Shown here: positions 1-22,908 of the stretch, one piece after another
Layout of the letters: every line of letters begins with the position of its first letter
How positions within the stretch are numbered: position 1 is the first letter of the stretch
IMG/VR virus record: IMGVR_UViG_2875703104_000003
Origin: a virus
Lineage: Duplodnaviria; Heunggongvirae; Uroviricota; Caudoviricetes
Length of the DNA: 22,908 nt
Strand: one strand, 5' to 3'
The notes under the pieces: generated by a model
The model's input: the letters and a program-made list of their open reading frames with translations, nothing else
Databases searched by the model: none
Told to the model about the DNA's origin: nothing
Program-made: the position numbers and the translations under genes

Positions 1-1143
1 CTATGCTGTTTTGATATCTACGATAATCCAGTCTTTACCACGATCATCATTGTATCGGTCGGTCATTTTTCTGGATTTATGACCTAACAACTTTTGCGTA
101 TCCAGACCCTGTTCCCGATATAACCGTTCTGACAGAGATCGCTGCTCATGAAATGTGGGCGCAGTTCCTGGCTCCCATTTTATGCCACATTTTTCCCTGG
201 CCTTTTTAAAAGCCGTTGTAAGAGTATTTGCAGACACCTGGTCTCCTCTGTTTGCTTGAGAGGTAGTGTGACGGTAATGGACCAGATATTTACTAACAAC
301 AGCATCCCTGCACTGAGATATAACTTCACGAAGGGTAATATTCAGAGCATCGCATTTCAGGTTAAGCGGAATAGCAAGTTTTGAACCGGTTTTTTCCTGA
401 GTAATGTGCAACATGTCGTCCCAGATATCAGAGAATTTCAAATTGCAGATATCGCCTAAACGTTGTCCAGTGACAAGAGCAAGTAGCATCCCGCATTTTA
501 AATAGGGCTGCCGTCTGCTTACGCTGTCAAATATTGCCTGCCATTCGGGCAGTGATAATCTTTGGCGGTTTACTCGATTTCGCGGTTGTTTTGTTGCCTG
601 CGCTGGGTTAAATCCTGGCGGAACATGTCCTGCGTGTTGTGCTTCTTTGAAGACGTCGATCAACACCATTCTCACGACTTGCGCCATCCTGTTATGACCT
701 TCAGCCTTTACAGCATCAATTATTTCGGCAATATCAAGTGCGGTAATATCCTTGAGGTGTTGCATTCCACAATGCTCACGGAAAAGACGAATGGGTTTGC
801 CTTTTTGCCGATAGGAGTTGGGTCTTAGTTCATTATGTTGCAGCCTGTCCTCCTGGATAGAAATATATTTATCAAGCCATTCTGTCACCGTAATGTCTGA
901 GCGCCTGCCTTTCATTCTTTCTAGACGCTCATTGACGCTTAATATTTGTCGGGTACGTTGTTCAGCAATAATGGTATTTGCTTCAGTAGCAACTTGTTTT
1001 GCTTCATTCTCATCAGTTCCTAAGCTATGAAAACGACCGGATAGTGGATGTTTGTATTGCCAATATACCTTTCCGGTTCGCTTATCTAATTTGCAATATA
1101 AATTGGGTATAGAGATTTTGTGAGATCGGGGTCTAGCAGCCAT
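1..1143 (-). CDS. int: Phage integrase, lambda-family tyrosine recombinase
   Basis: 380 aa ORF with ATG at 1141-1143. C-terminus 'FHEQRSLSERLYREQ...LLGHKSRKMTDRYNDDRGKDW' closely parallels lambda Int 'FHELRSLSARLYEKQ...LLGHKSDTMASQYRDDRGREW' including the catalytic Tyr. N-terminus 'RPRSHKISIPNLY' resembles the lambda Int arm-binding region. Confidence 0.9.
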   Translation of the reverse strand: MAARPRSHKISIPNLYCKLDKRTGKVYWQYKHPLSGRFHSLGTDENEAKQVATEANTIIAEQRTRQILSVNERLERMKGRRSDITVTEWLDKYISIQEDRLQHNELRPNSYRQKGKPIRLFREHCGMQHLKDITALDIAEIIDAVKAEGHNRMAQVVRMVLIDVFKEAQHAGHVPPGFNPAQATKQPRNRVNRQRLSLPEWQAIFDSVSRRQPYLKCGMLLALVTGQRLGDICNLKFSDIWDDMLHITQEKTGSKLAIPLNLKCDALNITLREVISQCRDAVVSKYLVHYRHTTSQANRGDQVSANTLTTAFKKAREKCGIKWEPGTAPTFHEQRSLSERLYREQGLDTQKLLGHKSRKMTDRYNDDRGKDWIIVDIKTA

Positions 1144-1369
1144 CAGCGATTATCCGTTGGAGTTTTGGGTTTGCGTTTATTGGGAGTTGCGGTTCTGCAA
1201 GCGTTCCTACAAAACGGGAATTTCGGTCAATCATCCAGTAGCGACCAACTTTTATAGCGGGTGGGGCCATCATTTTCCCTTGCGCGTATTTTTTCAGAAC
1301 TCGCTCACTTGGTGCTAAGTCCCCAAATTCTTCTTTAGCCCAGTCCTGTAAAGTGATTAGTCGAGACAT
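1133..1369 (-). CDS. xis: Excisionase (Xis-like)
   Basis: 78 aa ORF immediately upstream of int, overlapping its start by 11 nt. Strong RBS (AGGAGG) before ATG at 1367-1369. 'ITLQDW' and 'PPAIKVGRYW' parallel lambda Xis 'LTLQEW' and 'PPPVKDGREY'. Confidence 0.7.
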   Translation of the reverse strand: MSRLITLQDWAKEEFGDLAPSERVLKKYAQGKMMAPPAIKVGRYWMIDRNSRFVGTLAEPQLPINANPKLQRIIADGC

Positions 1370-1508
1370 TTGTCCTCCTCTTAGCTGCTGAGGGAGTTTG
1401 TGACCGATATATCTGACATGATATTAAGCTCATGGCAGGTACATCTCTTGACTGGTCATAGAGATAAATTTAATGCTGAGAAATGCAGTATTGAATTTAT
1501 CAATTTTT

Positions 1509-1748
1509 CTATTTCCTGCGTATGGCACGTAACTTCTTAATGTGTTCTGCTGTTTCGATCTCTTCAGCTATCCGATCTGCGTCAGCTTTATTCACAGGTT
1601 CAAAGTCATGATTAAAGCGGAACATGCTGGCGATACATGTTCTGCCTTTTCGGATGTAGTGAACTTTGTTGTGAGTGGAACGCAGGATTTTGCAGGGAGT
1701 GCCGTGGTGGTCGACGTACCAGGTGTTAGGGTAAATCACTCTGAACAT
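1509..1748 (-). CDS. Hypothetical phage protein (Ea-region accessory)
   Basis: 79 aa ORF with ATG start, co-oriented with the left operon. No recognisable motif. Confidence 0.5.
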   Translation of the reverse strand: MFRVIYPNTWYVDHHGTPCKILRSTHNKVHYIRKGRTCIASMFRFNHDFEPVNKADADRIAEEIETAEHIKKLRAIRRK

Positions 1749-1773
1749 TCTTGACCTTGTGTTGTGCGGATTG

Positions 1774-2058
1774 TTATTCAGTGCCGATATTTACCTTTAT
1801 CGCGTATACCTTTACCGGTTTATCACCGAAGTGCGGATGTGTGATTGTCTTCACTTCATATCCGTCATACGGAACATCAACTCTGCGGCTGGAATCGTCG
1901 CGCTTCGGATATCCCTTTGTGATAATCAGGCGGTCATGCTTACGGTTAACGAGGCGCTTTTTCCAGTAGTCATTACACAGGCGATACTCTTCCGTTTTCT
2001 CTCCGCGAATCATGGCATCGAAGTATTCACCTTTAACGGCAAGTTGCAGGTTAGCCAC
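1774..2058 (-). CDS. Hypothetical phage protein
   Basis: ORF track gives 1774..2142; the preferred start is GTG at 2056-2058, preceded by AAGGAG with 6 nt spacing, giving 'MANLQLAVKGEYFDAMIRGEK...' (94 aa). Overlaps the upstream gene stop by 8 nt. Confidence 0.45.
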   Translation of the reverse strand: MANLQLAVKGEYFDAMIRGEKTEEYRLCNDYWKKRLVNRKHDRLIITKGYPKRDDSSRRVDVPYDGYEVKTITHPHFGDKPVKVYAIKVNIGTE

Positions 2059-2791
2059 GGTTAACTCCTTGCTGTGTGGCGTCGAGTAATAAATCCCACA
2101 ACCGCTGAGAGCAATTTCCGCATGTACAGCGTTGACCCACAACGTTTATCGCGTTGCTGATTTCCGGCGTTACCTGTTTAGGAACCATAACCCAACCATC
2201 CGGAGTTACCGGAAGCGAGAACGGCAGCACATCTCTGTGAACAAGTTTTTGCTGTGACAGGTTATCCAGAACTTTCTGTACTGCTGCATCACCGAATACA
2301 CCAAGCGCATCTGCCATAACTCCTACAACCTGATAAGCCTCAGCGCATACCGTGGATAAACCATCCGGAATTACCGGAGAGTTGCCGGGTTCTTTAATGT
2401 GCAAGCGAGGCTCACCATCTTTTGGCTCAGGCCACTGGCGCTCCATGTTGATCTTCAATTTATCTTCCATAGCAACGGTAATTTCAGCATCGCTGATGCC
2501 AGCACGGCGCTGTGCATCCCACAACAGAAACTGCATATCAGCCCACTCGCTAAGATCGTCTGGTTCGGCTGCGGCTTCCAGTGCCTCTTTTGAGAGGTGT
2601 TTCAGTGGACCAATGGGGCCAACGCAGCCAAATGTGGAGTCAGACCATTTGGCATGCTCGTGGCGAATCTGTTCGCGTTCCAGTGATGCCAGTGCAATTC
2701 GTGCTAGTTCCATTTGTTCGCCACGAGTAAGCCCGTTTTCAAGCGGATTTTTAATGAACAATTCAATACGTTCTTTGGTAATAGTGGTCAT
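2051..2791 (-). CDS. DUF550-type / MazG-like nucleotide pyrophosphohydrolase domain protein (from memory of family)
   Basis: 246 aa ORF, ATG at 2789-2791 with GAGGA RBS. The N-terminal region resembles the dATP/dGTP pyrophosphohydrolase-like (DUF550) proteins common in lambdoid Ea regions. C-terminal part carries 'NSPVIPDG' and 'LPVTPDGW' linker-like motifs. Confidence 0.55.
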   Translation of the reverse strand: MTTITKERIELFIKNPLENGLTRGEQMELARIALASLEREQIRHEHAKWSDSTFGCVGPIGPLKHLSKEALEAAAEPDDLSEWADMQFLLWDAQRRAGISDAEITVAMEDKLKINMERQWPEPKDGEPRLHIKEPGNSPVIPDGLSTVCAEAYQVVGVMADALGVFGDAAVQKVLDNLSQQKLVHRDVLPFSLPVTPDGWVMVPKQVTPEISNAINVVGQRCTCGNCSQRLWDLLLDATQQGVNRG

Positions 2792-2997
2792 GTGTTAATC
2801 CTCAAAACTTTATGCCCGGGCGCAAAAGTACGTGTTTTGTCTTTGCTTATTCGCCACCCGTCTTTACGGGCCTCTTTTGCACAACCAGACCATGACGTAC
2901 CGATATACTCACCGAAGTCTGGCACTGGATATACACCTTCCGTACACTGGCGACAATCACAATAGAGATGCATGGTGTAACTTGCGGCAATAGCCAT
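2788..2997 (-). CDS. Hypothetical small Cys-rich protein
   Basis: ORF 2788..3039 in the track; likely start at internal ATG (2995-2997), which overlaps the stop of the upstream gene (2999). Product 'MAIAASYTMHLYCDCRQCTEG...' has 4 Cys near the N-terminus. Confidence 0.4.
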   Translation of the reverse strand: MAIAASYTMHLYCDCRQCTEGVYPVPDFGEYIGTSWSGCAKEARKDGWRISKDKTRTFAPGHKVLRINT

Positions 2998-2998
2998 A

Positions 2999-3532
2999 TC
3001 ACTCTCTTTTTCCCTGAAGCATGGCAGCGTGGCAGGCATCCTCTACGCCCTTAACTGCATCTGCGCAGTAGTTATAGCGATTGCATTCCACTAACTTCTG
3101 CCTGAGATTTTCAATTGCTTGCGCGACATCAGCCTGTATTACAGGAACTGGCGGAACGGCTGTCTGCTGCTCTCGAACGTCATTAGTCGCTATCGGTTCT
3201 GCTGCCAACTGACTGGCATATTTGTTAATGGTAACGATAAGCTCTTGCTCAGCCTCATCCAGACAATCACCGATACCTCGCCTGTCGCCGTCAAAATCAT
3301 CGAAATCAGCACGAACTCTGGCAAATTTCAGGATTGCGGACAACACCTCACCAGGAATTACCGGAGAGTTGGTTGACGTTTCCGAAATTTCCCGAAAATT
3401 ATTGGTTGACGAATTCGCGTTTTCCCGAAAGTTTCCGGCATGAAGCATAGCCGCGCGGCAGGCGTTCCAGCCTCTCACCTCTGCAATAGCGGCAACAGCA
3501 TCGACCGCGTACATGCTAAGAGGGTTAGGCAT
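2999..3532 (-). CDS. Hypothetical phage protein (Ea-region)
   Basis: ORF track 2999..3607 begins at a TTG; preferred ATG at 3530-3532 (MPNPLSMYAV...), 17 nt after the upstream gene stop. Contains 'NSPVIPGEV', encoded by an 18-bp DNA string shared with the gene at 2051..2791. Confidence 0.45.
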   Translation of the reverse strand: MPNPLSMYAVDAVAAIAEVRGWNACRAAMLHAGNFRENANSSTNNFREISETSTNSPVIPGEVLSAILKFARVRADFDDFDGDRRGIGDCLDEAEQELIVTINKYASQLAAEPIATNDVREQQTAVPPVPVIQADVAQAIENLRQKLVECNRYNYCADAVKGVEDACHAAMLQGKRE

Positions 3533-3549
3533 TGGTTTTTCTTCAGGTA

Positions 3550-3804
3550 CTACTGGCACTGGCTTGGCATATATAGCGGCTGAACATACCAACCCTTTGA
3601 TAACCAACTGTCAGCAATGTTTTTACTCCTCGTTATTGCCGGAATACCTAAGCCATTGTCTGAATGCAGCCATGCCACCGGATTCTCTTCCAGCGATGCC
3701 AGAGCAATTTCATAAGCCCGGCGCTCAACATTGTCTCGCACATCCAAACTGCTGATACGCTCTTTGATTTCTTTAATCAGTTCTTTGTCGGTAAAAGTGC
3801 TCAT
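3550..3804 (-). CDS. Hypothetical phage protein
   Basis: Preferred start ATG 3802-3804 (MSTFTDKELIKEIKERISSLD...) with GGAG RBS, 1 nt after the stop of the Ea22-like gene. The ORF track extends to 3825. Confidence 0.5.
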   Translation of the reverse strand: MSTFTDKELIKEIKERISSLDVRDNVERRAYEIALASLEENPVAWLHSDNGLGIPAITRSKNIADSWLSKGWYVQPLYMPSQCQ

Positions 3805-3805
3805 A

Positions 3806-4570
3806 TCAATCTCCATTGGTATCAATGTTTACAGCCTGACAAGACTCTTTGAGCACCCAGTCAATAGCGTCTTTCCATGCCTCTGTTTCGACTGGTGGAT
3901 TTTCACGCTTAACCTGTTCATAGAAGCGCACTGCTTTAACCAGTCCTTCCGGTACTACTGGTGATGGCTGTTTAGCTTCTAAATCAGCAATTCTGTCAAC
4001 CACGGCATCGACAGCATCTGAAAAGCCGAACCAGTTGCTCCACTCCGGCTCATCCCCGGTTGCTGCAAAGTACATATCTGCTAAAGCAGATTCAGCATGG
4101 TCACGCTCGTTAATGAGTTGCTCTTCGCTTTTCTCCAGTTCAGCAATACGCTTACCCCCATCCGAGATAACACCTTCGTAATACTCACGCTGCTCGTTGA
4201 GTTTTGATTTTGTCTCCTCAAGCTCAACTCTCAGCTTCCCAACAGTAAGAGCAATATCCTCGTTCTCCTGGTCGCGGCGTTTTATGTATTGCTGGTTTCT
4301 TTCCCGTTCATCCAGCAGTGCCAGCACAGTAGCCGGATTGGCTGCGGCGATGAATTCAGCATTGGCCTGCTGTTCCATTTGGAAATCTTCATCGAAACCG
4401 CTTTCTGGATGCGCTCCTTCAATTCTGCAAATGGGAATATATCCAGCAACTTCACGATGAATTAGCGCATAATCACCATCAAATCGGCTCTCTCCATATT
4501 CGAGCGACCACTCACCACACGTTGCTTTTTCTGCCGCTTCACGCAGTGCCTGATAGTTAATTTCGCTCAC
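3806..4570 (-). CDS. ea22: Ead/Ea22-like protein
   Basis: 254 aa. N-terminus 'MSEINYQALREAAE' and the coiled-coil-like central block 'LLDERERNQQYIKRRDQENEDIALTVGKLRVELE' match lambda Ea22 from memory. GTG start overlaps the stop of the upstream gene (GTGA). Confidence 0.75.
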   Translation of the reverse strand: MSEINYQALREAAEKATCGEWSLEYGESRFDGDYALIHREVAGYIPICRIEGAHPESGFDEDFQMEQQANAEFIAAANPATVLALLDERERNQQYIKRRDQENEDIALTVGKLRVELEETKSKLNEQREYYEGVISDGGKRIAELEKSEEQLINERDHAESALADMYFAATGDEPEWSNWFGFSDAVDAVVDRIADLEAKQPSPVVPEGLVKAVRFYEQVKRENPPVETEAWKDAIDWVLKESCQAVNIDTNGD

Positions 4571-4788
4571 TTCGAACCTCTCTGTTTACTGATAAGCTCC
4601 AGATCCTCCTGGCAACTTGCACAAGTCCGACAACCCTGAACGACCAGGCGTCTTCGTTCATCTATGGGATCGCCACACTCACAACAATGAGTGGCGGATA
4701 TAGTCTGGTAGTTCAGACGACGCATTTTTATTGCTGTATTGCGCTGTAATTCTTCAATTTCTGATGCTGAATCAATGATGTCCGCCAT
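4567..4788 (-). CDS. TraR/DksA-family C4 zinc-finger protein
   Basis: 73 aa with CxxC...(17)...CxxC ('CCECGDPIDERRRLVVQGCRTCASC'), typical of phage TraR-like proteins. Confidence 0.7.
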   Translation of the reverse strand: MADIIDSASEIEELQRNTAIKMRRLNYQTISATHCCECGDPIDERRRLVVQGCRTCASCQEDLELISKQRGSK

Positions 4789-4886
4789 CTTTCATTAATC
4801 CCTGAATTGTTGGTTAATACGCTTGAGGGTGAATGCGAATAATAAAAAAGGAGCCTGTAGCTCCCTGATGATTTTGCTTTTCATGT

Positions 4887-5168
4887 TCACCGTTCCTTAA
4901 AGACGCCGTTTAACATGCCGATCGCCAGGCTTAAATGAGTCGGTGTGAATCCCATCAGCGTTACCGTTTCGCGGTGCTTCTTTAGTACGCTACGGCAAAT
5001 GTCATCGACGTTTTTATCCGGAAACTGCTGTCTGGCTTTTTTGATTTCAGAATTAGCCTGACGGGCAATGCTGCGAAGGGCGTTTTCTTGCTGAGGTGTC
5101 ACTGAACAAGCCCCATGTCGGCAAGCATAAGCACACAGAATATGAAGCCCGCTGCCAGAAAAATGCAT
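4887..5168 (-). CDS. Hypothetical protein in the lambda orf60a position; start uncertain
   Basis: ORF track 93 aa from ATG 5168. Alternative: GTG start at 5100-5102 (71 aa, 'MTPQQENALRSIARQ...') translationally coupled to an upstream 27-aa ORF. Position corresponds to lambda orf60a. Confidence 0.45.
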   Translation of the reverse strand: MHFSGSGLHILCAYACRHGACSVTPQQENALRSIARQANSEIKKARQQFPDKNVDDICRSVLKKHRETVTLMGFTPTHLSLAIGMLNGVFKER

Positions 5169-5178
5169 TCAGTGGTTG

Positions 5179-5370
5179 TCATACCTGGTCTCTCTCATCT
5201 GCTTCTGCTTTCGCCACCATCATTTCCAGCTTTTGTGAAAGGGATGTGGCTAACGTATGAAATTCTTCGTCTGTTTCTACTGGTATTGGCACAAACCTGA
5301 CTCCAATTTGAGCAAGGCTATGTGCCATCTCAATACTCGTTCTTAACTCAACAGGAGATGCTTTGTGCAT
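5179..5370 (-). CDS. Hypothetical protein in the lambda orf63 position
   Basis: 63 aa ORF with ATG start, between the TraR-like gene and exo as in lambda. Confidence 0.5.
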   Translation of the reverse strand: MHKASPVELRTSIEMAHSLAQIGVRFVPIPVETDEEFHTLATSLSQKLEMMVAKAEADERDQV

Positions 5371-5531
5371 ACCGCCTCCCGTTTATTATTTATCTTCTCA
5401 GCCAGCCGCTGTGCTTTCAGTGGATTTCTGATAACAGAAAGGCCGGGAAATACCCAGCCTCGCTTTGTAACGGAGTAGACGAAAGTGATCGCGCCTACCC
5501 GGATATTATCGTGAGGATGCGTCATCGCCAT
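5343..5531 (-). CDS. Hypothetical protein in the lambda orf61 position
   Basis: 62 aa ORF overlapping the exo 3' end and the orf63-like start, which is the arrangement seen in lambda. Confidence 0.4.
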
Positions 5532-6202
5532 TGCTCCCCAAATACAAAACTAATTTCAGCCAGTGCCTCGTCCATTTTTTCGATGAACTCCGGCACCATC
5601 TCGTCAAAACTCGCCATGTACTTTTCATCCCGCTCAACCACGACATAATGCAGTCCTTCACGCTTCATACGCGGGTCATAGTTGGCAAAGTACCAGGCAT
5701 CTTTTCGCGTCACCCACATGCTGTACTGCACCTGGGCCATGTAAGCCGATTTTATGGCCTCGAAACCACCGAGCCGGAACTTCATGAAATCCCGGGAGGT
5801 AAACGGGCATTTCAGCTCAAGGCCGTTGCCGTCACTGCATAAACCATCGGGAGAGCAGGCGGTGCGCATACTTTCGTCGCGATAGATGATCGGGGATTCA
5901 GTAACATTCACGCCGGAAGTAAACTCAAACAGGGCTCTGGCGTCGTTCTCGTACTGTTTTCCCCAAGCCAGCGCCTTAGCGTTAACTTCCGGAGCCACAC
6001 CGGTGCAAACCTCAGCAAGCAGGGTGTGGAAGTAGGACATTTTCATGTCAGGCCATTTCTTTCCGGAGCGGGGTTTTGCTATCACGTTGTGAACTTCTGA
6101 AGCGGTGATGACGCCGAGCCGTAATTTGTGCCATGCATCATCCCCCTGTTCGACAGCTCTCACGTCGATCCCGGTACGCTGCAGGATAATGTCCGGTGTC
6201 AT
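5522..6202 (-). CDS. exo: Lambda exonuclease (Red alpha)
   Basis: 226 aa, '[50 protein letters not shown]...', essentially colinear with lambda Exo from memory. Confidence 0.95.
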
Positions 6203-6984
6203 GCTGCCACCTTCTGCTCAGTGGCTTTCTGTTTCAGGAATCCAAGAGCTTTCACTGCTTCGGCCTGTGTCAGTTCTGACGATGCGCGAATGTCGCGGCG
6301 AAATATCTGGGAACAGAGCGGCAATAAGTCGTCATCCCATGTTTTATCCAGGGCGATCAGCAGAGTGTTAATCTCCTGCATGGTTTCATCGTTAACCGGA
6401 GTGATGTCGCGTTCCGGCTGACGTTCTGCAGTGTATGCGGTATTTTCGACAATGCGCTCGGCTTCATCCTTGTCATAGATACCAGCAAATCCGAAGGCGA
6501 GACGGGCACACTGAATCATGGCTTTATGCCGTAACATCCGTTTGGGATGCGACTGCCACGGCCCCGTGATTTCTCTGCCTTCGCGGGTTTTGAATGGTTC
6601 GCGGCGGCATTCATCCATCCACTCGGTAACGCAGATCGGATGATTGCGGTCTTTGCGGTAAATCCGGCATGTACATGATTCATTGTCCTGCTCAAAGTCC
6701 ATACCATCAAACTGCTGGTTTTCATTGATGATGCGGGACCAGCCATCAACGCCCACCACCGGAACAATGCCGTTCTGCTTATCAGGGAAGGCGTAAATTT
6801 CTTTCGTCCACGGATTAAGGCCGTACTGGTTGGCGACGATCAACAATGCGATGAACTGCGCATCGCTGGCATCACCTTTAAATGCCGTCTGGCGAAGAGT
6901 GGTGATCAGTTCCTGTGGGTCGACAGAATCCATGCCGACACGTTCAGCCAGCTTCCCTGCCAGCGTTGCGAGTGCTGTACTCAT
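6199..6984 (-). CDS. bet: Bet single-strand annealing protein (Red beta)
   Basis: 261 aa, '[66 protein letters not shown]...' matches lambda Bet. Overlaps the exo start by 4 nt. Confidence 0.95.
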
Positions 6985-6989
6985 CCGTT

Positions 6990-7286
6990 TTATACCTCTG
7001 AATCAATATCAGCCTGATGGTGAGCAATGGTTTCAACTATGTACCGGATGTGTTCTGCCATGCGCTCCTGAAACTCAACATCGTCATCAAACGCACGGGT
7101 AATGGCTTTTTTGCTGGCCCCGTGGCGTTGTAAATGATCGATGCATAGCGATTCAAACAGGTGCTGGGGCAGGCCTTTTTCCATGTCGTCTGCCAGTTCT
7201 GCCTCTTTCTCTTCACGGGCGATCTGCTGGTAGTGACGCGCCCAGCTCTGAGCCTCAAGACGATCCTGAATGTAATAAGCGTTCAT
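6990..7286 (-). CDS. gam: Gam, RecBCD inhibitor (short GamS form only)
   Basis: 98 aa, '[60 protein letters not shown]...' matches lambda GamS. The in-frame upstream region hits a TAA after 18 codons with no start codon, so there is no GamL extension. Confidence 0.9.
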
Positions 7287-7361
7287 GGCTGAACTCCTGA
7301 AAATGGCTGTGAAAATATCGCCCGCGAAATGCCAGGCTGATTAGGAAAACAGGAAAGGGGG

Positions 7362-7505
7362 TTAGTGAATGCTTTTGCTTGATCTCAGTTTCAGTATTAA
7401 TATCCATTTTTTATAAGCGTCGACGGCCTCACGAAACATCTTTTCATCGCCAATAAAAGTGGCGATAGTGAATTTAGTCTGGATAGCCATAATTGTTTGA
7501 TCCAT
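7362..7505 (-). CDS. kil: Kil host-killing protein (FtsZ inhibitor)
   Basis: Internal ATG of the 89-aa track ORF gives 47 aa '[47 protein letters not shown]', matching lambda Kil. Overlaps the cIII 3' end as in lambda. Confidence 0.8.
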
Positions 7506-7638
7506 TTTTTGGGACTCCTGGCTGATTAAGTATGTCGATAAGGCGTTTCCATCCGTCACGTAATTTACGGGTGATTCGTTCAAGTAAAGATTCGGAAGGG
7601 CAGCCAGCAACAGGCCACCCTGCAATGGCATATTGCAT
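7474..7638 (-). CDS. cIII: cIII (FtsH inhibitor, stabilises cII)
   Basis: Hand translation of the minus strand gives 54 aa '[54 protein letters not shown]', matching lambda cIII. Below the 60-aa cutoff of the ORF track. Confidence 0.8.
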   Translation of the reverse strand: MQYAIAGWPVAGCPSESLLERITRKLRDGWKRLIDILNQPGVPKNGSNNYGYPD

Positions 7639-7710
7639 GGTGTGCTCCTTATTTATACATAACGAAAAACGCCTCGAGTGAAGCGTAATTGGTATGCGGT
7701 AACGCCGCGC

Positions 7711-8079
7711 TCAGGCGGCCTTGATAGTCATATCATCTGAATCAAATATTCCTGATGTATCGATATCGGTAATTCTTATTCCTTCACTACCATCCATTGG
7801 AGGCCATCCTTCCTGACCATTTCCATCATTCCAGTCGAACTCACACACAACACCATATGCATTTAAGTCGCTTGAAATTGCTATAAGCAGAGCATGTTGC
7901 GCCAGCATGATTAATACAGCATTTAATACAGAGCCGTGTTTATTGAGTCGGTATTCAGAGTCTGACCAGAAATTATTAATCTGGTGAAGTTTTTCCTCTG
8001 TCATTACGTCATGGTCAATTTCAATTTCTATTGATGCTTTCCAGTCGTAATCAATGATGTATTTTTTGATGTTTGACAT
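7711..8079 (-). CDS. ea10: Ea10-like protein
   Basis: 122 aa, 'MSNIKKYIIDYDWKASIEIEIDHDVMTEEKLHQINNFWSDSEYRL...'; same position and size as lambda ea10 (from memory). Confidence 0.75.
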   Translation of the reverse strand: MSNIKKYIIDYDWKASIEIEIDHDVMTEEKLHQINNFWSDSEYRLNKHGSVLNAVLIMLAQHALLIAISSDLNAYGVVCEFDWNDGNGQEGWPPMDGSEGIRITDIDTSGIFDSDDMTIKAA

Positions 8080-8096
8080 CTATTCATATCCTCATA

Positions 8097-8125
8097 GATA
8101 AAAAATCGCCCTCACACTGGAGGGC
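8097..8125 (-). terminator. Candidate rho-independent terminator in the left operon (tL2-like position)
   Basis: Inverted repeat GCCCTC-ACACTG-GAGGGC at 8108..8125; on the minus strand it is followed by a T-run (plus-strand AAAAAAT at 8100-8106). Lies between ral and ea10. Confidence 0.4.
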
Positions 8126-8261
8126 AAAGAAGATTTCCAATAATCAGAACAAGTCGGCTCCTGTTTAGTTACGAGCGACATTGCTCCGTGTATTCACTCG
8201 TTGGAATGAATACACAGTGCAGTGTTTATTCTGTTATTTATGCCAAAAATAAAGGCCACTA

Positions 8262-8462
8262 TCAGGCAGCTTTGTTGTTCTGTTTACCAAGTTCTCTGGC
8301 AATCATTGCCGTCGTTCGTATTGCCCATTTATCGACATATTTCCCATCTTCCATTACAGGAAACATTTCTTCAGGCTTAACCATGCATTCCGATTGCAGC
8401 TTGCATCCATTGCATCGTTTGAATTGTCCACACCATTGATTTGTATCAATAGTCGTAGTCAT
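8262..8462 (-). CDS. ral: Ral restriction-alleviation protein
   Basis: 66 aa, 'MTTTIDTNQWCGQFKRCNGCKLQSECMVKPEEMFPVMEDGKYVDKWAIRTTAMIARELGKQNNKAA', matches lambda Ral. Confidence 0.85.
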   Translation of the reverse strand: MTTTIDTNQWCGQFKRCNGCKLQSECMVKPEEMFPVMEDGKYVDKWAIRTTAMIARELGKQNNKAA

Positions 8463-8532
8463 ACGGATAGTCCTGGTATTGTTCCATCACATCTTGAGGA
8501 TGCTCTTCGAACTCTTCAAATTCTTCTTCCAT
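8446..8532 (-). CDS. Small acidic ORF (28 aa) overlapping the ral start (lambda orf28 position)
   Basis: Hand translation: 'MEEEFEEFEEHPQDVMEQYQDYPYDYDY'. Too short for the ORF track; called on position only. Confidence 0.3.
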   Translation of the reverse strand: MEEEFEEFEEHPQDVMEQYQDYPYDYDY

Positions 8533-8675
8533 ATATCACCTTAAATAGTGGATTGCGGTAGTAAAGATTGTGCCTGTCTTTTAACCACATCAGGCTCGGT
8601 GGTTCTCGTGTACCCCTACAACGAGAAATCGGATAAACTCTATTCACCCCTACAGAGAGCAAAAGAGAAACGCCG

Positions 8676-9257
8676 ATGAACAACTCATGGTGGCAGGAAC
8701 TAATGCATTTTTTCCTGCAAGGAATGACACTTAAACAGTTGATTCATATGCTAATCATCCTGATCATATTGATTATTGTTATGCCGGTAAGCGTAAAAGA
8801 ATGGATAAACCTGCATAGTCCAGAAATCCTTCCTCATTACTGGATGTATTACATCCTGTTGTTTTGCGTTAGCTATGTGCTTAACGGCGTTGTTAATTCC
8901 GCTTATCACGCTGTGACTGAAAGAATTGAGGTATTCGCTGCTCAGAAGCGCAAATCTAAAGAAGAAAAATATGTGCAAGATTTGTTTGATTCGTTAACTC
9001 TTGGAGAAAGAGCGTATTTGGCATTCGCTGTAGCCGCTAATAACCAGCTACAAACGGAAAAGGGCGCTCATGAATCAATTTCATTGCTCAAAAAAGGACT
9101 CCTCGTTCGAAGGCCTCCTGCTGTTGGATATCCTGATACCGACCGTTTCGTTATCCCTGAAAGCTATAGACATGAGTGCTACATTAGGTTTGCCGGGAAG
9201 GCAGACAGCCTTATGGATGAACTTATCGCTCAGGATAAGCATGGCAAAAACAAGTAA
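8676..9257 (+). CDS. sieB: SieB superinfection exclusion protein
   Basis: 193 aa, 'MNNSWWQELMHFFLQGMTLKQLIHMLIILIILIIVMPVSVKEW...' with an N-terminal hydrophobic segment; matches lambda SieB. Opposite orientation to the left operon, as in lambda. Confidence 0.85.
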   Translation: MNNSWWQELMHFFLQGMTLKQLIHMLIILIILIIVMPVSVKEWINLHSPEILPHYWMYYILLFCVSYVLNGVVNSAYHAVTERIEVFAAQKRKSKEEKYVQDLFDSLTLGERAYLAFAVAANNQLQTEKGAHESISLLKKGLLVRRPPAVGYPDTDRFVIPESYRHECYIRFAGKADSLMDELIAQDKHGKNK

Positions 9258-9273
9258 TTAGCAAATGAATTTA

Positions 9274-9546
9274 TCATCTCGCCGTCAGTTGTTTTGATTT
9301 CCGGTAGCCTGCCGCGTAAAGAGCTACGTTCGGAAGACAAGTTGAACCTTCATATTTTCTGGTCAACGTTGTCAGAGTTATCACTTCTGCTCTCATTGCT
9401 GGTTTGAGCTTGCATTGCAAGACCACTCGTGAAGGGGTTGGCCTGTGTAGCTTGTCGGAGCTGATCGCCTCCTGACTTTGCAGATTTGCGCGACGAGCTC
9501 TACGGCGAGAAGCTGCGGTGCCTTTAAATTCTGTTTTTCTGGACAT
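9274..9546 (-). CDS. N: N-type transcription antiterminator (P22 gp24-like family, not lambda N)
   Basis: Preferred start ATG 9544-9546 with GGGAGG RBS, giving 91 aa 'MSRKTEFKGTAASRRRARRANLQ...'. Arginine-rich N-terminus; C-terminus 'LPNVALYAAGYRKSKQLTAR' resembles P22 gp24 'LPGVALYAAGHRKSKQITAR' (from memory). First gene downstream of the pL region. Confidence 0.7.
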   Translation of the reverse strand: MSRKTEFKGTAASRRRARRANLQSQEAISSDKLHRPTPSRVVLQCKLKPAMRAEVITLTTLTRKYEGSTCLPNVALYAAGYRKSKQLTAR

Positions 9547-9644
9547 GGATTCCTCCCGAATAAACTTTGGCGATGCAATCTCGAAGCTCCTCCTGAGACG
9601 GTTGCTTCGGCATTGCATCCCACAGCTTATGTGGTTGGGTGATC

Positions 9645-9690
9645 TGGCTTTTCAGCCACGTAGTCGAGAGTCGACGTTGTTTAAAGAGCC
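9645..9690 (-). promoter_or_regulatory. Candidate nutL (boxA-like plus boxB hairpin)
   Basis: Minus-strand reading: boxA-like GCTCTTTAA (plus 9682..9690) and a boxB-like hairpin UGGCU-GAAA-AGCCA (plus 9645..9658), between pL and N. Same architecture and spacing as the proposed nutR. Confidence 0.45.
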
Positions 9691-9699
9691 TGCCAGTCT

Positions 9700-9830
9700 G
9701 TTCCATTTGGCTTCCAGCGTCCTGCTGACGGTTAAATAGTACGATATGTACTTTACAAGATCAATACAATTTGTTGTAAGTTGGCGTGGTTTTTTATAAC
9801 GCTTTGTATTTAATAGTGTTGTTTTTTAGC
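9700..9830 (-). promoter_or_regulatory. pL / OL operator region (approximate)
   Basis: Lies between the terminator after the rex-slot cassette and nutL. Contains palindrome AGTAC-GATAT-GTACT at 9738..9752 and TTGTAT/AGTAC half-site motifs that recur in the cI-cro intergenic region. Promoter elements not resolved. Confidence 0.35.
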
Positions 9831-9950
9831 GTGGATGTATTGCCTCGGCGATGTAAGGAGAGATCAGAATTGCGTGGTTTAGTGGGTTGCATCTATTTAT
9901 TTTTCAATAAATATAATTGGTTATGTGTTTTTAGGTGGGCGAACGTGAGG

Positions 9951-9977
9951 CAAAGAAAACCCGGCGCTGAGGCCGGG
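9951..9977 (-). terminator. Rho-independent terminator ending the cI operon (tImm-like)
   Basis: Hairpin CCCGGC-GCTGAG-GCCGGG at 9960..9977, 6 nt after the stop of the 250-aa gene; on the minus strand it is followed by TTTTCTTTG. Confidence 0.5.
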
Positions 9978-9982
9978 TTGTA

Positions 9983-10735
9983 TTATGCTGCAAGTCTCTT
10001 AACCCAAGTCTCTCTTTTGGAGAATGGTAGAACTTGGCTTGATTCATGGAAGAGTAAGGAGAGTTGTTGCATTTGATCACCAATTGCTTCGCTGTCTATA
10101 ACAACAAATCTGTTGTTATACTCCTCACTTGAAGCTTTAAGATCAATTAGTTTCCCAAGCAATGAGTAAGCACTATTCCAGCTTCCTCCGTGTTTCACGC
10201 TTGATGTAAAAACGTATTTAGGTATGTCGGTTTTTATTGTTACAGGGACGGTAATTTGATGTCCACTCAAGCCATATACGTTTTCACGAAGAGAAAGTGC
10301 GTCTCTAAGCTCTGTGTGATATAGATAATCAATAACCATACTTTCAAACTTTTCAGCTTGAACTGGCTGATACCAGTCTAACGACAAAGTTGATGCGAGT
10401 ATACCAGCTCTAATTATGTTCGATGTAATCGCACCGACATCCTTTTCTGTTGCCCAAGCAATGATTTCTCCTCGAGCATTGAGTTCTGCGCCTTCTTTAA
10501 GCAGTAATTGTCGTATCTCATCAAGTCGTTTTTTGGTAAGCGAGATCCCTCTTGCCTCCATATTCATTAAGGCATCGCATCTGTCACTAACTAAATACCT
10601 ACCATTGACTTCACGGATAAAGGCACCGACATGCTCTCCATCATCACAGTAAGTGAATGGACTGATAATTCTCAAGGTCTTGCCTATTGGATGGCATTCG
10701 AAACCTAGTTGTGAGATCACTGTTGAGCACATCAT
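9983..10735 (-). CDS. Uncharacterized protein B of the rex-slot cassette (250 aa)
   Basis: ATG at 10733-10735 overlaps the stop of the upstream 185-aa gene (ATGA), so translation is probably coupled. No motif I recognise (no P-loop, no clear TM helices). Visibly AT-rich. Confidence 0.7.
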   Translation of the reverse strand: MMCSTVISQLGFECHPIGKTLRIISPFTYCDDGEHVGAFIREVNGRYLVSDRCDALMNMEARGISLTKKRLDEIRQLLLKEGAELNARGEIIAWATEKDVGAITSNIIRAGILASTLSLDWYQPVQAEKFESMVIDYLYHTELRDALSLRENVYGLSGHQITVPVTIKTDIPKYVFTSSVKHGGSWNSAYSLLGKLIDLKASSEEYNNRFVVIDSEAIGDQMQQLSLLFHESSQVLPFSKRETWVKRLAA

Positions 10736-11289
10736 ATTCCAAACCCCATTTGCCCCGACTCATCTTCAAGCGGTAAAGGTATTCTCCCAGAGTAAGTTAT
10801 GTTCAGATGTTTACAGAAGTAATTCCAATACCCTACCAGGTCATCTGGGTTTATGTCATCTTCGATTGGAAACGCTATTCTATCACTATAGTATCCAGCT
10901 TCTTCATAGTATACATGGTAGTGAGCACCGTAAATGATATCTTGGTACTTCGGATGATCGACCTTGTAACTATTCGTGTGTTTGTCAAAGTGATAGGTAT
11001 CTACCGCGAAAACCCTCTTGTTATGATAGAAAGCAATAATATTTATTTTAGGGTAAGAAATCGGGTCATCAGGTTCTGAATCCTGATCTGGTTTCCATTT
11101 CAGTTCAAACTTTAGCCCTTGTATAGGTATACAATCCTCATCCAAGGGGATGATATGGGCTTGTAGCCACATATCAGAGCGACTTGGTTTCTGTTTCCAT
11201 TTAACGCCAGAAAAGTTAACTATTTTTTTACAATAAAGTACTTTATCAACTTCTACTTGGCTTGGCTGATAATCATCTATTTTTGCCAA
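10732..11289 (-). CDS. Uncharacterized protein A of the rex-slot cassette (185 aa, start uncertain)
   Basis: Long ORF directly downstream of cI on the same strand. The ORF opens with TTG at 11287-11289, two codons after an in-frame TAA; the first in-frame ATG is at codon 40. Tyr/Asp-rich, no recognisable motif. AT-rich. Confidence 0.65.
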   Translation of the reverse strand: MAKIDDYQPSQVEVDKVLYCKKIVNFSGVKWKQKPSRSDMWLQAHIIPLDEDCIPIQGLKFELKWKPDQDSEPDDPISYPKINIIAFYHNKRVFAVDTYHFDKHTNSYKVDHPKYQDIIYGAHYHVYYEEAGYYSDRIAFPIEDDINPDDLVGYWNYFCKHLNITYSGRIPLPLEDESGQMGFGI

Positions 11290-11328
11290 TGTTTACCGCC
11301 CTGTAAATTGTAGATAAAAGTGGTTTCA

Positions 11329-11988
11329 TCACCCAAACGTCTCTTCAGGCCATTGGCTGGCGATAACTTTCCCCACAACGGAACAACTCTCATTGCATGG
11401 GATCATTGGGTATTGTGGGTTTAGTGGCTGTAGAAACACCTGACCGCTATCCCTGATCAGTTTCTTGAAGGTAAATTCATCACCACCAAGTCTGGCTATG
11501 CAGAAATCGCCGGGCTCAACAGCTTGCTCAGGGTCAACCAGAATTAACATCCCGTCAGGAAAGCTGGGTTTGGAACCTGTTGGTGCGGTCATTGAGTTAC
11601 CTTCAACCTCAAGCCAGAATGCAGAGTCACTGGCTTTTTTGGTTGTGCTTACCAATCTCTCCGCATCGCCTTTGGTAAAGGTTCTGAGTTCTGGAGAGAA
11701 CATCCCAGCCTGAACATGAGAAAAAACAGGGTACTCATATTGTTTTTTAACTGGGGCCGATGAGTATTCGCCAACAGGTGAAAATGTCCCGTCGTGGTTG
11801 AATGATATGTTATCAATACCAAGGTATTTAAACACCACACCAATATCACTAAGAGATGGATGACGAGATCCGCGCAACCAGTGTCCAATCCCACCCTGCG
11901 TCATACCTAGCTCTTCGGCTAACTTCTCTTGAGTTATGCCGAGCTCTTTCATTCTGGATCTAGCCAGTTCATACCATTTCATTTTCAT
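11329..11988 (-). CDS. cI: cI prophage repressor, hybrid (lambda-type C-terminal domain, non-lambda N-terminal DNA-binding domain)
   Basis: C-terminal part from '[28 protein letters not shown]' to '...[13 protein letters not shown]' matches lambda cI, including the Ser/Lys autocleavage region. N-terminal HTH '[38 protein letters not shown]' differs from lambda. Start is ATG 11986-11988 or 11980-11982; the track ORF extends to 12030. Confidence 0.85.
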
Positions 11989-12099
11989 GTCCTTATTATT
12001 ACGCTCTGTACTGGAACCATCCATGCACAATGTGTATTTTTACTTGTATTCGCAAAGTACATATTGTATTTTTTTATTCGTGTTTACTATGGAGGGCAT
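11989..12099. promoter_or_regulatory. OR operators with divergent pRM / pR (cI-cro intergenic region)
   Basis: About 110 bp between divergent cI and cro (about 100 bp in lambda). Three TGTATT repeats at 12033, 12045 and 12065, and the imperfect inverted repeat TACTTGTATTCGCAAAGTA at 12041..12059. Individual operators not resolved. Confidence 0.55.
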
Positions 12100-12315
12100 A
12101 TGAGCAACCTACGAAAATATCGAGAGTCACTGAATATCTCTCAAACAACACTTGCTAAGGCAGTTGGATGCACACAGGGAGCTATCGGACATTGGGAATC
12201 TGGTCGTCGCTTCCCAGACCTTAAAACATGCCGTGCTCTTGTTGCGTGCCTAAACAAGTTAGGCGCAAAAGTCAGTCTTGATGACGTGTTCCCGCCGGAA
12301 CACAAAGCCGCTTAA
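12100..12315 (+). CDS. cro: Cro-like repressor (HTH type)
   Basis: ATG at 12100, 71 aa 'MSNLRKYRESLNISQTTLAKAVGCTQGAIGHWESGRRFPDLKTCRALVACLNKLGAKVSLDDVFPPEHKAA' with a helix-turn-helix. GGAGGG lies only 3 nt upstream of the ATG, an unusually short spacer. First rightward gene opposite cI. Confidence 0.8.
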   Translation: MSNLRKYRESLNISQTTLAKAVGCTQGAIGHWESGRRFPDLKTCRALVACLNKLGAKVSLDDVFPPEHKAA

Positions 12316-12325
12316 TAAGCGGATC

Positions 12326-12371
12326 CGCTCTTTGTAACAACGGACATTCGTCCTACGTCGCTGAAAAGCGA
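12326..12371 (+). promoter_or_regulatory. Candidate nutR (boxA-like CGCTCTTT plus boxB hairpin)
   Basis: boxA-like CGCTCTTT at 12326..12333; hairpin UCGCU-GAAA-AGCGA at 12358..12371, a 5-bp stem with a GAAA loop like lambda boxB. Located between cro and cII. Confidence 0.5.
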
Positions 12372-12400
12372 GTTCCAAGATATCTGACCAACTAAGGCCA

Positions 12401-12418
12401 TATGCGTTTCCACGCATA
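12401..12418 (+). terminator. Candidate tR1-like hairpin
   Basis: Inverted repeat TATGCGT-TTCC-ACGCATA between nutR and cII; the downstream tract is only moderately T-rich, so this may be rho-dependent or not a terminator. Confidence 0.3.
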
Positions 12419-12456
12419 CCTTTCAACTAACTATTCACTATTGGAAATCTTAAGAA

Positions 12457-12753
12457 ATGGAAAGAACAAGTTACAGCAAACTATCACAGCGTGACGTTGA
12501 TCGCGCAGAAACAGATTTACTTATCAATCTGTCAGCTATTACCCAGCGCGGTCTGGCAAAGATGATTGGCTGTCATGAATCGAAGATAAGCAGAACGGAC
12601 TGGAGATTTATTGCTTCGGTCTTGTGTGCTTTCGGAATGGCATCAGACATCAGTCCGATTAGCAGGGCTTTTAAGTATGCGCTTGATGGACTCACCAATA
12701 AAAAACGCCCGGCGGCAACCGAGCGTTCTGAACAAATCCAGATGGAATTCTGA
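12457..12753 (+). CDS. cII: cII-like transcriptional activator (mosaic; lambda-identical C-terminal tail)
   Basis: 98 aa. C-terminal 'TNKKRPAATERSEQIQMEF' matches the lambda cII C-terminus; the N-terminal two thirds differ. Confidence 0.8.
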   Translation: MERTSYSKLSQRDVDRAETDLLINLSAITQRGLAKMIGCHESKISRTDWRFIASVLCAFGMASDISPISRAFKYALDGLTNKKRPAATERSEQIQMEF

Positions 12754-12785
12754 GGTCATTACTGGATCAATCCACAGGAGTCATT

Positions 12786-13685
12786 ATGACAAATACAGCA
12801 AAAATACTCAACTTCTGCAGAGGTAACTTTGCCAAACAGGAGCGTAATGTGGCAGATCTCGATGATGGTTACGCCAGACTATCAAATATGCTGCTTGAGG
12901 CTTATTCAGGCGCAGATCTGACCAAGCGACAGTTTAAAGTGCTGCTTGCCATTCTGCGTAAAACCTATGGATGGAATAAACCAATGGACAGAATCACCGA
13001 TTCTCAACTTAGCGAGATTACAAAGTTACCCGTCAAACGGTGCAATGAAGCCAAGTTAGAACTCGTCAGAATGAATATTATCAAGCAGCAAGGCGGCATG
13101 TTTGGACCAAATAAAAACATCTCAGAATGGTGTATCCCTCAAAACGAGGGAAAATCCCCTAAAACGAGGGATAAAACATCCCTCAAATTGGGGGATTGCT
13201 ATCCCTCAAAACAGGGGGACACAAAAGACACTATTACAAAAGAAAAAAGAAAAGATTATTCGTCAGAGAATTCTGGCGAATCCTCTGACCAGCCAGAAAA
13301 CGACCTTTCTGTGGTGAAACCGGATGCTGCAATTCAGAGCGGCAGCAAGTGGGGGACAGCAGAAGACCTGACCGCCGCAGAATGGATGTTTGACATGGTG
13401 AAGACCATCGCGCCATCAGCCAGAAAACCGAATTTTGCAGGGTGGGCTAACGATATCCGCCTGATGCGTGAACGTGACGGACGTAACCATCGCGACATGT
13501 GTGTACTGTTCCGCTGGGCATGCCAGGACAACTTCTGGTCCGGTAACGTGCTGAGCCCGGCCAAACTCCGCGACAAGTGGACCCAGCTCGAAATCAACCG
13601 TAACAAGCAACAGGCAGGTGTGACAGCCTGCAAACCAAAACTCGACCTGACAAACACTGACTGGATTTACGGGGTGGATTTATGA
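12786..13685 (+). CDS. O: Replication initiator O
   Basis: 299 aa, 'MTNTAKILNFCRGNFAKQERNVADLDDGYARLSNMLLEAYSGADLTKRQFKVLLAILRKTYGWNKPMDRITDSQLSEITKLPVKRCNEAKLELVRMNIIKQQ...' matches lambda O. AGGAG RBS. Confidence 0.95.
   Translation: MTNTAKILNFCRGNFAKQERNVADLDDGYARLSNMLLEAYSGADLTKRQFKVLLAILRKTYGWNKPMDRITDSQLSEITKLPVKRCNEAKLELVRMNIIKQQGGMFGPNKNISEWCIPQNEGKSPKTRDKTSLKLGDCYPSKQGDTKDTITKEKRKDYSSENSGESSDQPENDLSVVKPDAAIQSGSKWGTAEDLTAAEWMFDMVKTIAPSARKPNFAGWANDIRLMRERDGRNHRDMCVLFRWACQDNFWSGNVLSPAKLRDKWTQLEINRNKQQAGVTACKPKLDLTNTDWIYGVDL
13134..13260 (+). repeat. ori-lambda: four iterons plus AT-rich unwinding region inside O
   Basis: Four direct repeats of about 18 bp of the TCCCTCAAAACGAGGGA type at about 13135, 13155, 13179 and 13202, followed by an A-rich stretch (ACAAAAGAAAAAAGAAAAGATTATT). 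Confidence 0.85.
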
Positions 13686-14383
13686 AAAACATCGCCGCAC
13701 AGATGGTTAATTTTGACCGTGAGCAGATGCGTCGGATCGCCAACAACATGCCGGAACAGTACGACGAAAAGCCGCAGGTACAGCAGGTAGCGCAGATCAT
13801 CAACGGTGTGTTCAGCCAGTTACTGGCAACTTTCCCGGCGAGTCTGGCTAACCGTGACCAGAACGAACTGAACGAAATCCGCCGCCAGTGGGTTCTGGCT
13901 TTCCGGGAAAACGGGATCACCACAATGGAACAGGTTAACGCAGGAATGCGCGTAGCCCGTCGGCAGAATCGACCATTTCTGCCATCACCCGGGCAGTTTG
14001 TTGCATGGTGCCGGGAAGAAGCATCCGTTATCGCCGGACTGCCAAACGTCAGCGAGCTGGTTGATATGGTTTACGAGTATTGCCGGAAGCGAGGCCTGTA
14101 TCCGGATGCAGAGTCTTATCCGTGGAAATCGAACGCGCACTACTGGCTGGTTACCAACCTGTACCAGAACATGCGGGCCAATGCGCTGACTGACGCGGAA
14201 TTACGACGCAAGGCTGCCGATGAACTGACCTGTATGACAGCGCGAATTAACCGTGGTGAGACGATACCTGAACCAGTAAAACAACTTCCTGTCATGGGCG
14301 GCAGACCTCTAAATCGTGTTCAGGCGCTGGCGAAGATCGCAGAAATTAAAGCTAAGTTAGGACTGAAAGGAGCAAGTGTATGA
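13682..14383 (+). CDS. P: Replication protein P (DnaB helicase loader)
   Basis: 233 aa, 'MKNIAAQMVNFDREQMRRIANNMPEQYDEKPQVQQVAQIINGVFSQLLATFPASLANRDQNELNEIRRQW...' matches lambda P. Start overlaps the O stop. Confidence 0.95.
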   Translation: MKNIAAQMVNFDREQMRRIANNMPEQYDEKPQVQQVAQIINGVFSQLLATFPASLANRDQNELNEIRRQWVLAFRENGITTMEQVNAGMRVARRQNRPFLPSPGQFVAWCREEASVIAGLPNVSELVDMVYEYCRKRGLYPDAESYPWKSNAHYWLVTNLYQNMRANALTDAELRRKAADELTCMTARINRGETIPEPVKQLPVMGGRPLNRVQALAKIAEIKAKLGLKGASV

Positions 14384-14670
14384 CGGGCAAAGAGGCAATT
14401 ATTCATTACCTGGGGACGCATAATAGCTTCTGTGCGCCGGACGTTGCCGCGCTAACAGGCGCAACAGTAACCAGCATAAATCAGGCCGCGGCTAAAATGG
14501 CACGGGCAGGTCTTCTGGTTATCGAAGGTAAGGTCTGGCGAACGGTGTATTACCGGTTTGCTACCAAGGAAGAACGGGAAGGAAAGATGAGCACGAACCT
14601 GATTTTTAAGGAGTGTCGCCAGAGTGCCACGATGAAACGGATATTGGCGGTATATGGAGTTAAAAGATGA
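14380..14670 (+). CDS. ren: Ren (Rex-exclusion relief)
   Basis: 96 aa, 'MTGKEAIIHYLGTHNSFCAPDVAALTGATVTSINQAAAKMARAGLLVIEGKVWRTVYYRFATKEEREGKMSTNLIFKECRQSATMKRILAVYGVKR' matches lambda Ren. Confidence 0.85.
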   Translation: MTGKEAIIHYLGTHNSFCAPDVAALTGATVTSINQAAAKMARAGLLVIEGKVWRTVYYRFATKEEREGKMSTNLIFKECRQSATMKRILAVYGVKR

Positions 14671-14695
14671 CCATCTACATCACTGAGCTAATAAC

Positions 14696-14727
14696 AGGCC
14701 TGCAGGTAATCGCAGGCCTTTTTATTT
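14696..14727 (+). terminator. Rho-independent terminator (tR2-like) between ren and ninB
   Basis: 8-bp stem AGGCCTGC / GCAGGCCT with loop AGGTAATC, followed by TTTTTATTT. Confidence 0.6.
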
Positions 14728-14743
14728 GGGGGAGAGGGAAGTC

Positions 14744-15184
14744 ATGAAAAAACTAACCTTTGAAATTCGATCTCCGGCACATCAGCAAAACGCTATTCAC
14801 GCAGTACAGCAAATCCTTCCAGACCCAACCAAACCAATCGTAGTAACCATTCAGGAACGCAACCGCAGCTTAGACCAAAACAGGAAGCTATGGGCCTGCT
14901 TAGGTGACGTCTCTCGTCAGGTTGAATGGCATGGTCGCTGGCTGGATGCAGAAAGCTGGAAGTGTGTGTTTACCGCAGCATTAAAGCAGCAGGATGTTGT
15001 TCCTAACCTTGCCGGGAATGGCTTTGTGGTAATAGGCCAGTCAACCAGCAGGATGCGTGTAAGCGAATTTGCGGAGCTATTAGAGCTTATACAGGCATTC
15101 GGTACAGAGCGTGGCGTTAAGTGGTCAGACGAAGCGCGACTGGCTCTCGAATGGAAAGCGCGATGGGGAGATCGGGCTGCATGA
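14744..15184 (+). CDS. ninB: NinB recombination protein
   Basis: ATG at 14744 with GAGGGAAG RBS; 146 aa 'MKKLTFEIRSPAHQQNAIHAVQQILPDPTKPIVVTIQERNRSLDQNRKLWACLGDVSRQVEWHGRWLDAESWKCVF...' matches lambda NinB. Confidence 0.85.
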   Translation: MKKLTFEIRSPAHQQNAIHAVQQILPDPTKPIVVTIQERNRSLDQNRKLWACLGDVSRQVEWHGRWLDAESWKCVFTAALKQQDVVPNLAGNGFVVIGQSTSRMRVSEFAELLELIQAFGTERGVKWSDEARLALEWKARWGDRAA

Positions 15185-15708
15185 CTATCAAATCAAATAC
15201 GCCAGCACACGACAAGGACTGCTGGCAAACGCCGCTTTGGCTTTTTGATGCACTGGATATTGAGTTTGGATTCTGGCTGGATTCGGCAGCGAGCGACAAA
15301 AATGCTCTGTGCGCTCACTGGCTAACTGAGGACGACGACGCGCTCAATTCTGAGTGGGTAAGCCACGGTGCAATCTGGAATAACCCACCGTACAGCAATA
15401 TCAGGCCGTGGGTGGAAAAAGCCGCTGAGCAGTGTATACAACAGCGACAGACGGTAGTGATGCTTGTGCCAGAGGATATGTCTGTCGGATGGTTCAGCAA
15501 GGCTCTGGAGAGTGTTGACGAAGTTCGTATTATCACTGATGGACGGATTAATTTTATCGAACCATCGACAGGGCTGGAGAAGAAGGGAAACAGCAAAGGC
15601 TCCATGCTGCTGATTTGGCGACCGTTCATCAGTCCTCGACGGATGTTTACTACCGTATCCAAAGCGGCATTGATGGCGATCGGGCAGGGCGTCAGGAGGG
15701 CTGCATGA
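15181..15708 (+). CDS. Phage Dam-like DNA N6-adenine methyltransferase (orphan)
   Basis: ATG at 15181 overlaps the ninB stop (ATGA). 175 aa '[31 protein letters not shown]...[16 protein letters not shown]...' with the NPPY amino-methyltransferase motif. No adjacent restriction gene. Confidence 0.8.
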
Positions 15709-15881
15709 GACGACAGCGACGAAGCATCACCGACATAATCTGCGAAAACTGCAAATACCTTCCAACGAAACGCTCCAGAAATAAACGCAAGCTAATCCCA
15801 AAAGAATCTGACGTAAAAACCTTCAATTACACAGCCCACCTGTGGGATATCCGGTGGCTAAGATATCGTGCGAGGAAATGA
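15705..15881 (+). CDS. ninE: NinE
   Basis: 58 aa '[58 protein letters not shown]' matches lambda NinE. ATGA overlap with the methyltransferase stop. Confidence 0.85.
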
Positions 15882-16225
15882 CAATGGATTATTCACAGTT
15901 AAGTGATTTTGAAATTAACAGAATGGTAGGAGACATAATTTTTAAAGGCCTTTGGGCAAGTAAACCGGAAACATCAGGGAATAACACCAACAAATGGTAT
16001 TACGGAAATGCTGATACAACTTTTGAGCCATTAAATCATTTGCCTGACTACTGCAATGATCCGAGCGCTTCATGGCCGATTATTGAGAAATACAGGATTT
16101 CTATCTTAGACCAGTTAACTGAATGGTGTGTGGATGCAAAAGGCGTAAGCCCAATATTTGATACCAGACCTCTCCGCGCCGCCATGATTGTCTTTCTCCT
16201 GATGCAGGAGGCCAATAATGCTTAG
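15878..16225 (+). CDS. Hypothetical nin-region protein
   Basis: ATG at 15878 overlaps the ninE stop (ATGA); an alternative ATG lies at 15884. 115 aa '[69 protein letters not shown]...'. No motif recognised. Confidence 0.5.
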
Positions 16226-16435
16226 CCCATCTCAATCCCTTCAATACCTGAAAGAAAGCATAGAGCGGGCTTCAATGTGCACAGAGTGGATTCTATCTAG
16301 GTTTAGCGCATACAGAAGATTGCCGGTAAAGGGCATGCCAAGCAAGTCGATGCTGCATATGCAAAAGAATGCGCGCTGGAAGGTATGGCGAGAACACAGG
16401 TTATGTGGCTGAAAGAGGGGGTTATTAAGGCGTGA
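16218..16435 (+). pseudogene. ninF-like 5' fragment fused out of frame to the 3' end of a second gene upstream of rusA (YbcO-like by position)
   Basis: Frame A (ATG 16218) starts '[17 protein letters not shown]', which is NinF-like, then diverges. A second frame encodes '[42 protein letters not shown]' with its stop overlapping the rusA GTG start (GTGA), but with in-frame stops upstream. Reads as a mosaic junction or frameshift. Confidence 0.4.
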
Positions 16436-16794
16436 ATACCTACAGCATCACATTACCCTGGCCTCCGAGCAATAATCGCTATTACCGCCATAATCGCGGG
16501 CGCACGCACGTCAGCGCAGAGGGGCAGGCATACCGCGATAACGTCGCCCGAATCATTAAAAACGCAATGCTGGATATCGGCCTGGCTATGCCTGTGAAAA
16601 TCCGCATTGAGTGCCACATGCCGGATCGCCGTCGCCGTGACCTGGATAATCTGCAAAAAGCCGCTTTTGACGCACTCACTAAAGCAGGTTTCTGGCTGGA
16701 TGATGCTCAGGTCGTTGATTACCGCGTTGTGAAGATGCCTGTTACCAAAGGTGGGAGGCTGGAACTGACCATCACCGAAATGGGGAATGAATGA
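16432..16794 (+). CDS. rusA: RusA Holliday-junction resolvase
   Basis: 120 aa '[120 protein letters not shown]' matches E. coli DLP12 RusA from memory. GTG start. Confidence 0.9.
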
Positions 16795-16931
16795 TGTTTG
16801 AGTTTAATATGGCAGAACTTCTTCGCCACCGCTGGGGGCGTCTGCGCTTATATCGTTTCCTCGGTTCTGTTTTGACCGATTACCGAATACTGAAGAATTA
16901 CGCCAAAACCCTGACAGGAACAGGAGTATGA
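16791..16931 (+). CDS. ylcG: YlcG-like small protein
   Basis: Hand-translated 46 aa '[46 protein letters not shown]'. Start overlaps the rusA stop (ATGA). Same position as ylcG in DLP12. Confidence 0.55.
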
Positions 16932-17016
16932 AGTCAGAGATAACAATCAACTAATACTGTTTTGTTGATTTTTGCTTGTAATTGGCGTTCTGGTCTGATT
17001 TTTGTGGAGTAAGTTG

Positions 17017-17550
17017 ATGCGTGATATTCAGATGGTTCTTGAGCGTTGGGGTGCGTGGGCGGCTAATAATCATGAAGATGTGACCTGGTCGTCCATTGCC
17101 GCCGGTTTTAAGGGATTAATTCCTTCAAAAGTAAAATCTCGCCCGCAATGTTGTGACGATGACGCGATGATCATTTGCGGGTGCATGGCCCGTCTGAAAA
17201 AGAACAACAGCGATTTACACGATTTATTAGTAGANNNNNNNNNNNNNNNNNNNNNTTTTAAGGGATTAATTCCTTCAAAAGTAAAATCTCGCCCGCAATG
17301 TTGTGACGATGACGCGATGATCATTTGCGGGTGCATGGCCCGTCTGAAAAAGAACAACAGCGATTTACACGATTTATTAGTAGATTATTATGTATGTGGT
17401 ATGACATTCATGTCACTGGCAAGTAAGCATTGCTGCTCGGATGGTTATATCGGGAAAAGGTTACAGAAGGCTGAGGGCATAATTGAAGGGATGTTAATGG
17501 CATTAGATATCCGGTTAGATATGGATATCGTTGCTAATAATTCTAATTGA
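17017..17550 (+). CDS. Q: Late-gene antiterminator Q (phage 82 / QuuD type); length inflated by an assembly duplication
   Basis: ATG at 17017 with GGAG RBS. '[76 protein letters not shown]...[14 protein letters not shown]' matches QuuD-type Q. The CDS contains the 21-N run 17235..17255 flanked by a duplicated block of about 129 bp; the real gene is about 127 codons. Confidence 0.85.
17235..17255. other. Assembly spacer (21 N) flanked by a duplicated block of about 129 bp
   Basis: 17106..17234 is repeated exactly at 17256..17384. Confidence 0.9.
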
Positions 17551-17691
17551 TATGCAATTGTTTACTAAAAGTTATTAAAAATGGGGCGTGGAAACGCCCC
17601 CAAAATAAAGGGTAATATATAACAGAAGGTTTATATAGTAAGAAGCAAGGTAGTGCTTCTAAAGGAAGTGGCTTGAGGGCTCCACTTATAT
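17551..17691 (+). promoter_or_regulatory. Probable pR' late promoter / Q-utilisation region with structured leader
   Basis: AT-rich sequence immediately after Q with hairpins GGGGCGT-GGAA-ACGCCCC (about 17583..17600) and GAAGC-AAGGTAGT-GCTTC (about 17642..17659), followed by the terminator at 17692. Placement is by analogy to lambda pR'-qut-tR'; -10/-35 elements not resolved. Confidence 0.4.
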
Positions 17692-17727
17692 GTTGCGGAG
17701 GCAAAGCCTCCCGCAACATATCTTTTT
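17692..17727 (+). terminator. Rho-independent terminator (tR'-like)
   Basis: Stem GTTGCGGAGG / CCTCCCGCAAC with loop CAAAG, followed by ATATCTTTTT. Lies between Q and the 3' end of the convergent porin gene. Confidence 0.6.
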
Positions 17728-17738
17728 CGTAAGTCAGA

Positions 17739-18821
17739 TTAGAACTGATAAACCAGACCTACAGCGACGATGTCGTCGGTATCAATACCAGCTGTTTTGG
17801 TAAACTTACTATCGTCAATTAAGTTGATTTTGTAATCAACAAAAGTGGACATGTTTTTATTAAAGTAGTAAGTAGCACCGACATCGACATACTTGACTAA
17901 GTCTCGGTCACCATGAACACCAAGGTCTTTACCTTTTGACTGAAGGTAAGCAACAGATGGNCGCAGACCGAAGTCAAACTGATATTGTGCTACTGCTTCA
18001 AAGTTTTGTGCTTTGTTTGCAATATGGTTATTANCAAAAACGGTCATATTCTGAGTTTCAGAATATGTGGTAGCCAGATAGATATTGTTCGCATCATATT
18101 TCAGGCCTGCAGCCCATACTTCCGCATTTTTGCCGGAGGCATTGAATTTGCTCTTACCATAGGCGACCTGACCGTCAGTGCGATCTGATTTAGCATAGGT
18201 TGCACCCACGCCGAATCCTTCATACTCATAAGTAGTGGAGAAACCGAAACCATCACCATTGGCTTCAGTTACGTCAGTGCGGTCATTTTTACCCTGATAC
18301 TGAGCAGCAAAGTTCAGGCCATCGACCAGACCAAAGAAGTCGTTGTTACGATAAGTTGCAACACCAGTAGTGCGACCAGTCATGAACACATCTGTTTGGG
18401 TCCAGGTATCACCACCGAATTCTGGCAGNACGTCAGTCCACGCACCGATGTCGTATGCTACACCGTAGTTACGGCCGTAATCGATTGAGCCGTAATCACC
18501 AAATTTCAGGCCTGCAAATGCAAGACGGGTTTTGTCTTTGGAAGAACCTTGAGATTCAGCACGGTTGCCTTTGAATTCATATTCCCACTGACCGAAACCA
18601 GTCAGTTGATCGTTGATTTGGGTTTCACCTTTGAAGCCAAGACGGGCATAAGTAGTATCACCATCATCTGCATCATTAGAGGAGAAGTAGTGCTTGGCAT
18701 TAACTTTCCCGTATAGATCCAGCTTGTTACTGTCTTTATTATAAATTTCAGCTGCCTGAGCAGACATCGCCATCAGTACTGATGCAGCTACAGCAGAAAT
18801 TGCCACTGTTAATTTTTTCAT
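17739..18821 (-). CDS. nmpC: Outer-membrane general porin, NmpC/OmpD-like (prophage cargo)
   Basis: 360 aa with signal peptide '[23 protein letters not shown]', '[24 protein letters not shown]...' and C-terminal '...VGLVYQF'. Matches NmpC from memory. Contains 3 single-N base calls (17961, 18034, 18429). Convergent with Q. Confidence 0.9.
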
Positions 18822-18837
18822 TGTACGCCCTTTTTTT

Positions 18838-18937
18838 NNNNNNNNNNNNNNNNNNNNNNNNNNNNNNNNNNNNNNNNNNNNNNNNNNNNNNNNNNNNNNN
18901 NNNNNNNNNNNNNNNNNNNNNNNNNNNNNNNNNNNNN
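18838..18937. other. Scaffold gap (100 N) with no flanking duplication
   Basis: Run of exactly 100 N. Left flank is 16 nt upstream of the porin start; right flank is the interior of a tail-fiber gene. Unknown length of sequence is missing. Confidence 0.95.
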
Positions 18938-21031
18938 GGCGCCATGACGGAAGATGATGTCATGCCGGAGGCACTGCGCCGTTTTGAGCTGATGGTGAAT
19001 GAAGTGGCACGTCATGCCGGAGCATCATCACAGAGCGCAGCGGCAGCAAAGAAATCCGAAACTGCTGCGGCATCATCGAAGAACGCGGCGAAAACCTCAG
19101 AAACGAATGCAGCTAACAGCGCACAGGCGGCAGCGGCCTCGCAGACTGCATCGGCAAACTCCGCGACAGCAGCCAAAAAATCAGAAACCAGCGCGAAAAA
19201 CAGCGAGACAGCCACAAAGGCCAGCGAAAAAAACGCAAAATCCAGCCAGACGGCAGCGAAAACCAGTGAGACGAATGCCAAAGACAGTGAAGCCAACGCA
19301 AAGGTGAGCGAAACAGCGGCGGCGAACTCGGCGAAAGCATCGGCAGCAAGCCAGACGGCAGCAAAAGCAAGTGAAGATGCTGCCAGAGAATACGCAAACC
19401 AGACAGCAGAGCCGTACAGATATGTTTTACAGCCGCTGCCGGATGTGTGGATACCCTTTAATGATTCGCTGGATATGATTACGGGCTATTCTCCGGGTTA
19501 TAAAAAAGTGAAGATTGGTGATAATGTGGTTCAGGTTGCCAGTGATAAACAGGTTAATTTCAGTCGCGCATCAACGGCAACATATATCAACAAATCTGGC
19601 GAACTGAAAACGGCGGAAATTAATGAGCCACGATTTGAGTGTGATGGCCTGCTTATTGAGGGGCAAAGAACGAACTTCTTCCCGAACAGTACAGACCCTT
19701 CGAAGTGGAATAAGTCAACTTCACTGGACGTTACAGAAACAGGCACAGATAGTTTCGGGTTTAATTATGGCCGGTTTGTCGTACAGGATTCGATTGTTGG
19801 TACAAGTAAAGCGCATACCATTATCGGACTGTATTCGAGTACCGGAGGGGTTGATACTTCAGGGGACGAAAAGCATGTAACTATATCCTGTCGGGTAAAA
19901 AGTGAAGTTGATAATATCGCCGTTCGTATTTTATTTGAACATTATGATGGGGAGGTAAGGACATCAATAGGAGCAGCAAACCTGAACCTTACCACCCGCA
20001 TAATTAGCAAGACAGGTCAGACAAGCCGTGTTACAGCAAGGTCTGTTAAGGATGATGCAACTGGCTGGATATTTTTTGAGGCTACATTAAAAGCAGATAC
20101 AACAGAAAATACGGTTGGTGGTTTTGTCCAGTATTCTCCGGATACAGGNNNNNNNNNNNNNNNNNNNNNGACAAGCCGTGTTACAGCAAGGTCTGTTAAG
20201 GATGATGCAACTGGCTGGATATTTTTTGAGGCTACATTAAAAGCAGATACAACAGAAAATACGGTTGGTGGTTTTGTCCAGTATTCTCCGGATACAGGGC
20301 AGATGGTTACATCAGGGGATTATCTCGATGTAACCACTCCACAGATTGAGGCTGGTACAGGCGCATCATCTTTTATTGTTACGGGGACGGCACCGGCAAC
20401 GCGGGCAAGCGATATGGTGACAGTCCCAATCAAGAATAACCTTTATAATCTTCCTTTTACGGTTCTTTGTGAGGTACATAAGAACTGGTATAAAACGCCA
20501 AATGTAGCGCCGCGTGTTTTTGATACCGGCGGTCATCAAACCGGAGCGGGGATCGTAATGGGGTTTGGTTCATCAGGTGGGTACGACGGTTTTCCGTATT
20601 GCGATATAGGTGGTTCAGACCGACGAATAAATGAAAATGCCGGGCTGGAAAAAATGCTTATTGGTATGCGGGTAAAGTCCGAACGGTCCACATGTGTAGT
20701 CAGTAACGGTAAGTTAAGCAGCGAAACTAAAACCAAATGGGNNNNNNNNNNNNNNNNNNNNNGTTCAGACCGACGAATAAATGAAAATGCCGGGCTGGAA
20801 AAAATGCTTATTGGTATGCGGGTAAAGTCCGAACGGTCCACATGTGTAGTCAGTAACGGTAAGTTAAGCAGCGAAACTAAAACCAAATGGGAATATATCC
20901 GGAGTACAGCAACCATTCGCATTGGTGGACAAACTACAGCAGGATTACGCCATTTATTTGGGCATGTGAGGAATTTTCGTCTCTGGCATAAAGAGCTAAC
21001 AGATGCGCAGCTTGGGGAGGTTGTGGAGTGA
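18938..21031 (+). CDS. stf: Side tail fiber protein (Stf-like), 5'-truncated by the scaffold gap; contains two assembly duplications
   Basis: 'AMTEDDVMPEALRRFELMVNEVARHA' parallels lambda Stf 'AMTEDDARPEVLRRLELMVEEVARNA' (about residue 100 of Stf), followed by the typical K/S/E/T/A-rich repeats (AAKKSETAAASSKNAAKTSETNA...). The C-terminal half differs from lambda Stf. Contains the N runs 20149..20169 and 20742..20762 with flanking duplications. Confidence 0.8.
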   Translation, partial: GAMTEDDVMPEALRRFELMVNEVARHAGASSQSAAAAKKSETAAASSKNAAKTSETNAANSAQAAAASQTASANSATAAKKSETSAKNSETATKASEKNAKSSQTAAKTSETNAKDSEANAKVSETAAANSAKASAASQTAAKASEDAAREYANQTAEPYRYVLQPLPDVWIPFNDSLDMITGYSPGYKKVKIGDNVVQVASDKQVNFSRASTATYINKSGELKTAEINEPRFECDGLLIEGQRTNFFPNSTDPSKWNKSTSLDVTETGTDSFGFNYGRFVVQDSIVGTSKAHTIIGLYSSTGGVDTSGDEKHVTISCRVKSEVDNIAVRILFEHYDGEVRTSIGAANLNLTTRIISKTGQTSRVTARSVKDDATGWIFFEATLKADTTENTVGGFVQYSPDTXXXXXXXXTSRVTARSVKDDATGWIFFEATLKADTTENTVGGFVQYSPDTGQMVTSGDYLDVTTPQIEAGTGASSFIVTGTAPATRASDMVTVPIKNNLYNLPFTVLCEVHKNWYKTPNVAPRVFDTGGHQTGAGIVMGFGSSGGYDGFPYCDIGGSDRRINENAGLEKMLIGMRVKSERSTCVVSNGKLSSETKTKWXXXXXXXXSDRRINENAGLEKMLIGMRVKSERSTCVVSNGKLSSETKTKWEYIRSTATIRIGGQTTAGLRHLFGHVRNFRLWHKELTDAQLGEVVE
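20149..20169. other. Assembly spacer (21 N) flanked by a duplicated block
   Basis: About 20020..20148 is repeated exactly at 20170..20298. Confidence 0.9.
20742..20762. other. Assembly spacer (21 N) flanked by a duplicated block
   Basis: The sequence before the N run (ending ...AACCAAATGGG) recurs after it (GTTCAGACCGACG...AACCAAATGGG). Confidence 0.9.
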
Positions 21032-21456
21032 GAGATTTCACGTTGCGTTTCAGTGATAAAGCAGATTTCAGGGCATTTCTCAGGAAACTTAACTGGGAAG
21101 AGGACGAAGAGCTGCAGAATGCCGTTCTGGTTGATGAGATTGGTTTTACGTTCAGGGAGACAGATGTTTCTGATGACGGAGAACCAGAATACACGCGAAA
21201 CGAAGGGTACTTTGTTAATATCCGTCTTCTTGACGNNNNNNNNNNNNNNNNNNNNNAAGAGCTGCAGAATGCCGTTCTGGTTGATGAGATTGGTTTTACG
21301 TTCAGGGAGACAGATGTTTCTGATGACGGAGAACCAGAATACACGCGAAACGAAGGGTACTTTGTTAATATCCGTCTTCTTGACGATGGATTTGAGGATT
21401 CCGTGTTCCGTGAGTGGGTGGTTACACCAGAGCGCCCGCTCAGGGAGTGGTTTTAA
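21028..21456 (+). CDS. Hypothetical small protein immediately downstream of stf (tfa position but not Tfa-like); inflated by an assembly duplication
   Basis: GTG start overlaps the stf stop (GTGA). De-duplicated product is about 92 aa: 'MRDFTLRFSDKADFRAFLRKLNWEEDEELQNAVLVDEIGFTFRETDVSDDGEPEYTRNEGYFVNIRLLDDGFEDSVFREWVVTPERPLREWF'. Acidic. Confidence 0.45.
   Translation: MRDFTLRFSDKADFRAFLRKLNWEEDEELQNAVLVDEIGFTFRETDVSDDGEPEYTRNEGYFVNIRLLDXXXXXXXXELQNAVLVDEIGFTFRETDVSDDGEPEYTRNEGYFVNIRLLDDGFEDSVFREWVVTPERPLREWF
21236..21256. other. Assembly spacer (21 N) flanked by a duplicated block
   Basis: About 21109..21235 is repeated exactly after the N run. Confidence 0.9.
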
Positions 21457-21465
21457 GGATAGCAG

Positions 21466-21759
21466 ATGGATATCACGTCGATACTTCATGCGCTTTGTGC
21501 CGTGGCGGTGCAGGTACTGGCTGGTCTTTTTACCGGAAACTGGGCTTACGGGGCGATAGCCGGTTGTACGTTCTTCATTGCGCGTGAACACACCCAGGCA
21601 GAATATCGCTGGATTGAAATGTTCGGGCATGGCAAGCGGATTAACATGCCGTGGTGGGGCGGTTTTGATCCACGTGCATGGGATGTGGCAAGCCTGATGG
21701 ATTTTGCTGTGCCGGTGGTGGCGTGTCTGCTGGTCTGGCTGTTGGTTAATCGTGGGTGA
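21466..21759 (+). CDS. Hypothetical small membrane protein
   Basis: ATG at 21466 with AAGGA RBS. 97 aa with hydrophobic segments 'ILHALCAVAVQVLAGLF', 'YGAIAGCTFFIA' and 'LMDFAVPVVACLLVWLLV'. Confidence 0.5.
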   Translation: MDITSILHALCAVAVQVLAGLFTGNWAYGAIAGCTFFIAREHTQAEYRWIEMFGHGKRINMPWWGGFDPRAWDVASLMDFAVPVVACLLVWLLVNRG

Positions 21760-21768
21760 AAAAGGTGA

Positions 21769-21897
21769 GCAGTATATGCAACGAAGGAGGAAACATCATT
21801 GCTGGCGGCATGGAAGGCATGCAGGGTGTTGCTGAACCGTGTTGATACATCAACTGCACCTGATATTGAGTGGCCTACGAACCCTGTCAGGGAGTAA
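21769..21897 (+). pseudogene. tfa: Tail fiber assembly protein (Tfa) C-terminal remnant
   Basis: Hand translation: '[42 protein letters not shown]', matching the conserved Tfa C-terminus. No start codon; preceded by in-frame stops. Confidence 0.6.
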
Positions 21898-21951
21898 TCA
21901 TTGGGATTATGCCGCAGCACGTCTTAAGCAAGAACGTGCTGCGGTTGGATG

Positions 21952-22758
21952 CTATTTTTTCCCTGAAGCGGAAAACATTACTACAGTACCTTGAATCTTG
22001 GTTTTAACATTCTCGAAATGCTCTGAGAGTATATGTGTTAAGCCTTCTTCGGAATCTTTTGTGTTTGAAAAGATGCCTTTCTGATTGTAAATGCGCATCA
22101 GTTTTTGACCGAAGCTATTGTGCACAACGCCGTCANNNNNNNNNNNNNNNNNNNNNACATTCTCGAAATGCTCTGAGAGTATATGTGTTAAGCCTTCTTC
22201 GGAATCTTTTGTGTTTGAAAAGATGCCTTTCTGATTGTAAATGCGCATCAGTTTTTGACCGAAGCTATTGTGCACAACGCCGTCACCAAGAATTGTGGCT
22301 CCGTATAGAGTTCCATCGTCAGTTAAGGCCTGCGCCGCATTGCGTATTACACAGCTTTTTGTAGATATATTTCCAGGCAGGCAGTGAAGAAGGTAAAACA
22401 TGGAAATGGAATCAAATTGACCATGTAACGCCGCGGGATAAGGATCAAAAACATCATGGCTAATTTTATGTTTAATTTTTGANTCCCCAGCCCTTGTCGA
22501 TGCCGCGTTCAGGCTAGCTTCGTTCAAATCCATTAAAGATATCAGACTNCTCTCAGGTACGTGAGTAAGGTAAAACCCAGTTCCAACGCCAATATCCAGA
22601 TGGTTGTTACCTAAATGTTCCAGAAAGTGTGGAAGAAGGTGTTCCTTTGTAGGACATCCCCATGCAAGCCGATTTGATACTCCCAAAACCCACCAGTCAT
22701 AAAGCTTTAGGGTAAGTGGTGTGTAAATTTTAGCCCCATCATCTGTGTTTTTTTTCAT
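21952..22758 (-). CDS. Class I SAM-dependent methyltransferase, substrate unknown; inflated by an assembly duplication; at contig edge
   Basis: ATG at 22756-22758. Contains the SAM-binding motif 'LDIGVGTGFYL'. Contains the N run 22136..22156 with a flanking duplication and two single-N calls (22483, 22549). The track ORF reaches 22908 only because the 5' end is duplicated after the N run 22761..22781. Confidence 0.65.
   Translation of the reverse strand: MKKNTDDGAKIYTPLTLKLYDWWVLGVSNRLAWGCPTKEHLLPHFLEHLGNNHLDIGVGTGFYLTHVPEXSLISLMDLNEASLNAASTRAGXSKIKHKISHDVFDPYPAALHGQFDSISMFYLLHCLPGNISTKSCVIRNAAQALTDDGTLYGATILGDGVVHNSFGQKLMRIYNQKGIFSNTKDSEEGLTHILSEHFENXXXXXXXXDGVVHNSFGQKLMRIYNQKGIFSNTKDSEEGLTHILSEHFENVKTKIQGTVVMFSASGKK
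22136..22156. other. Assembly spacer (21 N) flanked by a duplicated block
   Basis: About 22009..22135 is repeated exactly at 22157..22283. Confidence 0.9.
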
Positions 22759-22760
22759 TA

Positions 22761-22781
22761 NNNNNNNNNNNNNNNNNNNNN
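22761..22781. other. Assembly spacer (21 N) followed by a duplicated block running to the window end
   Basis: 22632..22758 is repeated exactly at 22782..22908. Confidence 0.9.
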
Positions 22782-22908
22782 GAAGAAGGTGTTCCTTTGT
22801 AGGACATCCCCATGCAAGCCGATTTGATACTCCCAAAACCCACCAGTCATAAAGCTTTAGGGTAAGTGGTGTGTAAATTTTAGCCCCATCATCTGTGTTT
22901 TTTTTCAT

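Follow-up and report, generated by a model that had tools for sequence, protein, structure and literature searches.

A probable exo–xis accessory segment of a lambda-like temperate phage: a lambda-conserved block next to a recombination mosaic with a predicted dNTP pyrophosphohydrolase

Introduction

Which functions are carried by the genes that lie between xis and exo in this phage, and are they directed against host defences? The question concerns positions 1509-5531 of a 22,908-nucleotide stretch of Caudoviricetes DNA (IMG/VR record IMGVR_UViG_2875703104_000003), hereafter the window. The first-pass annotation had described these positions as a non-essential accessory block and had proposed an anti-defence or signal-degrading role for it. 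The exo–xis region is already known to be dispensable, the phage itself is already in the databases, and the locus is nothing new in kind.

Results

Positions 1370-5531 of the window are 100% identical at the DNA level to Escherichia phages ev017 and PhiR57_1, and the same DNA, again 100% identical, is present in the icd-adjacent prophage of E. coli CFT073 and ATCC 25922. Among complete E. coli genomes, it was found in 86 of 5426 at a coverage of at least 80% and partially in 4835, with parts of the block at a median of 2 places per genome. Minus-strand ORFs follow one another throughout 1509-5531 and are flanked by xis (1133-1369) and exo (5522-6202), which confirms the proposed accessory block between these genes. 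The deposited PhiR57_1 annotation contains 11 genes between xis and exo; together with a 31-codon ORF shared with lambda they make the earlier count of about ten ORFs correct. Mechanically called ORF starts that were too long have been corrected to 2058, 2997, 3532 or 3514, 3804 and 5525. The ORFs, in the order from exo to xis, are as follows.

5343..5525, minus strand: Orf60a (DUF1317); PF07026 E 2.2e-38; 96.7% identical to lambda Orf60a
5179..5370, minus strand: Orf63 (DUF1382); PF07131 E 7.7e-31; 93.7% identical to lambda Orf63; PDB 8DSB E 7.4e-33
4887..5168, minus strand: Orf61, full-length 93-aa form; phrog_303 E 1.8e-42
4795..4890, minus strand: 31-codon ORF, its peptide also encoded in lambda; overlaps the orf61 stop by 4 nt
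4567..4788, minus strand: Orf73, TraR-family C4 zinc-finger protein, 73 aa; PF01258 (zf-dskA_traR) E 8.4e-9; phrog_54 E 1.5e-24
3806..4570, minus strand: Ea22 homologue, 254 aa; PF13935 (Ead_Ea22) E 4e-40
3550..3804, minus strand: 84-aa ORF, Ea22/EaA-type leader and middle cassette, putative upstream half of a split gene; phrog_5117
2999..3532, minus strand: 177-aa protein, putative downstream half of the split gene; phrog_14306 E 4.6e-110
2788..2997, minus strand: 69-aa Cys-containing protein; phrog_926 E 6.7e-36, from residue 15 of the long ORF
2051..2791, minus strand: DUF550/EaA protein, 246 aa; PF04447 (dATP/dGTP pyrophosphohydrolase, formerly DUF550) E 8.2e-42, residues 42-137
1774..2058, minus strand: ASCH-fold (PUA-like) small protein, 94 aa, GTG start
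1509..1748, minus strand: DUF4222 protein, 79 aa; PF13973 E 6.4e-19; phrog_285 E 3e-36

The three members named in the first-pass annotation, Ea22-like, TraR/DksA-like and MazG-like, proved to be true family matches in profile searches (PF13935, PF01258 and PF04447, respectively). Its statement that most genes overlap was exaggerated, as this holds for six of the 13 junctions counted between exo and xis (4, 28, 4, 4, 4 and 8 nt) and fails at the other seven, of which two abut with a 1-nt gap, four have gaps of 6-25 nt and one has a gap of 139 nt. The first of these overlaps, 4 nt, joins the orf60a start to the exo stop.

The right part, 4123-5531, corresponds to the conserved block of lambda and comprises orf60a, orf63, orf61, the 31-codon ORF, orf73 and the start of ea22, in the same gene order and in the same place between exo and xis. 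DNA identity to lambda reaches 96.9% over positions 4522-6274, and the proteins from Orf60a to Orf73, the 31-aa product included, are 91-100% identical to their lambda counterparts. Orf61 has its full length of 93 aa here, whereas lambda possesses a truncated form of 61 aa; the 93-aa protein aligns with lambda orf61 and with its out-of-frame continuation in lambda, where the truncation has been described (PMC8614690). The 31-codon ORF matches lambda in 30 of 31 codons, the sole difference being the start codon (GTG versus ATG), and it contains a terminator-like hairpin (4866-4848). Ribosome profiling of lambda has reported a 31-aa peptide from the exo–xis region (PMC8614690).

Orf73 shares 71 of its 73 residues with lambda Orf73 (97.3%), the substitutions being H27Y and A29T. 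It matched TraR in PDB 5W1S (E 4.5e-5), although the NCBIfam TraR subfamily model gave 54.2 bits, below its cut-off of 59.7. The function-defining features common to Orf73 and TraR (PDB 5W1S, 6N57) are all retained: the DxxDxA motif (D3, D6, A8), the four cysteines of the C4 zinc finger and an arginine pair, R46/R47, at the positions of TraR R48/R49. Lambda Orf73 has been found experimentally to bind RNA polymerase, to inhibit rRNA and r-protein promoters and to raise burst size (PMC9239242). Because this function was demonstrated for a 97%-identical protein, we infer that Orf73 of the window is likewise a TraR-like binder of the RNA polymerase secondary channel, in line with the earlier suggestion based on its zinc finger. 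Its N-terminal helix with the DxxDxA motif would reach the active site via this channel. Promoters of rRNA and ribosomal-protein genes would thereby be silenced independently of ppGpp, and resources would be diverted to phage production.

The left part, 1509-4122, is a variable mosaic. Lambda ea8.5 and orf55 are missing from the window, and their place is taken by 2.6 kb that encode the Ea22 C-terminal domain, the split Ea22-like gene (84 and 177 aa), the 69-aa phrog_926 protein, the 246-aa DUF550/EaA protein, the 94-aa ASCH protein and the DUF4222 protein. The transition lies within ea22. The 254-aa product, which was correctly recognised as Ea22-like, has a lambda-like N-terminus and coiled coil followed, after an SPVVPEG linker, by a C-terminal domain not found in lambda; identity to lambda Ea22 is 55% and covers residues 1-149 only, while DNA at 4123-4328 is 90% identical to lambda.

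Judged by their sequence, the adjacent 84-aa and 177-aa ORFs together make up a single modular gene of the Ea22-like type, split here but intact in HK022. Positions 1-83 of phrog_5117 correspond to the 84-aa ORF and positions 84-122 to an extension of the 177-aa ORF; this in-frame upstream extension (to 3607) encodes a PVPVVPEE linker, which in HK022 and P0006 follows the leader without a break. In the 177-aa protein itself, a GWNACRAAML module is connected through an NSPVIPGE linker to a C-terminal module. The ea22 region of HK022 has the same order of module types as the window: an Ea22-like protein of 235 aa, a 121-aa leader protein, a DUF551 protein and an ASCH protein closely similar to that of the window. 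The leader, the PVPVVPEE...GWNACRAAML module and near-identical flanking DNA are shared. However, the HK022 leader protein is a single intact ORF, and its DUF551 is attached to a different N-terminus without DUF550. In the DNA alignment the middle cassette is replaced in the window, a stop codon lies within the linker-coding sequence, and similarity to HK022 restarts exactly at the PVPVVPEE-coding sequence. NCBI PGAP labels the split gene 'frameshifted' in ATCC 25922.

The modules of this region are joined at short proline-rich linkers, which recur at the DNA level too: linker DNA is repeated at 2197, 2362 and 3349, and likewise at 3541 and 3946. A single ORF of P0006 fuses three modules of the window, and DUF550 proteins with a nearly identical core diverge exactly past TPDGW into 19 different tails. 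The mosaic would arise by recombination at the linker-coding joints NSPVIPDG, PVTPDGW and PVPVVPEE, which would swap leaders, cores and tails between phages and would have left one gene split in two in this phage. The claim that the slot is non-essential and variable is borne out by the close relatives ev207 and phage 21, in which orf73 leads directly to the ASCH gene, the segment of some 2.5 kb between them, DUF550 to ea22, being absent, and by the IS elements that interrupt the same block in CFT073, ATCC 25922 and other strains.

The 246-aa DUF550/EaA protein is the sole recognisable enzyme of the variable block, and the remaining proteins other than the ASCH-fold one have no assignable activity. 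It consists of a leader (1-40), a MazG-like dNTP pyrophosphohydrolase domain (42-137), an NSPVIPDG linker, a conserved middle module (145-193), a PVTPDGW joint and a rare 46-aa Cys-containing tail. The reported MazG-like N-terminus is therefore real as a domain (PF04447), but it starts only after a leader of 35-40 residues. The sole PDB match of the DUF550 family profile (A3) was MazZ of cyanophage S-2L (7ODY, E 1.9e-5), which was not detected with the single 246-aa sequence. The residues invariant in DUF550 (E69, E72, E82, D85, D92, K111, N115, R118 and W120) align, in order, with MazZ E35, E38, E50, D53, D60, K76, N80, R83 and W85; all four conserved metal ligands of MazZ, R83 and the pocket residues K76, N80, W85 and D60 have identical counterparts at this profile-level homology, so that every conserved metal-binding and phosphate-binding position carries the same residue. 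The MazG fold is deduced from sequence and profile comparisons, as the AF2 model of the protein reached a pLDDT of only 40. On this alignment DUF550 is a MazG-like domain with an intact metal site, which agrees with the earlier assignment, and the protein is predicted to be active as a (d)NTP pyrophosphohydrolase of the metal-dependent MazG type, whose most likely reaction is the cleavage of dGTP or dATP into dNMP and PPi.

The only activity measured in the DUF550 family is on dATP and dGTP, in the protein of Acinetobacter phage SH-Ab 15497 (PMC12884076; PMC8342488). That enzyme belongs to the same Pfam family, but its phage has a Z-genome and it carries a DUF5664 fusion, which the window protein lacks. 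The window phage has no purZ or datZ partners and, as far as can be seen, ordinary DNA; without the purZ context, substrate and purpose may differ from those of the characterised enzyme. Unlike in the Z-genome enzymes, an Ea22-type leader precedes the domain and two additional modules follow it on the C-terminal side. Its core is shared with P22-group eaA products (78-86% identity), and residues 1-200 are 98-99% identical to common E. coli prophage DUF550-DUF551 proteins, whose usual C-terminal DUF551 cassette (ISCSERMP...HWMPLPEPP) is replaced here by the rarer 46-residue tail VMVPKQVTPE...CTCGNC (7 of 105 representatives). At 50% identity the family falls into 3847 clusters, which include distant phages, and 365 records of the domain belong to virulent Klebsiella phages.

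The GTG start of the ASCH gene overlaps the DUF550 stop by 8 nt. Its 94-aa product scores below the Pfam ASCH cut-off, shows 12-19% identity to YqfB (the E. coli ac4C amidohydrolase), Zymomonas ZmASCH and E. faecalis 3IUW, and is 70-99% conserved across many Enterobacteriaceae genera; it probably binds nucleic acids or modified nucleosides. The 69-aa protein had no match in Pfam, NCBIfam or PADLOC, and for the DUF4222 protein no PDB relative was found by sequence.

Discussion

The stretch is best read, with a probability of about 0.85, as the exo–xis accessory segment of a lambda-like temperate phage, situated in the pL early-left operon and composed of a conserved block and a recombination mosaic. 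Gene order points to transcription from pL: cIII with an Rfam thermoregulator at 7593-7651 and an immunity region including N and cI are annotated to the right of the block. After N antitermination the segment would be co-transcribed with the upstream genes cIII, kil, gam, bet and exo and the downstream genes xis and int. The phage, identical to ev017 and PhiR57_1, integrates next to icd; int and xis of the window are of the icd-integrating type, and Int is 35% identical to lambda Int.

It is unlikely that the variable block is an anti-defence island, in which especially the DUF550 enzyme with its exchangeable tail would neutralise host immunity by hydrolysing nucleotide alarm signals or their precursors, or by binding defence proteins via variable tails. 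The slot is highly variable and dispensable, and the 19 unrelated tails on an almost invariant core resemble diversifying selection on a binding surface. Moreover, Oad2 of HK446, a modular protein and the single anti-defence protein described for this xis-proximal slot, directly inhibits the OLD defence nuclease (bioRxiv 10.64898/2026.07.10.737580). The Oad2 leader is shared with the HK022 Ea22-like protein. However, no ORF of the block matched a PADLOC model or resembled Oad2 (best blastp E 5.2), the DUF550 active site corresponds residue for residue to a dNTP-specific enzyme, activity in the DUF550 family has been measured only on dATP and dGTP, and the published phenotypes of the lambda-conserved exo–xis genes concern the lysis–lysogeny decision and timing, not defence (PMC8614690). 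The anti-defence or signal-degrading role proposed earlier found no support in these tests.

That 1509-4122 represents mostly passive recombination products and gene fragments, with only the lambda-conserved genes functional, is quite improbable. One gene is visibly split, PGAP pseudogene flags and, in several strains, IS elements occur within the block, relatives are viable without 2.5 kb of it, and four ORFs have no family beyond function-unknown PHROGs. Against this, the DUF550 core is nearly invariant in hundreds of E. coli clusters with every catalytic residue kept, its family extends to distant phages, the ASCH-fold protein is conserved between genera, and the ORFs have stayed open and lie close together, their start and stop codons coupled. 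The 84/177-aa pair and the frequent IS insertions elsewhere are nevertheless compatible with decay, rather than function, of part of the variable block. Prophage exclusion, in which the enzyme would block superinfecting phages by depleting dGTP or dATP, as host defence enzymes that deplete dNTPs do, is very improbable: despite the predicted chemistry and a gene extremely common in E. coli prophages, with block parts at a median of 2 places per genome, the gene lies in the pL operon, repressed in the lysogen, no promoter-like site is prominent upstream of it (4 found in the region versus 5.8 expected), a PADLOC match is absent, and the domain is also carried by virulent Klebsiella phages, for which there is no lysogen to defend.

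Summarizing, the segment is read as a lambda-conserved block, whose products would tune the lysis–lysogeny decision and host physiology, next to a recombination mosaic, whose 246-aa enzyme, if active, would adjust nucleotide pools or clear them of unwanted nucleotides in the early phase of infection.

Genomic setting and gene content

For the genes found between xis and exo, the families and the genome region have been described before and the phage genomes are deposited; the block is already known and nothing in it is new in kind. Over its full length, window 1370-5531 shows 100% identity to two Escherichia phages, ev017 of the genus Jouyvirus (NC_049948) and PhiR57_1 (PV340572), in the latter with the same coordinates. 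The 4.2-kb block was present at a coverage of at least 80% in 86 of 5426 complete Escherichia coli genomes, including CFT073 and ATCC 25922, and parts of it in 4835. In ATCC 25922 the prophage is adjoined by icd, and in ev017 a short fragment of icd (isocitrate dehydrogenase) lies beside int (1366-1518 of the ev017 locus, L001; compare 1-18 of the ATCC 25922 locus, L004). Both are consistent with integration at the 3' end of icd. Insertion sequences (ISEc10, IS100, an IS3-family element and ISEc52) interrupt the otherwise identical block in CFT073, ATCC 25922 and other strains (genome matches H26-H40); the insertion in ATCC 25922 falls in orf63 (L004 5402-6571).

To the right of the block follow exo, bet, gam, kil, cIII, ea10, ral, N and cI. 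Judged by this gene order and by lambda biology, the block would form the distal part of the leftward early operon. The cIII thermoregulator (7593-7651), which lies outside the block, was the sole Rfam match in window 1-8000 at E ≤1. The open reading frames (ORFs) run without a break on the minus strand from 5531 down to 1509, and their starts were chosen from PHROG alignments and the deposited annotation.

Genes of the block between exo and xis, with Pfam matches

5343-5525, minus strand, orf60a (PF07026, E 2e-38)
5179-5370, minus strand, orf63 (PF07131, E 8e-31)
4887-5168, minus strand, orf61
4795-4890, minus strand, 31-codon ORF
4567-4788, minus strand, orf73 (PF01258, E 8e-9)
3806-4570, minus strand, ea22 (PF13935, E 4e-40)
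3550-3804, minus strand, 84-aa ORF
2999-3532, minus strand, 177-aa ORF
2788-2997, minus strand, 69-aa ORF
2051-2791, minus strand, DUF550 protein of 246 aa (PF04447, E 8e-42)
1774-2058, minus strand, 94-aa ORF
1509-1748, minus strand, DUF4222 gene (PF13973, E 6e-19)

The Pfam matches of these genes are far above chance, and the NCBIfam scan of the block genes gave almost no matches. The first-pass annotation had described most of the genes as chained by overlapping start and stop codons. Such overlaps are real, but of the 13 junctions between exo and xis only six show them, so the description was somewhat overstated; two further junctions abut, four are separated by 6-25 nt and one by 139 nt. 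This last gap, between the DUF4222 gene and xis (1370-1508), folds at -32 kcal/mol, which is stabler than shuffled sequence (z -2.65), and holds a 16-pair AT-rich hairpin at 1463-1501; the gap has no Rfam match. No tandem repeats were found in the block. Elsewhere in the window, near Bor and partial tonB-like genes, a 129-nt sequence is perfectly repeated in direct orientation at 150-nt spacing (21107-21235 and 21257-21385); Tandem Repeats Finder did not list it.

The part conserved in lambda and the RNA polymerase regulator Orf73

A local blastn comparison with lambda gave 96.9% identity at 4522-6274 and 90% at 4123-4328, with no match left of 4123. The protein identities to lambda are 96.7% for Orf60a, 93.7% for Orf63 (which also matches the NMR structure of lambda Orf63, 8DSB, E 7e-33) and 91-100% for Orf61 across the two out-of-frame pieces found in lambda. 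The 31-codon ORF agrees with lambda in 30 of 31 codons, the sole change being its start codon (GTG vs ATG). This two-part layout agrees with the published description of a conserved block, composed of orf60a, orf63, orf61, orf73 and ea22 and followed by variable genes, in which lambda Orf61 is a truncated form (PMC8614690). What looks like a 98-nt gap between orf61 and orf73 is filled by the 31-codon ORF, whose start overlaps the stop of orf61 by 4 nt. Within this ORF lies a strong hairpin of the terminator type (4866-4848) with a T-run after it.

The 73-aa Orf73 of the window is 97.3% identical to its characterised lambda counterpart, from which it differs at two positions (H27Y and A29T). 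It matches PF01258 above the cut-off (E 8.4e-9) and aligns with TraR of the F plasmid (PDB 5W1S, E 4.5e-5). The DxxDxA motif (M-A-D3-I-I-D6-S-A8) aligns to D3, D6 and A8 of TraR, the four zinc-finger cysteines C35, C38, C56 and C59 correspond to C37, C40, C58 and C61, and R46/R47 stand at the positions of TraR R48/R49. The N-terminal DxxDxA reaches the active site of RNA polymerase, and R48/R49 of TraR make contacts with the rim helices and beta' Si3 (PMC9239242). With NCBIfam TIGR02419 the protein scored 54.2 bits, under the cut-off of 59.7. Because the validated lambda Orf73 differs at only two residues and would presumably score much alike, this shortfall is read as a strict cut-off and not as exclusion of Orf73 from the TraR family. 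In the experiments of Gopalkrishnan et al., lambda Orf73 bound RNA polymerase, complemented a dksA null strain and inhibited rRNA and r-protein promoters, the rRNA promoters without ppGpp; moreover, it slowed host growth and raised burst size, and substitutions in its DxxDxA, Cys or Arg motifs lowered its activity (PMC9239242). The earlier suggestion of a possible secondary-channel binder is thus established knowledge for the almost identical lambda protein (PMC9239242), and at 97% identity the allele of the window would be expected to behave likewise.

Ea22 and the remaining proteins of the variable part

Ea22 matches PF13935 over residues 2-146 (138.1 bits, cut-off 27). In blastp it is 55% identical to lambda Ea22 over its first 149 residues only (lambda residues 1-104), and the dimeric C-terminal domain of the lambda type was not found in the window protein, as the blastp alignment ends at residue 149. 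The NMR structure of that domain is known, and it is the C-terminal domain that sets lambda Ea22 apart from its homologues (PMC10834534). The non-lambda C-terminal domain of the window protein is consistent with that report. A PDB sequence search with Ea22 (E ≤1) returned noise only, and residues 139-193, which lie in a coiled coil, gave a weak PHROG match to a 'RecBCD inhibitor' family (E 7e-7).

NCBI gives the 94-aa protein an ASCH label. The Pfam ASCH profile PF04266 reached 15.5 bits on it, under the cut-off of 21.2 (E 0.029, profile positions 1-39 only), and a single-sequence PDB search gave noise only, whereas the fold test returned an ASCH/PUA-like beta-barrel. Single-sequence PDB searches with the DUF4222 and 177-aa proteins were without a match, and family and database searches with the DUF4222, 69-aa and 177-aa proteins found no informative relatives.

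Modular assembly at proline-rich joints

The proteins of the variable part share short proline-rich linkers: the DUF550 protein has NSPVIPDG and PVTPDGW, Ea22 has SPVVPEG, and NSPVIPGE and PVPVVPEE lie in the 177-aa ORF or directly ahead of it. The DNA encoding these linkers is also repeated, for example with 21 of 23 nt alike between 2362 and 3349; we estimate that chance alone would yield about 3e-4 such pairs in 4 kb. The DUF550 protein ends, within window 2051-2200, in a tail that begins after a TPDGW joint. Among 105 representatives with a nearly identical DUF550 core, 19 unrelated C-terminal tails were found, each starting exactly after TPDGW; 16 of the 19 are of the DUF551 type, and the 46-residue tail of the window is a minority form. 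In database proteins P0001-P0120, the core of E. coli prophage DUF550 proteins (residues 42-200) is nearly invariant and the tails number at least 19, most of them being DUF551 cassettes between ISCSERMP and HWMPLPEPP.

The same modules occur in other combinations. In P0006, a database protein of 348 aa, a single chain joins the leader of the 84-aa ORF, the module at the N-terminus of the 177-aa ORF and the DUF550 protein. HK022 carries an uninterrupted 121-aa gene in which the leader is followed by a middle cassette and then by the PVPVVPEE...GWNACRAAML module. On either side of the cassette the DNA of the window is nearly the same as that of HK022, whereas the middle cassette of the window is different and out of frame. 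The replaced cassette puts the downstream module out of frame, so that the stop of the 84-aa ORF falls within the sequence coding for the PVPVVPEE linker. Both ORFs are covered by phrog_5117, PGAP calls the region 'frameshifted' in ATCC 25922, and the two are treated here as the halves of one split Ea22-like modular gene (window 3353-3825). A programmed -1 frameshift joining them was considered and rejected, as the HK022 comparison points to a replaced cassette with an out-of-frame junction and the overlap has no slippery heptamer obvious by eye. Mutual duplication of the block proteins was likewise set aside, since the best E-values among them were 0.15-0.6 and, beyond the short linkers and leaders, similarity had no statistical support.

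Phages ev207 and 21 lack everything from the DUF550 gene to ea22. Together with the shared linkers, the exchanged tails and the HK022 comparison, this shows that the variable block is a recombination mosaic that is dispensable at least in part. The DNA coding for NSPVIPDG contains a small palindrome (TCCGG TAATT CCGGA, 2364-2378), which was caught by the terminator scan and may play a role in favouring recombination at the joints.

The DUF550 protein as a MazG-like enzyme

The 246-aa protein scores 141.8 bits (cut-off 23) with PF04447, currently named dATP/dGTP pyrophosphohydrolase; the match takes in residues 42-137 of the protein and positions 1-96 of the 97 in the profile. The family comprises 3847 clusters at 50% identity and takes in P22 EaA and 365 Klebsiella phage records. 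A single-sequence PDB search found no solved structure, and the AF2 model, built on a shallow alignment of 22 sequences, had a pLDDT of 40.5, with helices predicted over 23-119, and was too poor for a fold search. The search for representatives of the wider DUF550 family returned close cores only, which clustered into two groups at 72% identity, and the output of a profile search of a large database was dominated by E. coli copies. For this reason a small four-phage profile was compared with the PDB. Besides the window protein, it contained the DUF550 domains of phages Skenny (Klebsiella, 58% identical to the domain of the window protein), Toto (Mycobacterium, 32%) and H66 (Pseudomonas, 30%). 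The profile gave one match only, 7ODY_A, the MazG-like MazZ of cyanophage S-2L (E 1.9e-5).

When the 6-residue offset between the PDB chain and the numbering of the MazZ paper is allowed for, the ExxE...ExxD motif of the window protein (E69-A-L-E72 and E82-W-A-D85), invariant in Escherichia, Klebsiella, Mycobacterium and Pseudomonas phage DUF550, coincides with the metal ligands of MazZ: E69, E72, E82 and D85 correspond to E35, E38, E50 and D53. R118 corresponds to the transition-state residue R83, and K111, N115, W120 and D92 to the pocket residues K76, N80, W85 and D60. All of these residues are invariant across the four-phage alignment. In the family, a dATP/dGTP activity has been measured only for a protein of Acinetobacter phage SH-Ab 15497, whose DUF550 enzyme was reported to convert dATP and dGTP to monophosphates and PPi (cited in PMC12884076 and PMC8342488). 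The MazZ match, the invariant residues and the SH-Ab 15497 activity make it very probable that the window protein is active as a (d)NTP pyrophosphohydrolase; which substrate it uses, and what it does in a phage lacking Z-DNA genes, we only infer. In H66, the gene directly after the DUF550 gene carries the annotation N-(deoxy)ribosyltransferase-like (L006 421-1403), a nucleotide-metabolism neighbourhood that fits an enzymatic role of DUF550 outside Z-genome phages.

A possible anti-defence role

The slot between xis and exo had been proposed to carry anti-defence functions. The idea is a reasonable one for this location and has a precedent in Oad2, an OLD inhibitor that adjoins xis in HK446 (2026 preprint, bioRxiv 10.64898/2026.07.10.737580). 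However, no ORF of the window resembles Oad2: an inhibitor of the Oad2 or P22 EaE type was rejected, as the best blastp match of HK446 gp27 to the block proteins had E 5.2 and tblastn found none in the block. Ten block proteins (all except Orf63 and the 31-codon ORF) gave zero matches in PADLOC-DB at E ≤0.01. In the position of lambda rexAB, between N and cI (window 9983-11289, minus strand), there are two genes instead, encoding a 249-aa protein with DUF1828 (E 5e-8) and one of 185 aa that matches DUF6978 weakly. Together they match B (E 7e-10) and A (E 5e-4), the two components of PDC-M24, a candidate defence system in PADLOC, and the pair is likely a prophage-encoded defence candidate.

The tail of the window DUF550 protein is rare and contains Cys. 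A speculative reading, to which we give roughly one chance in ten, is that the DUF550/EaA proteins of temperate enterobacterial phages are targeted arms-race enzymes, in which the exchangeable tail would deliver the core to its partners and the job would be to blunt nucleotide-based host immunity rather than housekeeping. The same low figure covers the ways in which this might operate, either by removal of signal precursors or by countering defences that act on dNTP pools.

Summarizing, the presented results annotate a much-studied region and assign the window to a known phage, with no new kind of element. The zinc-finger gene is now tied to an experimentally characterised RNA polymerase regulator, and the assembly of Ea22/EaA proteins from modules at short proline-rich joints is documented. 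The DUF550 protein of a temperate phage with ordinary DNA keeps every catalytic residue of the MazZ enzymes of Z-genome phages, which raises the question of what use a dGTP/dATP pyrophosphohydrolase core with exchangeable tails has in phages that do not make Z-DNA. If the tails target host defence proteins, a very common E. coli prophage gene family would be a source of anti-defence factors.

What the first reader, a model, noticed from the sequence alone, without database searches (positions are those of the whole stretch)
9951..11328. Uncharacterized two-gene operon in the rexA-rexB slot of the immunity region: candidate prophage defense or exclusion system
Seen in sequence: two co-oriented minus-strand ORFs (A, 10732..11289, 185 aa; B, 9983..10735, 250 aa) sit directly downstream of cI on the same strand. 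The B start and A stop overlap as ATGA, suggesting translational coupling. B is followed 6 nt later by a GC hairpin with a T-run on the minus strand (9951..9977), and then by the pL/nutL/N region. This copies the lambda arrangement pRM-cI-rexA-rexB-tImm, so both genes are predicted to be expressed in the lysogen together with the repressor. Neither protein resembles RexA or RexB as I recall them: B has no obvious membrane helices and neither has a P-loop or other motif I recognise. The block looks AT-richer than the flanking cI and N. Established knowledge: the cI-N interval of lambdoid phages is a known slot for lysogen-expressed exclusion and abortive-infection genes. Inference: A-B is a candidate anti-phage or superinfection-exclusion module of unknown mechanism.
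Basis: partly seen in the sequence, partly recalled or inferred. Interest (0 to 1): 0.8.

Follow-up and report, generated by a model that had tools for sequence, protein, structure and literature searches.

The report
Untested two-gene prophage defence candidate
Where phage lambda carries its rexA-rexB exclusion genes, this E. coli prophage carries a conserved, uncharacterised pair of soluble proteins that is probably an anti-phage defence module, although nobody has tested it and a distant relative is already listed as an untested candidate.

Summary
Two minus-strand genes, A (10732..11289, 185 aa, TTG start) and B (9983..10735, 250 aa), overlap as ATGA. They follow cI after a 39-nt spacer with no terminator and end at a strong hairpin plus T-run (9979..9950).

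The 1,348-bp block exactly replaces rexA-rexB. Homology to lambda stops at 9979 and resumes at 11328. HK542 and mEp332 carry other unrelated cargo between the same flanks.

Both genes are real. Synonymous sites are saturated while pN is 0.09-0.26. The A→B pair, with its overlap, recurs downstream of repressors in prophages of Salmonella, Yersinia, Providencia, Xenorhabdus, Pantoea, Thorsellia, Aeromonas and Pseudomonas. At about 25% identity it recurs in metagenomic loci next to DNA methyltransferases.

- **B:** DUF1828 domain with a YbjN / type III chaperone-like fold, plus a restriction-endonuclease-like fold that lacks the canonical catalytic motif.
- **A:** no fold match in the PDB, an invariant D..HxN..HxH cluster, and a conserved disordered tail.

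The pair is unrelated to RexA/RexB and has no membrane helices. It is a distant relative of PADLOC candidate PDC-M24, which was predicted by embedding in RM/BREX loci and is explicitly untested.

Verdict: a well-supported but unproven cytosolic defence candidate. Its mechanism is only inferred.

The parts
11329..12030 (-). cI-type repressor gene (HTH_3 + Peptidase_S24), first gene of the presumed lysogenic transcript. Its C-terminal half is lambda-like.
   Evidence: Pfam Peptidase_S24 1.3e-28 and HTH_3 2.1e-10. Annotated as cI at 11329..12024 in PV340572.1. 11328..11739 is 93% identical to lambda cI DNA.
11290..11328 (-). 39-nt cI-A spacer with no terminator and only a weak Shine-Dalgarno-like GGGCGG before the TTG start.
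   Evidence: Sequence read. No terminator-like site here, and promoter-like sites are no more frequent than in shuffles.
10732..11289 (-). Gene A: 185 aa, soluble, acidic (pI 5.3). It belongs to a rare family distantly related to DUF6978 / PDC-M24A. Invariant residues are W31, R92, N106, H123, H125, F158 and P173; near-invariant are K22, D97, H104, G121 and Q180. The C-terminal tail is conserved but modelled with low confidence (blocks from residue 171: pLDDT 68 and 43).
9983..10735 (-). Gene B: 250 aa, soluble. The N-terminal DUF1828 domain (about residues 1-120) has a YbjN / type III secretion chaperone-like fold. The C-terminal domain (about 125-250) has an alpha-beta-beta-beta-alpha-beta restriction-endonuclease-like fold. 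Invariant residues there are S157-G158-H159, W186, G194, D198 and R209, with a conserved D/E at 214. There is no canonical D...(D/E)xK motif.
9950..9979 (-). Intrinsic terminator in the position of lambda tImm, closing the cI-A-B unit.
   Evidence: Scan hit with 8-bp stem, 6 G-C pairs and a T-run. Free energy -17 kcal/mol, z = -3.4. The region is homologous to the lambda sequence overlapping the rexB 3' end.
9858..9979 (.). Left (downstream) conserved flank of the cargo slot.
   Evidence: 90% identical to lambda and 87% to HK542. Homology ends at 9979, 3 nt from B's stop codon.
11328..11739 (.). Right (upstream) conserved flank of the cargo slot: the 3' part of cI.
   Evidence: 93% identical to lambda and 95% to HK542. 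Homology begins at 11328/11326, at the cI stop codon. The same two flanks enclose rexAB, the HK542 pair and the mEp332 gene.

Best explanation
A-B is a self-contained two-gene anti-phage defence cassette. It has been swapped into the rexAB slot of a lambdoid prophage and is made at a low level in the lysogen, on the repressor transcript.

**Shown here**
- Exact cassette replacement between the cI stop codon and the tImm hairpin.
- No terminator before A, and a strong terminator after B.
- Conserved A→B order with overlapping stop and start codons.
- A conserved weak start codon (GTG or TTG) on A.
- Strong purifying selection on both genes.
- Both proteins are soluble.
- B combines a chaperone/YbjN-like domain with a restriction-endonuclease-like domain.
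- A has a fold with no PDB counterpart and carries an invariant Asp/His/Asn/His/His cluster.
- The pair is distantly homologous to defence candidate PDC-M24.

**Inferred**
- A and B form a cytosolic complex. B's chaperone-like N-domain probably holds A's conserved disordered C-terminal tail.
- A superinfecting phage, through one of its proteins or a DNA or replication intermediate, disturbs or is recognised by this complex.
- A catalytic site is then released. It would be A's His cluster acting as a metal-dependent hydrolase, or B's non-canonical nuclease-like domain, or both.
- That site attacks nucleic acid and stops the infection after DNA entry, either directly or by abortive infection.

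I put the defence role at about 0.55. I put the specific sensor-plus-nucleic-acid-effector mechanism at about 0.25. The overall figure below is a blend of the two.
For: **Slot and operon.**. One search shows four unrelated cargos between identical flanks, one of which is the known exclusion system rexAB.

**Conserved pairing and position downstream of the repressor.**
- 7 of 7 species genomes carry A directly before B. One search finds a cI-like repressor upstream in four of them, and in two more (Thorsellia, Xenorhabdus).
- The same layout holds in Aeromonas and Salmonella, downstream of S24-type and short CI-type repressors respectively.
- Pseudomonas D3-like phage phPA-G has CI, then a 216-aa gene, then the pair.
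- In metagenomic loci holding A relatives of about 25% identity, 20 of 25 have a B-family gene immediately downstream. The other five contigs end too soon to tell.

**Defence association.**
- B matches PDC-M24B at 4.7e-10 over its full length, and A matches PDC-M24A at 4.8e-4.
- Of 23 sequences aligned (window A plus 22 distant relatives), 6 match PDC-M24A and 7 match DUF6978.
- PDC systems were derived from genes embedded in BREX, DISARM or type I RM loci.
- N6/N4 DNA methyltransferases and an AAA/STAND-like gene flank distant pairs.

**Real, constrained genes.**

**Folds.**

**Conserved residues.**

**Weak start and coupling.**

**Abundance.** The block is present at 80% coverage or more in 239 of 5,426 complete E. 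coli genomes, including Nissle 1917 and ATCC 25922.
Against: - There are no experimental data for this pair or for PDC-M24, which its authors call untested. Another PDC candidate, M63, showed no activity when tested in its native host.
- The match to PDC-M24A is weak (18 bits, covering only the C-terminal third), and DUF6978 is below Pfam's cut-off.
- B's nuclease-like domain lacks the canonical PD-(D/E)xK residues, so it may be non-catalytic.
- A has no recognisable catalytic fold.
- Co-transcription with cI is inferred from layout only.
Confidence: 0.45

Rival explanations
1. A-B is a toxin-antitoxin-like addiction module. Its selected role would be to stabilise the prophage or mobile element, with one protein toxic and the other neutralising it, rather than to stop other phages.
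For: - Two small, translationally coupled genes with a conserved weak start codon on the first.
- The pair always travels together and co-diverges.
- It is found on prophages and other mobile elements.
- The chaperone-like domain of B could act as a neutraliser.
Against: - Neither protein has a DNA-binding or autoregulatory domain by Pfam.
- There is no promoter of its own above chance.
- There is no match to any toxin or antitoxin family in Pfam, NCBIfam or PADLOC.
- Both proteins are larger than typical type II components.
- TA and defence roles are not mutually exclusive.
Confidence: 0.15
2. A-B is a non-defence lysogenic-conversion or prophage-regulatory function. It could modulate host physiology or DNA metabolism, or tune induction and the lysis-lysogeny decision. 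It would sit after cI simply because that is where lysogen-expressed cargo is tolerated.
For: - The slot accepts unrelated cargo of unknown role, such as the HK542 pair and the mEp332 GspM-domain gene.
- YbjN-family and DUF2170 proteins, the best fold matches to B's N-domain, are described as regulators.
- No direct defence evidence exists.
Against: - Relatives occur outside prophages, beside methyltransferases.
- The related family was recovered from inside RM, BREX or DISARM loci. A phage-specific regulatory role does not explain that.
- The pair is linked to several unrelated repressor types, which argues against a partner-specific regulatory function.
Confidence: 0.2
3. A-B works like RexAB or SieB. 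It would be a membrane-level exclusion system that depolarises the cell or blocks DNA entry.
For: Same slot and same two-gene layout as rexA-rexB.
Against: - No transmembrane segment in either protein: maximum hydropathy 0.45 and 1.19, against 2.39 for RexB.
- No sequence similarity to RexA or RexB.
- Both fold models are globular and soluble.
Confidence: 0.03
4. A-B is a counter-defence (anti-restriction or anti-immunity) pair that helps the phage, not the lysogen.
For: - Lambdoid early-left regions carry anti-restriction genes such as ral and gam, both present in this window.
- Relatives sit beside methyltransferases.
Against: - The pair lies on the repressor transcript and is terminated before pL/N. 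It would therefore be made in the lysogen rather than early in lytic growth.
- Chromosomal relatives are embedded in host defence loci.
Confidence: 0.05

Closest known systems
Lambda RexA-RexB (pRM-cI-rexA-rexB-tImm)
   Same: - Identical genomic slot with identical junctions, at the cI stop codon and the tImm hairpin.
- Two co-oriented genes downstream of the repressor.
- Presumed lysogen expression.
   Different: - No sequence similarity.
- RexB is a multi-pass membrane protein, whereas A and B have no membrane helix.
- The folds are unrelated to anything reported for Rex.
- A membrane-depolarisation mechanism is therefore not expected.
PADLOC candidate system PDC-M24 (Payne et al., bioRxiv 10.1101/2024.01.29.577857; cassette CAS_00098, FAM_00129>>FAM_00065)
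   Same: - Two-gene A→B cassette.
- B aligns over the full length of the PDC-M24B models at 4.7e-10 and 1.5e-7.
- A's C-terminal part matches PDC-M24A at 4.8e-4.
- Distant members of A's family match PDC-M24A and DUF6978 somewhat better, down to 1.5e-6 and 2e-6.
   Different: - The scores are far below within-family level.
- A is longer (185 aa against profiles of about 133-150 positions), and its first ~100 residues are not matched.
- The context here is a prophage immunity region rather than embedding in RM, BREX or DISARM loci.
- PDC-M24 is itself untested and has no known mechanism.
BstA of Salmonella prophage BTP1 (Owen et al. 2021, PMC8585504)
   Same: A prophage-encoded defence carried by a temperate phage and active in the lysogen (abstract listed). 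From my own knowledge, not checked here, bstA lies just downstream of the BTP1 repressor gene. That makes it the same kind of repressor-linked cargo.
   Different: - BstA is a single protein. From my own knowledge it also has its own anti-BstA DNA element.
- No sequences were compared directly here, and the PADLOC scan of A and B returned only PDC-M24 models.
PD-(D/E)xK nucleases (Can2/Card1 nuclease domain, PspGI, NgoMIV, Cfr10I, MunI)
   Different: - The canonical Asp at the start of strand 2 and the (D/E)xK on strand 3 are absent.
- The invariant residues are instead SGH159, D198, R209 and D/E214.
- There is no CARF domain.
- Catalytic competence is unknown.
YbjN / DUF2170 / type III secretion chaperone fold (SicP, CesT, SycN, AmyR)
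   Different: - No sequence similarity.
- Here the domain is fused to a nuclease-like domain.
- No secretion system is involved.
- The proposed ligand, A's C-terminal tail, is only an inference.
Other cargo in the same slot: the HK542/HK244 gene pair and the mEp332 gene
   Same: The same flanks and the same orientation. The HK542 cargo is also two overlapping genes.
   Different: - The sequences are unrelated (BLASTP E 0.39 and 0.55).
- The HK542 pair has no PADLOC hit.
- Their functions are also unknown.

Membership tests
RexAB exclusion system | RexA-like sensor protein (sequence family) | tested here: not met
   BLASTP of A and B against lambda RexA: no alignment with E <= 10 for A, and none of note for B.
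RexAB exclusion system | RexB-like multi-pass inner-membrane protein | tested here: not met
   No 19-residue window above 1.6 hydropathy in A or B (maxima 0.45 and 1.19). RexB reaches 2.39, with 51 such windows.
RexAB exclusion system | Location between cI and tImm on the repressor strand | tested here: met
   Homology to lambda ends at 9979 and resumes at 11328. The lambda counterpart of that interval is rexB-rexA.
PADLOC PDC-M24 (untested candidate) | Protein matching the PDC-M24B profile | tested here: met
   PDLC04540 4.7e-10, residues 2-249 on profile positions 4-254 of 256. PDLC04539 1.5e-7.
PADLOC PDC-M24 (untested candidate) | Protein matching the PDC-M24A profile | tested here: inconclusive
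   PDLC04536 4.8e-4, 18.1 bits, residues 104-163 only. Of the 23 aligned sequences, 6 match a PDC-M24A model, best 1.5e-6. Several other relatives give no hit.
PADLOC PDC-M24 (untested candidate) | A and B adjacent, same strand, A first | tested here: met
   Window. Same in 7 of 7 genomes, 20 of 25 metagenomic loci, Aeromonas and Salmonella and Pseudomonas phage phPA-G. The PDC-M24 cassette is written FAM_00129>>FAM_00065.
PADLOC PDC-M24 (untested candidate) | Anti-phage activity | not testable with these tools
   The authors state that the 145 PDC systems are untested. No paper in the searched library mentions PDC-M24, DUF1828 or DUF6978 in a defence context.
Pfam DUF1828 | Score above the gathering threshold | tested here: met
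   33.5 bits against a cut-off of 22, residues 26-110 of B.
Pfam DUF6978 | Score above the gathering threshold | tested here: not met
   22.0 bits against a cut-off of 29.6, residues 104-164 of A only. Of the 23 aligned sequences, 7 match at E < 0.01.
PD-(D/E)xK nuclease superfamily (B C-terminal domain) | alpha-beta-beta-beta-alpha-beta core fold | tested here: met
PD-(D/E)xK nuclease superfamily (B C-terminal domain) | Conserved catalytic D ... (D/E)xK on strands 2 and 3 | tested here: not met
   Strand 2 is preceded by the invariant S157-G158-H159. Strand 3 carries no conserved acidic-x-Lys. K181 and K200 vary across the family.
Type II toxin-antitoxin module | Antitoxin with a DNA-binding domain, an autoregulated promoter of its own, and a recognisable toxin family | tested here: not met
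   No HTH, RHH or AbrB domain and no toxin family in Pfam, NCBIfam or PADLOC. Promoter-like sites are no more frequent than in shuffles. Toxicity itself cannot be tested here.

The most novel reading that the evidence does not exclude
A-B and its relatives, including PDC-M24, form a mechanistically new class of cytosolic anti-phage system. The effector would be protein A, a fold with no counterpart in the PDB and an invariant Asp/His/Asn/His/His site, acting as a new kind of metal-dependent enzyme. A partner made of a chaperone-like clamp fused to a degenerate nuclease fold would hold it in check and switch it on. Temperate phages of Escherichia, Salmonella, Aeromonas and Pseudomonas would have repeatedly captured this module as lysogen-expressed cargo just downstream of their repressor gene. 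That includes the prophage of probiotic strain Nissle 1917.
Probability: 0.25. Interest if true: 0.75.

Novelty: new variant of a known kind. Interest (0 to 1): 0.55.

Why it matters
If A-B defends, it would be a new two-protein immune module that is easy to test. It would also turn a purely computational PADLOC candidate family into a validated one.

- **A likely new biochemical activity.** Protein A has no structural precedent in the PDB.
- **A genetic handle on an old observation.** The interval between cI and tImm in lambdoid phages would be shown to be a swap site for immunity cargo. At least four unrelated cargos share identical flanks here.
- **Practical relevance.** The cassette is common: 239 of 5,426 complete E. 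coli genomes, including Nissle 1917, ATCC 25922 and many ExPEC/APEC strains. It could therefore affect the host range of therapeutic phages. It might also account for part of Nissle's phage resistance; that strain's resistance to lambda and Stx phages is only partly explained (PMC5987069).

If A-B does not defend, the result is still informative. It would be a strongly conserved, repressor-linked gene pair whose role in lysogeny is unknown.

Tried and rejected
- **Homology to RexA/RexB:** none.
- **Homology to the HK542/HK244 pair in the same slot:** none.
- **Profile searches of A and B against PDB sequences:** nothing significant.
- **The 9.9e-11 hit of the broad A profile to a designed Kelch repeat protein (8pjr):** rejected. 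It is the sum of six individually insignificant matches to identical repeats, each with i-Evalue 52-270.
- **Motif guesses for A:**
  - HNH / His-Me finger: from my reading of the alignment and model, the His-x-Asn spacing is wrong and both His residues lie on the second hairpin strand.
  - HIT HxHxH: from my reading of the alignment, the third His is absent.
- **CARF-like reading of B's C-domain (prompted by the Can2, VC1899 and Cdn1 hits):** rejected. The predicted three-strand meander without intervening helices fits a PD-(D/E)xK fold, not a Rossmann fold.
- **An internal pLit-like promoter:** promoter-like sites exist inside A and B, but no more than in shuffles.
- **Locus searches with the very divergent alignment A4:** The sub-alignment A5 worked.
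- **Literature searches:** DUF1828, DUF6978, PDC-M24, the phage names and the protein accessions returned nothing relevant.
- **RNA elements:** Rfam and tRNA scans found nothing in the block.
Full report
**1. What the window is**

Bases 1-17234 are 100% identical to Escherichia phage PhiR57_1 (PV340572.1), at the same coordinates. Further right the window is a scaffolded draft with runs of N, and it departs from that record. This does not affect the finding.

The 1.5-kb block around the finding is also identical in several other places:
- phages ev017, ev207 and PhiR63_2, plus one Stx1a phage at 99.3%;
- prophages of E. coli Nissle 1917, ATCC 25922, ATCC 11775 and many ExPEC/APEC strains.

In total, 239 of 5,426 complete E. 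coli genomes carry at least 80% of it. Every record annotates the two genes as 'hypothetical protein' or 'DUF1828 domain-containing protein'.

**2. The observation**

- **ORFs.** ORF A is 10732..11289, minus strand, 185 aa, with a TTG start. ORF B is 9983..10735, minus strand, 250 aa.
- **Junction.** It reads ATGA, so A's stop overlaps B's start.
- **Upstream.** cI (HTH_3 + Peptidase_S24) ends 39 nt before A. No terminator-like site lies between them.
- **Downstream.** Three nucleotides after B's stop codon comes an 8-bp hairpin with 6 G-C pairs and a T-run (9979..9950). Its free energy is -17 kcal/mol, z = -3.4 against shuffles.
- **Composition.** The block is 39.6% GC (GC3 34-36%), against 46.3% for cI, 49.5% for N and 45.7% for the whole window.
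- **A's start codon.** All 22 close homologues begin with MA, nearly all with MAK. The codon at that position is GTG in six other lineages, TTG in Aeromonas, and ATG in Thorsellia and in the Pseudomonas phage.
- **Selection.** Both genes are under strong purifying selection: pN is 0.09-0.26 where pS is saturated at 0.62-0.93.

**3. A cassette in a swap site**

BLASTN against lambda shows homology at 9858-9979, which ends at the terminator stem. Homology appears again at 11328-11739, beginning at the cI stop codon. The 1,348 bp in between have no counterpart in lambda, where the same interval holds rexB-rexA. HK542 shows the same two junctions around an unrelated pair of overlapping genes.

A search with both flanks joined shows at least four different cargos between the same flanks:
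- A-B;
- rexAB (lambda, SfI);
- the HK542/HK244 pair;
- a single 'GspM-containing' gene in mEp332.

The finding is therefore a precise replacement of a known exclusion system in a recombination-bounded slot.

**4. The pair elsewhere**

*Close homologues.* B (47 clusters) and A (26 clusters) are confined to Enterobacterales, Aeromonas and Thorsellia.

*Species-representative genomes.* In all seven loci long enough to judge, A lies directly upstream of B. The repressor is the nearest upstream gene on the same strand in every case but one:
- tblastn finds a cI-like repressor in Yersinia, two Providencia species and Pantoea.
- ORF inspection finds one in Xenorhabdus, directly before A, and in Thorsellia, where a 114-aa hydrophobic ORF lies between the repressor and A.
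- The Izhakiella locus gave no tblastn hit and was not inspected further.

*Other prophages.*
- Aeromonas caviae: an S24 repressor is followed directly by A and B.
- Salmonella: the repressor is a short type without an S24 domain, and it too is followed by A and B.
- Pseudomonas D3-like phage phPA-G: the order is CI, a 216-aa gene, an unannotated A-like ORF, then a B-like gene with the same 4-nt overlap.

*How rare the family is.* An exhaustive profile search of 1.84 billion representative proteins found only 32 relatives of A at E <= 0.001.

*Distant relatives.* I used the distant relatives to fetch 25 metagenomic loci. A B-family gene of about 253 aa lies immediately downstream in 20 of them. 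The other five contigs end too soon to tell. The neighbours of the distant pairs include N6/N4 DNA methyltransferases in two different arrangements, an HTH gene, an AAA/STAND-like gene and an AAA_25 replication-type ATPase. That is a restriction-modification or mobile-element setting rather than a prophage immunity region.

The pair is thus one conserved functional unit, maintained down to about 25-30% identity. In temperate phages it is consistently placed where it would be transcribed with the repressor.

**5. What the proteins look like**

*Protein B*
- It matches Pfam DUF1828 (residues 26-110; 33.5 bits against a cut-off of 22) and phrog_1960.
- The AlphaFold model has pLDDT 84.4 and shows two domains.
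- The predicted alpha-beta-beta-beta-alpha-beta order fits the nuclease fold.
- The canonical catalytic residues are missing, however. Across the whole family the conserved residues of this domain are S157-G158-H159, W186, G194, D198 and R209, all invariant, plus a conserved D/E at 214.

*Protein A*
- It matches phrog_2017. It matches Pfam DUF6978 only weakly, at 22 bits against a cut-off of 29.6.
- Its model is confident (pLDDT 85.5, pTM 0.84).
- Across the divergent family the invariant residues are W31, R92, N106, H123, H125, F158 and P173. Near-invariant are K22, D97, H104, G121 and Q180.
- This gives a D..HxN....GxHxH pattern on neighbouring predicted strands. I read it as a candidate metal or catalytic site (inference).
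- The C-terminal tail (about residues 171-185) is conserved, including a near-invariant Gly-Gln. It is modelled with low confidence: the last two 10-residue blocks have pLDDT 68 and 43. I read this as a docking motif (inference).

*Both proteins* are acidic and lack membrane helices, and neither resembles RexA or RexB.

**6. Relation to known systems**

PADLOC-DB gives B a full-length match to PDC-M24B (4.7e-10). It gives A a partial match to PDC-M24A (4.8e-4). Of the 23 sequences in the divergent A alignment, 6 match PDC-M24A (best 1.5e-6) and 7 match DUF6978 (best 2e-6). Several other relatives of A give no PDC-M24A hit, while their B partners all match PDC-M24B.

PDC systems are 145 candidates predicted because homologues are embedded inside BREX, DISARM or type I RM loci. 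The authors call them untested. PDC-M24 is their cassette CAS_00098, FAM_00129>>FAM_00065. One other PDC candidate that was tested in its native host showed no activity.

I found no paper that mentions DUF1828, DUF6978, PDC-M24 or these proteins in a defence context. In the Nissle 1917 study of resistance to lambda and Stx phages, the two genes appear only as 'hypothetical protein' (probably EcN_1291 and EcN_1292) and were not examined.

The pair is therefore best described as a divergent sister clade of an untested candidate family. It is not a member of any characterised system.

**7. Most likely function and mechanism**

I think a defence role is the most likely, at about 0.55. The reasons are:
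- it replaces rexAB exactly;
- it sits on the repressor strand between cI and a strong terminator;
- it holds this position relative to at least three kinds of repressor in six or more genera;
- its distant relatives are associated with restriction-type loci.

Because both proteins are soluble, I expect action after DNA entry rather than exclusion at the membrane.

The specific model is inference, at about 0.25. B's chaperone-like domain holds A through A's conserved tail. A phage cue releases or activates a catalytic site, either A's His cluster or B's atypical nuclease-like domain. That site then attacks nucleic acid.

The conserved weak start codon on A and the coupled start of B fit a low, fixed-ratio dose of a potentially harmful complex.

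**8. Rivals**

- **Toxin-antitoxin or addiction module (0.15).** This is compatible with the gene coupling. It lacks a DNA-binding antitoxin, a promoter of its own or any known toxin family.
- **Non-defence lysogenic conversion or regulatory function (0.2).** This does not explain the relatives in RM contexts.
- **Rex-like membrane mechanism (0.03).** Disfavoured.
- **Counter-defence (0.05).** Disfavoured by placement on the lysogenic transcript.

**9. Verdict**

This is a real, conserved, presumably lysogen-expressed two-gene cassette, and it is a credible defence candidate.

The claim of complete novelty must be tempered for three reasons:
- a distant relative is already catalogued, though untested;
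- one domain is a named DUF;
- finding a defence candidate in the rex slot is what a specialist would expect.

What remains of real interest:
- protein A has no structural precedent in the PDB;
- the chaperone-like plus degenerate-nuclease architecture of B is unusual;
- the swap junctions are very clean;
- the cassette is common in well-known E. coli strains;
- a decisive test would be easy.

Interest 0.55.

Noticed in passing
window 17235-22908: The window is identical to PV340572.1 only up to 17234. It then has 12 runs of N. One run is flanked by a 129-bp duplication (17256-18837 equals record 17106-18687). After the 100-N run at 18838-18937, the sequence no longer matches the first 22.9 kb of the record. 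It carries a tail-fibre-like ORF at 18782..21031 (+). This looks like a scaffolded draft with joins out of order.
   Followed up: partly
window 9858-9979 and 11328-11739 (flanks); L002; PV340541.1: The cI-to-tImm interval is a swap site. Identical flanks enclose at least four unrelated cargos: A-B, rexAB, the HK542/HK244 overlapping pair (144 + 206 aa; no Pfam or PADLOC family) and a 'GspM-containing' gene in mEp332. The other cargos are also uncharacterised.
   Followed up: partly
L041, L004, L005, L007, L003 (20 nt upstream of gene A); window 11273-11329: In five lineages a three-codon mini-ORF (ATG-GAx-xxx-stop) ends 2-5 nt before A's GTG start. This suggests termination-reinitiation control of A. 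The window lacks it. From my own reading of the sequence, it instead has an 18-codon ORF whose ATG shares the A of the cI stop codon (TGATG). That ORF runs across A's TTG start in another frame.
   Followed up: no
L044 (PP083311.1, Pseudomonas phage phPA-G) 2680-4756: An A-like ORF (about 3483..4004) is not annotated in the record, although it overlaps the start of the annotated B-like CDS0029 by 4 nt. The 216-aa gene between CI and this pair weakly matches another PADLOC candidate, PDC-S48 (3e-6).
   Followed up: partly
E. coli Nissle 1917 prophage 3 (L036); PMC5987069 supplementary table: The 'phage repressor' gene pr (EcN_1294) is credited with protecting K-12 from lambda and Stx phages. 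The table lists it between 'cI repressor protein' (EcN_1293) and the O replication gene (EcN_1295). It may therefore be the cro- or cII-like gene rather than cI. The two hypothetical genes EcN_1291 and EcN_1292 are probably B and A, and they were not tested.
   Followed up: partly
L016 2662-3714: One distant A-B pair from a metagenome lies directly downstream of a DRAT-family (dinitrogenase reductase ADP-ribosyltransferase) gene, Pfam 2.8e-96. Whether this is chance adjacency or a linked toxin-like enzyme is unknown.
   Followed up: no
window 7593-7651 (-): Rfam Lambda_thermo, the cIII thermoregulator, at 88.5 bits. It is an ordinary lambda feature and the only Rfam hit in the window.
   Followed up: yes
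window 17739-18821 (-): A complete 360-aa ORF (three ambiguous bases) lies after the Q gene. Phage record PV340572.1 annotates the corresponding stretch as porin OmpD, between Q and the lysis genes. From my own knowledge it resembles the lysogenic-conversion porin Lc of phage PA-2. The record's CDS coordinates do not fit the window, because of the duplication noted above.
   Followed up: partly

Follow-up and report, generated by a model that had tools for sequence, protein, structure and literature searches.

It is textbook knowledge that lambdoid phages are mosaics joined at the boundaries of modules and domains, and a lambda repressor tail domain joined to a different DNA-reading head is a long-known and very common arrangement. 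The described phages closest to the locus studied here are VT2-Sakai (Sp5), the Stx1-converting phage AP005153 and Stx2 phage II (AP005154), which have the same operator 17-mers and the same hinge joint to a lambda-type C-terminal domain of CI. Six operators as well as PR and PRM were previously annotated as putative in AP005153. The co-transfer of cI and cro among lambdoid phages was reported (PMC9836094), and the CI proteins of VT2-Sakai and lambda, 61% identical overall, were grouped together in 'Clade I' (PMC8951638); this figure is an average over a head with 26% and a tail with 99% identity. The lambda imm434 and imm21/DE3 hybrids likewise have a lambda backbone with a replaced immunity block, and, as here, the homology ends on the right within or beside cII. 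The imm434 and imm21 hybrids have no joint inside cI because the whole gene was replaced; the repressors of 434 and 21 each have a C-terminal domain of their own, with 35% and 42% identity, respectively, to that of this locus. DE3 (imm21) resembles this locus in its cII, of the HK022 type to approximately codon 78 and lambda-like in the tail, whereas lambda imm434 retains a complete lambda cII. HK97 is the reciprocal combination, in which lambda-type CI and Cro are joined at the position equivalent to approximately 12325 to an HK022-type cII region, indicating that the same exchange points are in use. HK97 differs in its lambda immunity, its HK022-type cII tail and its P22/HK022-type replication genes.

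The window, that is, the whole stretch of 22,908 nucleotides that was analysed, has the same coordinates as PV340572.1 (phage PhiR57_1). Its immunity region was identified, with a probability of about 0.9, as the complete lysis–lysogeny switch of a lambda-like temperate phage of the PhiR57_1/ev207 type, with immunity as in VT2-Sakai and the Stx1/Stx2-II phages. The sequence relationships, domain content, joints, operator conservation and prevalence were shown directly, and no result spoke against the identification, several steps of which follow from homology. The CI DNA-binding domain, Cro and the operators were the same as those of the VT2-Sakai/Stx1-phage immunity type. CI and Cro of AP005153 were 100% identical in amino acids, positions 11331–12793 were colinear with that phage at 96.7%, and N/nutL/OL of this immunity type were 93% identical. 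The locus differed from VT2-Sakai and the Stx1 phages in the cII tail, oop, O and P, which were of the lambda type here and of the HK022 type in theirs, in a small divergent patch at cII codons 3–28 and in the genes of the cI–OL slot. The backbone was Lambdavirus-like, whereas these relatives are short-tailed Stx phages. Gene order and switch architecture were the same as in lambda, oop, O, P and ren were approximately 97% identical, and the OL–OR distance was about 2.3 kb compared with 2.4 kb in lambda. Lambda differed in Cro family, operator sequence and spacing, N, sieB and the rex slot. The components of imm-lambda specificity (lambda CI N-terminal domain, PF09048 Cro and lambda operators) were not found in the locus. 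The flanks at 4522–8655 and 12691–15184 were approximately 97–98% identical to lambda. Hence the mosaic was confirmed as genuine, and the switch as one of ordinary lambda type that was previously known. The original prediction was to be abandoned if the cI/cro/cII block proved colinear with a single known immunity type and not mosaic relative to the flanks; the colinearity was found, whereas the block remained mosaic relative to its flanks.

The cII gene sits between cro/nutR and O and matched Phage_CII (PF05269, E=7e-34) over residues 1–92 of 98, so that both profile and synteny were those of a CII activator. Codons 1–78 (12457..12690, plus strand) had 26% amino acid identity to lambda, as opposed to 87–92% for HK022/HK97/21/933W. 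This non-lambda part of cII represents the widespread HK022/HK97/21/933W allele, which is not specific to one immunity. Codons 79–98 and the stop codon (12691..12753, plus strand) encode LTNKKRPAATERSEQIQMEF, which is the same as in lambda at 20/20 residues, and lambda homology resumed at 12691 and extended through O, P, ren and ninB at approximately 97%. Relative to lambda, one nucleotide mismatch was found in the tail (12747) and two in the downstream spacer, giving three over 12691–12793. The identity to the Stx1 phage tail was 74.6% in nucleotides and 60% in amino acids. Both claims that had been made for this gene, a non-lambda N-terminal part and about 20 lambda-like residues at the end, were borne out. 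The lambda-type oop–O–P replication module has its left edge at the cII joint, between codons 78 and 79. Carriers of Sakai-type immunity differed in the cII tail and replication genes, which were of the HK022 type in the Stx phages and of the lambda type here; another carrier (L013) had a full lambda-type cII. A repeat of the form TTGC-N6-TTGT on the minus strand at 12466–12479, inside cII, was read from the sequence as the probable PRE cII-binding site, which resembles the lambda PRE target.

A putative antisense RNA of the oop type was placed over the cII tail on the minus strand (approximately 12699..12775) from its promoter, terminator, fold and homology; its ends are presumably those given by homology to lambda oop. 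This predicted transcript between cII and O would have its own pO-like promoter (12811–12783, minus strand, TTGAGT-17-CATAAT) and its own intrinsic terminator (12729–12702, minus strand), the latter inside the cII 3' end. The calculated fold had an energy of -28.4 kcal/mol (z = -3.4), the region was conserved in all lambdoid references, and the phi80 annotation has an oop homologue at the same position. In the Rfam scan of the whole window, the cIII thermoregulator was the sole match, with neither an oop nor a nut family among the results; therefore, oop was supported via homology, the promoter/terminator scan and folding. A tail kept lambda-like in all lambdoid phages by the constraint of oop RNA and the cII degradation tag would require no joint. 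In agreement with such a constraint, the interval from the cII tail to the O start was conserved in all seven aligned phages, with a mean column identity of 84%, and it encodes a predicted structured antisense RNA. However, two clearly different allelic forms of this interval exist, and they track O-gene type across phages. The lambda form was contiguous here with 2.5 kb of lambda-type O-P-ren-ninB, whereas the Stx1 phage and VT2-Sakai, the closest immunity relatives, carry the HK022-form tail with HK022-type O/P. Conservation explains why crossovers can occur there, not which allele is present. Carriers of this immunity did not all share one tail allele regardless of O-gene type; the opposite was observed, and this explanation was rejected as very unlikely. 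The lambda-type tail is the part of cII antisense to the putative oop RNA, and it travels together with lambda-type O/P.

The C-terminal segment of cI (stop codon and codons 84–219; 11329..11739, minus strand) comprises a lambda-type hinge/cleavage-site region and the S24 autopeptidase/oligomerisation domain. The alignment of 11328–11739 with lambda 37226–37637 was gapless at 93.4% nucleotide identity, and 135 of the 136 amino acids of the domain were identical. This part matched Pfam Peptidase_S24 (E=1.3e-28) and the lambda repressor chains 3bdn and 8gmu in the PDB. No variation was seen at Ala94-Gly95, Ser132 or Lys175 when this CI was aligned with lambda CI and its relatives. The S24 domain, the Ser/Lys dyad and the Ala-Gly cleavage site in the linker place CI among the LexA/S24-family repressors, as do its N-terminal HTH domain and its genetic setting, since cI and cro diverge from either side of a multipartite operator and PL has a set of operators of its own. 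The N-terminal HTH domain and linker (codons 1–83 from ATG 11988; 11740..11988, minus strand) form the immunity-specific part, with a match to Pfam HTH_3 (E=2.1e-10) at residues 25–72 of a 233-aa ORF. This domain was 26% identical to lambda, 100% identical to the Stx1 phage AP005153 and 98.8–100% identical in VT2-Sakai (98.8%), Nil2 and the PA-series Stx2 phages. The claimed division of the repressor into a lambda-like C-terminal domain and a non-lambda HTH head was therefore correct. The two parts meet in the hinge between the domains, where the joint precedes the cleavage site by 10 residues. Most CI homologues were 217–221 aa in length and began with MK(M)KW or MNW. The start is given as 12024 in GenBank; 11988 or 11982 appears to be the true start, and the annotation in public records probably needs correction.

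The cro gene (12100..12315, plus strand) encodes a 71-aa lytic repressor of the XRE/HTH_3 type (Pfam HTH_3, E=4e-12). The protein was 25% identical to lambda Cro, which matches Pfam PF09048 instead, in accordance with the earlier view that it is of the HTH type and not a lambda Cro. It was 100% identical to ORF B58 ('putative cro') of the Stx1 phage, and its PDB matches were 28tn (E=4.5e-17) and P22 C2 (E ~0.009). The following cro–cII spacer (12325..12456, plus strand), with the nutR, tR1 and PRE region, was common to 933W and HK97. Homology to these two phages started at 12325 and homology to HK022 and 21 at 12425–12429; nutR is annotated in 933W at the homologous spacer position. The immunity-specific core is only 11740–12324.

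Recombination joints inside cI and cII relative to lambda had been predicted, and sharp breaks were found in both genes. A history free of recombination would involve vertical descent from lambda-like ancestors, with the DNA-binding parts evolving faster under diversifying selection for immunity. Such a history agrees with the near-uniform divergence of certain relatives (P0002–P0007), in which N-terminal domains were 77–87% and C-terminal domains 79–85% identical, and with the generally higher variability of phage repressor N-terminal domains. However, in ungapped register the identity collapsed from approximately 93–97% to background within 1–2 bases at 11739/11740 and 12690/12691, and the check for gradual decay across both joints gave a step-like profile. 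Codon differences from lambda in the cI C-terminal domain were almost all synonymous (26 synonymous and 1 non-synonymous), yet the N-terminal domain retained only 26% identity, and Cro and lambda Cro fell into different Pfam families. Moreover, C-terminal domains of the lambda type (79% identity or more) were found on at least three N-terminal classes, with the similarity setting in at one and the same YEYP hinge; the N-terminal domain of the Sakai type, in turn, also occurred with a C-terminal domain of 57–62% identity. Divergence by rate only was refuted because the joints were step-like, and we regard it as scarcely credible.

OR and OL each had three operators, 17-bp sites of the form AAGTAC-N5-GTACTT, and the intervals proposed for them, 11989–12099 and approximately 9700–9830, contained all six. 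The window contained five matches to AGTAC-N5-GTACT at no more than one mismatch, where 0.38 would be expected (0 of 100 shuffles), and three of the five were in OL/OR. No match to lambda operators (TATCACCGC..GGTGATA-like 17-mers) was found even when three mismatches were allowed, which upheld the claim of non-lambda operators. OR3 (11997..12013; TATTAC GCTCT GTACTG) had one mismatch to the core and corresponds to a putative operator in AP005153; its inner half-site positions were invariant across diverged alleles. OR1 (12055..12071; AAGTAC ATATT GTATTT), annotated in AP005153, also had one mismatch to the core and formed an inverted-repeat partnership with OL1. OR2 (12023..12039; ATGCAC AATGT GTATTT), likewise annotated there, was a weak match with three mismatches to the 10-base core and was therefore not significant by sequence alone. 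An alternative OR2 nearer OR1, at the lambda-like spacing of 24 bp, showed no convincing half-sites by eye. The AP005153 assignment was kept because the substitution pattern supports it: in diverged alleles, changes in OR2 were confined to the central spacer. The OL region (9737..9812) matched the three putative operators of AP005153. OL1 (9737–9753) had a perfect core, AGTAC GATAT GTACT, whereas OL2 (9762–9778) and OL3 (9796–9812) were weak matches with three mismatches each to the 10-base core, not significant on sequence alone. Alleles diverged by approximately 6% had 18–22 differences in OR, none of which was at positions 2–6 or 12–16 of the three OR sites, and the four OR differences from AP005153 all lay outside the 17-mers.

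The centre-to-centre spacing of the operators was 32 and 26 bp at OR and 25 and 34 bp at OL, compared with 24/23 and 24/20 in lambda. Therefore, lambda-like pairwise cooperativity via the common C-terminal domain is an assumption. PR, PL and PRM were all missed by the generic sigma-70 scan. The probable promoter positions were read by eye and agree with the AP005153 annotation. PR is probably overlapped by OR1, with hexamers read by eye as TTGTAT (12044–12049) and TATTTT (12067–12072) separated by a 17-nt spacer, and PL on the minus strand may consist of TTGATC (9763–9758) and TACTAT (9741–9736). Lambda CI was found to bind VT2-Sakai operators in vitro at 3.7–6.4 uM compared with 0.2–3 uM for its own (PMC10742460); this binding is weak, but non-recognition may not be absolute.

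The rex slot downstream of cI (9958..11289, minus strand) had lambda-homologous DNA on either side. It contained two overlapping genes on the minus strand, 10732–11289 (185 aa) and 9983–10735 (250 aa), and a terminator at 9979–9958. The Pfam matches in the slot were DUF6978 (weak, below cutoff) and DUF1828, and the PADLOC matches were PDC-M24A (weak) and PDC-M24B (E=4.7e-10). Positions 9858–9979 were 90% identical to lambda 35708–35826, just downstream of lambda rexB.

The immunity core was present in 776 of 5426 complete E. coli genomes, approximately 1 in 7. The entire region was found without any difference in phages PhiR57_1, ev207, ev017 and PhiR63_2 and in prophages of ATCC 11775 and other strains. 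The block 11328–12800, which includes both joints and the start of O, was 100% identical in the unrelated complete genomes ATCC 11775, ESM1.4 and NRZ14408, and in ATCC 11775 this cI-cro-cII-O junction block belongs to a prophage. The breakpoints at 11328, 11739, 12325, 12425–32, 12691 and approximately 12793 recurred across hundreds of phage and prophage records. A recent or unique chimera, for example a new phage-specific immunity hybrid from a lambda-like phage and a resident prophage during isolation, is hinted at by the PhiR name, the isolation hosts ECOR13 and MG1655 and the variable cII tails and replication genes among carriers of Sakai-type immunity, but both the cI joint and the entire block refute it, and it is hardly to be believed, as 11328–12800 was also 100% identical in ev207 and ev017, the cI joint was present in every carrier examined and the flanks were 97–98%, not 100%, identical to laboratory lambda. 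The cI–cro block and cII to codon 78 were colinear with a known type; thus, the cI joint is old and fixed, not an event in this phage. The literature search for PhiR57 and ECOR13 found no paper describing the phage, and PMC12315714 was ruled out as its source paper. The sequence is already deposited and annotated, and this type of immunity has been familiar since the genomes of VT2-Sakai and the Stx1 phage; the locus has little weight as a discovery.

A working scheme for the switch was drawn from homology to lambda, on which binding, cooperativity, cleavage, promoter positions and oop function were modelled. Dimers of CI (219 aa from ATG 11988) would bind the three OR and three OL operators through the HTH head. 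With OL and OR 2.3 kb apart, this binding would shut PR and PL, and CI would be made from PRM. The C-terminal domain may provide dimerisation, cooperativity or looping, and RecA-stimulated self-cleavage is predicted at Ala94-Gly95 by the Ser132/Lys175 dyad. Cro would bind the same operators and lead to lytic commitment. Moreover, cII may activate PRE within its own 5' end, and the antisense oop RNA, overlapping approximately the last 18 cII codons, may oppose cII.

From their sequences, neither the DNA-binding head nor Cro nor the operators are of the lambda kind, so heteroimmunity to lambda is the expected phenotype. Whether a phage is heteroimmune can be predicted from its CI head and its Cro and not from the identity of the whole protein. 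A nearly identical C-terminal domain occurs on at least three heads that are unrelated or distant, and lambda-type and Sakai-type prophages are both common in E. coli; it is therefore conceivable, if doubtful, that co-resident heteroimmune repressors form mixed dimers or higher oligomers through the common domain. If true, prophages could influence one another, for instance by a dominant-negative weakening of immunity or through coupled induction thresholds, and the near-purely synonymous divergence of the C-terminal domain and the 32/26 bp operator spacing would deserve attention. The locus is a clean example of lambdoid exchange points at protein-domain and RNA-gene boundaries, namely the CI hinge and the edge of oop and the cII tail, and the true immunity-determining unit is only approximately 585 bp, consisting of the CI head, the operators and cro.

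The immunity region (11329–12753) contained cI (minus strand, stop at 11329; Pfam HTH_3 and Peptidase_S24), cro (12100–12315, plus strand; HTH_3) and cII (12457–12753, plus strand; full-length Phage_CII). Lambdoid N, SieB and two unknown genes were the left neighbours, and O, P and ren lay on the right. Homology to lambda, evaluated via blastn, was confined to six intervals of the window: 4123–4328 (90%), 4522–8655 (97.5%), 9858–9979 (90%), 11328–11739 (93.4%), 12691–15184 (97.3%) and 15712–15878 (94.6%). The C-terminal 136 residues of CI were identical to those of lambda at 135 positions (26 synonymous and one non-synonymous codon differences), whereas the N-terminal 70 residues were only 26% identical. 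Similarly, cII residues 79–98 were identical to lambda at 20 of 20 positions, and residues 1–78 at 26%. In ungapped register, identity to lambda collapsed over one to two bases at 11739/11740 and 12690/12691, which are therefore true joints without a gradient. The cI joint fell in the inter-domain linker and preceded the Ala-Gly cleavage site by 10 residues. Cro matched HTH_3 (E = 4e-12), whereas lambda Cro matched its own family, PF09048. The best solved structure for Cro was PDB 28tn, a "lambda repressor-like protein" (82 aa, E = 4.5e-17), and the P22 C2 repressor matched far less well (E about 0.009). The original prediction had placed a lambda-type CI C-terminal domain and cII tail beside a foreign CI head, a Cro of HTH type and a foreign cII N-terminal part, with recombination junctions inside cI and cII. 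Alignment to lambda located these junctions, and both the observation and its interpretation were correct.

The foreign part is the VT2-Sakai/Stx1-phage immunity type within a lambda-like backbone. The interval 11331–12793 was gapless and colinear with the Stx1-converting phage AP005153 and with VT2-Sakai (96.4–96.7%), and the amino acid sequences of CI and Cro were 100% identical to those of AP005153. The CI head occurred at 98.8–100% in VT2-Sakai, Nil2, Stx2 phage II, 2851, 1717, YYZ-2008 and the PA-series Stx2 phages. The CI of VT2-Sakai-type (Eru3) phages has been grouped with lambda CI as "Clade I" at 61% overall identity (PMC8951638), a value that averages over a 26% head and a 99% tail. 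We found the immunity-specific core (11740–12324) in 776 of 5426 complete E. coli genomes, among them ATCC 11775, ATCC 25922, UTI89 and O157:H7 strains. Moreover, the block 11328–12800 with both joints was 100% identical in several complete E. coli genomes. GenBank PV340572.1 (Escherichia phage PhiR57_1) has the same coordinates as the window, and phages ev207, ev017 and PhiR63_2 were 100% identical to it over the region. The joint within cI is old and has become fixed in an immunity type that is very common. The body of cII is a common allele, and the region as a whole is already known, its sequence having been deposited and annotated. The arrangement resembles a natural "lambda imm-Sakai", comparable to lambda imm434 and lambda imm21, which were made in the laboratory; the reciprocal arrangement occurs naturally in HK97, in which lambda immunity is paired with an HK022-type cII.

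The operators were likewise not those of lambda, as had been predicted: no lambda-type operator was found in the window even with three mismatches allowed. The best inverted repeat joining both control regions paired 9734–9754 with 12054–12074. A search for AGTAC-N5-GTACT with at most one mismatch returned five sites in the window (0.38 expected; 0 of 100 shuffles). Among them were OL1 (9737–9753, perfect), OR1 (12055–12071) and OR3 (11997–12013). The other two (2268–2282 and 3942–3956) lay in the left-arm EaA-like and Ea22-like genes and may be chance occurrences or extra CI sites. OR2 (12023–12039), OL2 (9762–9778) and OL3 (9796–9812) each had three mismatches in the 10-base core and were not significant from sequence alone. 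The coordinates of the six 17-bp "putative operators" of AP005153, when transferred, coincided with all six sites. In E. coli prophage alleles with a core about 6% diverged, none of the 18–22 OR differences fell at positions 2–6 or 12–16 of the three OR sites; they were confined to the outermost bases and central spacer of the sites and to the stretches separating them. The six VT2-Sakai operators have been taken as known, and lambda CI bound them weakly (3.7–6.4 uM, versus 0.2–3 uM for its own sites; PMC10742460). Centre to centre, the sites were 32 and 26 bp apart at OR and 25 and 34 bp apart at OL, unlike in lambda (24/23 and 24/20), even though the two cooperativity domains share 99% identity. 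The tight pair was OR2–OR3 at OR and OL1–OL2 at OL.

The longest cI ORF begins at 12030, and the public annotations (PV340572.1, AP005153) put the cI start at 12024; such a start would extend the coding region across OR3 and OR2. According to the AP005153 annotation, the PRM −35 lies at 12018–12023 and the −10 within 11985–12000. With this placement and OR3 and OR2 at 11997–12039, the annotated start is therefore upstream of the promoter of cI itself. Translation probably begins instead at ATG 11988 or 11982 (219 or 217 aa), in agreement with most CI homologues (217–221 aa), and the cI mRNA would then probably be leaderless or nearly so, as in lambda.

We infer that the region works as a standard lambda-type bistable switch. 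By homology, CI dimers would repress PR and PL through the Sakai-type head on OR and OL, which are 2.3 kb apart (2.4 kb in lambda). The lambda-type tail would mediate dimerisation, higher-order OR–OL contacts and RecA-stimulated autocleavage; Ala94-Gly95, Ser132 and Lys175 were all present in the alignment. Cro would occupy the same sites as CI, cII would activate PRE via a TTGC-N6-TTGT repeat within its own 5′ end (12466–12479, minus strand), and oop would counteract cII.

The non-lambda part of cII was 87–92% identical to the cII of HK022, HK97, 21 (DE3) and 933W, and is not specific to the immunity type. The E. coli prophage L013 (NZ_CP178659.1, 2590–3989) combined the same cI/cro type with a complete cII of lambda type (294 nt) and different replication genes, which shows that the immunity core and the cII alleles assort independently. 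Against the Stx1 phage, 12 of the 13 mismatches in codons 1–78 fell in 12463–12538 (codons 3–28), which looks like a further micro-mosaic segment, and 12539–12688 had none. The putative PRE repeat was unchanged within this patch. The cII tail had two allelic forms that followed the replication genes: the lambda/21 form paired with lambda-type O, and in HK022, HK97 and the Stx1 phage the HK022 form accompanied an HK022-type O. The exception was 933W, with an HK022-form tail and a lambda-like O start. On the minus strand, a promoter-like site (12811–12783) and an intrinsic terminator (12729–12702) bounded a predicted RNA of about 77 nt that folded well (z = −3.4) and matches the lambda oop antisense RNA. 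In phi80, an oop homologue is annotated at the same position. Lambda homology started exactly at the T-run of the oop terminator; hence, the cII-tail joint is best read as the left edge of an oop–O–P replication module. The C-terminal tail of lambda cII is a flexible FtsH degradation signal, and both joints would therefore coincide with protein-domain boundaries.

In the left flank, the slot of lambda rexA–rexB (9983–11289, minus strand) held two overlapping unknown genes and was followed by a terminator (9979–9958), and was flanked by DNA homologous to lambda, namely the 3′ end of cI on one side and the 9858–9979 terminator region on the other. The 185-aa product weakly matched Pfam DUF6978 (below cutoff) and PADLOC PDC-M24A, and the 250-aa product matched DUF1828 and PDC-M24B (E = 4.7e-10). 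In lysogens the two are probably transcribed together with cI, and they may be a candidate prophage-borne defence pair. The nutL-side leader (9663–9737) was 88% identical to phage 21 (DE3), and N was 93% identical to the Stx1-phage gene described in the AP005153 record as HK97 N-like. The sieB gene (193 aa, within 8656–9257) was without DNA homology to lambda sieB, and lambda homology stopped just short of it at 8655. The sole Rfam match in the window was the lambda cIII thermoregulator element (RF01804, 88.5 bits, 7593–7651, minus strand).

Matches covering only part of the region, from both the phage and the E. coli collection, ended repeatedly at shared breakpoints, namely 11328 (cI stop), 11739 (CI hinge), 12325 (just after cro), 12425–12432 (just before cII), 12691 (cII codon 79), about 12749 and about 12793 (start of O). 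Among 120 database relatives, the lambda-type C-terminal domain (at least 79% identical) was joined to several head types: the Sakai type, a second type related at about 50–57% (Salmonella, Enterobacter, Kluyvera), the lambda type (67–99%) and an unrelated "MHEIIGERIKSL" head. For every head type, similarity started at the same (Y/F)-x-Y-P motif. The converse combination, an approximately 80% Sakai-type head on a 57–62% identical C-terminal domain, also occurred. In one E. coli repressor with the "MHEIIGERIKSL" head (P0107), the C-terminal domain was divergent through the cleavage-site region and then identical to lambda, a pattern that indicates a second intragenic joint within the C-terminal half. 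The shared C-terminal domain may allow heteroimmune repressors to interact in polylysogens, and the non-lambda operator spacing would bear on such an interaction.

Follow-up and report, generated by a model that had tools for sequence, protein, structure and literature searches.

The part of the window from position 17,106 to its end is almost certainly a short-read scaffold in which overlapping contigs were placed side by side without being merged, and in which nothing biological is duplicated. By the window we mean the whole stretch of DNA that was analysed, 22,908 nucleotides of the IMG/VR virus record IMGVR_UViG_2875703104_000003. Each of its six 21-N spacers stands between two copies of the same 129-bp block, and the genes beneath these artefacts are familiar E. 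coli prophage genes with nothing unusual about them.

N runs and duplicated blocks

An N-run count over the whole window gave 231 Ns in 12 runs, namely six of 21 N, one of 100 N and five single Ns (Table 1). An earlier note on this sequence had reported seven N runs; the 100-N gap, which joins two prophages, and the five single Ns are absent from its description. Comparison of the blocks on both sides of the spacers bore out its six 21-N runs, their start positions and the exact repeat flanking each of them. Each of the first five runs is preceded and followed by the same 129 bases. At the sixth, the 127 bases remaining to the end of the window equal the first 127 of the 129-bp block in front of the run. 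The repeats had been described as exact, which they are, and as about 127-129 bp long, which needs amendment: every duplicate is 129 bp, the last being shown as 127 by the end of the window.

The spacing from the start of one copy to the start of the other is 150 at all six 21-N runs. The six duplicates occupy coding and non-coding positions and affect genes on both strands. No further occurrence of the duplicated blocks was found on either strand in the rest of the window, and checking of the 100-N run and of the single Ns revealed no flanking duplicates there. Tandem Repeats Finder reported nothing in this region. Six exact 129-mers arranged in this way cannot have arisen by chance.

Position 1 of the window is the stop codon of an integrase gene (CTA), and the final three bases are the start codon of a methyltransferase gene (CAT on the plus strand). 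The window thus has the appearance of a provirus call whose ends were cut back to the limits of genes, and such trimming would account for the last duplicate showing only 127 of its 129 bases. That the window ends inside a duplicated block, as had been claimed, was confirmed; the end falls at the methyltransferase start codon.

For reference, the segments delimited by the longer N runs were numbered S1-S8 from left to right, and the six duplicated junctions are referred to as J1-J6. B coordinates, used to the right of the 100-N gap, are collapsed coordinates minus 18787.

Table 1. Features of the window discussed in the text (window positions unless marked B).
Feature	Position	Strand	Description
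J1	17106..17384		129-bp block 17106-17234, 21 N 17235-17255, identical block 17256-17384; within quuD
J2	20020..20298		129 bp, 21 N 20149-20169, identical block; within tail-fibre gene; repeat contig S3 to unique S4
J3	20613..20891		129 bp, 21 N 20742-20762, identical block; within tail-fibre gene; unique S4 to repeat S5
J4	21107..21385		129 bp, 21 N 21236-21256, identical block; within 92-aa ORF downstream of stf; repeat S5 to unique S6
J5	22007..22285		129 bp, 21 N 22136-22156, identical block; within methyltransferase gene; unique S6 to repeat S7
J6	22632..22908		129 bp, 21 N 22761-22781, first 127 bp of same block; cut by window end at methyltransferase start codon
100-N gap	18838..18937		no flanking duplicate; left, icd-site prophage; right, potB-site prophage
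S3	B1-1211		segment right of 100-N gap
S4	B1083-1654		segment right of 100-N gap
S5	B1526-1998		segment right of 100-N gap
S6	B1870-2748		segment right of 100-N gap
S7	B2620-3223		segment right of 100-N gap
S8	from B3095		segment right of 100-N gap
quuD (lambdoid Q antiterminator)	17017..17550	+	reads 177 aa from ATG; true length 127 aa
Prophage porin, annotated ompC (NmpC/Lc type)	17739..18821	-	360 aa; three single Ns
Tail-fibre gene, 3′ part	18938..21031	+	100 extra codons from J2 and J3
Hypothetical ORF downstream of stf	21028..21456	+	reads 142 aa; true length 92 aa
Class I SAM-dependent methyltransferase (YbcY-like)	21952..22908	-	reads 318 aa; true length 218 aa
Single N	17961		within prophage ompC; replaces one base, gap-free alignment
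Single N	18034		within prophage ompC; replaces one base
Single N	18429		within prophage ompC; replaces one base
Single N	22483 (= B2946)		within methyltransferase; SNP between potB-site and DLP12-remnant copies
Single N	22549 (= B3012)		within methyltransferase; SNP between potB-site and DLP12-remnant copies

Collapse of the duplicates restores known genes

The sequence was collapsed by removing each 21-N run together with one copy of its block, that is 150 bp or exactly 50 codons per junction. Since 129 + 21 equals 150, a whole number of codons, the ORFs concerned are lengthened in frame and not broken; the spurious codons number 50 in Q, 50 in the 92-aa ORF, 100 in the tail fibre and 100 in the methyltransferase. 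In BLAST searches, many complete E. coli chromosomes gave a single unbroken alignment with the collapsed 3223 nt to the right of the 100-N gap, covering 100% of the query, and the only mismatches to those genomes were two single Ns. To the left of the gap, the 2438 nt of window positions 16400-18837 are represented in complete genomes by 2288 nt, a difference of exactly 150. Without collapsing, the segments match EcPF40 or ATCC 25922 at 100% (single Ns aside), and the subject ranges of neighbouring segments overlap by 129 nt.

Collapsed quuD shows no mismatch to a 384-nt reference gene (127 aa). Its 127-aa product matches the Pfam family Phage_antitermQ (PF06530) in one stretch over positions 1-118 of 118 (E=6.7e-54); in the uncollapsed 177-aa form this match is split into two stretches. 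The 3′ part of the tail-fibre gene, whose product has a phage_tail_N domain, is colinear after collapse with a 2067-nt gene encoding 688 aa, the first 273 nt of which are absent. The ORF downstream of stf is identical, with 0 mismatches, to the gene for WP_001204582.1 (279 nt, 92 aa), and the next ORF in the collapsed sequence is an annotated reference gene of 294 nt (97 aa). The collapsed methyltransferase gene corresponds to a 657-nt, 218-aa reference gene and differs from it only at two Ns. The artificial lengthening that the earlier note had proposed for these four ORFs is thus upheld by the match of their collapsed versions to reference genes. The removal of each N run and one copy, which it had put forward as a check, restored the reading frames and gave a Q of 127 aa.

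Contig ends coincide with paralog repeat boundaries

A second copy of the tail-fibre sequence is present in MCJCHV-1, a complete ST1193 genome, in the prophage at the trp/ompW site. It matches the copy at the potB site exactly to B1221 and once more over B1516-2008, with SNPs in B1222-B1515 in between and a mismatch at B2009. The methyltransferase gene, too, has a second copy, found for example in M16807 in the DLP12 remnant that separates argU from ompT. Between the outer mismatches at B2609 and B3234, this copy and the potB-site one differ only at B2946 and B3012 and are otherwise identical (B2610-3233).

Five mismatch positions (B1222, B1515, B2009, B2609 and B3234) reproduce all ten contig ends of J2-J6, the boundaries being B1222 for J2, B1515/1516 for J3, B2009 for J4, B2609 for J5 and B3234 for J6. 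The repeat contigs S3, S5 and S7 fall short of the repeat boundaries by exactly 10 nt (1221 to 1211, 1516 to 1526, 2008 to 1998, 2610 to 2620 and 3233 to 3223). The contigs of unique sequence (S4, S6 and S8) extend exactly 139 nt into the repeats (1222 - 139 = 1083; 1515 + 139 = 1654; 2009 - 139 = 1870; 2609 + 139 = 2748; 3234 - 139 = 3095). This geometry is that of de Bruijn graph edges alternating between collapsed two-copy and single-copy sequence, and it lends direct support to the joining of edges without merging. The earlier note had put forward the same mechanism, which agrees to the base with the paralog repeat boundaries of complete genomes.

The branch point was demonstrated at five of the six junctions (J2-J6), J1 being the exception. 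No second copy that could lie behind J1 and the Ns in ompC was found in the K-12 DLP12, EcPF40, SK1144 and MCJCHV-1 prophages examined. K-12 DLP12 was rejected as the source of this paralog because it is too divergent. The prophages at the potB site of EcPF40 and SK1144, and at the ompW/trp site of MCJCHV-1, were rejected because their antiterminator is a different one and they lack the porin. Exact matches of the part right of the gap to the prophage tail ends of ATCC 25922, KE51 and RIVM yielded no boundary pattern; the informative paralogs are those of MCJCHV-1 and M16807.

The five single Ns each stand for exactly one base and are confined to S2 and S7. Those at 22483 and 22549 fall on exactly both SNPs between the paralogous methyltransferase copies and are therefore collapsed-paralog ambiguities. 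By analogy, S2, which holds the 3′ part of quuD and ompC with its three Ns, may also be a collapsed two-copy contig.

Alternative explanations of the duplicated junctions

Direct repeats flanking N runs are also the bare pattern that real tandem duplications of 129 bp would leave if each were split by 21 uncallable bases, and a biological origin might be read into the fact that all six insertions (150 bp) are in frame. Duplication would, however, demand that unrelated genes on the two strands had undergone six events of one length and one spacer, with no sequence divergence at all. All best-matching complete genomes listed carry the sequence as a single copy at 100% identity, and the ends of the blocks follow the positions of paralog SNPs, which is unexpected of duplication. 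Searches of the viral, metagenome and species-representative genome collections for the J1 junction with any 21-base spacer gave no match; as a control, the search pattern does match the window itself. Looking up the X-containing Q and 142-aa proteins by their exact sequences likewise gave no match. We regard the probability of real duplications as close to nil, in agreement with the earlier note, which had also dismissed them.

Unmerged contigs could in principle share a 129-mer merely as a repeat, without being truly adjacent, in which case collapsing would produce chimeric genes. S3, S5 and S7 are indeed collapsed multi-copy contigs with more than one continuation each, and the 100-N join of the same scaffold looks non-colinear. 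Against this, EcPF40 and MCJCHV-1 have a potB-site prophage identical to the collapsed S3-S8 path throughout the 3223 nt of that path, and 76 genomes have an icd-site prophage identical to the collapsed S1-S2 path. As both collapsed paths match complete genomes, the order of contigs at the six 21-N junctions reproduces real haplotypes, and false adjacency at these junctions is very improbable. The preferred reading therefore remains that of truly neighbouring contigs printed with their overlap unmerged.

The 100-N gap joins parts of two prophages

Over window positions 1-18837, identity to the icd-site prophage is 100% for ATCC 25922, KE51, RIVM_C040753 and others, with two extra ISEc52 insertions in ATCC 25922-type genomes relative to the window. 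In genomes with the icd-site prophage, ompC is followed by approximately 23 kb that contain essD-rrrD-rzpD, iss, the genes from terminase through J, a different tail fibre and sitABCD. The part to the right of the gap is the tail end of a prophage at the potB/potC site; in EcPF40 and SK1144 the potB-site prophage differs from the left part of the window in its antiterminator and lacks the porin, as mentioned above. Both prophages are present in KE51, where the potB-site tail end is 98.3% identical to the part right of the gap and is located some 25 kb upstream of the icd-site integrase, so that the order in the window is not colinear with KE51. ATCC 25922 has the same neighbourhood as KE51, with another tail-fibre type.

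Homologous morphogenesis modules are common to the icd-site and potB-site prophages. Most likely, the scaffold exits one prophage, skips the collapsed repeats and enters the other, and it is probably chimeric at this point. The 749-aa ORF that reads through the gap is spurious, since 100 is not a multiple of 3. A genuine join would mean that recombination or deletion in a prophage had brought the icd-site half from int through quuD to ompC next to the potB-site end from the tail fibre to the methyltransferase, giving an element without lysis and morphogenesis modules. We consider this unlikely; the early half of the icd-site prophage was not seen linked to the potB-site tail end in any complete genome examined.

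In gene content the window resembles known lambdoid prophages, namely the icd-site sitABCD/iss prophage (ATCC 25922), the potB/potC-site prophage (ST1193 strains) and the DLP12 remnant, with which it shares quuD, an NmpC/Lc-type porin, a tail fibre and a YbcY-like methyltransferase. The genes affected by the artefacts are 100% identical to those of finished genomes. The known prophages differ from the window in that, in the complete genomes examined, the early half of one and the tail end of the other are not linked.

Proposed origin of the 21-N spacers and 129-bp duplicates

According to the favoured explanation, small de Bruijn contigs specific to one prophage take turns with contigs collapsed from near-identical paralogs elsewhere in the same genome. 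Adjacent contigs share the branch k-mer, and the scaffolder abutted them with a minimal gap and no merging, so that the shared stretch appears on both sides of a fixed N spacer. The sizes would be best explained by a true overlap of 149 nt before trimming, a 1-N placeholder for a non-positive gap, and a gap-filling step in which 10 nt are cut from both gap edges and the gap stays unclosed. These values would give 10 + 1 + 10 = 21 N, a printed duplicate of 149 - 20 = 129 and a period of 149 + 1 = 150. An overlap of 139 with trimming of the repeat contigs only would fit the coordinates equally well. The earlier estimate of an overlap near k=127 does not hold, as 129 nt are printed twice and the repeat boundaries lead to an overlap of 139 or 149.

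SSPACE may write one N for a non-positive gap; our search of the literature found no text backing this single-N placeholder. Velvet needs an odd k and produces contigs that overlap by k-1. An overlap of 149 would correspond to k=150 for an assembler whose contigs overlap by k-1 and to k=149 for one whose contigs overlap by k; Velvet would give an overlap of 148 and is thus not compatible with one of 149. Edge trimming in GapFiller is set by the parameter t, with a default of 10 nt (PMC3446322), and the succession of Velvet, SSPACE and GapFiller is a widely used bacterial pipeline (PMC5320598).

The junctions resemble the outcome of GapFiller trimming in that the repeat contigs are 10 nt short at both ends and the 21 Ns can be decomposed as 10 + 1 + 10; in the unique contigs, any effect of trimming is confounded with that of k. 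They depart from it in that the 100-N gap lies outside the same arithmetic, and the use of GapFiller is inferred here, not documented. With negative-gap joins, i.e. de Bruijn k-mer overlaps left unmerged, they share a fixed exact duplicate with a fixed N spacer, ends at repeat/unique boundaries, and the return of the reference sequence upon collapse. The difference is that the printed 129 is not itself a k and seems to represent what is left of the graph overlap after two 10-nt trims.

Significance for records of this type

The finding is a matter of data hygiene only. Each junction adds 43 duplicated residues and 7-8 X per protein, which mimics a domain duplication, and such errors are inherited by protein catalogues, length statistics, repeat scans and provirus completeness estimates built on the record. 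With the repair rule "period 150 = 129 + 21 N", other records that came through the same pipeline can be corrected simply and automatically. The apparent provirus extending from int to the methyltransferase probably consists of two half-prophages.

Scaffold structure across the 100-N gap

The two sides of the 100-N gap correspond to different elements (see table). To its left lies the early half of the icd-site prophage of the sitABCD type, running from int through quuD (Q antiterminator) to the porin gene ompC, and to its right the end of the potB-site prophage that extends from the tail fibre to the methyltransferase. Complete genomes carry these parts in two distinct prophages, and in the icd-site prophage, lysis and morphogenesis genes occupy approximately 23 kb downstream of ompC. 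In KE51 the tail end of the potB-site prophage is located upstream of the integrase gene of the icd-site prophage. The scaffold across the gap is probably chimeric or incomplete.

Coordinates of the distinguished features
Feature	Position	Remarks
ISEc52 insertion points	~5193-5198, ~8639-8644	unbroken in the window
Single Ns, ompC	17961, 18034, 18429	
100-N gap	18838-18937	left, icd-site sitABCD-type prophage; right, potB-site prophage
Degenerate repeats, tail-fibre gene	19076-19389	spaced at multiples of 21 nt (7 codons)
Single Ns, methyltransferase gene	22483, 22549	

Genomes of the ATCC 25922 type carry one ISEc52 element (IS3 family) at each of two points at which the window lacks it; apart from these insertions, their prophage is 100% identical.

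The window begins with the integrase stop codon (1-3) and ends with the methyltransferase start codon (22906-22908), and thus looks like a provirus prediction trimmed at gene calls. Its right limit was placed on a methyltransferase gene lengthened by the assembly artefact, i.e. the 21-N spacers flanked by exact 129-bp duplicates.

A repeat of more than 5.6 kb, spanning J, lom and the 5′ portion of stf, is common to the potB-site and trp/ompW-site prophages of MCJCHV-1 (ST1193, NZ_CP030111.1). It is exact except for two small indels at genes annotated as “frameshifted”, which may be errors of the MCJCHV-1 assembly.

Single Ns and tail-fibre repeats

Both single Ns of the methyltransferase gene occupy the exact positions of the only two SNPs distinguishing, in complete genomes, the potB-site copy from that of the DLP12 remnant (argU-ompT location). 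These Ns are collapsed-paralog ambiguities. The three Ns within the prophage porin gene suggest a second, near-identical quuD-ompC copy in the source genome; none was found among the relatives examined.

The degenerate repeats of the tail-fibre gene encode an Ala/Ser/Glu/Thr/Lys-rich stretch and are also present in finished genomes. They are a genuine feature of this gene, separate from the N-spacer artefact.

Follow-up and report, generated by a model that had tools for sequence, protein, structure and literature searches.

A common phage-21-type tail-fibre module of lambda-like Escherichia coli prophages, with two conserved small genes and a remnant of tfa

Lambda-like E. coli prophages carry a common and already sequenced alternative tail-fibre module, one copy of which was analyzed here in a 22,908-nt stretch of caudoviricete DNA (IMG/VR record IMGVR_UViG_2875703104_000003; hereafter the window). 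The region is best explained, with a probability of roughly 0.7, as a side-tail-fibre module of the phage 21 type in a DLP12/lambda-like prophage, formed by an ancestral exchange and encoding a putative fibre-accessory protein (ORF92) and a possibly envelope-acting protein (ORF97). Besides phage 21, the module could be detected in many lambdoid phage isolates and in about 250 complete E. coli genomes, the junction being the same in every case; phages 21, PhiR40_1, and ev243, all of them isolates, share its gene order. A preliminary description of the window had reported a remodelled tail-fibre chaperone locus, in which two small open reading frames (ORFs) and a leftover Tfa C-terminus follow the side tail fibre gene (stf). 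All of these features were found and the exchange is real, but it is not a local event: the module is old and widespread, the remodelling is not peculiar to the window locus, and the locus is a case of ordinary tail-fibre mosaicism. RefSeq already carries two hypothetical proteins and a tfa pseudogene at this locus.

The window is a stitched draft, in which every run of 21 Ns is followed by an exact 129-nt repeat of the preceding 129 nt, and these duplications were removed before stf and ORF92 were read. Two artefacts lie in stf (20149-20298 and 20742-20891) and have to be removed to read the gene, and another (21236-21385) lies inside ORF92, where the literal ORF of the window has 142 aa including X residues. 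Such visible stitching, with N runs and one duplication within ORF92, might favour the reading that the small ORFs derive from the N-terminal part of a full-length Tfa broken up by a frameshift, or that the arrangement is a chimera of the draft assembly. However, about 200 complete E. coli genomes contain the de-duplicated locus (1006 nt) in one uninterrupted piece at 100% identity, which excludes a chance pattern or an assembly chimera and, together with the gene order shared with isolated phages, indicates a functional module. A tblastn search with lambda Tfa in all frames of 20900-21960 found no Tfa-like coding sequence beyond residues 156-194. Moreover, neither ORF matches the Pfam family Caudo_TAP (PF02413) or lambda Tfa, and both are full-length members of PHROG families. 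The frameshift and chimera readings are refuted by these results, their probability being practically nil, and the preliminary description was right to regard the small ORFs as something other than pieces of Tfa.

A receptor-binding cassette exchange, with replacement of the Stf C-terminus and most of tfa, had been suggested for this region, and both of its boundaries could be mapped. On the left side (19012-19033, plus strand; Stf codons ~116-123), the blastn alignment of EcPF40 with PhiR26_1 (89% identity) extends to window position 19012 (L001 position 7424), and protein-level similarity stops at residue 123. Lambdoid phages with the classic stf-tfa arrangement match upstream of this boundary and not downstream. 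On the right side, homology to PhiR26_1 is back at 97.6% identity exactly at the Tfa remnant and onward, and homology to lambda starts at Tfa codon 156 (DNA position 21777) and continues through a downstream hairpin. Since homology is lost at Stf codon ~116 and regained at Tfa codon 156, a true cassette exchange is indicated; as judged from these alignments, it is shown to have replaced the segment of the classic arrangement that starts at Stf codon ~116 and ends with Tfa codon 155. The exchange was an ancestral recombination, with crossovers in the conserved Stf N-terminal anchor domain and the conserved 3' end of tfa. The incoming module brought a fibre with a C-terminal region of ~440 aa, comprising a domain similar to the spike fibre of a gene transfer agent (GTA) and a terminal domain, and the last 39 Tfa codons persist with the downstream hairpin as a non-coding scar. 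The piece corresponding to Tfa residues 156-194 was located 3' of ORF97 at a constant offset in all 38 IMG/VR loci that extend far enough.

The Tfa remnant (21777-21897, plus strand) is the equivalent of residues 156-194 of lambda Tfa and includes the stop codon. The presence of a Tfa C-terminal tail without a start codon, as previously noticed, was corroborated by 85% identity to these lambda residues and by a match to Caudo_TAP (E = 4.3e-11) that covers only profile positions 101-130 of 131. An in-frame TGA is present at 21766-21768, and 39 homologous codons are found in place of a complete ORF with a start and an N-terminal domain (about 190 aa); in RefSeq, the remnant is a tfa pseudogene with a missing N-terminus. 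Further downstream (21911-21960, plus strand), a strong hairpin at 21911-21944, which folds at -28.5 kcal/mol (z -4.05), is followed by a T-run at 21955-21960, and the hairpin sequence is kept in the region 3' of lambda tfa in the DNA alignment. Hairpin and T-run, located between the convergent late operon and a methyltransferase gene, are likely a terminator. A simple promoter/terminator scan of 20900-22100 missed the hairpin, which was revealed by alignment to lambda and by folding. The methyltransferase gene (21952-22908, minus strand; YbcY-like, class I SAM-dependent) is annotated in EcPF40, ev243, PhiR49_1, and PhiR26_1. It is convergent with the late operon and is cut by the window end, and stitch artefacts interrupt it at 22136-22285 as well as from 22761 onward. 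This gene is part of the conserved backbone outside the cassette.

Comparison with two well-known phages illustrates what is shared and what is exchanged. In phage 21 (OL657228), the module consists of CPT_21_22 (side tail fiber), CPT_21_23 (hypothetical protein), and CPT_21_24 (putative membrane protein); as in the window, a fibre (686 aa) is followed by a 92-aa ORF that overlaps the fibre stop and by a 97-aa membrane protein. On the other hand, neither a Tfa remnant nor a methyltransferase gene follows the module in phage 21, where sitDCBA is found instead, and this different flank implies that the module can sit in other backbones. The stf-tfa locus of lambda has in common with the window its late-operon position after J and lom, the Stf N-terminal anchor, the Tfa end, and the hairpin, whereas the fibre is unrelated from codon ~116, the window has no functional tfa, and ORF92 is not Tfa-like.

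The side tail fibre Stf (18938-21031, plus strand) is visible only as residues 92-688, its N-terminus being lost in a 100-N scaffold gap (18838-18937). The de-duplicated protein matches EcPF40 Stf (WP_032154014.1) at 100% identity over residues 92-688, and the 91 N-terminal residues hidden by the gap are present in that identical gene. Stf matches phrog_1419 (E = 7e-288) and the tail end of the Pfam family phage_tail_N (PF08400), and it contains a GTA_spike_fiber domain (NCBIfam NF048003; 19652-20407, plus strand; E = 1.5e-19), for which phmmer also detected PDB entry 6TB9, the head spike fibre Rcc01080 of the Rhodobacter gene transfer agent (E = 3e-5). The conserved C-terminal region of ~440 aa (StfC; 19409-21025, plus strand) shares 40-78% identity with the C-termini of the fibres that precede the ORF92 homologues in all cases examined (phage 21, PhiR40_1, IrisVonRoten gp22, JenP1, rolling, and FFH2), and its identity to the S protein of a P1-like element is 64%. 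The features of a phage-21-type fibre, including the phage_tail_N anchor, the GTA_spike_fiber domain, and the conserved C-terminal domain, are all found in Stf. In the 54%-identical IrisVonRoten gp22, the authors of the BASEL paper model the terminal domain as galectin-like (bioRxiv 10.1101/2024.09.12.612763). A Pfam scan found no Peptidase_S74 (PF13884, an intramolecular chaperone) in Stf, and the fibre is without either known chaperone solution in cis. The missing S74 match and the absence of a full tfa from this region of the window are also counted in the argument for a fibre accessory.

ORF92 (21028-21456, plus strand) begins with GTG at 21028 and overlaps the stf stop codon (TGA, 21029-21031) in a GTGA motif. 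After de-duplication, it encodes a 92-aa protein that is identical to RefSeq WP_001204582.1 and acidic (pI 4.28; D+E = 24 vs K+R = 12), which confirmed the coupling, size, and acidity reported before. The protein is a full-length match to phrog_1361 (residues 1-92 vs profile positions 1-92 of 92; E = 1.3e-40), and homologues are present in 189 phage records. Across five lineages, the 92 codons align without gaps and are under purifying selection; against the phage 21 homologue, dN is 0.29 and dS is saturated. Conservation in related prophages, on which the preliminary description had made its proposal depend, was observed for both small ORFs. Searches of ORF92 against Pfam, NCBIfam, and PADLOC (E<=1) returned no match, PDB sequence-profile searches with ORF92 and ORF97 found nothing significant, and no likeness of ORF92 to Tfa could be detected by Pfam, tblastn, or fold comparison. 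The AlphaFold2 (AF2) model (pLDDT 87.5) is an alpha/beta sandwich. A C-terminal PLREW motif is nearly invariant in the family and modelled with low confidence, a combination that fits a docking peptide; the FFH2 homologue has no such tail. An exhaustive profile search found no fusion of ORF92 with a fibre among 103 family representatives, all of which are small stand-alone proteins. Giant PKD- and TPR-repeat proteins that appeared as relatives were spurious, their scores being sums of many partial matches of 6-14 bits to 'W..D...Y.V.V..DD'. Literature searches on the accession numbers, the fibre genes of phage 21, DT57C, Gifsy-1, rV5, and Eligo Stf engineering found no mention of either small protein. 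The virion proteome of rV5 has no bearing on ORF92, since gp41 of this phage ends in an endosialidase-like domain.

The genomic context links ORF92 closely to the fibre. In every locus examined in detail, it lies directly 3' of a StfC-bearing fibre gene, and its start overlaps the fibre stop in the named phages except FFH2, in which the start directly follows the stop. This pairing occurs in Jouyvirus, lambdoids, Tequintavirus, Nonagvirus, Dhillonvirus, Vequintavirus, and P1-like phage-plasmids, and 80 of 80 further E. coli loci read StfC-ORF92-ORF97 with an overlapping fibre stop and ORF92 start. Furthermore, strictly lytic phages of four lineages encode ORF92, which roughly co-diverges with the StfC region. 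For ORF92, these observations argue against the improbable reading that ORF92 and ORF97 are passenger genes (morons) that reside at a recombination-prone 3' flank and are unrelated to the fibre, and a simple consensus scan of 20900-22100, in itself weak evidence, found no sigma-70-like promoter upstream of either gene. In favour of passengers, morons are known to reside 3' of fibre genes, examples being Z/fun between G and FI of P2 and cor, which follows the tail genes of phi80 and N15.

Some fibre-accessory role of ORF92 is well supported by this context, and as far as gene order and sequence can tell, the protein most likely acts in a fibre-specific manner, in assembly or as an adaptor. It may serve as a dedicated accessory of the StfC fibre end that helps trimerisation or folding, or alternatively as a small junction subunit of a socket for exchangeable distal fibres. 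The preliminary description had proposed a replacement chaperone; its fibre-accessory part agrees with the context, but replacement of Tfa does not follow. Besides bearing no resemblance to Tfa, ORF92 is found in P1-like elements alongside Tfa genes that follow the distal fibre, and because a Tfa gene is still in the module there, ORF92 is not simply a Tfa substitute.

It is possible, albeit rather unlikely, that ORF92 caps the distal end of StfC as a structural junction subunit (a 'knee-cap', in a position like that of T4 gp35) and is not a departing chaperone, and that it forms the docking site for a conserved N-terminal peptide of interchangeable distal fibres. The arrangement of genes lends some support to this: ORF92 lies between the proximal and distal fibre genes in T5-like phages, Nonagvirus, Dhillonvirus, P1-like elements, and some lambdoids, with a fixed spacer of 9 nt before the distal fibre gene (IrisVonRoten, JenP1, and PhiR49_1). 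A distal fibre also follows ORF92 in rolling, a P1-like element, and 32 of the 80 E. coli prophage loci. All distal fibres begin with M-[AV]-T-x-T-x-IP-x-DI-x-x-LK and have nothing else in common. In addition, they bring their own chaperones, either as a Peptidase_S74-like C-terminus or as a Tfa gene; the C-terminus of the PhiR49_1 distal fibre is presumably S74, as judged by a sequence motif. However, ORF92 stays intact and under purifying selection where no distal fibre is encoded, i.e., in phage 21, PhiR40_1, the remaining 48 of the 80 loci, and the window prophage, in which the proposed socket is present and the distal fibre absent.

A two-part lateral tail fibre is known from the Tequintavirus IrisVonRoten (Bas32), which encodes a proximal fibre (gp22, 54% identical to Stf over about 585 aa), a 92-aa ORF92 homologue (gp23) whose start forms an ATGA overlap with the gp22 stop, and a T-shaped distal receptor-binding fibre (gp24). 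Bas32 has no ORF97, whereas the window prophage has no distal fibre gene and carries ORF97 in the next slot. The BASEL authors model gp24 as docking on the proximal fibre gp22 and leave the 92-aa product undiscussed (bioRxiv 10.1101/2024.09.12.612763), which speaks against a junction subunit. The branched lateral fibres LtfA/LtfB of the T5-like phage DT57C represent the same concept, in which the distal fibre has its own gene and is borne by the proximal one, and their genes are consecutive (gp108 and gp107) with no small gene listed between them (PMC10713586, PMC4728585).

Beyond the preferred reading of ORF92 as a fibre-specific assembly or adaptor protein, a broader proposal may be considered, in which StfC and ORF92 constitute a universal socket, ORF92 represents a new adaptor family unrelated to Tfa, and ORF97 a new family of protective membrane proteins. 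This combination is tentative and falls somewhat short of an even chance. If true, siphoviruses, myoviruses, and phage-plasmids would share one socket, for which the ORF92 family would be required and into which unrelated distal fibres would plug via a 15-residue N-terminal peptide; ORF97 inner-membrane proteins would accompany receptor-binding genes and protect lysogens or infected cells. From the shared N-terminal 'plug' motif, a simple rule for the attachment of new receptor-binding proteins may be derived. For fibre swaps in lambdoid or T5-like phages (retargeted phages and packaged cosmids), it must be known which neighbouring genes travel along, and the context data argue for including the 92-aa gene in any construct with a StfC-type fibre and against any relevance of Tfa to this fibre.

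ORF97 (21466-21759, plus strand), which starts 9 nt after ORF92, encodes a 97-aa protein. Its membrane-type character, as noted previously, is reflected in three long helices (residues 4-23, 26-53, and 74-96) of the AF2 model (pLDDT 95). The protein is a full-length match to phrog_1443 (E = 6e-58). Among 571 homologues, none has a Pfam domain; the family has 22 invariant positions, including those in REHTQAEYRW and MPWWGGF, and these are present in the window protein. No match was found in Pfam, NCBIfam, or PADLOC (E<=1), and a fold search gave generic helical matches only. ORF97 belongs to a very conserved family accompanying receptor-binding genes. Its identity to the phage 21 homologue is 93%, compared with 62-64% for ORF92 and 54% for Stf, which implies that ORF97 evolves independently of the fibre.

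Homologues of ORF97 occupy diverse positions: after GpJ (Comamonas), between tailspike genes (Salmonella), after Tfa (phiHAP-1), after fibres with S74 or Phage_tail_fib domains (Leclercia and Aeromonas salmonicida), and after the tail fibre gene of the Uetakevirus phiv142-3, and one stands alone in the chromosome of Aeromonas rivipollensis. The independent evolution, the stand-alone chromosomal copy, and the phiHAP-1 homologue, whose position is equivalent to that of Z/fun, favour the passenger reading. The previously proposed membrane-acting moron is only half supported, namely by the independence of ORF97 from the fibre and its occurrence outside prophages, but other features do not fit it specifically. 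Every one of the 158 E. coli StfC loci long enough to show this position contains ORF97, and in HP1-like prophages the ORF97 start overlaps the fibre stop (Aeromonas salmonicida) or abuts the fibre gene (Leclercia). With this fixed presence and these overlapping or abutting starts, ORF97 fits a fibre-related role as well as a passenger.

Small membrane protein or lipoprotein genes linked to receptor-binding genes are known from other phages, such as llp of T5, cor of phi80, N15, and HK022, and Z/fun of P2. ORF97 resembles these in being small, predicted to be envelope-located, and beside host-recognition genes in many temperate phages. It differs from them in having no known sequence relationship, no lipobox or signal-peptide features of lipoproteins, and no bond to one receptor specificity. 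With low confidence, it may be suggested that ORF97 acts on the cell envelope (e.g., in superinfection exclusion or receptor masking) and not in fibre assembly. The next hairpin 3' of ORF97 comes only after the Tfa scar, and the gene is probably transcribed together with the late operon, at whose end it lies. A holin, which would be expected in the lysis cassette next to an endolysin gene and with a charged C-terminal tail, was considered and rejected, as ORF97 lies at the end of the tail operon and not in the lysis region; its C-terminus reads ...LLVNRG. The sole homologue located near lysis genes is that of phiv142-3, in which a separate holin is annotated.

The window sequence was found to be a stitched draft, in which the 129 nt before each of six 21-N runs are repeated exactly after it (window 17235-17384, 20149-20298, 20742-20891, 21236-21385, 22136-22285, and 22761 to the end), and the ORFs inflated by these stitches include Q, stf, ORF92 (the small ORF after the side tail fibre gene stf), and the methyltransferase gene. 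Because the stitch at 21236-21385 lies inside ORF92, a literal ORF list gives a product of 142 aa with X residues. A 100-N gap (18838-18937) hides the first 91 stf codons and places stf codon 92 straight after the porin gene, indicating that roughly all of the prophage lysis and morphogenesis region is absent from the scaffold.

In the de-duplicated sequence, stf (+) ends at 21031, and ORF92 (21028-21456, +; 92 aa) begins with a GTG within a GTGA overlap. ORF97, a membrane-type small ORF (21466-21759, +; 97 aa), begins 9 nt later and is followed by a Tfa-like tail (about 21777-21897, +) recognized by its homology to lambda Tfa, and by a convergent methyltransferase gene beginning at 21952 (-). 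The tail covers only positions 101-130 of the 131-position Pfam profile Caudo_TAP (E 4.3e-11) and shares 85% identity with residues 156-194 of lambda Tfa; it is closely preceded by an in-frame stop, and no other Tfa-like coding could be found in any frame of the locus. These data confirm the preliminary description of two small ORFs plus a leftover Tfa C-terminus. By its sequence the remnant is a member of the Tfa family, yet it is a non-functional fragment. RefSeq also has a 45-aa "nucleocapsid protein" (WP_071591511.1; window 21870-22007, +) annotated across the Tfa scar, the hairpin behind it, and the methyltransferase gene's end; this gene call appears to be spurious and its name misleading.

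The de-duplicated 1006 nt are contiguous and 100% identical in many complete E. coli genomes, which rules out an assembly artefact or a one-off arrangement. A search with this locus gave a best match of at least 99% identity in 205 records, and at least 80% coverage in 251 genomes. The EcPF40 prophage has the order J, lom, stf (688 aa), WP_001204582.1 (92 aa), WP_000355700.1 (97 aa), a tfa pseudogene labelled "missing N-terminus", a class I methyltransferase gene, a second tfa fragment, and potB; hence, the features first noticed from the sequence were already in RefSeq. The locus is ordinary and already present in databases. Many IMG/VR prophage predictions (L015, L020, L024, and others) stop exactly 3 nt past the ORF97 stop, suggesting that the pipeline sets a border there and excludes the Tfa scar, the methyltransferase gene, and the ompT-side genes.

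Lambdoid prophage sequence makes up the remainder of the window, with an integrase, SieB (SieB-like exclusion protein, 8676-9257, +), a cI-like repressor, O, P, Dam (Dam-family methyltransferase, 15121-15708, +), and the porin gene adjoining the gap. A dATP/dGTP pyrophosphohydrolase-family protein is encoded at 2051-2791 (-), in the early region like the SieB-like and Dam-family proteins, and 17002-17550 reads as a Q-like antiterminator. The window prophage has the DLP12 layout, with an opposite-strand porin gene at the end of the early region (window 17002-18821) and a right end (21777-22908) composed of the tfa 3' end, a ybcY-like methyltransferase gene, and a second tfa fragment. This order is matched by tfaD, ybcY (a pseudogene), tfaX, appY, and ompT in the cryptic prophage DLP12 of K-12 MG1655 (577000-586000), so that these K-12 genes appear to be remnants of one shared backbone.

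The same backbone occurs with the classic order in PhiR26_1: J, lom, stf (1025 aa), tfa (194 aa), a ybcY-like methyltransferase gene, a tfa fragment, a hydrolase gene, and ompT. EcPF40 and PhiR26_1 are 89% identical in DNA up to Stf codon ~116 (window ~19012), beyond which homology is lost until it returns at 97.6%, precisely at the Tfa remnant (window 21778). Homology to lambda DNA starts at Tfa codon 156 (window 21777); it extends beyond the stop and takes in a strong hairpin (-28.5 kcal/mol, z -4.05) with a T-run behind it. Among 80 IMG/VR loci retrieved via ORF97, all that are long enough carry this Tfa[156-194] segment at an unchanged offset. The shared boundaries and this constant offset show that one exchange brought a foreign module into this backbone, and the earlier idea of a cassette exchange is borne out by the loss of homology at Stf codon ~116 and its return at Tfa codon 156. 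One crossover took place in the Stf anchor domain and the other at the 3' end of tfa, both of which are conserved, and the resulting arrangement then spread. Without the Tfa scar, the three-gene module also occurs in phage 21, where sitDCBA comes next, and in PhiR40_1, where a small DNA-damage-inducible-protein gene and then int come next; with the scar, it occurs in the isolated phages ev243, 2G7b, and PhiR49_1.

Stf was recognized by phrog_1419 (E 7e-288) and by the GTA_spike_fiber domain of NCBIfam. A significant though weak similarity links it to a known structure, the Rhodobacter gene transfer agent's head spike fibre (6TB9); Peptidase_S74 gave no match. Gp22 of the T5-like phage IrisVonRoten is 54% identical to Stf over about 585 aa. 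In the model of the BASEL authors, gp22 is a proximal fibre whose C-terminal domain is galectin-like, and gp24, a T-shaped distal fibre, docks onto gp22 (bioRxiv 10.1101/2024.09.12.612763). Of the described systems, those closest to the locus are the phage 21 fibre region, the gp22-gp23-gp24 fibre of IrisVonRoten (Bas32), and, at the level of concept, the branched LtfA/LtfB fibres of DT57C (PMC10713586, PMC4728585).

ORF92 is an acidic protein (pI 4.28) that matches phrog_1361, a family of unassigned function, over its full length, and it has homologues in 189 phage records (tblastn). In each of the loci examined (phage 21, PhiR40_1, IrisVonRoten, JenP1, rolling, FFH2, PhiR49_1, and ev243), a fibre gene lies directly 5' of ORF92, and the C-terminal ~430-590 aa of its product are 40-78% identical to the window Stf; the ORF92 start overlaps the fibre stop as ATGA or GTGA in all of them but FFH2, where ORF92 begins directly after the stop. 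In a P1-like phage-plasmid, ORF92 lies in the invertible fibre segment, behind an S protein that shares 64% identity with Stf over its C-terminal 440 aa. The order of StfC (the conserved ~440-aa C-terminal region of Stf), ORF92, and ORF97 was unvarying in 80 further IMG/VR loci. An alignment of ORF92 from five of the lineages contained 92 codons and no gaps, and its most conserved feature, the C-terminal PLREW, was modelled at low confidence. AF2 predicts a small alpha/beta sandwich (pLDDT 87.5), for which no informative structural neighbour could be found. Profile searches yielded only about 100 representatives, small and stand-alone, with no ORF92-fibre fusions among them. Giant PKD-repeat surface proteins (P0268, P0275, P0298, and others) were also gathered, but are probably spurious relatives, as their scores only sum many weak 6-14-bit matches to an "IDWGDG...Y.V.V.V.DDDG" pattern; the recurrent resemblance of this pattern to "LNWEEDE...YFVNIRLLDD" is curious.

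A distal fibre gene comes next after ORF92 in IrisVonRoten, JenP1, rolling, PhiR49_1, and the P1-like element, and follows ORF92 in 32 of the 80 E. coli prophage loci. The distal fibres share the start M-[AV]-T-x-T-x-IP-x-DI-x-x-LK and are otherwise unrelated, their bodies being a T-shaped Gp12-like fibre, an endosialidase-like protein, or a Gp34_trimer protein followed by Tfa. The only part common to the distal fibres of five phage lineages (L003 4289, L006 4289, L007 4270, L011 3286, and L098 5289), a 15-residue N-terminal motif (MVTKTVIPTDITKLK, MATSTVIPDDIKTLK, MATVTTIPADITNLK), looks like a common docking peptide. From this context, StfC and ORF92 may form a conserved unit able to bear exchangeable distal fibres, in which ORF92 would either help the StfC end to assemble or serve as a small subunit at the junction. 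Between the window prophage and phage 21, neither of which encodes a distal fibre, ORF92 shows a dN of 0.29 with saturated dS. Since ORF92 stays intact where the distal fibre is absent, a role for the proximal fibre itself is favoured. ORF92 is not Tfa, not a holin by context, and not a known defence protein. The functional suggestions of the preliminary description are plausible, but its "replacement chaperone" goes beyond present knowledge; the literature searched records no role for the ORF92 or ORF97 family. In two P1-like phage-plasmid contigs (L097 and L098), a StfC-ORF92-distal fibre-Tfa unit lies within the Cin-invertible tail fibre segment, which has opposite orientations in the two; one of them carries ORF92 apart from any called fibre gene.

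ORF97 is a hydrophobic, full-length member of phrog_1443, whose model of three long helices (pLDDT 95) is very confident but generic in fold. None of its 571 homologues contains a Pfam domain, and 22 positions are invariant, including H8, Q16, REHTQAEYRW, MPWWGGF, and D79. Identity to the phage 21 copies is 93% for ORF97, 62% for ORF92, and 54% for Stf; ORF97 does not co-evolve with the fibre. Homologues lie 3' of a tail fibre gene in Uetakevirus phiv142-3, 3' of tfa in phiHAP-1 (the slot used by P2 for Z/fun), 3' of a giant GpJ gene in a Comamonas prophage, between a pair of tailspike genes in a prophage of Salmonella, and directly 3' of tail fibre genes in HP1-like prophages, where the stop is overlapped (Aeromonas salmonicida) or abutted (Leclercia). 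Such varied neighbours exclude a function tied to any single type of fibre. ORF97 is not Tfa, not a holin by context, and not a known defence protein, and the distribution of its homologues suggests a generic envelope-directed function that benefits from being linked to genes for host recognition. The best guess, held with low confidence, is superinfection exclusion or receptor masking; ORF97 may instead have a lysis-related role or be a pure passenger gene. A homologue with 55% identity stands alone among housekeeping genes in a non-prophage region of Aeromonas rivipollensis (CP149130.1; L095 6001-6309), and its cluster of 22 member sequences implies that it may be a resident cellular gene there. 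Its neighbours include genes for pirin, a RIO1 kinase, two lipid A acyltransferases, and DNA polymerase II.
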